A DNA stretch of 32,000 nucleotides from Archaeoglobus fulgidus DSM 4304 (GTDB lineage Archaea; Halobacteriota; Archaeoglobi; Archaeoglobales; Archaeoglobaceae), in contig NC_000917.1 in assembly GCF_000008665.1 (NCBI RefSeq), forward strand, positions 960,001 to 992,000, read 5' to 3'. Below are positions 1 through 32,000 of this stretch, in pieces (position 1 is the first letter of the stretch; each line of letters begins with the position of its first letter). The notes under the pieces are model-generated. The model was not told where the DNA came from. It did not search any database and saw only the letters and a program-made list of their open reading frames with translations. The position numbers were made by a program, and so were the translations under genes.

Positions 1-195
1 CTTCGTCGCATCGCCAGTAACCTTCACAAAAATGATTTCGATGTCGGTCTCAACCTTCTCGTTCAAATTTCCAGAAACAGAGGTGTATGAGTGGGCCAAG
101 TCCTTAACTGCGGGCAAAATAACCATAATGGCAGCGGTAACCGCTACCACCGTAGCTATCATCAGGATCGATGTGGATATCACCTCCCTTGCCAT
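1..195 (-). CDS. archaellum accessory protein, FlaG/FlaF (ArlG/ArlF) family; only the N-terminal 65 codons are in the window
   Basis: ATG at 195..193. Translation is MAREVISTSILMIATVVAVTAAIMVILPAVKDLAHSYTSVSGNLNEKVETDIEIIFVKV..., a short polar N-terminus followed by a hydrophobic helix. It lies directly downstream of flaB-flaB-flaD/E on the same strand. It is absent from the ORF track because there is no stop inside the window. Confidence 0.55.
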   Translation of the reverse strand, partial: MAREVISTSILMIATVVAVTAAIMVILPAVKDLAHSYTSVSGNLNEKVETDIEIIFVKVTGDATK

Positions 196-227
196 CGTAA
201 TACCTCAGCGCAGCCGCTCTCACGGCC

Positions 228-1037
228 TCACAGCCTCTTGTCCAGTATCAGACTAAGCAGCTTTGAGTCCATGCTCGTATCTGCTGGATTCATCAGCTTG
301 TGCAGCCTGTAGAGCTCAAGAAGCATGTCCTCGAATCCATCGTTGAGCGAAACAAGCTCTGCAATCTTGCAGATGAAGTCCCTCGCATCCTTTGAGATGT
401 AGCCAGCAGACTCGAAGAGCTCCAGCATTAGCGTCAGAGAGTCGAGATTGTACTTCTCAAGCATCCCCTTTACCCACTCCATCAGGTTGAACAGCGTGAC
501 TATGTCGTATTTGGTGATTAAATCAGCAGTCTTCGGAGTCGTTCTCTTCACAGGTTTCTCAAAGCTGTAAGCCTGCAAGCTATCACCTTCCAAATCAACT
601 TCTTCCATCACCTCCGGGATGGGCTCAGCCGATTTAGATTCATCCAATTCTCTTACAACATCTTCCTCAGGAGGTTCATCCTCCTTAACCTCTTTAAGTT
701 CAGGTTCCGCTTCCGGCTCGGGTTCGGGCCCGGTTTCGGTTTCAGGTTGCTCCACCTCAGGTTCAGGTTTCGGTGGTTCTGGAATCTGTGCCGGAACAAC
801 CTGAATCTGCGGCGGCTGATAGGAAGCCCCTCCAGCAAGTGCGCCCTCTGCAAGATTCTGCAGGTTCTGGAAGGGGTTTTCGAGGTTGTTCAGCGTCTCT
901 CTCAGGTCGAGAAGTAGCTTCTTAACAGACCCCTTCAGAACGTCGAGCTCCTTCTCAAGTCTGTCGATTCTGCCTTCAGCAGTATCGGCCTCTGCACTTG
1001 CCAGAATTTCGTCAATCGCTGCCTGATCGACATCCAT
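228..1037 (-). CDS. flaD: archaellum protein FlaD/E (ArlD/E) family
   Basis: 269-aa ORF immediately after two archaellin genes. It has an N-terminal coiled-coil-like segment, a Pro/Glu-rich low-complexity linker (PEPPKPEPEVEQPETETGPEPEPEAEPE), and a C-terminal block LMEWVKGMLEKYNLDSLTLMLELFESAGYISKDARDFI resembling the Arch_fla_DE domain. Confidence 0.7.
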   Translation of the reverse strand: MDVDQAAIDEILASAEADTAEGRIDRLEKELDVLKGSVKKLLLDLRETLNNLENPFQNLQNLAEGALAGGASYQPPQIQVVPAQIPEPPKPEPEVEQPETETGPEPEPEAEPELKEVKEDEPPEEDVVRELDESKSAEPIPEVMEEVDLEGDSLQAYSFEKPVKRTTPKTADLITKYDIVTLFNLMEWVKGMLEKYNLDSLTLMLELFESAGYISKDARDFICKIAELVSLNDGFEDMLLELYRLHKLMNPADTSMDSKLLSLILDKRL

Positions 1038-1071
1038 GGTATCACCTCTAAAAAATTAAAAATTTGGGGGA

Positions 1072-1686
1072 TTACTTGAGCAGCACCATCATGCTGTCTA
1101 TGCTTGGCGGAGCCTTCAGCTCAATCGGGTATGTTGCGCCTATTGGTGGCTTGACCTCAATTATGAAGTCGTCGTTGGGGTTGATGTCAAGGCCAGCACC
1201 TGTGGAGTCGAGGTAAACGGTAACCTCAGCCTTCTCAAACTCCTCAAGGTAGTTGTCGGGGCTGCTGCCCTGGAGGCTGTAGATCCAGTTGACATAGTAT
1301 TCCGATGCCTTGTCTAAGGAGGAACTATTGCTCTCATACGATAGCTCCACGAAATCTCCGTCCTTCGGAACGAGGACTGTAATGACGGTCTTGTTCAGGT
1401 CGATTGGCTGCCCACCGGCAGCGAGCTGGAGAGTGAAGGTAACTTCGGTTATGTTGTCATTGGTGGTGCTGCCCTTTGCCACGATGCTACCGACAAGCTC
1501 CATGCTGCTCGTCGCCTGCTTTACTCCTGTGTGCACAGTCTCCTGACCCTTCTGCGTTGCGAAGAATCCCGCTCCCAGCAGCACGTAGCTGAAGACCGCA
1601 GCGACGGTCACGAAGGCTATCAGCACGATTGCCGCTTCAAGGCCCGTAAAACCTTTTTCGTTCTTCAGGAACCTCATTCCCATCAC
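1072..1686 (-). CDS. flaB: archaellin (archaeal flagellin FlaB/ArlB)
   Basis: Class III signal peptide and conserved mature N-terminus: KNEKG/FTGLEAAIVLIAFVTVAAVFSYV. Paralogous to the upstream gene. The start may be one of three ATGs (MMGM). Confidence 0.9.
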   Translation of the reverse strand: MMGMRFLKNEKGFTGLEAAIVLIAFVTVAAVFSYVLLGAGFFATQKGQETVHTGVKQATSSMELVGSIVAKGSTTNDNITEVTFTLQLAAGGQPIDLNKTVITVLVPKDGDFVELSYESNSSSLDKASEYYVNWIYSLQGSSPDNYLEEFEKAEVTVYLDSTGAGLDINPNDDFIIEVKPPIGATYPIELKAPPSIDSMMVLLK

Positions 1687-1687
1687 C

Positions 1688-2326
1688 TCACACGAATGTC
1701 AGATTGGTGAAGCTCGGTGGCAGCGTCTTGGTTATCGTCAGCGGTGCGCCGATGGGTGGGCGGACTTCAATTGTCACCACATCATTGGGGTTGAGCTCAC
1801 CTATACCGCTCCACTCGGTGTTGTTCACGTCAATCGTTATCTTGTACTTTTCATTCGGCTCAACCACATTATCTCCATCACCGACCGTATCATCATACCA
1901 CCAGGGGCAGTCCGTTCCCGGTGTGCATGAATCGTTGAAGAACAGCTGCTTGAATCCAGTGTCAGTGGTAATCGCAATCGAGGTCATGTTAAGGTCCACT
2001 GGAGAACCGCCGGCAGTCTGGGTTACGTAGAAGTAAACCTGCCCGACCTTACCGCTTGACCCGGTTTGCCCATTAGCAGCCGACGTGCAGTTCAAATAAA
2101 TGTACTGCCCGTCGAGCGTCAGGCTGCTCGATGCCTGCTTCACTCCCGTGTCAACGACCTTCTTTGACTTCTGCGTGGTGTAGAAACCCGCTCCGAGCAT
2201 GACGTAGCTGAACACTGCCGCCACTACAACGAAGGCTATCAGCACGATTGCAGCTTCAAGCCCTGTGAATCCCTTCTCGTCCCTTCTCAATTTCCTACTC
2301 CCTACTCTCATCCCATCACCTCTCAC
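1688..2326 (-). CDS. flaB: archaellin (archaeal flagellin FlaB/ArlB)
   Basis: RRDEKG/FTGLEAAIVLIAFVVVAAVFSYV archaellin N-terminus with several N-x-S/T sequons. Only 1 nt separates it from the next archaellin. The true start may be the internal ATG (MRVGSRK..., 2311). Confidence 0.9.
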   Translation of the reverse strand: MRGDGMRVGSRKLRRDEKGFTGLEAAIVLIAFVVVAAVFSYVMLGAGFYTTQKSKKVVDTGVKQASSSLTLDGQYIYLNCTSAANGQTGSSGKVGQVYFYVTQTAGGSPVDLNMTSIAITTDTGFKQLFFNDSCTPGTDCPWWYDDTVGDGDNVVEPNEKYKITIDVNNTEWSGIGELNPNDVVTIEVRPPIGAPLTITKTLPPSFTNLTFV

Positions 2327-2358
2327 CTCATCCTCAAACTAAACCAGCGATTAGCAAT

Positions 2359-2378
2359 ATATAAGAATTTTCTTATAT
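2359..2378. promoter_or_regulatory. A/T-rich 9-bp inverted repeat (ATATAAGAA-tt-TTCTTATAT) overlapping the probable TATA region of the archaellin operon
   Basis: Read directly: atataagaattttcttatat, perfect 9-bp arms with a 2-nt centre, about 35-50 nt upstream of the flaB start codons at 2326/2311. Confidence 0.4.
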
Positions 2379-2414
2379 GTTGAAATTACCTTTTTCTAAG
2401 TTGAAATTTCCTTT
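2379..2414. promoter_or_regulatory. two direct repeats GTTGAAATT(A/T)CCTTT spaced 21 bp start to start, upstream of the archaellin promoter
   Basis: gttgaaattaccttt at 2379..2393 and gttgaaatttccttt at 2400..2414 (14/15 identical). The 21-bp phasing equals two helical turns. Located in the trmY/flaB intergenic region. Confidence 0.4.
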
Positions 2415-2422
2415 ACGTAATT

Positions 2423-3585
<1,163 letters not shown>

Positions 3586-3615
3586 AAAAATTGAAAAAGA
3601 AATGTATATTTAAAT

Positions 3616-3972
3616 TCATCTTCTGTAAACTTCACCAATGTCAAGCTCGATTTTTTCGCTGATTAAATCCACAACCTCTCCAATTACCGCAAGCAGCCTG
3701 TTGTATGATTCGATAAACCTTACGACACTCTCTCTCGCATTCAACTTTGACTGCAGCTCTGTAAGCTCACCGAGCAAATCCTGATCGTACTCACCAGAGA
3801 GCTGCTTGGTCACAAAGTCCTGCTGCTTCTGCTGGAACTCGACAAGCAGCTCCTGCGCAACTTCATCCTCTTTAAGAAGCTTCTCGTTTTCGAGAAACTC
3901 CTGATACTCTCCCAAACCCTTAATGCTCTCAGCCAGCTCAATTGCCTTAGCCTTTATTCCTTCATCCAACAT
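3616..3972 (-). CDS. small helical protein, YlbF/YmcA-like (UPF0342) pattern; function unknown
   Basis: 118 aa, all-helical, acidic. The pattern A..LA..I....EY..F......L..D..AQ.L..EF..KQ resembles the Com_YlbF family. Recognition from memory only. Confidence 0.45.
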   Translation of the reverse strand: MLDEGIKAKAIELAESIKGLGEYQEFLENEKLLKEDEVAQELLVEFQQKQQDFVTKQLSGEYDQDLLGELTELQSKLNARESVVRFIESYNRLLAVIGEVVDLISEKIELDIGEVYRR

Positions 3973-4081
3973 TCAAATCACCCTTTTTAAATTTCCAGCA
4001 CTCTCTTTCAAGACTATATTAAGGTTTCCCTCTGAAGTCCCTGAATGAGGAACCGTATAACTCACACCTAAGACGTAAACC

Positions 4082-4088
4082 TTTATAA
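4082..4088 (+). promoter_or_regulatory. TATA box of the tRNA-Ala promoter
   Basis: aaaccTTTATAAcccc lies 24-30 nt upstream of the tRNA 5' end at 4112. Confidence 0.5.
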
Positions 4089-4111
4089 CCCCTGAGGTCA
4101 AAAAGGTTCAA

Positions 4112-4183
4112 GGGCTCGTAGCTCAGCGGGAGAGCGCCGCCTTCGCGAGGCGGAGGCCGCGGGTTCAAATCCCGCCGAGTCCA
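4112..4183 (+). tRNA. tRNA-Ala (anticodon CGC)
   Basis: Cloverleaf folded by hand. Acceptor GGGCTCG/CGAGTCC has the G3:U70 alanine identity pair. D arm GCTC/GAGC. Anticodon stem CCGCC/GGCGG with loop TTCGCGA (CGC). T arm GCGGG-TTCAAAT-CCCGC. Discriminator A. No encoded CCA. Confidence 0.95.
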
Positions 4184-4185
4184 TG

Positions 4186-4196
4186 TTTTTTCTTTT
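4186..4196 (+). terminator. oligo-T tract after tRNA-Ala (archaeal-type terminator)
   Basis: tttttctttt lies immediately 3' of the tRNA. Confidence 0.4.
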
Positions 4197-4265
4197 GGCC
4201 AGTGAACAACCAATACAATTCAATGTTTCAAAAAATTTTATGAACTCCCTTATCAAAAATACGTC

Positions 4266-4442
4266 ATGGAAAAAGTAATTCTCGAACATCTCCAGAGAAT
4301 AGAGAAACAACTCGAAATTCTTAACAGCAAGATTGAAAACTTCTTAGGATTCGAGGAGCTGAGCGAAGAGGAGTTGAAAGAGCTTGATGAAATTGAAGCT
4401 AAGATGGAGAAAGGAGAAAAGTTTGTTTTGAATGATGTTTGA
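4266..4442 (+). CDS. small antitoxin-like protein (58 aa) of a relBE-type module
   Basis: MEKVILEHLQRIEKQLEILNSKIENFLGFEELSEEELKELDEIEAKMEKGEKFVLNDV. Below the track's length cut-off. Its stop overlaps the start of the downstream RelE-like reading frame (ATGATGTTTGA). Confidence 0.6.
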   Translation: MEKVILEHLQRIEKQLEILNSKIENFLGFEELSEEELKELDEIEAKMEKGEKFVLNDV

Positions 4443-4679
4443 AATCTTCCTCAGCAGGCAGGCAAAGAAATTTCTTGATTCTCTTAACGAGGTCAGCAGA
4501 GATAGGATCCAAGAGAAATTGTTGAAGTTGAAAGAAGATCCCTTCTCCATTCCCTACAGGAAGATTAAGGGGAGAGACAGCACAGAGTAGGAGATTTCAG
4601 GATAATTTATTCGGTCAGAGGGAATGAAATAAGGATTCTAAAACTAGACAAGAGAGAAAGGGTTTTCGAAAGATTATAG
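4432..4679 (+). pseudogene. relE: RelE/ParE-family toxin gene interrupted by a frameshift
   Basis: Frame 1 reads MMFEIFLSRQAKKFLDSLNEVSRDRIQEKLLKLKEDPFSIPYRKIKGRDSTE* (stop 4588..4590). The canonical continuation RVGDFRIIYSVRGNEIRILKLDKRERVFERL* is in another frame, ending at 4677..4679. Confidence 0.65.
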
Positions 4680-5023
4680 GTCTGTCGATTGGCCAATCTT
4701 CTCATAACTCACCCTCAGGGGAGAGCTGGGTAATCCTTCAACCCAGGTTGATACAGCTCAAGAGATCTAAAGCCTTCATAGCTTTCTTATCTTTCAAAAA
4801 GCACCATACCTTTGCTGAGAGCTTGCTTAACGATTGGATTCTCCTCTCCTGCGAGATGCGGAAAGACCTCCACAGGGAAGTCAACATTAAAGCTCTTCGG
4901 CTTTCAGCTTAAAACCCTTATTAGCCCGTCAGTCTCAGCCAGAATACTCTCACAGAATTCAAGCACTCTTCTACAATCTTTCATGGGAAAAATGTTAAAA
5001 ATAGCCAGAAAAGAGTTTCAACG

Positions 5024-6541
5024 ATGAAAGGGGCCATAGGTAAGATTTACGGCGAAGCGTCACCGTTTGAGTTCAACTTCGTGATTTTCAACCAGAAGCA
5101 GGTAAAGAGGGGAGATTACATTAAGGTTTGGAACGATGTTGACGGTTGGGTTGTTGCATACGTCGAGAGCATAGTTGCAAAGTCAAATGTCAGGGATAAG
5201 GAAATTAGGGAGATTGCAAACGGCTCGAAGGAAGTTTTTATCGGGAAAGCTGTTGTTCTCGGTAAGAGAGAGGATGGAAGGTTGAAGGTTCCGAGAAGTC
5301 CCTTCGTTCCGGGAGAGAGCGTTTTTCTAGCTGAAGATAAGCTGATTGCAGAAGTCCTTGGTTTGAGTGTGGACGGTGTTTACGTCGGTCTTCTTGGCGA
5401 TACCGGGGTTAAGGTAAAGCTCGATCCCAACAGCCTCGTGCAGAAGCACGTTTGCATTCTCGCAAAAACGGGAAGCGGCAAAAGCTACACTGCGGGTGTG
5501 ATTATAGAGGAGCTTCTCGAGAAAAACGTCCCTCTGCTGATTATTGACCCTCATGGAGAGTATCACTCGATGCGTTATCCAAACGAGTCTGTTGATGGCG
5601 ATTTTGGTGTCAAGCCGAAGGGCTACGAAGACCAGATACGCATTCTCGCTCCACCAATATCGCCTTTCGCCGAAAGAGCTGATGAGCTCCTCATCCTTGA
5701 CGGCGTGAATCTGTCAGCGGAGGAGCTCATCGAGCTAACGGGGCTGAAAAACCCAACGGCCCAAGCTCTGCTTTACCAGGCGCTGAAGGAGCTCAAAGAC
5801 GAAGACTACACAATCAGAGATATCATGGATGAGGTTGAAAGTATAAAGCACAACGGAAAGTGGACTCTTCTCGGGGCGCTGGCAAAGGTTGAGGAGTCAG
5901 GGCTTTTCGGAGAGAAACCCACAGACCTGAGAAAGCTCCTTCAACGCGGAAAGGCAACGATAATCGACCTTCGTGGAGTTGAGCCAACTTACCAGGATTT
6001 AATAGTCTCGAGGGTCTGCACCAAGCTTTTCGAGCTGAGAAAAAAGGGGGAGGTTGAACCTGGGATGATCGTGATTGAGGAGGCTCACAACTTCATTCCT
6101 GAAAGGGGATTTGACAAAGCGGTTTCTACGGGGATTCTGAGAACCATAGCCAGCGAGGGAAGGAAGTTCGGTCTCGGCCTCATGGTAATAAGTCAAAGGC
6201 CCGCGAGAGTTGATAAAAACGTGATAAGCCAGTGCAACACCCAAATCATTCTGAGAGTGACGAATCCAAACGACATAAACGCCATCAAAAACGGAGTTGA
6301 GGGGATTACGGCAGAGATGGTTGAGGAAATCAAACGCCTTCCGCCCGGGCATGCGATGATCGTCAGTCCGGAGCTTGAAAGGCCAGTTATCGTTAGAGTT
6401 AGGAGCAGGAGAAGCAAGCACGGTGAGGCTGTGAGCGTAACGAAGCCGAAGGAAGACAAGAAGAAAAAGAAACAGAAGAAGAGCAAAAAAGTTGAGGCGA
6501 AGAAGGAAAAGAAGGGGTTCCTGAGGAGGCTTTTCGGCTAA
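5024..6541 (+). CDS. HerA-like (FtsK/HerA superfamily, DUF87) ATPase with a lysine-rich C-terminal tail
   Basis: N-terminal barrel-like region (GDYIKVWNDVDGWVVAYVESIV). Walker A ILAKTGSGKSYT. Walker B MIVIEEAHNF. ISQRP motif. C-terminal KPKEDKKKKKQKKSKKVEAKKEKKGF. No NurA-like partner is adjacent. Confidence 0.85.
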   Translation: MKGAIGKIYGEASPFEFNFVIFNQKQVKRGDYIKVWNDVDGWVVAYVESIVAKSNVRDKEIREIANGSKEVFIGKAVVLGKREDGRLKVPRSPFVPGESVFLAEDKLIAEVLGLSVDGVYVGLLGDTGVKVKLDPNSLVQKHVCILAKTGSGKSYTAGVIIEELLEKNVPLLIIDPHGEYHSMRYPNESVDGDFGVKPKGYEDQIRILAPPISPFAERADELLILDGVNLSAEELIELTGLKNPTAQALLYQALKELKDEDYTIRDIMDEVESIKHNGKWTLLGALAKVEESGLFGEKPTDLRKLLQRGKATIIDLRGVEPTYQDLIVSRVCTKLFELRKKGEVEPGMIVIEEAHNFIPERGFDKAVSTGILRTIASEGRKFGLGLMVISQRPARVDKNVISQCNTQIILRVTNPNDINAIKNGVEGITAEMVEEIKRLPPGHAMIVSPELERPVIVRVRSRRSKHGEAVSVTKPKEDKKKKKQKKSKKVEAKKEKKGFLRRLFG

Positions 6542-7452
6542 TCCAAATCAATTATTTCGAGAGTGTAATCCCCAACACTCACGTAGGGTTTTTCGGCACT
6601 TTTGCTTTTCCTCACCATCTGCCTCCTAACGTGCTTGACTTCCCCTCCCGCGAGCAGGTCTGCAACGCTTGCACCATATGCTCGAGAAAAGGCCACCACC
6701 GGCGTTGTTAGCCTGGCATTAATCTCAATCACGTAGGGCTGGTCAGAGTAAACGATATCGACGCCAACGTATCCATTCAGACCTTCAACACACTCAACAG
6801 CCCTCACAGCCTCCTCCACAACCTCCCTTTTAACCTCATCGGATATCCTAGCCGGAACGACGGCTCCAGCATATCTGAAATTGTTGATAATCTGCTCGTT
6901 AACGCTCAGGCACTTCACGTCTTCTCCAACTGCAAGGCTGACGCTCAGGTTGATTCCCTCAATAAATTCCTGGGCAATGTGGCCGTCAGGAACCTCATCG
7001 CTGAAGCCTATCCCCTCTCCCGCACATGCCGTACGAGGCTTGATGATGAACTTGCAGTCGAGCGGCCTTAAGGAGGTTTGCGGAACCTGAACCTCCCCCC
7101 TCAACTTTTTGTAGAGTTCCCATTTGTCTGAGGTTACCGCAATTGCCCTGCTTGAAGAGCCGAGGTTTTCGCAGTACTTTTCAGCCTTCTTAGTCAGAGT
7201 GTAGAGCAGAAAATCGTCTTCAGGAGCGATGATCAGAAAGGCATCACTTTTCTCCAGATATTTCTCCATTGAGTCCATTGAGTCCACGGGGAGAGTGAAG
7301 AGGCATGAGAACTCAGGTCTGACGAATCCGGTGATTTCGTAGTAGTTCTTAAAGCCATCAAAGGCTGATTTAAACATCGCAAGGCCTTCAACGGCCGTAC
7401 TGTCCTCTATTCTTTCACCGCAGGTTGCGAACTCGAATAAAAAAAGTTTCAT
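6538..7452 (-). CDS. ATP-grasp ligase; possibly MfnD-like tyramine-L-glutamate ligase of methanofuran biosynthesis
   Basis: 304 aa. N-terminal MKLFLFEFATCGE... pre-ATP-grasp region, and C-terminal GYVGVDIVYSDQPYVIEINARLTTP typical of the ATP-grasp Mg/ATP site. The MfnD assignment is from memory of the COG1821-type family and is not verified. Confidence 0.7.
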   Translation of the reverse strand: MKLFLFEFATCGERIEDSTAVEGLAMFKSAFDGFKNYYEITGFVRPEFSCLFTLPVDSMDSMEKYLEKSDAFLIIAPEDDFLLYTLTKKAEKYCENLGSSSRAIAVTSDKWELYKKLRGEVQVPQTSLRPLDCKFIIKPRTACAGEGIGFSDEVPDGHIAQEFIEGINLSVSLAVGEDVKCLSVNEQIINNFRYAGAVVPARISDEVKREVVEEAVRAVECVEGLNGYVGVDIVYSDQPYVIEINARLTTPVVAFSRAYGASVADLLAGGEVKHVRRQMVRKSKSAEKPYVSVGDYTLEIIDLD

Positions 7453-7982
7453 ACCTCTATAATTTCTTCTTCGTCAGCATCTCCTTTTTCTTTTTCCTCA
7501 TCCTCATTAAGAACAATGGCAATATCAGCAGAGTTTTTGAGGGCCGTTGAGAAGCCGGGCTCGGCACCGATGATTATCGTCTCCTTTCCCATCTCCATTG
7601 CCTTCATCAAAACAGCCTTGAAGTCGGCGTCTCTCGTAACGAGGGCAACTGCATCAATCGAGTCGTTGTATATGAGCTCCATGGCTTCGACCGCCATCCT
7701 CACATCCACGTCTCCGGAAGTCACTATAGGCTCGAACCCCTGATTTTCTATTGCTTCAACAAGCTTTTCAGTGGCATATTGATTCAGAAAAACTTTGGCA
7801 ATCTTGATATCGCCATACTCAGAAAGAATTTCTCTAATCTCTTTCAAATTAATATTAAACTCCTTCCTGAGCATGTTTGGCCCATCCACAAGTACGCCAA
7901 CTTTCCTGCGCTGAGATAGTTTTCTCTTTGAGAGGTATTCTTTAATCCTCTGAATTCGCGATATCGTCGGCATGCTTTTCAA
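7449..7982 (-). CDS. NYN-domain (LabA/DUF88-like) protein, predicted RNase fold
   Basis: VGVLVDGPNM...DVDVRMAVEAMELIYNDSIDAVALVTRDADFKAVLMKAMEMGKETIIIG matches the NYN/LabA acidic motif pattern. Acidic tail. Its stop overlaps the ATP-grasp start (ATGA). Confidence 0.8.
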   Translation of the reverse strand: MKSMPTISRIQRIKEYLSKRKLSQRRKVGVLVDGPNMLRKEFNINLKEIREILSEYGDIKIAKVFLNQYATEKLVEAIENQGFEPIVTSGDVDVRMAVEAMELIYNDSIDAVALVTRDADFKAVLMKAMEMGKETIIIGAEPGFSTALKNSADIAIVLNEDEEKEKGDADEEEIIEV

Positions 7983-8091
7983 TTCTTCTCTTTGAAGTTT
8001 AAAAAAGTTTTGTTAATGACCGACATACTCTTAACGCTCTTTCTTGAAAAAGGAGCTTGCTGCATTTCTAATTGAACGATTGGACATTTTT

Positions 8092-8448
8092 TCAGCTTCC
8101 CTTGTTTAGGTACTTCGCAACGCACTCCCGGAAGTGTTTAAGGTTAAAGGGCTTTCCCAGCACTTCCTTTGCCCCCAGTCTGAGCATTTTGCTCTCGAAC
8201 TCCTGATAGTAGGCCGTTACAACTATTACAACCGCCTCGGGATTGAGCTTGAAAATCTCCTTCGCAACCTCCACCCCACTTATATCCGGCATATTGATGT
8301 CCACGATTACCAAATCAGGCATGAGTTTTCTGTAAAGTTCCAACCCTTCCCGGCCGCTGCAAGCCGAGACAACTTCGAAGCTGCCAAGAATTTCCTTGTA
8401 AAGCTCGCAGATGCTGCAATCATCGTCAACGACGAGTATCTTCGTCAT
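8092..8448 (-). CDS. stand-alone CheY-like response-regulator receiver domain
   Basis: MTKILVVDDD...PDLVIVDINMPDISG...VVIVVTA...GAKEVLGKP carries the acidic pocket, phospho-acceptor Asp, and conserved T/K positions. The start was moved to the internal ATG at 8448; the track ORF extends 16 codons further. Confidence 0.85.
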   Translation of the reverse strand: MTKILVVDDDCSICELYKEILGSFEVVSACSGREGLELYRKLMPDLVIVDINMPDISGVEVAKEIFKLNPEAVVIVVTAYYQEFESKMLRLGAKEVLGKPFNLKHFRECVAKYLNKGS

Positions 8449-8514
8449 TATATTGGGATGCAACCAAAAAAATAAAAACTTTTCTTCGCATTTCATGAAC
8501 TAGCTGAAGTTTTA

Positions 8515-10380
8515 TTAAGGGGATTCGGTAACCCCACCATAACCCACGTAAAGAATCCTGTCCGGAGAGAGAGCGTTTATAACCTCCTTTCTGTGAGTTA
8601 CCGCAATCAGAGTTATCTTCGCCTCCCTTGCGAGCTCTGATATTTTTCTCGCCACCCTCACGGCCGTCATCTCATCCAGATGGGCGGCAAACTCGTCCAC
8701 AAGCATCAGGCTCGGTTTTTTGGCCAGACAGGCTGCGAGCTTGAACCTCTCCTTCTGCCCTGTTGAGAGCTCGTTGAACCTTGCTCTGTAGAGAACCGCG
8801 TCAGAGATTCCCGCCCTGTTCAGAACCTCCACTGCCAGATGAATATCTCCGGTTATGTCAAATATCTGCTCCAGAATACTTTTCTCGGTTATCTGCGGTT
8901 CGAGTTCGGACGGTATCATCGCAGCTATGCTGTCCACCACAACCTCCACCATCCCGCTGCTCGGCTTATACACATCATCGTCCAATTTCAAAGCCTCTCC
9001 TACAATCAACCTCAGAAAGGTGGTTTTTCCAGAACCGCTAGCACCGACGACGGCAACAATCTCTCCGGGTTTTATCTCCAGATTCACATCCCTCAGAACA
9101 TATCTTTCCACCACCCTCTGCCTGACTCCGAAGGACTCAAGGACGGTTCTTACTTCATCGCTAACCTTCTCCAGATCAAGGGTGCTTGCAAAGAGCTTCG
9201 AGACATTCCTGAATTTTAATTTCTCAAGAGGTTTAACGCTGCCGTATCTTGAAACACACAGTTTTCCCCCGTGGCCTCTCGCAACCTCGTCCTCCTCCAG
9301 AAACTTCCTTATGTACCTCTCAGCCTCTTCGCTAAGTGGCTTGTACAGAACCGGTTTTCCTGAAGCCGTATCCCATAGGTAGTAAAATCCAGCCTTCTCG
9401 AAGAAGGGGTTGAACCTGGCCATCTGGGCAATTGTTTCGACGAGGTGCTTTCTCATCCTCATCTCAGGGACTCTTCTTTCCTCAATCCACTCAACTGCAG
9501 TCCTGACTGCAAGAATTCCCAGCCCATCCGCTCTGTAGTCGGGATGAACAACGACCCTCGCAATTCTCGATGCTGCTGAGTTGCACTTCTTCATTGCCTC
9601 CTCGCTTGCCTCCTCCCATAGCCTGTGTCTCGCAACCTTTAGCGAGAAGCGGCTTCTTAATTTCCTGAACAATTCCGAAAGCTCTTTTTCTGGGGAGAAG
9701 ACGTTTTCAAACCACTCTTTGGGGAAAACCCTTTCTCTGATGTTTTCCACAATCTTTCCGTCAAGTTTTCTGTGCATCAGCGGCACAGGAGGGTCAACTC
9801 GGACGTACGCAACAACCTCAGGCTCGAATGGCTGTCTTTCGACGAGCTCGAAGATCAAAAATCGCGAAGCTGGAGTGGAGCCCTTTATCTCGACAATGTG
9901 CACATTCCTGCTTCCGCACTCGCAAACGGGCTTCGTGTTTGCCTCGATGAGGTTACCGCAGTCATAGCACTTCCACAGCGCAACCTTGCTTTTCTGGCTT
10001 GCGTAATGGTACTGCTCAAGCTCCGCGATCCTCTCAAAGTCCTTTTCGTAAACAGCCTCTCTCGCCCTGATTCGGTATCTGTAAACCTCCTTTCCGAAGC
10101 TGTATCGCGGAAGTTCCAGATTTCTTGAAAAAACGTCCCAGACCTTGATCCTCTCACTCCCGTAAAACTTGTACAGCTCGTAATCTGCGAAAAACAGTAT
10201 TTTTCTCCCGTAGATTTCCTTCGGCTCGTTTTTAATTACAACCTCAACAACATCACCTTCAAAGAGCCAGGCAGCGATGCCGGACATGTAAAGCGTCAAA
10301 CCGTTGTCGAGCTCAACCGCTCCAAACCACCTGTGCCGGTGCTTGGGCAACTCGTGAGATACTACTTTTGCGATCATCAA
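8515..10380 (-). CDS. fusion protein: N-terminal domain + Zn-ribbon + GNAT acetyltransferase-like domain + C-terminal ABC-type ATPase (COG2401-type); function unknown
   Basis: 621 aa. CxxC...CxC (CYDCGNLIEANTKPVCECGS). GNAT-like core RIARVVVHPDYRADGLGILAVRTAVEW. Walker A GASGSGKTT. ABC signature LSTGQKERF. Walker B LMLVDEFAAHLD. H-loop VTHR. No permease or substrate-binding gene is nearby. Confidence 0.8.
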   Translation of the reverse strand: MMIAKVVSHELPKHRHRWFGAVELDNGLTLYMSGIAAWLFEGDVVEVVIKNEPKEIYGRKILFFADYELYKFYGSERIKVWDVFSRNLELPRYSFGKEVYRYRIRAREAVYEKDFERIAELEQYHYASQKSKVALWKCYDCGNLIEANTKPVCECGSRNVHIVEIKGSTPASRFLIFELVERQPFEPEVVAYVRVDPPVPLMHRKLDGKIVENIRERVFPKEWFENVFSPEKELSELFRKLRSRFSLKVARHRLWEEASEEAMKKCNSAASRIARVVVHPDYRADGLGILAVRTAVEWIEERRVPEMRMRKHLVETIAQMARFNPFFEKAGFYYLWDTASGKPVLYKPLSEEAERYIRKFLEEDEVARGHGGKLCVSRYGSVKPLEKLKFRNVSKLFASTLDLEKVSDEVRTVLESFGVRQRVVERYVLRDVNLEIKPGEIVAVVGASGSGKTTFLRLIVGEALKLDDDVYKPSSGMVEVVVDSIAAMIPSELEPQITEKSILEQIFDITGDIHLAVEVLNRAGISDAVLYRARFNELSTGQKERFKLAACLAKKPSLMLVDEFAAHLDEMTAVRVARKISELAREAKITLIAVTHRKEVINALSPDRILYVGYGGVTESP

Positions 10381-10413
10381 AAGTTATTTTTCCCTCCAAG
10401 TTATACAATTTTC
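10381..10413. promoter_or_regulatory. 33-bp divergent intergenic region with two crossed TATA-like boxes (leaderless bidirectional promoter)
   Basis: aagTTATTTTTccctccaagTTATACAAttttc. TTATTTTT (10384..10391) is 23-30 nt upstream of the + strand GTG at 10414. TTGTATAA on the minus strand (10401..10408) is 21-28 nt upstream of the minus-strand ATG at 10380. Confidence 0.45.
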
Positions 10414-10755
10414 GTGAGAGGTCTGATTGTGAGAGAGCCCTTTGCATCCATGATAGTGAGGGGAGAAAAAAAATGGGAGATTAGGAAGACAAACACGAAC
10501 ATAAGGGGGGAGGTAATCATTCTGAGCCAGGGGTATGCGCTGGGAAAGGCCAAGCTCGCTGACGTTCTCGGGCCGTTTACCGTTGAGGAGCTTCTGGAGT
10601 TTAAGGATTACCACAGAGCGGACGAGGACTTTCTCAGAAGCTACTCAGGCGGAAAAAAACTATATGCCTGGGTTTTCGAGGAGCCAGAAGAGTTTGAGAA
10701 GAAGGTAAGGGTTAAAATACCTCGCGGAGCGCAAGTCTGGGTTAAGATTGACTGA
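10414..10755 (+). CDS. ASCH-domain (PUA-like beta-barrel) protein
   Basis: (V)RGLIVREPFASMIVRGEKKWEIRKTNTNIRGEVIILSQG...AWVFEEPEEFEKKVRVKIPRGAQVWVKI matches the ASCH pattern (L.I.QPWA..I..G.K..E.R). A GTG start at 10414 is needed to retain the first beta-strand. The track start at 10333 would overlap the divergent gene. Confidence 0.7.
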   Translation: MRGLIVREPFASMIVRGEKKWEIRKTNTNIRGEVIILSQGYALGKAKLADVLGPFTVEELLEFKDYHRADEDFLRSYSGGKKLYAWVFEEPEEFEKKVRVKIPRGAQVWVKID

Positions 10756-11811
<1,056 letters not shown>

Positions 11812-12043
11812 ATTTTTCCTATTTTATTTTAGGTTAAATGAGCATCTCCTAGTTCTCCCCCGATTTTAAAGAAATCTCCCTGAATCTCTTAATTCTGGCG
11901 CATTCTCCCTGCCTTCCTGGAAGAGTTCTTTTGATTATTGGTCTATCATGTAGTGGGATAATGCACTTAGCAGATATAGCAGAAAATTTAATATAACTCC
12001 CATCCTGTTTCTCATCACAAAAACAAAAAGGGGGTCGAGAAAA

Positions 12044-12313
12044 ATGGCAGAGAATTCGGTGTTTGTTGGGAACAAGCCTGTGATGAATTACGTGCTGGCC
12101 GTGTTGACGCAGTTCAACAGTGGAGCGACGGAGGTTTCAATTAAGGCGAGAGGTAGGGCAATCAGCAGGGCTGTTGACGTAGCAGAGATTGTCAGGAAGC
12201 GCTTCCTGCCAGACGTGGATGTGAAGGACATTAAAATTTCAACCGAGCAGATTGACAGCGAGCAGGGAACCGCGAACGTTTCGGCTATCGAGATTATCCT
12301 CGCCAAGAAGTAA
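12044..12313 (+). CDS. albA: chromatin/RNA-binding protein Alba (Sso10b family)
   Basis: 89 aa: [51 protein letters not shown]...[14 protein letters not shown] Shine-Dalgarno; TTTAATATAA box about 60 nt upstream. Confidence 0.95.
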
Positions 12314-12328
12314 ACTTTTTTCTTTTTC

Positions 12329-12766
12329 ATGTTTAAAATTTTTGCACATGGTCACAAAAACATCAGGGCGACTCACAGAACGACCTTTGAGATAACGAAA
12401 AGTGAGCACTTAACGCCGAGAGGAGACTGCATAATCGGCGTTGGTGCGGATAAGGGGCTTCCAGACATTCCCGAAAGTTTTAAGCAGCTCCTCAAAAAGG
12501 GCCATTTTTTCGAAGTTGAGCTTCTTTTGCCTGACTATGGGCTGTCTGAAAAGGTCGTGGGTAGGGGAGATGCCAGCCTTACGCTCAGCCATCCGGAGGA
12601 CATTGTTGTGAGAAAAAGCAACTACACATGCCCCAGAACTCTTCTCGTTAAGGCAAACAAGGCTGCTGCAGACTTAAGCAGAGAAATGGTTGAATACTTA
12701 AAGGAAAAAAATACTGAGCTCGTTTTCACGCTTCGGCCTTTGAAGGCTGCGGAAATGCGAGACTGA
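12329..12766 (+). CDS. DUF371-family protein
   Basis: FKIFAHGHKNIRATHRTTFEITKSEHLTPRGDCIIGVGADKG is the characteristic DUF371 N-terminus (from memory). The 3' end overlaps the convergent transporter gene by 41 nt. Confidence 0.65.
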   Translation: MFKIFAHGHKNIRATHRTTFEITKSEHLTPRGDCIIGVGADKGLPDIPESFKQLLKKGHFFEVELLLPDYGLSEKVVGRGDASLTLSHPEDIVVRKSNYTCPRTLLVKANKAAADLSREMVEYLKEKNTELVFTLRPLKAAEMRD

Positions 12767-14201
12767 AGGCTGCAAACACCGCAATCGAGACCAGCAGCCC
12801 GGGCACAACGGGGTAAATCCAGTAAACCTTGTAGTAGTAGAAGTACCATAGAACGCTTGCAAGCACAGCAGCAACCATAGAGGCTGAGATTGCAGCTGAA
12901 TTGGGCTTTTCGCTGTAAAGGCAGGCAATCAGCGGAACGAGGAAAGCTGAGGTGATAACGGAAAAGCTCACACCTACAATCTCGACAATAACCCCCATGG
13001 GGTTGATTGCAAAGATTACAGGGATGGTTGCGAAGATGAATACCGCAAACCTCGTCAGGTTTAACGCGGTTCTCTCCTCTATCTTTTTGACATTCTGAAC
13101 CAAGTCCCTGACAAACGCGGTGGCAACCAAGTGGATCAAGGAGTTTATCGTGGACATCGCGGCAGCAATTATCGCCGTGAGGAGCAGTGCGTTGATGCCT
13201 GCTGGAAACAGCTTCATCGCTATGAAGGGCACCACCAGATCGACGTCTTTGAGAAATTGAGTGACATCATCGGTGTACTTTGGTATAACCAACCAGCCGA
13301 AGGGGCCGATGCTGAAAACGCAGATGGCAAAAATACCAATAATCAGAGGTGTCAAAATCATCCCGTTCGCGATTACTCTGCTGTCTCTCGCTGCCACAAA
13401 CCTTACAACAAGCTGGGGACTTGCGAGCTGGGCGACGCTAATGGCGAAGGTCAGGCTGAGGACAAAGGGCACAATCATCCCTGCCTTAACTATTGGCGGT
13501 GGGCCAACTTTTCCGATTTCAAATAAGGCTTTTCCGACCATCTCTCCGAAAATCTTTGCATTGCTCAGAGCCTCAATTGCGGAGCTGAAACCTCCAAGTG
13601 AGTAAATTAAGGTAAGGAACAGAGCAACGCCACCAATTAGAACGATTACCCCCTGAATGAGGTCGGTCATCACAACAGCTCTGAATCCGCCGATCGCAGT
13701 GTAAACCATCACGATTACAGCCGTTATCACCAAACCGGTGGTGTAATCCATTGAAAGCATCACCTGCAGGAGATTTCCGGCACCTTTGTAAATCGAGACC
13801 ATGTAGAGCTCAAAGAAAAATATGATAACCACCGCCGCCACAATCTGGCTGAAAACACCTGCTCTTTTTCTGAAAAGCTCAGGAATCGTTAGAGCCCCAT
13901 ACTCATCAGCAATTCTCTTCATCGGTGGGGCTATCACCATCCACGCAAGAATTGCGAAGAGAACGTGGAAAAAGGTTAGGAACGCGGACCACTGAAAGCC
14001 CAGCAGGAAACCCGTCCCCCCTCCTCCCAGAAAGGCGGCCGTGCTGAAGTAAGTGGCGAAGAAGGAGAAGCTAACGACCAGCGTTCCAAGCTTTTTACCT
14101 GCAAGGTAGTAATCCAGCAATCCCCTCGTTTTGCGGTATTCGTAAATCCCAATAAGAAGGACTACGGCAAGGTAGCCAATCAGCACAGCTTCAATAATCA
14201 T
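12726..14201 (-). CDS. sodium:solute symporter family (SSS, PutP/PanF-like) transporter
   Basis: 491 aa with about 13 hydrophobic segments. YYLAGKKLG...FATYFSTAAFLGGGG N-terminal SSS pattern. Confidence 0.85.
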   Translation of the reverse strand: MIIEAVLIGYLAVVLLIGIYEYRKTRGLLDYYLAGKKLGTLVVSFSFFATYFSTAAFLGGGGTGFLLGFQWSAFLTFFHVLFAILAWMVIAPPMKRIADEYGALTIPELFRKRAGVFSQIVAAVVIIFFFELYMVSIYKGAGNLLQVMLSMDYTTGLVITAVIVMVYTAIGGFRAVVMTDLIQGVIVLIGGVALFLTLIYSLGGFSSAIEALSNAKIFGEMVGKALFEIGKVGPPPIVKAGMIVPFVLSLTFAISVAQLASPQLVVRFVAARDSRVIANGMILTPLIIGIFAICVFSIGPFGWLVIPKYTDDVTQFLKDVDLVVPFIAMKLFPAGINALLLTAIIAAAMSTINSLIHLVATAFVRDLVQNVKKIEERTALNLTRFAVFIFATIPVIFAINPMGVIVEIVGVSFSVITSAFLVPLIACLYSEKPNSAAISASMVAAVLASVLWYFYYYKVYWIYPVVPGLLVSIAVFAAFSLAFPQPSKAEA

Positions 14202-14287
14202 GCCATCCTCCTCGCCTTGAACAGTGCCACGGCAAATCCAAACACCATCAGGCCAATAGAGGCCGCATAAACAGTTGCAATAACCAT
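14198..14287 (-). CDS. 29-aa single-helix membrane peptide translationally coupled to the symporter
   Basis: MVIATVYAASIGLMVFGFAVALFKARRMA*. Its TGA overlaps the symporter ATG (ATGA). It starts 5 nt after the paaK-like stop. Analogous to the small DUF-type subunits encoded in front of some bacterial SSS genes. Below the ORF-track cut-off. Confidence 0.5.
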   Translation of the reverse strand: MVIATVYAASIGLMVFGFAVALFKARRMA

Positions 14288-14291
14288 TTTT

Positions 14292-15533
14292 TCACCCCCT
14301 GAAGAGCCTTTTTGCCTTACCCTCAAACCTCTCAAGTGATCCGGGCTGCACGACCTCAATCCTCGGACTGAACCCCAGGAACTCCTTTATGTCCTTTATA
14401 ACCTTCCTCGCAAGTCCGTTTTCACCCTCGAAAATCACCCTTATCCCCTCACCAACCTCAATTCTGTAGTGCCTCACTCCATAGGATGCGAGAATCTGCT
14501 CCACGTCGCTCGGGTAGAACTTAACTCCCTTGTAAATCACCATGTCGTCCGTTCTGCCTCTTATCCTCTTTATCGTCATGTGCTCAATGCCGCATTCACA
14601 CTTCTCCCTCGAAACTACAGCAGAGACCTCACCGCTGCGATACCTTATGAGGGGCATCGCCTCCCTGTTGAGGGACGTGTAAACTATCTCGCCCTCCTCT
14701 CCATCCTCCAAAACTTCACCCGTTTCCGGGTCAACTATTTCGACGATGTAGTTGTCCTCCCATATGTGCAGGCCGTTTCTGCTGGGACACTCAAAGCCAA
14801 CAGTCCCAACACCCCCCATCTCCGTCAGGCCGGGGATGTCAAAGGCTTTGCAGTTGAAAGTTTTCTCAATCTGCCTCCTCATCTCCTCGCTCCATGGCTC
14901 AGCACCAAGCAGCATCTTCTGGACAGGCAGCTCTGCTGGCTCGTAGCCCATCTCCTCAGCAACCTCTGCAATTCTCAGAGGATAGCTTGCAGTGGCACAA
15001 AGCACAGTCGTGCCGAAGTCGACCATGAATCTGACCTGATTTCTCGTGTTTCCCGCGCCAATTGGTATTACGAAAGCATCTATTGCGTCAGCGGCAAAGT
15101 GGAAGCCAAAACCACCGTTCCACAGTCCGAAGGCGGGCGTAATCTGAATTACGTCCTTTGAGGTTATTCCCGCAAGGTAGAAGTCCCTTAGAAGCATCTC
15201 CTTCCACTGCTCCACATCGTGGCGGGTGTAGGGGATGATTACAGGCTGGCCCGTCGTTCCTCCGCTCATCTGAATTCTGACGATCTTCTCCTTTTCAACG
15301 CAGGCCATTTTGAGCGGATAGCTCTCGCGGAGATTCTGCTTTGTGGTGAAGGGGAGCTTTGCTATGTCAGCGGGCTCCTTTATAGAGTCGATGTCTACAC
15401 CGCTCTCCTTGAAAAGCCTCCTGTAAAATGGCGAGTTATCGTAAACATACTTTAAAGTGCTTCTGAATCTTTTTCGCTTGATTTCATCAATCTTGTCCCG
15501 TGAGAGGTATATATCCCTTGCGACATCTTTCAT
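14292..15533 (-). CDS. phenylacetate-CoA ligase family adenylating enzyme (PaaK-like; also annotated as coenzyme F390 synthetase in archaea)
   Basis: 413 aa. FRSTLKYVYDNSPFYRRLFKESGVD...LPFTTKQNLRESYP...RIQMSGGTTGQPV...YTRHDVEQW is the PaaK N-terminal and AMP-binding pattern. Confidence 0.85.
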   Translation of the reverse strand: MKDVARDIYLSRDKIDEIKRKRFRSTLKYVYDNSPFYRRLFKESGVDIDSIKEPADIAKLPFTTKQNLRESYPLKMACVEKEKIVRIQMSGGTTGQPVIIPYTRHDVEQWKEMLLRDFYLAGITSKDVIQITPAFGLWNGGFGFHFAADAIDAFVIPIGAGNTRNQVRFMVDFGTTVLCATASYPLRIAEVAEEMGYEPAELPVQKMLLGAEPWSEEMRRQIEKTFNCKAFDIPGLTEMGGVGTVGFECPSRNGLHIWEDNYIVEIVDPETGEVLEDGEEGEIVYTSLNREAMPLIRYRSGEVSAVVSREKCECGIEHMTIKRIRGRTDDMVIYKGVKFYPSDVEQILASYGVRHYRIEVGEGIRVIFEGENGLARKVIKDIKEFLGFSPRIEVVQPGSLERFEGKAKRLFRG

Positions 15534-15628
15534 GTTAGAAAAGACAGGAGTGTTGATTTAAAAAACTTTCCCTTGATTTAGGTTAATACCTTTTTCGTAG
15601 GATTTATCGCAAAATATGGGATAAGCAC

Positions 15629-15907
15629 GTGAGGAAGCTAAGGAACAAGGACATACTCAAGGTTCTGAGAGAGATTGCTGAGTATGGCATTCCTGAAGAG
15701 ATTCTTACCGACCACGGAACTCAGTTTGTGGCTGCGAAAAGCAGAGAGAAGGTTAAGCACATTCTTGCGAGAGTAAGGTTGAGAGAAAGTGAAAAGTTTG
15801 GCTCAGTTGAAGCAGTTGTTGGATGGCATAACGAGATTAAGCCTCATAGAAGTTTGGAGTGGGATGAACTCTGCAATGCTTTCTGGTGCAAGCTTCCCCC
15901 AGATTGA
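15629..15907 (+). mobile_element. remnant of a DDE (rve/integrase-core) transposase gene; truncated
   Basis: EILTDHGTQFVAAKSREK...WHNEIKPHRSLEWD retains the D..G.QF and HN..RPH..L motifs, but the ORF is only 92 codons with an internally collapsed core. It marks the left edge of the AT-rich TA island. Confidence 0.55.
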
Positions 15908-15979
15908 AAGGATGTAAAAATAATTTGGGATACCACAGTATTGGAAAAATGCTAAAACGAAGAGGCAAATAGTTAATGT

Positions 15980-16214
15980 TTATATCTTTTTCAGCAACTC
16001 CAGAAATTCGTTCTTGTCCATTCCAACATCATTTATGATTTCTCTGAGTATGCCCCTTCCAAGCTCTTCACACTGAGGAACAGTACACGACTGTCATCCT
16101 ACCGTCTGGATGCTTGAGAATTACATGGCTCCCCTTTCGCCGAACTATCTCAAAACCGAGTTTGGCTAAAGCCTTTATTACTTTTTCAGCTTTAACCGGT
16201 TTTAACTTCAACAA
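15980..16214 (-). pseudogene. hicA: HicA-family toxin gene, frameshifted
   Basis: A TTG start overlaps the hicB 3' end: (M)LKLKPVKAEKVIKALAKLGFEIVRRKGSHVILKHPDGRMTVVYCSSV* (stop 16068..16070). The canonical C-terminus TVPQCEELGRGILREIINDVGMDKNEFLELLKKI* continues in another frame to 15980. The shift lies near 16075-16085. Confidence 0.65.
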
Positions 16215-16407
16215 CCTGCACCCCGATGAACTCTCCATCTTCTACGTTTTTCTTAACTTCCAAGTAGAGTTCAATCGCCTCTTTCACCCTTTCCATGAGC
16301 TCATCGAGGCTTTTAGCCTGAGTGTGGCAGCCCGGGAGAGAAGGGACTTTCACCACATAGTAACCGTCCTCGTCTTTTTCTATCACAATAGCGAATTTCA
16401 TGAACAA
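16192..16407 (-). CDS. hicB: HicB-family antitoxin (UPF0150)
   Basis: FAIVIEKDEDGYYVVKVPSLPGCHTQAKSLDELMERVKEAIELYLE is the classic HicB N-terminal domain. Confidence 0.8.
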   Translation of the reverse strand: MFMKFAIVIEKDEDGYYVVKVPSLPGCHTQAKSLDELMERVKEAIELYLEVKKNVEDGEFIGVQVVEVKTG

Positions 16408-16553
16408 TTTTAAGTTGTGGAAAGCTAAATAGGTTTCATTTTTGTAAAAATGTTGCTATGATTCGATATTGATCACAATTTGATTTGCTGGATTAGATGG
16501 AAGCAGATAATTTAGCATTGCTGAGTTGTGGAATTGTGAGGCAGCTTAAAAAA

Positions 16554-16981
16554 CTAAATCCCAACAACCTCCAGAAACTCAACCCTCTTAAAGTCTTCAT
16601 CGAAGGTGGCAATCTTTTTGATGCCGAAATGCTTGCAGGTTGCTGCTATTAGCGCATCATTGGGTAAGAGCCCATATGAGTTCATAATTTCAGCGGAAAT
16701 TTTCTCTACTTCTGGAGCGATAGATAAGGTTTGAGCTAAATCCAGAAGGCGCTTTATCTTGGCAAAATCAAATTTTACTGCTTCTTTAACAAATTCGGGG
16801 TTTTTTCTCAACTTCTCTTTTCGGTAACGAGCTTGAGAAAGACGGACACAACCTCACTGTAAACCACAACATTTCGATAAAGCCCTTCTCTGTACAACTC
16901 AATAAACTTATTCTTAGCTTTCTCATCTCCCTCAAGAATCTTCAGAAACACAGAGGAGTCAACAAAAACCCCACTCCTCAA
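16554..16981 (-). pseudogene. vapC: PIN-domain VapC toxin gene, frameshifted at an A6 run
   Basis: A TTG start overlaps the vapB stop: (M)[56 protein letters not shown] (stop 16808..16810). It continues in another frame as (L)RKNPEFVKEAV...[38 protein letters not shown]. The break is at GAGAAAAAACCCC. Confidence 0.7.
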
Positions 16982-17153
16982 GCTCCCTCAAAGCTTTTAG
17001 CGTATCCTTTCCCTTAAGAATCCCAAAGACTTCATCAACAACTTCTTCCACCTTTTCGAGCTTAATTCTCACTCTCTCCCCCTCCTTTAAATCGACCTTC
17101 TGCAGGGGTTTGAAGACTCCGTTTTCGTAGATGGCTTCGATGATTTTTGGCAT
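16959..17153 (-). CDS. vapB: DUF104-family VapB-type antitoxin
   Basis: [33 protein letters not shown]... The N-terminus is shared by 7 paralogues in this window. It overlaps the downstream PIN gene. Confidence 0.8.
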
Positions 17154-17170
17154 GTATGTAATTTTTCTCG

Positions 17171-17189
17171 GGATAAGAAAAGGGTTTCG
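17171..17189 (-). promoter_or_regulatory. conserved BRE/TATA-like box of the DUF104 antitoxin promoter (copy 1; 1 nt shorter than the consensus)
   Basis: Coding strand reads CGAAACCCTTTTCTTATCC, 17 nt upstream of ATG 17153. Confidence 0.5.
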
Positions 17190-17246
17190 TTGGTTGATAA
17201 AAGCAAAGTCAAACCTTATACCTTGCTGATTAATTTAAATAATGGT

Positions 17247-17525
17247 TCAATAAACTTTTTCTCTGAAATGAATGCTGTAGATGAAAATGGTCTCGTCCTC
17301 AACGTTTATCTTGAAAATTATTCTTACCTCTCCAACCCTCAGTCTTAAGAAACCATCCCAGACTCCTTTCAACCTTTTTATGTCCATTCTCTGGATTGGT
17401 AAAACTCCACTCTCCAAGGAGTTCACGAGTTCTTGAATTTTGCTCAATAGAATGCTCCTCTTTCCTTCATCGAGCTTTTCAAGAAACTTTATTGCTTTTT
17501 TGTGGTATCTCACTTTCCATGCCAT
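17247..17525 (-). CDS. relE: RelE/ParE-family toxin (apparently intact)
   Basis: 92 aa: ...[43 protein letters not shown]. Overlaps the upstream antitoxin by 16 nt. Confidence 0.75.
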
Positions 17526-17698
17526 TCTTCAAATTCACCTTCGTATTCATCAGGCTTTCCAGCTATCTTATCGATTTCTTCTTGCTCTTCATCGGAAACG
17601 TAAGGAGTAATTTCCATCAAAGCCTTAATCAGGACTTCCTTGAATTTTCTCTCTATGATTTCTTCAAGCTCATCCTTTGAGATTTGAATGACTTCCAT
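17510..17698 (-). CDS. acidic antitoxin partner of RelE-like toxin
   Basis: 62 aa: [62 protein letters not shown]. Assigned by position and overlap. TTTTTAAATTTT box about 30 nt upstream. Confidence 0.6.
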
Positions 17699-17837
17699 GA
17701 ATCCATTTATTTCTGAAAATTTAAAAACTTACCGAAGCTGGCTTCCATGATTTCTGGGATGTTTGTGACGGTTGCTTGACTTGCGCTTCAAGATTTGTAA
17801 CGGAATTGCGAGAAGCATGACATCAAAAACTAAAGCT

Positions 17838-18213
17838 TTAAAGCTTAACAACCTCCAGAAAGTCCACTCTCTTAAAATCCTCATCGAAGGTGGCTATCTT
17901 TTTGATGTCGTAGTGTTTGCATGTGGCGGCGATTAAGGCGTCATTGGGTAAAAGGTCGTATTCTCGAAACACTTCGAGAAAAACGCTTAGTGGTAGCTTT
18001 TCCAAAACTTCTATTTCCACTCCGTCCAATAAATTTGCCACCAATTCAGCAATTTCTCGATTGGTTTTTCTTGTGAGCCTTTTCAAGACAAACAAAGTTT
18101 CCTCAATTACAGAGATGGAGGTTATTAAATCGGAGTCGGCATATTTCACTAATATTGCCTTTGCAGTCTCGGTAAACTCTGTTTCAAAAATCAAGTTTAC
18201 AATGAAGTTCGTA

Positions 18214-18230
<17 letters not shown>
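17838..18230 (-). CDS. vapC: PIN-domain VapC toxin (intact)
   Basis: 130 aa: MRIFLDTNFIV...IEETLFVL...[38 protein letters not shown]. The acidic PIN residues are present. Confidence 0.85.
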
Positions 18231-18707
<477 letters not shown>

Positions 18708-18715
<8 letters not shown>

Positions 18716-18881
18716 CGAATTTCACGTAATCGTCCTCGTTAATCTCCTCATCCACAAACTGCTTTTCATCAGCTTCCGGTTCATCCGGTGGAATTGTGCT
18801 AAGAATGACCTCTTTCAGGATGCTCGGCAGTTCCTCCCTCAGAACCTCTCGGACTGCCTGTTTTATTACCTGAATGTCCAT
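18708..18881 (-). CDS. acidic antitoxin partner (57 aa) of the RelE-like gene
   Basis: MDIQVIKQAVREVLREELPSILKEVILSTIPPDEPEADEKQFVDEEINEDDYVKFDE*. Its stop overlaps the toxin start (ATGAATGA). Similar in style to the 17510..17698 antitoxin. Below the ORF-track cut-off. Confidence 0.55.
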
Positions 18882-18990
18882 GTTTTAATTTCAGAATAAA
18901 AAATTTTAAGTCTTTCGTCTCATCAGCGATCTCGTCTAAGGTTCAACAACGAATTAATCCTCCCTCTAAATAGCTGGAAGGTTGCAATCA

Positions 18991-19455
18991 ATTATAGCTC
19001 AACAACCTCCAGAAAGTCAACCCTCCTGAAATCCTCATCGAAGGTGGCTATCTTTTTGATACCGAAATGCTTGCAGGTTGCAGCTATTAAAGCGTCGTTG
19101 GGTAGGAGTCCAAATTCAAAGGCTAACTCAACTGAGGACTCCAGGATATCTCGTTATGAATCAGAAGAGCGATAATCTCCGAGTTCAGGCTATCAAGTAT
19201 AAATTCGGTCATGTACTCTCTAACAGTCCCGTACTTTTATTTTTCCTTTCTGAATTTGTCCTTTAGGGCGTATTTTCCGGTTTTACCGAATATTCTTTCG
19301 GTCTCCATATACAGAAGTTTGAAGAAAGTCTCCTCGATTACGTTCGGGCTTGTTATCGCCTCCTCCTCGTTTAGAGCGTAATCTAATATTCTCACGGCTT
19401 TATTCGAACCGTAGTAGTGCCTGATGAAAACAGAGGTATCAATAAAGATTCTCAT
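18991..19455 (-). pseudogene. vapC: PIN-domain VapC toxin gene with an in-frame TAA and a frameshift
   Basis: [15 protein letters not shown]...KDKFRKEK* (TAA 19237..19239) then in frame KYGTVREYMTEFILDSLNSEIIALLIHNEISWSPQLS* (19123..19125). The conserved end [51 protein letters not shown] is in another frame, open from 19153. Confidence 0.7.
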
Positions 19456-19630
19456 CCTCAAATCTCCTTTCAAGTTCTCTGATTTTCTCCTCAGGTAATT
19501 TTGCCATTATAAACTTCTCGACATCGATTTTTTTCAGTAATATTCTTATCTTCTCCCCTTCCTTCAAATCCACCTTCTGCAAAGGCTTGAAGACTCCGTT
19601 CTCGTAAATTGCCTCGATTATCTTGGGCAT
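19439..19630 (-). CDS. vapB: DUF104-family VapB-type antitoxin
   Basis: [34 protein letters not shown]... Overlaps the PIN start by 17 nt. Confidence 0.8.
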
Positions 19631-19721
19631 GTTAATAACAGGCTTGGGGAATAGAAAATGGTTGCGCTGTTGAGATTTTATCTGGACTTCTCTAAGTATG
19701 GCTCACTACTCTGGCTGATCC

Positions 19722-20378
<657 letters not shown>

Positions 20379-20416
20379 TTAGGTTTGCAATTTTTGGATT
20401 ATAGAATTAACTAAGA

Positions 20417-20680
20417 CTAGCCTCTCTCCAATCTCTCGTAGATTTTCTTTCTGTGACCGACTGCAAGCAGGTAGACAGTATTTCCTCCACCATGTAAACA
20501 ACCCTGTAATTTCCCACAACTAACGAGTATTTGCCTTTCAGCTTCCCCGTGAAGAGGTTTTCCTCTGAAGGGCTCTTCTGCGAGTTCGAGTATCTTTTCT
20601 ACCAATTTTTCCTGTACGTGCTTCGGAAGCCTCTTAAAGAGTTTCTCGAATTTTTGAGTTGCTACAATTTAAAAGCTCAT
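20417..20680 (-). pseudogene. relE: RelE/ParE-family toxin gene with a nonsense codon and two compensating frameshifts
   Basis: MSF*IVATQKFEKLFKRLPKHVQEKLVEKILELAEEPFRGKPLHG (TAA 20669..20671). The canonical core KLKGKYSLVVGNYRVVYMVEE is in a second frame. The reading then returns to the first frame for NTVYLLAVGHRKKIYERLERG*. The shifts are at a G4 run (20545..20548) and near 20482. Confidence 0.65.
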
Positions 20681-20874
20681 GGCAGCTCTTTCAGAATCTC
20701 CTTGAAGTTTCTGGTTTTTCCTTGCCTTATCTCATTCTCCGACTTGAAAATAGCCTCCATCAGCTCCTTATCCGCCATAATGTCAAGTGTTTCTAGAATC
20801 TCTTCCAGTAAATTTCTTGTTTGAACTAAAACTTTTATTACCTCCTCATCGAAGAGAGGTGTTATTTCGTTCAT
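20677..20874 (-). CDS. antitoxin partner of the decayed RelE-like gene
   Basis: 65 aa: ...LMEAIFKSENEIRQGKTRNFKEILKELP. ATGA overlap with the toxin start. AAAATTATATATT box and a GTGTA..TACAC inverted repeat lie upstream. Confidence 0.6.
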   Translation of the reverse strand: MNEITPLFDEEVIKVLVQTRNLLEEILETLDIMADKELMEAIFKSENEIRQGKTRNFKEILKELP

Positions 20875-21025
20875 ATTTCTTCTTTTCTGGCGAGGTCAAT
20901 ATATAATTTTGTGTACAGTATTACACGAGGTTTCGTTAAACTTGTGAATGATGAAAAGAAGAAAGGGGGGTCTCATTGTTGGGTGTTTTGTTTGCTTCAC
21001 TTCGAATCTGCGTCCCACTCTGACC

Positions 21026-21451
21026 TTATTGCAACCTTCTCTTAACCTCTTCAAACTCTTCCAGCAAATAGTAAGCTTCAATACCCGCTTTTTTGGCATT
21101 CTCAGCCATAATTCGGTCGTTGGTTATCAAAATTGAGTTTGTGAGCTTTGCTGTGGCGATGAAGTAAGCGTCGATTGCTCTGCTTCCAGTTTTTAGGGCA
21201 ACTTCGAATGCAATTTCGTCAGGATTCTCAATCAGTGCAACATCCTCTAAAATTTCAGAAATTATTTTCTCAACAATCTCAGAATGGAATCTTCTTGAAA
21301 GAATGCAGGTCATCTCAACTTTAAAGACCTTAGGATTTAAAATTCTCCCTTTAATTTCGCTTAAAACCTTTTCTGCCGCACTTGTTCTGTTCTCATCGAA
21401 TTCAAAAATAAAATCGGCGAAAATTGATGTATCAACTGTATATCTCATCAT
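21026..21451 (-). CDS. vapC: PIN-domain VapC toxin (intact; second sequence class)
   Basis: 141 aa: [11 protein letters not shown]...[54 protein letters not shown] overlap with vapB. Confidence 0.85.
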
Positions 21452-21627
21452 CTCCTCTCCGAAATGAATTCTGCAACTATGTCCGAATCCACTTTCACTC
21501 TGTATTTTCTAAGTCTTTCAACAAGATTTCCGGCTATAATTTTCACTTTCTCCCCCTCTCTCAGATCAACTTTCTGCAAAGGCTTGAAGACTCCGTTTTC
21601 GTAAACAGCTTCGATGATTTTTGGCAT
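21448..21627 (-). CDS. vapB: DUF104-family VapB-type antitoxin
   Basis: [34 protein letters not shown]... The track ORF extends 24 codons upstream through the promoter box and was trimmed to the conserved ATG. Confidence 0.8.
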
Positions 21628-21643
21628 GTCTGTAATTTTTCTT

Positions 21644-21663
21644 GGAAGAAGAAAAGGGTTTCG
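21644..21663 (-). promoter_or_regulatory. conserved BRE/TATA-like box (consensus copy)
   Basis: Coding strand reads CGAAACCCTTTTCTTCTTCC, 16 nt upstream of ATG 21627. It abuts the stop of the upstream vapC (21671). Confidence 0.5.
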
Positions 21664-21670
21664 TTGGAAG

Positions 21671-22090
21671 TTAGAGTTCAACAACCTCCAGAAACTCAAC
21701 CCTCCTGAAATCCTCGTCGAAAGTGGCTATCTTGTTGATGCCGTAATGTTTGCATGTGGCGGCGATTAGGGCGTCGTTAGGCAGAAGTTTGTATTTTTTA
21801 ATAAACTTCGTCAAACCGACACCAAAGTTGCAAGGAAGCAGCTCGAAGAGGCCAAAAAGCTCCTCCACCGGTTTGAGATCCATATCTATTGTTAAAATTT
21901 TCTTCCTCAGCTCGTAAGGTTTTAAACCGGAGGTTGCACGGAGATAACCGTAGATTACTTCAGATACGACTATGTCATTTACGATTCCCTCAAAGGTGCC
22001 GTCCTCAACCCTTTCAAGAAGTTCTGTAGCTTCATCTTTCGTGTCGGCTAAGTGGTGCAGGAAAACGTTTGAGTCAAAGAAAACCCTCAC
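21671..22090 (-). CDS. vapC: PIN-domain VapC toxin (intact)
   Basis: 139 aa: [14 protein letters not shown]...VSEVIYGYL...[38 protein letters not shown]. Confidence 0.85.
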
Positions 22091-22259
22091 TTTCGATCTC
22101 CTCGATTATCTCTTCCATTTCGCAACCTTTCAGCAACCCTCTCGTTTTTGCTACGACTTCACTCACAACAACCCTCACTCTCTCCCCCTCCTTTAAATCC
22201 ACCTTCTGCAAGGGTTTGAAGACGCCATTCTCGTAGATGGCTTCGATGATTTTTGGCAT
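22074..22259 (-). CDS. vapB: DUF104-family VapB-type antitoxin
   Basis: [34 protein letters not shown]... Overlaps vapC by 17 nt. Confidence 0.8.
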
Positions 22260-22275
22260 GTTAATGATTTGTCTT

Positions 22276-22295
22276 GGAAGAAGAAAAGGGTTTCG
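22276..22295 (-). promoter_or_regulatory. conserved BRE/TATA-like box (consensus copy)
   Basis: CGAAACCCTTTTCTTCTTCC, 16 nt upstream of ATG 22259. Confidence 0.5.
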
Positions 22296-22317
22296 GAAAC
22301 ATTGAGCTTATTCTCAG

Positions 22318-22575
22318 TCATTTGTAAGCGTGGTTGTGGTGTTTGAAGGTCACGAATTTAACCGTATCCTCTTCCACTTTGAAGATAATTACGAATTTCC
22401 CAACGTGTGCCCTTCTCAATCCTTTCATCTGCCCCCTTAAAGGTTTATAGTGTTCAGGTTGTTTGATAATCTCTTCAACTTTTGATTGAAGCCTTTTTAG
22501 AAGCTCTGGGTCTTTTTCCTTTAACTTTTTGGCTATTTTCAGGAATTCTTCAGAAAACTGTGCTTTGTAGTTCAT
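22318..22575 (-). CDS. relE: RelE/ParE-superfamily toxin (intact)
   Basis: 85 aa: ...QPEHYKPLRGQMKGLRRAHVGKFVIIFKVEEDTVKFVTFKHHNHAYK. ATGA overlap with the upstream antitoxin. Confidence 0.7.
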   Translation of the reverse strand: MNYKAQFSEEFLKIAKKLKEKDPELLKRLQSKVEEIIKQPEHYKPLRGQMKGLRRAHVGKFVIIFKVEEDTVKFVTFKHHNHAYK

Positions 22576-22790
22576 ATATCCTCAAAGAGTTTTTTGACTT
22601 CCTCCAAATTGCTGCAAACTTTACTTCTACCCTGCTCAAGATCTGAAAGTCCTCTCTGTATGCTATCTATAAATTCAGCGTCAGAAAAAATCAGAATCTC
22701 ATCTTTAAGTTCTTCCAGCTCTCCCCTTCTTTTTTCAAGCTGTCTGATAAAGTTTTCAATATCCTCAATTATATCCAGCAACACCTTCAC
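22572..22790 (-). CDS. antitoxin partner of the RelE/ParE-like toxin
   Basis: 72 aa with a GTG start: ...SDAEFIDSIQRGLSDLEQGRSKVCSNLEEVKKLFEDI (RelB/ParD-like C-terminal pattern). CCTTATATTTAC box 25-30 nt upstream. Confidence 0.6.
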   Translation of the reverse strand: MKVLLDIIEDIENFIRQLEKRRGELEELKDEILIFSDAEFIDSIQRGLSDLEQGRSKVCSNLEEVKKLFEDI

Positions 22791-22941
22791 AATCTAATTT
22801 TGTTGAATCGTAAATATAAGGTTTTAGACTCCTTGATTATGCATGTAGATTTCACCCAGCCTTAGATATCAAAGATGAAAAAGGCGGAGATGTCAGAGGA
22901 GATATCTGCAAAAACCTATCAAACTCCACAAACTCTTTCTC

Positions 22942-22961
22942 GGAAGAAGAAAAGGGTTTCG
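22942..22961 (-). promoter_or_regulatory. orphan copy of the conserved BRE/TATA-like box with no antitoxin ORF behind it
   Basis: A perfect CGAAACCCTTTTCTTCTTCC, but the sequence 16 nt downstream has no ATG or MPKII frame. Confidence 0.45.
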
Positions 22962-23007
22962 TTGGTCGGTATTTTGTCTGGACTGCTTCAATTCGAATCT
23001 GCGTTCG

Positions 23008-23097
23008 CTACTCCAACCCACTACTGCAGGCTCGTCTTCGCCTGTTTTCGTTGTCTAAGAATAAATCGAGCCAGACTGACGTATCTACGACAATCAT
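23008..23097 (-). pseudogene. vapC: VapC (second class) remnant: about 22 N-terminal codons fused to the last codons and 3' flank of the gene (internal deletion)
   Basis: [22 protein letters not shown]... runs directly into CTGCAGTAG. The same 3' flank (..GCAGATTCGAA..) follows the class-2 vapC stop at 21026. Confidence 0.55.
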
Positions 23098-23282
23098 CTT
23101 CTCTCTTCCAAGAATTTCTCGATGTCCTTTTCTGTAAGTTTAAACTTTCCTTGATATTTTTTTATCACATCCAATATTCCTTCTTCTATTCTTAGCTTAA
23201 TCCTCTCCCCCTCCTTCAAATCCACCTTCTGCAAAGGCTTGAAGACTCCGTTCTCGTAAATTGCCTCGATGATTTTTGGCAT
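23094..23282 (-). CDS. vapB: DUF104-family VapB-type antitoxin
   Basis: [35 protein letters not shown]... ATGA overlap with the vapC remnant. Confidence 0.8.
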
Positions 23283-23298
23283 GTTTGTGATTTGTCTT

Positions 23299-23318
23299 GG
23301 AAGAAGAAAAGGGTTTCG
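23299..23318 (-). promoter_or_regulatory. conserved BRE/TATA-like box (consensus copy)
   Basis: CGAAACCCTTTTCTTCTTCC, 16 nt upstream of ATG 23282. Confidence 0.5.
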
Positions 23319-23575
23319 CTGATAGAGTTGCTCCTCAACTCGTCAAGAAGAATCAATAATCAATAAATCCCAGCTACAGCATGAAGTCTGATAGAATCGA
23401 GAAAGTTAGAGATCATGGGCAAAGTACTGAGATTAAAGGTATTGGAATAGCAGCTTCATCCAAACTTCTTCGACGAGGAGAACGGCCTTTCTGAATTTCA
23501 TTTTGAATTCATCCTGTCTCTACGATGCCATTCACGAATGGCAAAGAAAGAAAACCCGTTCCCACTGAAAGCTGA

Positions 23576-23770
23576 TTGACGATACTGTTCTCAAAGATGT
23601 CCTCAAAGCGAACAGGATCATTTTACACTGAAATCGCCAAAGAAGTCCTGAAATGCTGCGGGAAAAAATACATCATCGATAAAGCGCCTTGGTTTAGATT
23701 CCTTGGTTTAGAATACGAACATCAGACCATCCGAAGAAATTCTTTCATTGCTAAAAATAAAAATTGTTAA
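23576..23770 (+). mobile_element. possible C-terminal remnant of an archaeal transposase gene (very degraded)
   Basis: KYIIDKAPWFRFLGLEYEHQTIRRNSFIAK loosely resembles the (D)GxxWYxxALxxLGLxxxHxTxGxRNxIE pattern of some archaeal IS transposases. There is no intact upstream catalytic region. It lies at the right edge of the TA island. Confidence 0.3.
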
Positions 23771-23794
23771 TAAATATTAGATTTAACCGACTAA

Positions 23795-24220
23795 TTAACC
23801 TCCTACAGTAACGTGGGTCATTAATATTGGTTTGTTAGTTTGGATATCAACTAACGTAAGTTCTACGTATTGACCACCGTATCCTGATAGTGTAATTGTC
23901 TCGGTCTCGCCGACCTTAAGTAAATTATCGCTGCAACCTCCACTGCTGCCTAGAGCATTTGATTCTTCTTTTCCATTCACCAGTACTTTAATACTTGTAC
24001 AATTTATTGGATCTCCACCCATGTGTTTTAGTTCCACTGTATCAGCACTACTACCAGTTCTTACTTGTAATTGAGCGCTTGGCGGAGCTGCAGGTGCCAC
24101 ATTCGACATCCCAAACACAAAGCTCGCAATCACTGCCGCCAGTATGACGGTGATGGCCACCATCAGTATCACGCCAATCACTGGCGACACACCTTTCTCA
24201 TCCATCTTTCTCCTTACCAT
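23795..24220 (-). CDS. archaeal type IV pilin-like protein (DUF1628-type N-terminus, class III signal peptide)
   Basis: MVRRKMDEKG/VSPVIGVILMVAITVILAAVIASFVFG is the canonical archaeal pilin N-terminus. The C-terminal domain is beta-rich with two Cys and an NCT sequon. The gene is visibly AT-rich relative to its neighbours. Confidence 0.75.
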   Translation of the reverse strand: MVRRKMDEKGVSPVIGVILMVAITVILAAVIASFVFGMSNVAPAAPPSAQLQVRTGSSADTVELKHMGGDPINCTSIKVLVNGKEESNALGSSGGCSDNLLKVGETETITLSGYGGQYVELTLVDIQTNKPILMTHVTVGG

Positions 24221-24280
24221 CTAACCACCTCCCTAACCGGGGTTAAACCCCATTAGCATTATCATTATTACCATAACTGG

Positions 24281-24295
24281 TATATAACCCTTTCG
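24281..24295 (-). promoter_or_regulatory. BRE + TATA promoter of the pilin-like gene
   Basis: Minus strand reads CGAAAGGGTTATATACC. TATA is about 61 nt upstream of ATG 24220. The leader contains a GGGGTT-t-AACCCC hairpin and a GGGAGGTGG Shine-Dalgarno. Confidence 0.5.
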
Positions 24296-24353
24296 ATTTG
24301 GCAGGTAAAAGAGTGAAAAATTTTCACCGGTTATGATGGTCACACAGTGTGAG

Positions 24354-25700
24354 CTATCTCCTCCCGAAGTCGTCCTCGAATCGCTCTATGTCGTCCTCTT
24401 CCAGATACTCCCCGATCTGTATCTCTATGATTTCGAGGGGGATTTTTCCGGGATTCTCGATTCTGTGAATCGCTCCTGCGGGAACGAAGGTGCTCTCCCC
24501 GCTCCTCAGAAGAATTTCATTTCCATCAACTACAATTCTGGCTGTGCCCTTAACCACCACCCAGTGCTCGCTCCTGTGGTAGTGGCGCTGGAGGCTCAGC
24601 CTTTTCTTCGGCTTTACCGTTATCCTTTTTATCTTGTAGCTCTTGTTCTCCTCAAGGACCGTGTAGCTTCCCCAGGGCCTGTGGGCCGTTCTGTGAACCT
24701 CAACGGCCTTGTCCCCCTTCTCGGCGAGCAGCCTGTAAACCTCCCTGACCTTCTCAGCCTCCCCCCTTCTCGCAACTAGCAGAGCGTCGTCGGTGTCGAT
24801 GACAATCAAATCCCTCAGGCCTATCAGGGCTGTGAGGCGCTGCGTAATAACGAGGTTGTTCTCCGAGTCGACCGGAATGCAACTCTCGCTCTTGATAGCG
24901 TTCCCCCTCTCATCCTTCTCCATGACCTCATAAATCGAATCGAAGTTGCCGAGGTCGCTCCAGAAGGTTTTGATTGGAACCACTGCAACCCTTCCCGACT
25001 TCTCGAGTATGGCGTAGTCGAATGAGGCTTCTGGAATTTGCTTGTAAGCTTCTTCACCCTCCTCAAGCACCTTTGCGAACTCGGGGGCGAGCTCCTTCAA
25101 CTCTTCAACGAATACTTTGGAGTCAAAGACGAACATGCCGCTGTTCCATAGGTATCCCTTGGAGACGTACTCCTCGGCCAGCTCCCTGGAAGGCTTCTCC
25201 TTGAACTGCTCAACCTCGAAACCGCCCTCCAGCTCTTTTCCCGGCTTGATGTAGCCGTAGCCCGTGTGAGGGCGGGTTGGGGTTATCCCGAAGGTCACGA
25301 TGTAGTTTTCAGAAAGCTTCTCTGCAGACCTGAAGGCATTCAGGTACTCCTCATCCGCTTTAATAAGATGGTCGGATGGTAAGACGGCAAACTTCCCCTC
25401 TCCAGCCGCCTTGACGCCAAGACAGATTGCGGGCAAGGTGTTCTTCGCTTCCGGCTCCAGAATGATGTTCTCCTCCGGAATTGAAATTCCGATCTCCTCT
25501 AAGTCGTCGAGAACTCTGAAGCGGTACTCCTTGTTTGTAATCACGTAGATTTCGTCGGGGGAGGACAGATAAAGAGCCCTCTTTACGGTTTTCTGGAATA
25601 GTGACTCCGAGAAGAGCTTGATGAACTGCTTCGGCATGAGCTCCCTGCTTAAAGGCCAGAGCCTCGTCCCCTTTCCGCCTGCGAGTATCAGAGTTTTCAT
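24354..25700 (-). CDS. manC: bifunctional mannose-1-phosphate guanylyltransferase / mannose-6-phosphate isomerase (type II PMI-GMP)
   Basis: MKTLILAGGKGTRLWPLSR nucleotidyltransferase N-terminus. C-terminal cupin RPWGSYTVLEE...KRITVKPKKRLSLQRHYHRSEHWVVVKGTA. Confidence 0.9.
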   Translation of the reverse strand: MKTLILAGGKGTRLWPLSRELMPKQFIKLFSESLFQKTVKRALYLSSPDEIYVITNKEYRFRVLDDLEEIGISIPEENIILEPEAKNTLPAICLGVKAAGEGKFAVLPSDHLIKADEEYLNAFRSAEKLSENYIVTFGITPTRPHTGYGYIKPGKELEGGFEVEQFKEKPSRELAEEYVSKGYLWNSGMFVFDSKVFVEELKELAPEFAKVLEEGEEAYKQIPEASFDYAILEKSGRVAVVPIKTFWSDLGNFDSIYEVMEKDERGNAIKSESCIPVDSENNLVITQRLTALIGLRDLIVIDTDDALLVARRGEAEKVREVYRLLAEKGDKAVEVHRTAHRPWGSYTVLEENKSYKIKRITVKPKKRLSLQRHYHRSEHWVVVKGTARIVVDGNEILLRSGESTFVPAGAIHRIENPGKIPLEIIEIQIGEYLEEDDIERFEDDFGRR

Positions 25701-25737
25701 ATCCTGAAATCAGTGAAATTAATAAAATACTTTCTGA

Positions 25738-25809
25738 CGCCCCCGCCGGGAATCGAACCCGGGTCTGTGGCTCCGAAGGCCACCAGGATGTCCCCTACCC
25801 CACGGGGGC
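25738..25809 (-). tRNA. tRNA-Arg (anticodon TCG)
   Basis: Hand fold. Acceptor GCCCCCG/CGGGGGC. Anticodon stem GTGGC/GCCAC with loop CTTCGGA (TCG). T arm CCGGG-TTCGATT-CCCGG. Discriminator G. TTTTTTAATT box about 24 nt upstream. Confidence 0.9.
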
Positions 25810-25840
25810 AGAAAAAAGGTTGGTAACAAATTAAAAAAGG

Positions 25841-27201
<1,361 letters not shown>

Positions 27202-27265
27202 GAAGTTACTCCGCACAGCCCTTAAAATAGTAGCGGTTTTTACCGGAGCACCATAGCCGCAAAGG

Positions 27266-27272
27266 TTTATAA
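27266..27272 (+). promoter_or_regulatory. candidate TATA box for cdhA
   Basis: gcaaaggTTTATAAgg is about 52 nt upstream of ATG 27324. GGTGGTGA Shine-Dalgarno 5 nt before the ATG. Confidence 0.4.
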
Positions 27273-27323
27273 GGTATAAGTCGTAATTATGTTTTAATTG
27301 TTGGTTAGTTGGTGGTGAGTGAA

Positions 27324-29732
27324 ATGTTTGAATTGAAAAAAGGAGCACTTTTTGTAGATGAAATGAAAAACGTCAGCATCCGCATAGGCAAAGTTGTTGA
27401 GGAAGAGGAAGAAGTATGGGAGGAGGCTGGCCCTACACCAAAGCCCGGAATTCTTGAGCTGAGGAAGTGGGATCACAAGCTGCTTGAGCGCTATGAACCC
27501 TTCTACGCCCCGATGCAGGACTTCTGCAACCTCTGCACAATGGGGCCATGCGATTTGTCAATGAACAAGAGGGGAGCCTGCGGCATAGATCTGAAAACTG
27601 CAAAGGCAAGACTTGTGACTATTGCATGCTGCATTGGTGCCTCAGCCCACACAGCCCATGCGAGGCATCTGGTTGACCACCTCATTGAGGAGTTTGGAGA
27701 GGACTTCCCCATTGATCTGGGAGGGGATGTGAACGTTGAGGCCCCAATCATAAGAACAGTCGTGGGAATCAAACCGAAAACGCTGGGAGATTTAAGAGAG
27801 GCTCTGAACTGGGCCGAAAAGGAGATTGTGAAGGTTCTCCACTCAACCCACATAGGAAATGAGGAAAGCCTGCTCGACTACGAGAGCAAGGCGATGCACG
27901 TCAGCATGGCAGACCACGTAGGAATGGAGGTTGCAGACATTGCTCAGATTGTGGCTTACAACTTCCCCAAGGCTGAGCCAGATACGCCGCTCGTTGATAC
28001 TGGATTTGGCATCGTCGACAAATCCAAGCCAACGATTGTAGTTGTAGGGCACAACGTCATGTACGCAAGACCTGTTGCCGACTACTTGGAGGAAATGGGC
28101 AGAATTGACGACTTCGAGCTTGCGGGGCTTTGCTGCACAGCCCACGACATGACGAGATACAACGCCAAGGCAAAGATTTTCGGGCCCATCAGCTACCAGC
28201 TGAGAGTTATAAGGGCAGGAATTCCTGACGTCATGATCAGCGACGAGCAGTGTATCAGGGCTGATTTGCTCGAAGCATGCAAGAAGATGGGCATACCGCT
28301 CATAGCAACGAGCGATGCTGCCGCTCGCGGATTGCCGGATGTGAGCGACTGGCCCGTTGAGAAGATTGTTGATGCCCTCGTCAGCGGAAAGCTGCCCGGA
28401 GTTTTCCTGCCCATTCCTGAGAAAGTGGGGCAGGTTGCACCGCTTGTTGCTGAGGCAATATTCAAGAAGCACGGCGGAGAGAGGAAGTACAAGTTCTTCG
28501 AGAGTGATGAAGCTCTGATGGAGGAGATTAACAAGTGCACTCAGTGCATGAACTGTGTCTTCACCTGCCCGCACAGCCTTAGAGTTGATCAGGGAATGGC
28601 TCACGCGCAGAAAACGGGAGATTTGAGCAAGCTCGCACAGCTTGAGGAGCAGTGCCTTGCGTGCATGAAGTGCGAGCAGGCTTGTCCAAAGAACATCAAA
28701 ATCATAAACGTCATCATGAGGGCAAACTACGACAGGCTATACAACAAGACGGGCAAGACGAGGGTTGGAAGAGGGCCTATTCAGGACACGGAAATCAGGA
28801 AGGTCGGGCAGCCAATCGTATTCGGCCAGATTCCGGGAGTTATCGCTGCTGTTGGATGTATAAACTTCCCGGACGAGATGAAGTCAATCAGGGAGATTCT
28901 TGAGGAGTTCCTGAAGAGGCGCTACATCGTCGTCACTTCAGGCTGCCACGCGATGGACATTGGAATGATAAAGGACGAGGAAGGAAAGACACTCTACGAG
29001 AAGTATCCGGGCAACTTTGATGCAGGAGGGCTTGTAAACACGGGAAGCTGTGTTGCCAACTCCCACATTGCGGGGGCTGCAATAAAGATTGCCAACATCT
29101 TCGCCATGAGGCCACTGAGAGGTAACTATGCAGAAATTGCCGACTACGTGCTGAACAGGGTTGGTGCCGTCGGATTTTCATGGGGTCCCTACAGCCATAA
29201 GGCTGCATCAATTGCAACGGGCTTCAACAGGCTTGGTGTGCCTGTTGTCGTAGGTCCTCACGGCACGAAATACAGGAGGGCTTACATCGGAAAGCCGTGG
29301 AAGAAGGACAAGTGGTGGGTTTACGACATAAAGAGCAGGCAGAAGGTCTTCATCGAGCCAGCTCCAGACTCGCTGCTGGTTGCCGTTGAAACCAAGGAGG
29401 AGGCAATTGTCCAGCTGGCAAGGCTATGCATAAGGCCCAACGACACCAATCAGGGCAGGCAGATTAAGCTCACCCATTACATCGAGCTTCACCAGAAGTA
29501 CTACGGCGATTTGCCCGACGACTGGGCGGTGTATGTGAGAAGCGAGGCTGATTTGCCGTTGAAGATGAGAGACCAGCTGCTGAAGGTTCTTGAGGAGCAG
29601 TATGGCTGGAAGATTGACTGGGACAAGAAGAAGATTGTCGAGGGGCCAGTAAGGCACTTTGATGCTGGATTCAACCCAACGATAGTTGAAGAGGTGTATG
29701 AGAAGTATGCTGGAGAGAAGGCACCGAGGTGA
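27324..29732 (+). CDS. cdhA: acetyl-CoA decarbonylase/synthase (CODH/ACS) complex alpha subunit
   Basis: About 802 aa. CNLCTMGPCDL...GACGI cluster motifs. Two ferredoxin-type motifs: CTQCMNCVFTCPH and CLACMKCEQACPK. ...GSCVANSHI. The start is placed at the ATG preceded by a strong Shine-Dalgarno rather than the TTG at 27309. Confidence 0.95.
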   Translation: MFELKKGALFVDEMKNVSIRIGKVVEEEEEVWEEAGPTPKPGILELRKWDHKLLERYEPFYAPMQDFCNLCTMGPCDLSMNKRGACGIDLKTAKARLVTIACCIGASAHTAHARHLVDHLIEEFGEDFPIDLGGDVNVEAPIIRTVVGIKPKTLGDLREALNWAEKEIVKVLHSTHIGNEESLLDYESKAMHVSMADHVGMEVADIAQIVAYNFPKAEPDTPLVDTGFGIVDKSKPTIVVVGHNVMYARPVADYLEEMGRIDDFELAGLCCTAHDMTRYNAKAKIFGPISYQLRVIRAGIPDVMISDEQCIRADLLEACKKMGIPLIATSDAAARGLPDVSDWPVEKIVDALVSGKLPGVFLPIPEKVGQVAPLVAEAIFKKHGGERKYKFFESDEALMEEINKCTQCMNCVFTCPHSLRVDQGMAHAQKTGDLSKLAQLEEQCLACMKCEQACPKNIKIINVIMRANYDRLYNKTGKTRVGRGPIQDTEIRKVGQPIVFGQIPGVIAAVGCINFPDEMKSIREILEEFLKRRYIVVTSGCHAMDIGMIKDEEGKTLYEKYPGNFDAGGLVNTGSCVANSHIAGAAIKIANIFAMRPLRGNYAEIADYVLNRVGAVGFSWGPYSHKAASIATGFNRLGVPVVVGPHGTKYRRAYIGKPWKKDKWWVYDIKSRQKVFIEPAPDSLLVAVETKEEAIVQLARLCIRPNDTNQGRQIKLTHYIELHQKYYGDLPDDWAVYVRSEADLPLKMRDQLLKVLEEQYGWKIDWDKKKIVEGPVRHFDAGFNPTIVEEVYEKYAGEKAPR

Positions 29733-30283
29733 TGGAAATGGCGGTAGCTAAGGAGGAGAAGTTTCCGACAGCAAAGCGCTTTGACATTGCCGACATACAG
29801 GTGAGCAGGGAAGCGACTGCGGTAAAGCCAAAGGTTGTTGCCAACATGATTAAGAGGGCAAAGAGGCCTCTGCTTGTAACAGGCGGACAGCTGCTGAAGG
29901 ATGAGAAGCTGGTGGAGTTTGCAGTGAAGTTCGCTGAAAAAGGGATTCCGATAGCAGCAACGGCAGGCTCAAGCAAACCTTTGATTGAGAGAGGTATAAA
30001 ACCCGTCTCCAAGACCTACACTCTCCACCAGATAACCCAGTTCCTGCAGGATGAGGAGTTTCAGGGCTTTGATGGCAATGGAAACTATGACACAGTAATT
30101 TTCCTCGGCTTCCTCCCGTACTACCTCTCAAGGATGCTGTCATCGCTGAAGCACTTCTCCAAGATTACAACCATAGCCATAGACGAGTTCTACCAGCCGC
30201 ACGCAAAGTTCAGCTTTACCAATCTAACGAAGGACAGAGAGCTCTACTACAGCATGCTTCAGGAGGTTCTCGACAACCTTTAA
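29729..30283 (+). CDS. cdhB: CODH/ACS complex epsilon subunit
   Basis: 184 aa. ATGA overlap with cdhA. ...AVKPKVVANMIKRAKRPLLVTGGQ...FLGF is the typical CdhB pattern. Confidence 0.9.
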   Translation: MMEMAVAKEEKFPTAKRFDIADIQVSREATAVKPKVVANMIKRAKRPLLVTGGQLLKDEKLVEFAVKFAEKGIPIAATAGSSKPLIERGIKPVSKTYTLHQITQFLQDEEFQGFDGNGNYDTVIFLGFLPYYLSRMLSSLKHFSKITTIAIDEFYQPHAKFSFTNLTKDRELYYSMLQEVLDNL

Positions 30284-30307
30284 TTCTTTTTTATTTTATG
30301 AAAGCCT

Positions 30308-30547
30308 ATGTCGGTTATGGATGAGAAGGCAAAGGCAATGCTGATGCTCGGCGTGCTGAACGATGCCTTTGGCGATATCAGGAACATGATTTACTACCTT
30401 CAGGATTTCATTTACTCGCATCCCGACTGGGCGGAGGATTTTGAGAAATTGGGTTTGAATGACGTGCTTAATGCGGCGAGGGAGCTGGAAAAACTCACGC
30501 TGGAGAAAATGGATTTGCTTAAGAGGATAGCTGAGGGAAAGGAGTAA
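30308..30547 (+). CDS. 79-aa helical hypothetical protein
   Basis: ORF only. Co-oriented with cdhAB and the downstream genes. No recognisable motif. Confidence 0.4.
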   Translation: MSVMDEKAKAMLMLGVLNDAFGDIRNMIYYLQDFIYSHPDWAEDFEKLGLNDVLNAARELEKLTLEKMDLLKRIAEGKE

Positions 30548-30577
30548 AAAATTTAAAATACAACACAAAATATTAAT

Positions 30578-31126
30578 GTGTACTGTGGAATAGATGTCGG
30601 GCTCAAGAAGTGCCATGCAGCTTTGATTTCTGACAGGCTTGAGTTTGTTGGGGATTACACTGAGCTTGATCTGGATAATGTTAGGGTTACTGGAATAGAT
30701 GCGCCTCTCAGCTTCCCAGCAAAAGGCTCGCTGAGGGAGTGCGAGAGGCTGCTTTTGAAAATGGGAATCAGGCTTTTCCCCTCAGGAGCACCCTTTTTCA
30801 GGGGGATTGCGCTTAGAGGAATGGAGATTGCGGAAGAGCTGAGGAGTAAGGGCGTGGAGGTTTACGAGGTTTACCCCTACGCAACGAGGGTGATTCTTAA
30901 CATCGCTCCGAAGGCGAAGAAGCATACAAAAAGCGGGCTTGAGGAGATAAGGGCAGAGCTTTCGAGATGGGTGGAGATTCCAGAGCTTTCGCATGATGAG
31001 GTTGATGCGGTAATAGCTGCGCTGACAGTAAAGCTGTTCTCCGAGGGCATGGGAGTGAAGCTGGAGGGGATTGACGGCTCCATTGTGGTGCCAAAGGGCA
31101 GAGTGCAGCTTAGCCTGAATCCATAA
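30578..31126 (+). CDS. DUF429-like protein (predicted RNase H-fold enzyme)
   Basis: GTG start. (M)YCGIDVGLKKCHAALI...VTGIDAPLSFP...YEVYPYAT...HDEVDAVIAALT is the pattern of DUF429, from memory. Confidence 0.55.
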   Translation: MYCGIDVGLKKCHAALISDRLEFVGDYTELDLDNVRVTGIDAPLSFPAKGSLRECERLLLKMGIRLFPSGAPFFRGIALRGMEIAEELRSKGVEVYEVYPYATRVILNIAPKAKKHTKSGLEEIRAELSRWVEIPELSHDEVDAVIAALTVKLFSEGMGVKLEGIDGSIVVPKGRVQLSLNP

Positions 31127-31156
31127 ACTTTAAATCAGAACTGCCAGAGGCTTACC

Positions 31157-32000
31157 ATGAAAATTTCACCCCTCTGCCCCTCATGCCTTCTCGGCAGGGT
31201 TTACTACGAAGCGAAGCTTGTCACTGACGATGAGGATTTAATCTCACAATGCGTTGATGAGTCCCTTAAAATTCTCGCCGAGAACTACTCATCACGCCCG
31301 ATAAACGCTCACCTTGCAACGCGAATCCACAGGAGGGTTTACGAGATTCTCGGCGTTGAAGATCCTTACGCGGAGGTGAAGGCCAGAGCCAACGAGGTGG
31401 CGAGGCAGGTTCTACCTCTTGCAAAAGAAATCGTTGAAGGCTCCGACGACCCCTTCAAGACTGCTGTGATAGTCTCTATAGTGGGAAACAATTTTGATTA
31501 CGGCGTGCAGGGGCACAAAGTTGTTGAGGAGGAGTTCAGGGATTTCCTCAAGAGAAAAGTTCAAGAAGGGCTGAAGATTAACGACACCGAAAGAATAAAG
31601 GAGCTAAGCAGTGGAAAGGTTGTTTATCTGACCGACAACGCGGGTGAGATTTTCTTCGACACCCTCTTAATGAAAGAGATTAAGAGGCGCTGCGAGAAGC
31701 TGACTGCTGTGGTGAGGGGCAGGCCAATCATCAGCGACGCCACCATTGAAGATGCGAGGCTGGCGAGAGTTGATAAGATAGCAGACGAGCTACTGACAAA
31801 CGGGAAGGGGGCTATAGGCATAATAATGGACGAGCTTCCCGACGAAACCAGAAAAGCCTTAGAGGAAGCTGATTTGATTGTTGCGAAGGGAATGGCCAAC
31901 TACGAGTGCCTTTCTGATGGCAGCTTAAAGCCGATAGCTTTCCTTTTAACAGCAAAATGCGAGCCTGTTGCGAGAGACATTGGCGTTAACGTTGGAGATA
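31157..32000 (+). CDS. DUF89-family protein (ARMT1-like damage-control phosphatase fold); the 3' end is outside the window
   Basis: ATG 31157. MKISPLCPSCLLGRVYYEAKL...VIVSIVGNNFDYG...YLTDNAGEIFFDTLL...DLIVAKGMANYECL. The DNAGE and KG.ANYE motifs are typical of DUF89. Absent from the ORF track because there is no stop in the window. Confidence 0.75.
   Translation, partial: MKISPLCPSCLLGRVYYEAKLVTDDEDLISQCVDESLKILAENYSSRPINAHLATRIHRRVYEILGVEDPYAEVKARANEVARQVLPLAKEIVEGSDDPFKTAVIVSIVGNNFDYGVQGHKVVEEEFRDFLKRKVQEGLKINDTERIKELSSGKVVYLTDNAGEIFFDTLLMKEIKRRCEKLTAVVRGRPIISDATIEDARLARVDKIADELLTNGKGAIGIIMDELPDETRKALEEADLIVAKGMANYECLSDGSLKPIAFLLTAKCEPVARDIGVNVGD

Follow-up and report, generated by a model that had tools for sequence, protein, structure and literature searches.

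A GNAT–ABC ATPase fusion protein of thermophiles, encoded beside or fused to an ac4C-stripping ASCH domain, as a candidate RNA acyl-mark machine

The RNA mark ac4C is heat-adaptive: the hotter hyperthermophiles are grown, the more of it they contain, and it supports their growth in the heat. In T. kodakarensis all detectable ac4C is lost when Nat10 is deleted or its catalytic histidine is mutated, and the activity of TkNat10 requires ATP, acetyl-CoA and heat. Removal of the mark has been described for ASCH proteins, all 19 of those assayed being able to remove ac4C in vitro, although the authors caution that this activity may be a remnant (10.64898/2026.02.27.708502). In one of the family, TTHA0113, a catalytic dyad (K23/E26) has been defined by mutation. 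The available text of a preprint on EOLA1 (10.64898/2026.08.01.741249) describes YqfB-clade ASCH genes that share operons with TmcA/Nat10, and reports, with a single sentence and one supplementary figure, TRIP4-like ASCH domains fused or linked to NAT10/Kre33-like acetyltransferases. Here we describe a locus in a 32,000-nucleotide stretch of the Archaeoglobus fulgidus DSM 4304 genome (the window), at which an acetyltransferase–ATPase fusion gene lies next to the gene of an ac4C-stripping ASCH protein; this arrangement, found elsewhere as a single chain, probably reflects an RNA acyl-mark machine.

The fusion gene (8515..10377, minus strand; start ATG 10377, stop TAA 8515–8517) is contained in an open reading frame listed at 8515..10380. 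Its true start was placed at ATG 10377 because the orthologues begin with MIAKV or MRAKV and because the database protein P0001, identical to it over the entire length, has 620 aa. The Zn ribbon, GNAT module and complete ABC ATPase recognised in the initial annotation are all present, in a protein of 620 residues instead of 621. Identity within the GNAT–ABC family is 51–87% across archaeal phyla, and it exceeds 50% between phyla and even between domains; among the uncharacterised proteins of thermophilic archaea it is one of the best conserved, and it is also found in thermophilic bacteria. All named carriers are, we assume, thermophiles. Larger GNAT–ABC proteins form a second tier, one of them with a weak match to DruA (Druantia). 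The AlphaFold model of the fusion protein has a pLDDT of 85 and a pTM of 0.71, and the conservation of its motifs was scored in an alignment of 20 orthologues. The N-terminal domain (about residues 1–95; 10093..10377, minus strand) is all-β by the secondary structure of both models, the full-length one and one of residues 1–386. It has no Pfam match at E<0.05, and its residues W17, G19, G33, W37 and W80 are invariant among orthologues.

The GNAT acyltransferase module (about residues 96–350; 9328..10092, minus strand), into which the Zn ribbon and two long helices are inserted, has a calculated pI of 9.1. In the window protein its Pfam matches are sub-threshold (E 2e-3, residues 272–332; 18.9 bits against a cut-off of 27 for Acetyltransf_7, 17.2 against 20.7 for Acetyltransf_1). 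Generic GNAT families were matched by 12 of 12 orthologues scanned against Pfam, with E down to 6e-7, and P0059, P0023 and P0022 lie above the curated threshold for Acetyltransf_1 and/or Acetyltransf_7; the TmcA/NAT10-type family GNAT_acetyltr_2 (PF13718) gave weak sub-threshold matches in eight of the 12 (best E 0.0045). Motif A, the acyl-CoA pyrophosphate-binding loop, spans residues 271–287 (RIARVVVHPDYRADGLG; 9517..9567, minus strand). The acetyl-CoA motif is intact: the consensus RIARVVVHPDYRxDGxG is invariant or nearly so among the 20 orthologues, with R271, I272, R274–V276, H278–R282, D284, G285 and G287 invariant, and the loop R282-A-D-G285-L-G287 conforms to the GNAT pattern Q/R-x-x-G-x-G/A. 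Motif B (ETIAQMARxNPFFEKxGF) is similarly conserved, N323-PFFEK-G330-F331 being invariant in all 20. The motif A segment aligns with residues 623–657 of human NAT10 (RVVRIAVHPDYQGMGYG) and with other GNATs, and the sequence-level resemblance to NAT10 is restricted to it. The inserted Zn ribbon (residues 133–164; 9886..9981, minus strand) has the pattern C137-x2-C140...C152-x-C154, in which C137 and C152 are invariant, C140 is found in at least 90% of orthologues and the fourth ligand alternates between Cys and His; the Zn_ribbon_PaaD, NOB1 and rubredoxin-like Pfam matches in orthologues are weak.

The fold of the module was searched with Foldseek, using the model of residues 1–386 (pLDDT 82.6), and 36 PDB matches were obtained at E≤1e-3, GNAT enzymes throughout among the matches listed. 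The ten best were all Kre33/NAT10 (E 3.5e-6 to 9e-5), in agreement with the relationship to TmcA/NAT10 raised by the initial annotation, and other GNATs scored E 2e-4 or worse, the next in rank being the tRNA-acetylating toxins AtaT/TacT/KacT and RimI. The NAT10 match is partial, with a query-normalised TM of about 0.25 and an identity of 13–18%. The large protein would be an acyl-CoA-dependent N-acyltransferase, with a GNAT fold most like that of the RNA cytidine acetyltransferases NAT10/Kre33.

The C-terminal part (residues 386–620; 8518..9222, minus strand) is an ABC-type ATPase cassette, matched by Pfam ABC_tran on residues 429–564 (E 8e-19). It contains a Walker A motif GASGSGKTT (residues 445–453), a signature LSTGQ (537–541), a Walker B motif LVDEF with the catalytic Glu (D561-E562) and an H-loop at H595; G445, S447, G448, G450–T453, L537–Q541 and D561-E562 are invariant in the 20 orthologues. 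Several of them, some from Thermoprotei, have Asn in place of the H-loop His, and the Q-loop region shows a conserved E/P pattern instead of Q. By Foldseek the cassette is nearest to the transporter-type nucleotide-binding domains of MJ0796 (MJ0796/LolD type), HrtA, FtsE and YbbA (target-normalised TM 0.70–0.77 to solved domains, identity 20–26%), and closer to these than to the soluble RNA- or ribosome-binding ABCE/ABCF. This kinship, and the label “ABC transporter ATP-binding protein” that databases often give to the family, would suit an ATPase subunit of an ABC transporter with a regulatory GNAT domain and a permease encoded elsewhere. We consider such a role extremely improbable, since none of the 80 related loci, drawn from many phyla, shares a conserved permease or binding-protein neighbour, and the partner that is conserved, both as neighbour and in fusion, is a soluble, nucleic-acid-related ASCH domain. 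Near the fusion gene in the window there is likewise no ABC permease or binding-protein gene, so that the genomic context upholds the earlier conclusion against a transporter subunit.

The ASCH gene (10414..10755, plus strand; 113 aa) was taken to start at GTG 10414, the exact position at which its orthologues carry ATG or GTG. Its product scores above the Pfam ASCH threshold (E 1e-9; 39.2 bits against a cut-off of 21.2) and carries the catalytic octapeptide G17-x-K19-x-x-E22-x-R24, of which K, E and R are invariant across the orthogroup, fused forms included. About 50% identical to T. thermophilus TTHA0113 (PDB 1WK2/2DP9; E 7e-27 to 2DP9), it is an ortholog of that protein. The published primers for Afu1ASCH of Archaeoglobus fulgidus match 10432–10456 and 10738–10752 exactly, once a T that the forward primer lacks in print is put back, and these matches identify the window gene as Afu1ASCH; the published construct probably begins five codons too late. 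The amidohydrolase activity suspected for the ASCH half can hence be credited to this very gene product: Afu1ASCH strips ac4C from E. coli tRNA and slowly hydrolyses the free ac4C nucleoside in vitro, but it is among the weaker enzymes and gives no clear tRNA shift (10.64898/2026.02.27.708502). Activity on ac4C, being common to all 19 ASCH proteins assayed, does not discriminate between substrates.

The ASCH protein could alternatively be a PUA-like targeting subunit that binds RNA or a modified base, while the enzyme acetylates a target that is not a base, such as an aminoacyl-tRNA or a ribosomal or other RNA-bound protein. PUA-like domains are often RNA-binding modules fused to RNA-modifying enzymes (PMC7641849), and a C-terminal position, where ASCH is found in the fused chains described below, fits a targeting domain. 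The ranking of aminoacyl-tRNA-acetylating toxins and RimI directly after NAT10 points the same way, as does the very slow evolution of the protein, whose identity above 50% between phyla and domains suggests that its partner evolves as slowly as tRNA or the ribosome. A pure binding role is nevertheless difficult to reconcile with the invariance of the catalytic K/E/R, even in fused forms, with the presence of two demonstrated amidohydrolases (Afu1ASCH and TTHA0113) in the orthogroup and with the tRNA-shift result for Afu1ASCH, and we regard this alternative as unlikely.

The two genes are transcribed divergently from an intergenic region of 36 bp (10378..10413), which holds two back-to-back A/T-rich TATA-like boxes, TTATTTTT for ASCH and TTGTATAA on the opposite strand for the fusion gene. 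Their spacing of about 25–30 nt from each start codon would fit leaderless archaeal transcripts. The divergent ASCH neighbour was correctly recognised in the initial annotation, but the 33-bp gap given there was measured from TTG 10380 and becomes 36 bp from ATG 10377. This layout is kept in Archaeoglobi with a variable spacer length. Among 80 genome loci of the fusion gene an ASCH ortholog adjoins it in 24. The divergent form occurs in 17 of the 19 Archaeoglobi-like loci (L001–L019) and in three Baldrarchaeota-like loci; in two loci of Thermoprotei and one of Heimdallarchaeota the ASCH gene immediately precedes the fusion gene on the same strand, and the genes converge in L034 and in one Njordarchaeota locus. 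The linkage thus exists in three orientations and in at least five archaeal lineages (Archaeoglobi, Baldr-, Njord- and Heimdallarchaeota, Thermoprotei), and ASCH is the only neighbour family conserved beyond local synteny in the 80 loci. A reverse scan from ASCH found a GNAT–ABC gene within 4 kb in 27 of 80 metagenome loci, on the opposite strand in 24, on the same strand 18 nt downstream in one and fused in two. The two genes lie apart in Thermococcales and Desulfurococcales. The P. furiosus ASCH ortholog is found two genes from PRPP synthetase, and the fusion gene of that organism two genes from a xanthine/uracil permease and UPRTase.

In bacteria the association becomes physical. In 61 protein clusters of 692–772 aa the N-terminal domain, GNAT and ABC modules and a C-terminal ASCH domain form one polypeptide, with Chloroflexota, Caldiserica, Rhodothermus profundi and Ardenticatena maritima as named sources, and the ASCH part of such a chain shares 43% identity with the window ASCH across all 113 residues. 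The co-occurrence of the two families, which the initial annotation had proposed to survey, therefore proved stronger than expected, with adjacency in 24 of 80 loci and fusion in 61 clusters. The pairing of the fusion gene with ASCH is not a matter of chance.

A receiver gene at 8092–8448 (minus strand), once suggested to be co-transcribed with the fusion gene, is real (Pfam Response_reg, E 1e-22); it is conserved only in the closest relative and is preceded by a T-rich terminator/TATA-like stretch of its own, and it probably stands outside the fusion/ASCH unit. We also considered a conflict or toxin–antitoxin system, with a GNAT toxin, a deacetylating ASCH antidote and an ABC ATPase that senses invaders. 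GNAT, ASCH and ATPase do occur together in predicted defence/toxin–antitoxin operons of the (PIN)-GNAT-EVE type (PMC7641849), and the DruA match in the second tier would be compatible with such a function. The PADLOC models that match the fusion protein (mad3, mad8, AriA, and AbiLi as well) do so on the generic ABC cassette only, and no full-length PADLOC defence match was found. The extreme conservation of the family, its varied and mostly housekeeping-type neighbours with no recognisable defence genes, and the 61 clusters in which toxin and antidote would atypically share one chain make this explanation very improbable.

Salvage or detoxification of N4-acetylated cytidine, set free when the heavily acetylated RNA of thermophiles is turned over, is a further possibility, in which the pair would act on the free nucleoside/nucleotide pool and the GNAT–ABC protein would provide an acyl or CoA step. 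Free ac4C is hydrolysed by Afu1ASCH, the available preprint text proposes that YqfB and human EOLA1 deacetylate free ac4C for pyrimidine salvage (10.64898/2026.08.01.741249), and the P. furiosus genes lie close to nucleotide-metabolism genes. Such contexts, though, are confined to the P. furiosus assemblies and are not kept in the 80 loci; an acetyltransferase with an ATPase has no obvious part in salvage, and a basic GNAT module with a Zn ribbon suggests a polymeric substrate. A pool function therefore seems improbable.

Taken together, the fusion protein and ASCH very probably work together and not as a transporter subunit. They most likely form a functionally coupled, thermophile-restricted system of acyl transfer and deacylation with an RNA cytidine target. 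More specifically, an ATP-driven writer/eraser pair, its substrates including cytidine in nucleic acid or nucleosides, is a serious possibility, if short of probable. We infer a physical complex of the two proteins and the following cycle. ABC ATPases share a head-to-tail mode of dimerisation on ATP binding, and ATP would likewise bring together two C-terminal cassettes of the fusion protein. Through its ABC cycle the cassette would both clamp or remodel the substrate and control the entry of the target base into the GNAT site, thereby taking over the job of the helicase-type ATPase in TmcA/NAT10. ASCH, as an N4-acylcytidine amidohydrolase, would undo or proof-read the mark. The mark itself would most likely sit on cytidine, or on a different exocyclic base amine, of tRNA or rRNA, and the purpose would probably be RNA adaptation to high temperature. 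Carried on the same polypeptide, writer and eraser would need reciprocal regulation to avoid a futile cycle.

T. kodakarensis is likely to carry the fusion gene. Since Nat10 accounts for all detectable ac4C in that organism, the fusion protein, if present, is no general (bulk) ac4C writer there. It is conceivable, although rather doubtful, that the system is a second, Nat10-independent, ATP-driven nucleic-acid acylation machine of thermophiles, with a GNAT writer, an ABC motor and an ASCH eraser or proof-reader, whose mark is needed at high temperature and has been missed by ac4C surveys. Candidate marks would then be site- or condition-specific N4-acylcytidine, another acyl group, N6-acetyladenosine (the writer of which is unknown) or DNA base acetylation.

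The significance of the locus lies in the link between a conserved thermophile protein and an enzyme able to remove ac4C in vitro, a link that is genetic and, in bacteria, also physical; it offers a concrete handle on whether ac4C is actively removed or edited in cells. If the fusion protein is an ATP-dependent RNA acyltransferase, it would represent a second architecture for ATP-gated base acetylation, with ABC replacing the helicase, a natural writer–eraser fusion and a candidate factor behind thermophily. Direct tests should be feasible, given the thermostability of the proteins and the earlier purification of one of the two.

Among known systems, TmcA/NAT10/Kre33/TkNat10 similarly combine a P-loop ATPase and a GNAT domain on one polypeptide, share the motif A VHPDY(Q/R)xxGxG with the window GNAT (TmcA/NAT10/Kre33) and, in the available preprint text, are linked in operons to ASCH deacetylase genes (TmcA/Nat10; 10.64898/2026.08.01.741249). 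Their helicase-type ATPase is, however, N-terminal to the GNAT domain, whereas the ABC cassette of the window protein is C-terminal; the DUF1726, helicase and tRNA-binding families of TmcA/NAT10 have no Pfam match in the fusion protein, and the N-terminal β-domain and the GNAT-inserted Zn ribbon are unique to it. The YqfB–TmcA operons and the ASCH fusions with NAT10/Kre33-like proteins, as far as that text describes them, also link or fuse a predicted cytosine acetyltransferase to ASCH; the same text mentions no ABC ATPase. The window ASCH shares the octapeptide G-x-K-x-x-E-x-R with TTHA0113 and the GKER (TRIP4-like) clade, which includes EOLA1 and TRIP4, but Afu1ASCH is slower and gives no clear tRNA shift, and the preprint that assayed it (10.64898/2026.02.27.708502) does not describe a linkage of ASCH to a GNAT–ABC protein. 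The (PIN)-GNAT-EVE operons (Iyer et al. 2013; Bell, Wolf and Koonin 2020, PMC7641849) resemble the present system in combining GNAT, ASCH and a P-loop ATPase with a predicted nucleic-acid base target. They are patchy, linked to defence or prophages and equipped with EVE and PIN domains and an AAA+ ATPase (AAA_17), whereas the fusion family is highly conserved and thermophile-restricted, with an ABC ATPase and neither EVE nor PIN. Finally, ABCE1/RLI, ABC-F and MCR component A2, which are among the sequence matches of the fusion protein, also have an ABC cassette without a permease, but in those proteins two cassettes stand in tandem, whereas the fusion protein has a single one and must homodimerise.

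The long open reading frame found by ORF calling at 8515-10380 on the reverse strand has its true start at ATG 10377, since orthologues begin with MIAKV or MRAKV and a full-length identical database protein has 620 residues. With the exception of this one start codon, taken as the ORF start at 10380, the initial annotation described the locus correctly, and the combination that it reported, of a GNAT, a Zn ribbon and an ABC-type ATPase, is present according to Pfam, the conserved motifs and the structural model. The ABC cassette is clear (residues 429-564, Pfam E 8e-19); its Walker A, LSTGQ signature and Walker B with the catalytic Glu are conserved among orthologues, with the H-loop His changed to Asn in some of them. 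The Pfam GNAT matches are sub-threshold in the window protein (residues 272-332). The GNAT assignment is sound because generic GNAT families are matched by all 12 scanned orthologues, some above threshold, because motif A (RIARVVVHPDYRxDGxG) and motif B (ETIAQMARxNPFFEKxGF) vary little or not at all among 20 orthologues drawn from many phyla, and because the predicted structure matches GNATs of known structure. A CxxC...CxC Zn ribbon (C137, C140, C152 and C154) is inserted within the N-terminal half of the GNAT, and the models show residues 1-95 as an all-beta domain, for which no recognisable family was found in Pfam. The GNAT and Zn-ribbon module is basic (pI 9.1), the remaining parts of the protein being near neutral.

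The AlphaFold predictions are confident both for the full-length protein (pLDDT 85, pTM 0.71) and for residues 1-386 (pLDDT 83, pTM 0.83). When the N-terminal model was compared with the PDB using Foldseek, the ten best matches were Kre33/NAT10 chains (E 3.5e-6 to 9e-5), followed at E 2e-4 or worse by the aminoacyl-tRNA-acetylating toxins AtaT/TacT/KacT, PaiA, polyamine and arylalkylamine N-acetyltransferases, and RimI. The Kre33/NAT10 match is partial, with a query-normalised TM of about 0.25 and an identity of 13-18%, and the sequence alignment to NAT10 is confined to motif A. Since the profile of the N-terminal half gives only marginal GNAT motif-A matches against PDB sequences, the likeness to NAT10 is one of fold ranking and not of sequence; the Pfam family GNAT_acetyltr_2 is touched below threshold by 8 of the 12 orthologues. 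The ABC cassette is nearest to the transporter-type nucleotide-binding domains of MJ0796/LolD, HrtA, FtsE and YbbA (Foldseek, target-normalised TM 0.70-0.77), and no solved structure was found for the family beyond generic ABC cassettes. As each chain contains a single cassette, the general mechanism of ABC ATPases requires an ATP-sandwich homodimer.

The family is compact and evolves very slowly. Orthologues in Archaeoglobi, Thermococci, Desulfurococcales and other Thermoprotei, Korarchaeota, Njord-, Baldr- and Heimdallarchaeota, and ANME-1 share 51-87% identity with the large protein, and the identity between bacterial and archaeal members is about 47-54%. A search of 1.84 billion representative proteins with a profile of the N-terminal 386 residues yielded only about 10 full-length 50%-identity representatives, and a looser second tier of GNAT-ABC proteins of 550-890 residues. 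This second tier (database proteins P0239-P0262 and similar, and genome locus L089) is far more divergent, some members having a long insert between GNAT and ABC; one of them, P0239, weakly matches the Druantia DruA model. The named source organisms of the family are all known thermophiles. A contig labelled 'Nanobdellati archaeon' (L003) carries a fusion gene 77% identical to that of the window together with an Archaeoglobi-type divergent ASCH, and its bin label is probably wrong. Database names for the family are 'ABC-type ATPase fused to a predicted acetyltransferase domain', 'GNAT family N-acetyltransferase' and 'ABC transporter ATP-binding protein'; searches for it as COG2401 and by the annotated ATPase-acetyltransferase name found no literature.

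The ASCH gene (10414..10755, forward strand, 113 residues; Pfam E 1e-9, above threshold) starts 36 bp from the fusion gene on the opposite strand, its start being placed at GTG 10414 because orthologues have ATG or GTG exactly there. The 36-bp spacer contains two back-to-back A/T-rich boxes, whose spacing would be right for leaderless divergent transcripts. The neighbourhood was surveyed in 80 genomic loci of the family, in which ORFs were called and every neighbour was clustered. Beyond local synteny, no neighbour family other than the ASCH orthologue recurs; it is adjacent in 24 of the 80 loci. Of the 19 Archaeoglobi-like loci (L001-L019), 17 have it upstream in divergent orientation, as do three Baldrarchaeota-like loci. 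In two Thermoprotei loci and one Heimdallarchaeota locus it lies immediately upstream and co-directional, and in locus L034 and one Njordarchaeota locus it is convergent and downstream. The remaining frequent neighbours are lineage-specific and functionally unrelated, presumably a flavin reductase, a creatininase, NikR, a CPBP protease and others, as their sequences were read by eye. No conserved permease lies next to the gene in these loci; a transporter subunit was therefore rejected, and it is extremely unlikely that the large protein is a transporter ATPase.

A reciprocal scan, in which metagenomes were searched from a narrow ASCH alignment, returned 80 loci, of which 27 have a GNAT-ABC gene at most 4 kb from the ASCH (on the opposite strand in 24, on the same strand 18 nt downstream in one, and fused in two). 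Gene fusion is the strongest evidence that the ASCH pairing is meaningful: 61 protein clusters of 692-772 residues have an ASCH domain appended to the C-terminus of the complete GNAT-ABC protein, their named sources being Chloroflexota, Caldiserica, Rhodothermus profundi and Ardenticatena maritima. The fused ASCH domains are recognised at E 1e-22 to 1e-41 by an HMM derived solely from the archaeal stand-alone neighbours, the ASCH part of database protein P0200 and the window ASCH share 43% identity across the full 113 residues, and the catalytic residues of the G-x-K-x-x-E-x-R motif are invariant in stand-alone and fused forms alike. The contexts of the bacterial triple fusions (Ardenticatena, Rhodothermus and one MAG) are unrelated to one another. 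The adjacency in three layouts, the metagenome scan and the gene fusion together make it very probable that the two proteins work together, as the pairing initially put forward would have it. We consider a conflict or toxin-antitoxin system very unlikely, given that conservation and context are housekeeping-like; PADLOC matches are limited to the generic ABC cassette, and a defence system was rejected on that ground. In Thermococcales, for example P. furiosus, both genes are present but apart. The P. furiosus ASCH orthologue (L081) is two genes from a PRPP synthetase, and the GNAT-ABC gene (L084/L085) is two genes from a xanthine/uracil permease and uracil phosphoribosyltransferase, contexts that hint at pyrimidine salvage. 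They would favour a pair acting in the free ac4C nucleotide pool; however, this context is not conserved elsewhere, and we regard such a role as improbable.

The stand-alone receiver gene (8092-8448, reverse strand) lies downstream of the fusion gene; among the loci compared, the closest relative (L001) alone shares it. Fusion stop codon and receiver ATG are 66 bp apart (8448-8514), and this gap contains TTTTTATTTTTTT. The element resembles an archaeal oligo-T terminator combined with a TATA box placed about 25 nt before the receiver ATG, and could both terminate transcription and provide the TATA box for a leaderless receiver transcript. Given the limited conservation and this intervening element, the receiver gene was rejected as an operon member, and its suggested co-transcription with the fusion was not borne out. 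The TIGR00288 NYN-domain gene (7449-7982, reverse) and the MfnD-like ATP-grasp gene (6538-7452, reverse), probably an operon with a 4-nt overlap, were rejected as partners because their position downstream of the fusion is shared by the closest relative alone. The nearby Alba gene was also rejected, its position next to the fusion not being conserved beyond that relative; neither it nor the Mer-like gene and the HerA-type hexameric ATPase gene (5024-6541, forward) recurs next to the fusion in other lineages. Elsewhere in the window, the stretch 16000-24300 has a GC content of 0.39-0.41, against 0.47-0.53 in most of the remaining window, and contains seven diverged direct repeats of a 163-nt segment at a spacing of 632-1291 nt. 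With at least three ORFs for PIN-domain proteins (17838-18230, 21026-21451 and 21671-22090, all reverse), this stretch resembles a series of VapC-type toxin-antitoxin cassettes in tandem; it also includes, at 23795-24220, a gene for an archaeal type IV pilin.

Biochemical data on the ASCH partner come from a February 2026 preprint, in which 19 ASCH proteins were tested, three of them from A. fulgidus DSM 4304 (10.64898/2026.02.27.708502). In their gene-specific portions, the Afu1ASCH primers given there coincide exactly with window positions 10432-10456 and 10738-10752, apart from one T lacking in the printed forward primer; the window ASCH gene is therefore Afu1ASCH. This GKER-type protein removed ac4C34 of E. 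coli tRNA in vitro and hydrolysed free ac4C incompletely in 4 h; it is not among the tRNA-shifting proteins as listed, and its neighbouring gene is not mentioned (10.64898/2026.02.27.708502). The eraser role attributed to the ASCH protein is thus supported. The window ASCH shares about 50% identity with T. thermophilus TTHA0113 (PDB 1WK2/2DP9), for which mutagenesis defined a K23/E26 catalytic dyad. The published construct begins at GTG 10429 (M-REPFAS...), five codons downstream of the conserved start (MRGLIVREPF...), so that five N-terminal residues, aligned with the domain start in TTHA0113, are probably missing from it; this late start may contribute to the comparatively weak activity of Afu1ASCH. 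In the accessible text of an August 2026 preprint (10.64898/2026.08.01.741249), YqfB-clade ASCH genes are described in operons with TmcA/Nat10, and TRIP4-like ASCH domains in 'direct fusions or operonic associations' with acetyltransferases of the NAT10/Kre33 type, for which cytosine modification is predicted; an ABC ATPase is not mentioned. The partner biochemistry and this general link are found in 2026 preprints only, and the GNAT-ABC architecture is already catalogued and uncharacterised. No description was found in the literature of the conserved coupling and fusion of the family with a TTHA0113-type ASCH, of its thermophile restriction or of its extreme conservation.

We rate the locus as encoding an ATPase-coupled candidate GNAT acting with an ASCH deacylase, in which pairing and eraser are supported and the writer role is putative. 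The acyl-CoA site and ATPase motifs are intact in the large protein, which has a conserved evolutionary association with an N4-acylcytidine amidohydrolase. In the mechanism proposed, ATP binding would bring about the dimer, the basic GNAT and Zn-ribbon modules would engage an RNA, the ATP cycle would gate delivery of the target base to the GNAT site, and the ASCH would reverse or proof-read the acyl mark. The full statement, that the system acts on nucleic-acid or nucleoside cytidine, is tentative, and we place it slightly short of an even chance. In vitro ac4C removal was common to all 19 ASCH proteins tested (10.64898/2026.02.27.708502), and this activity may not reflect the physiological substrate; that the ASCH is purely a targeting module, with an RNA-bound protein or an aminoacyl-tRNA being acetylated, seems to us rather unlikely. 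No ac4C is detectable in T. kodakarensis deprived of Nat10 or of its catalytic His, so that the fusion, assuming that this organism carries it, is not a bulk ac4C writer there. Having writer and eraser in a single chain does not have to mean a futile cycle, since reciprocally regulated bifunctional enzymes are well known, such as the SpoT-type synthetase/hydrolases and the adenylyl-transferring/removing GlnE. TkNat10 requires ATP, acetyl-CoA and heat, and in TmcA/NAT10 the base-gating job proposed here for the ABC cassette is done instead by a helicase-type ATPase.
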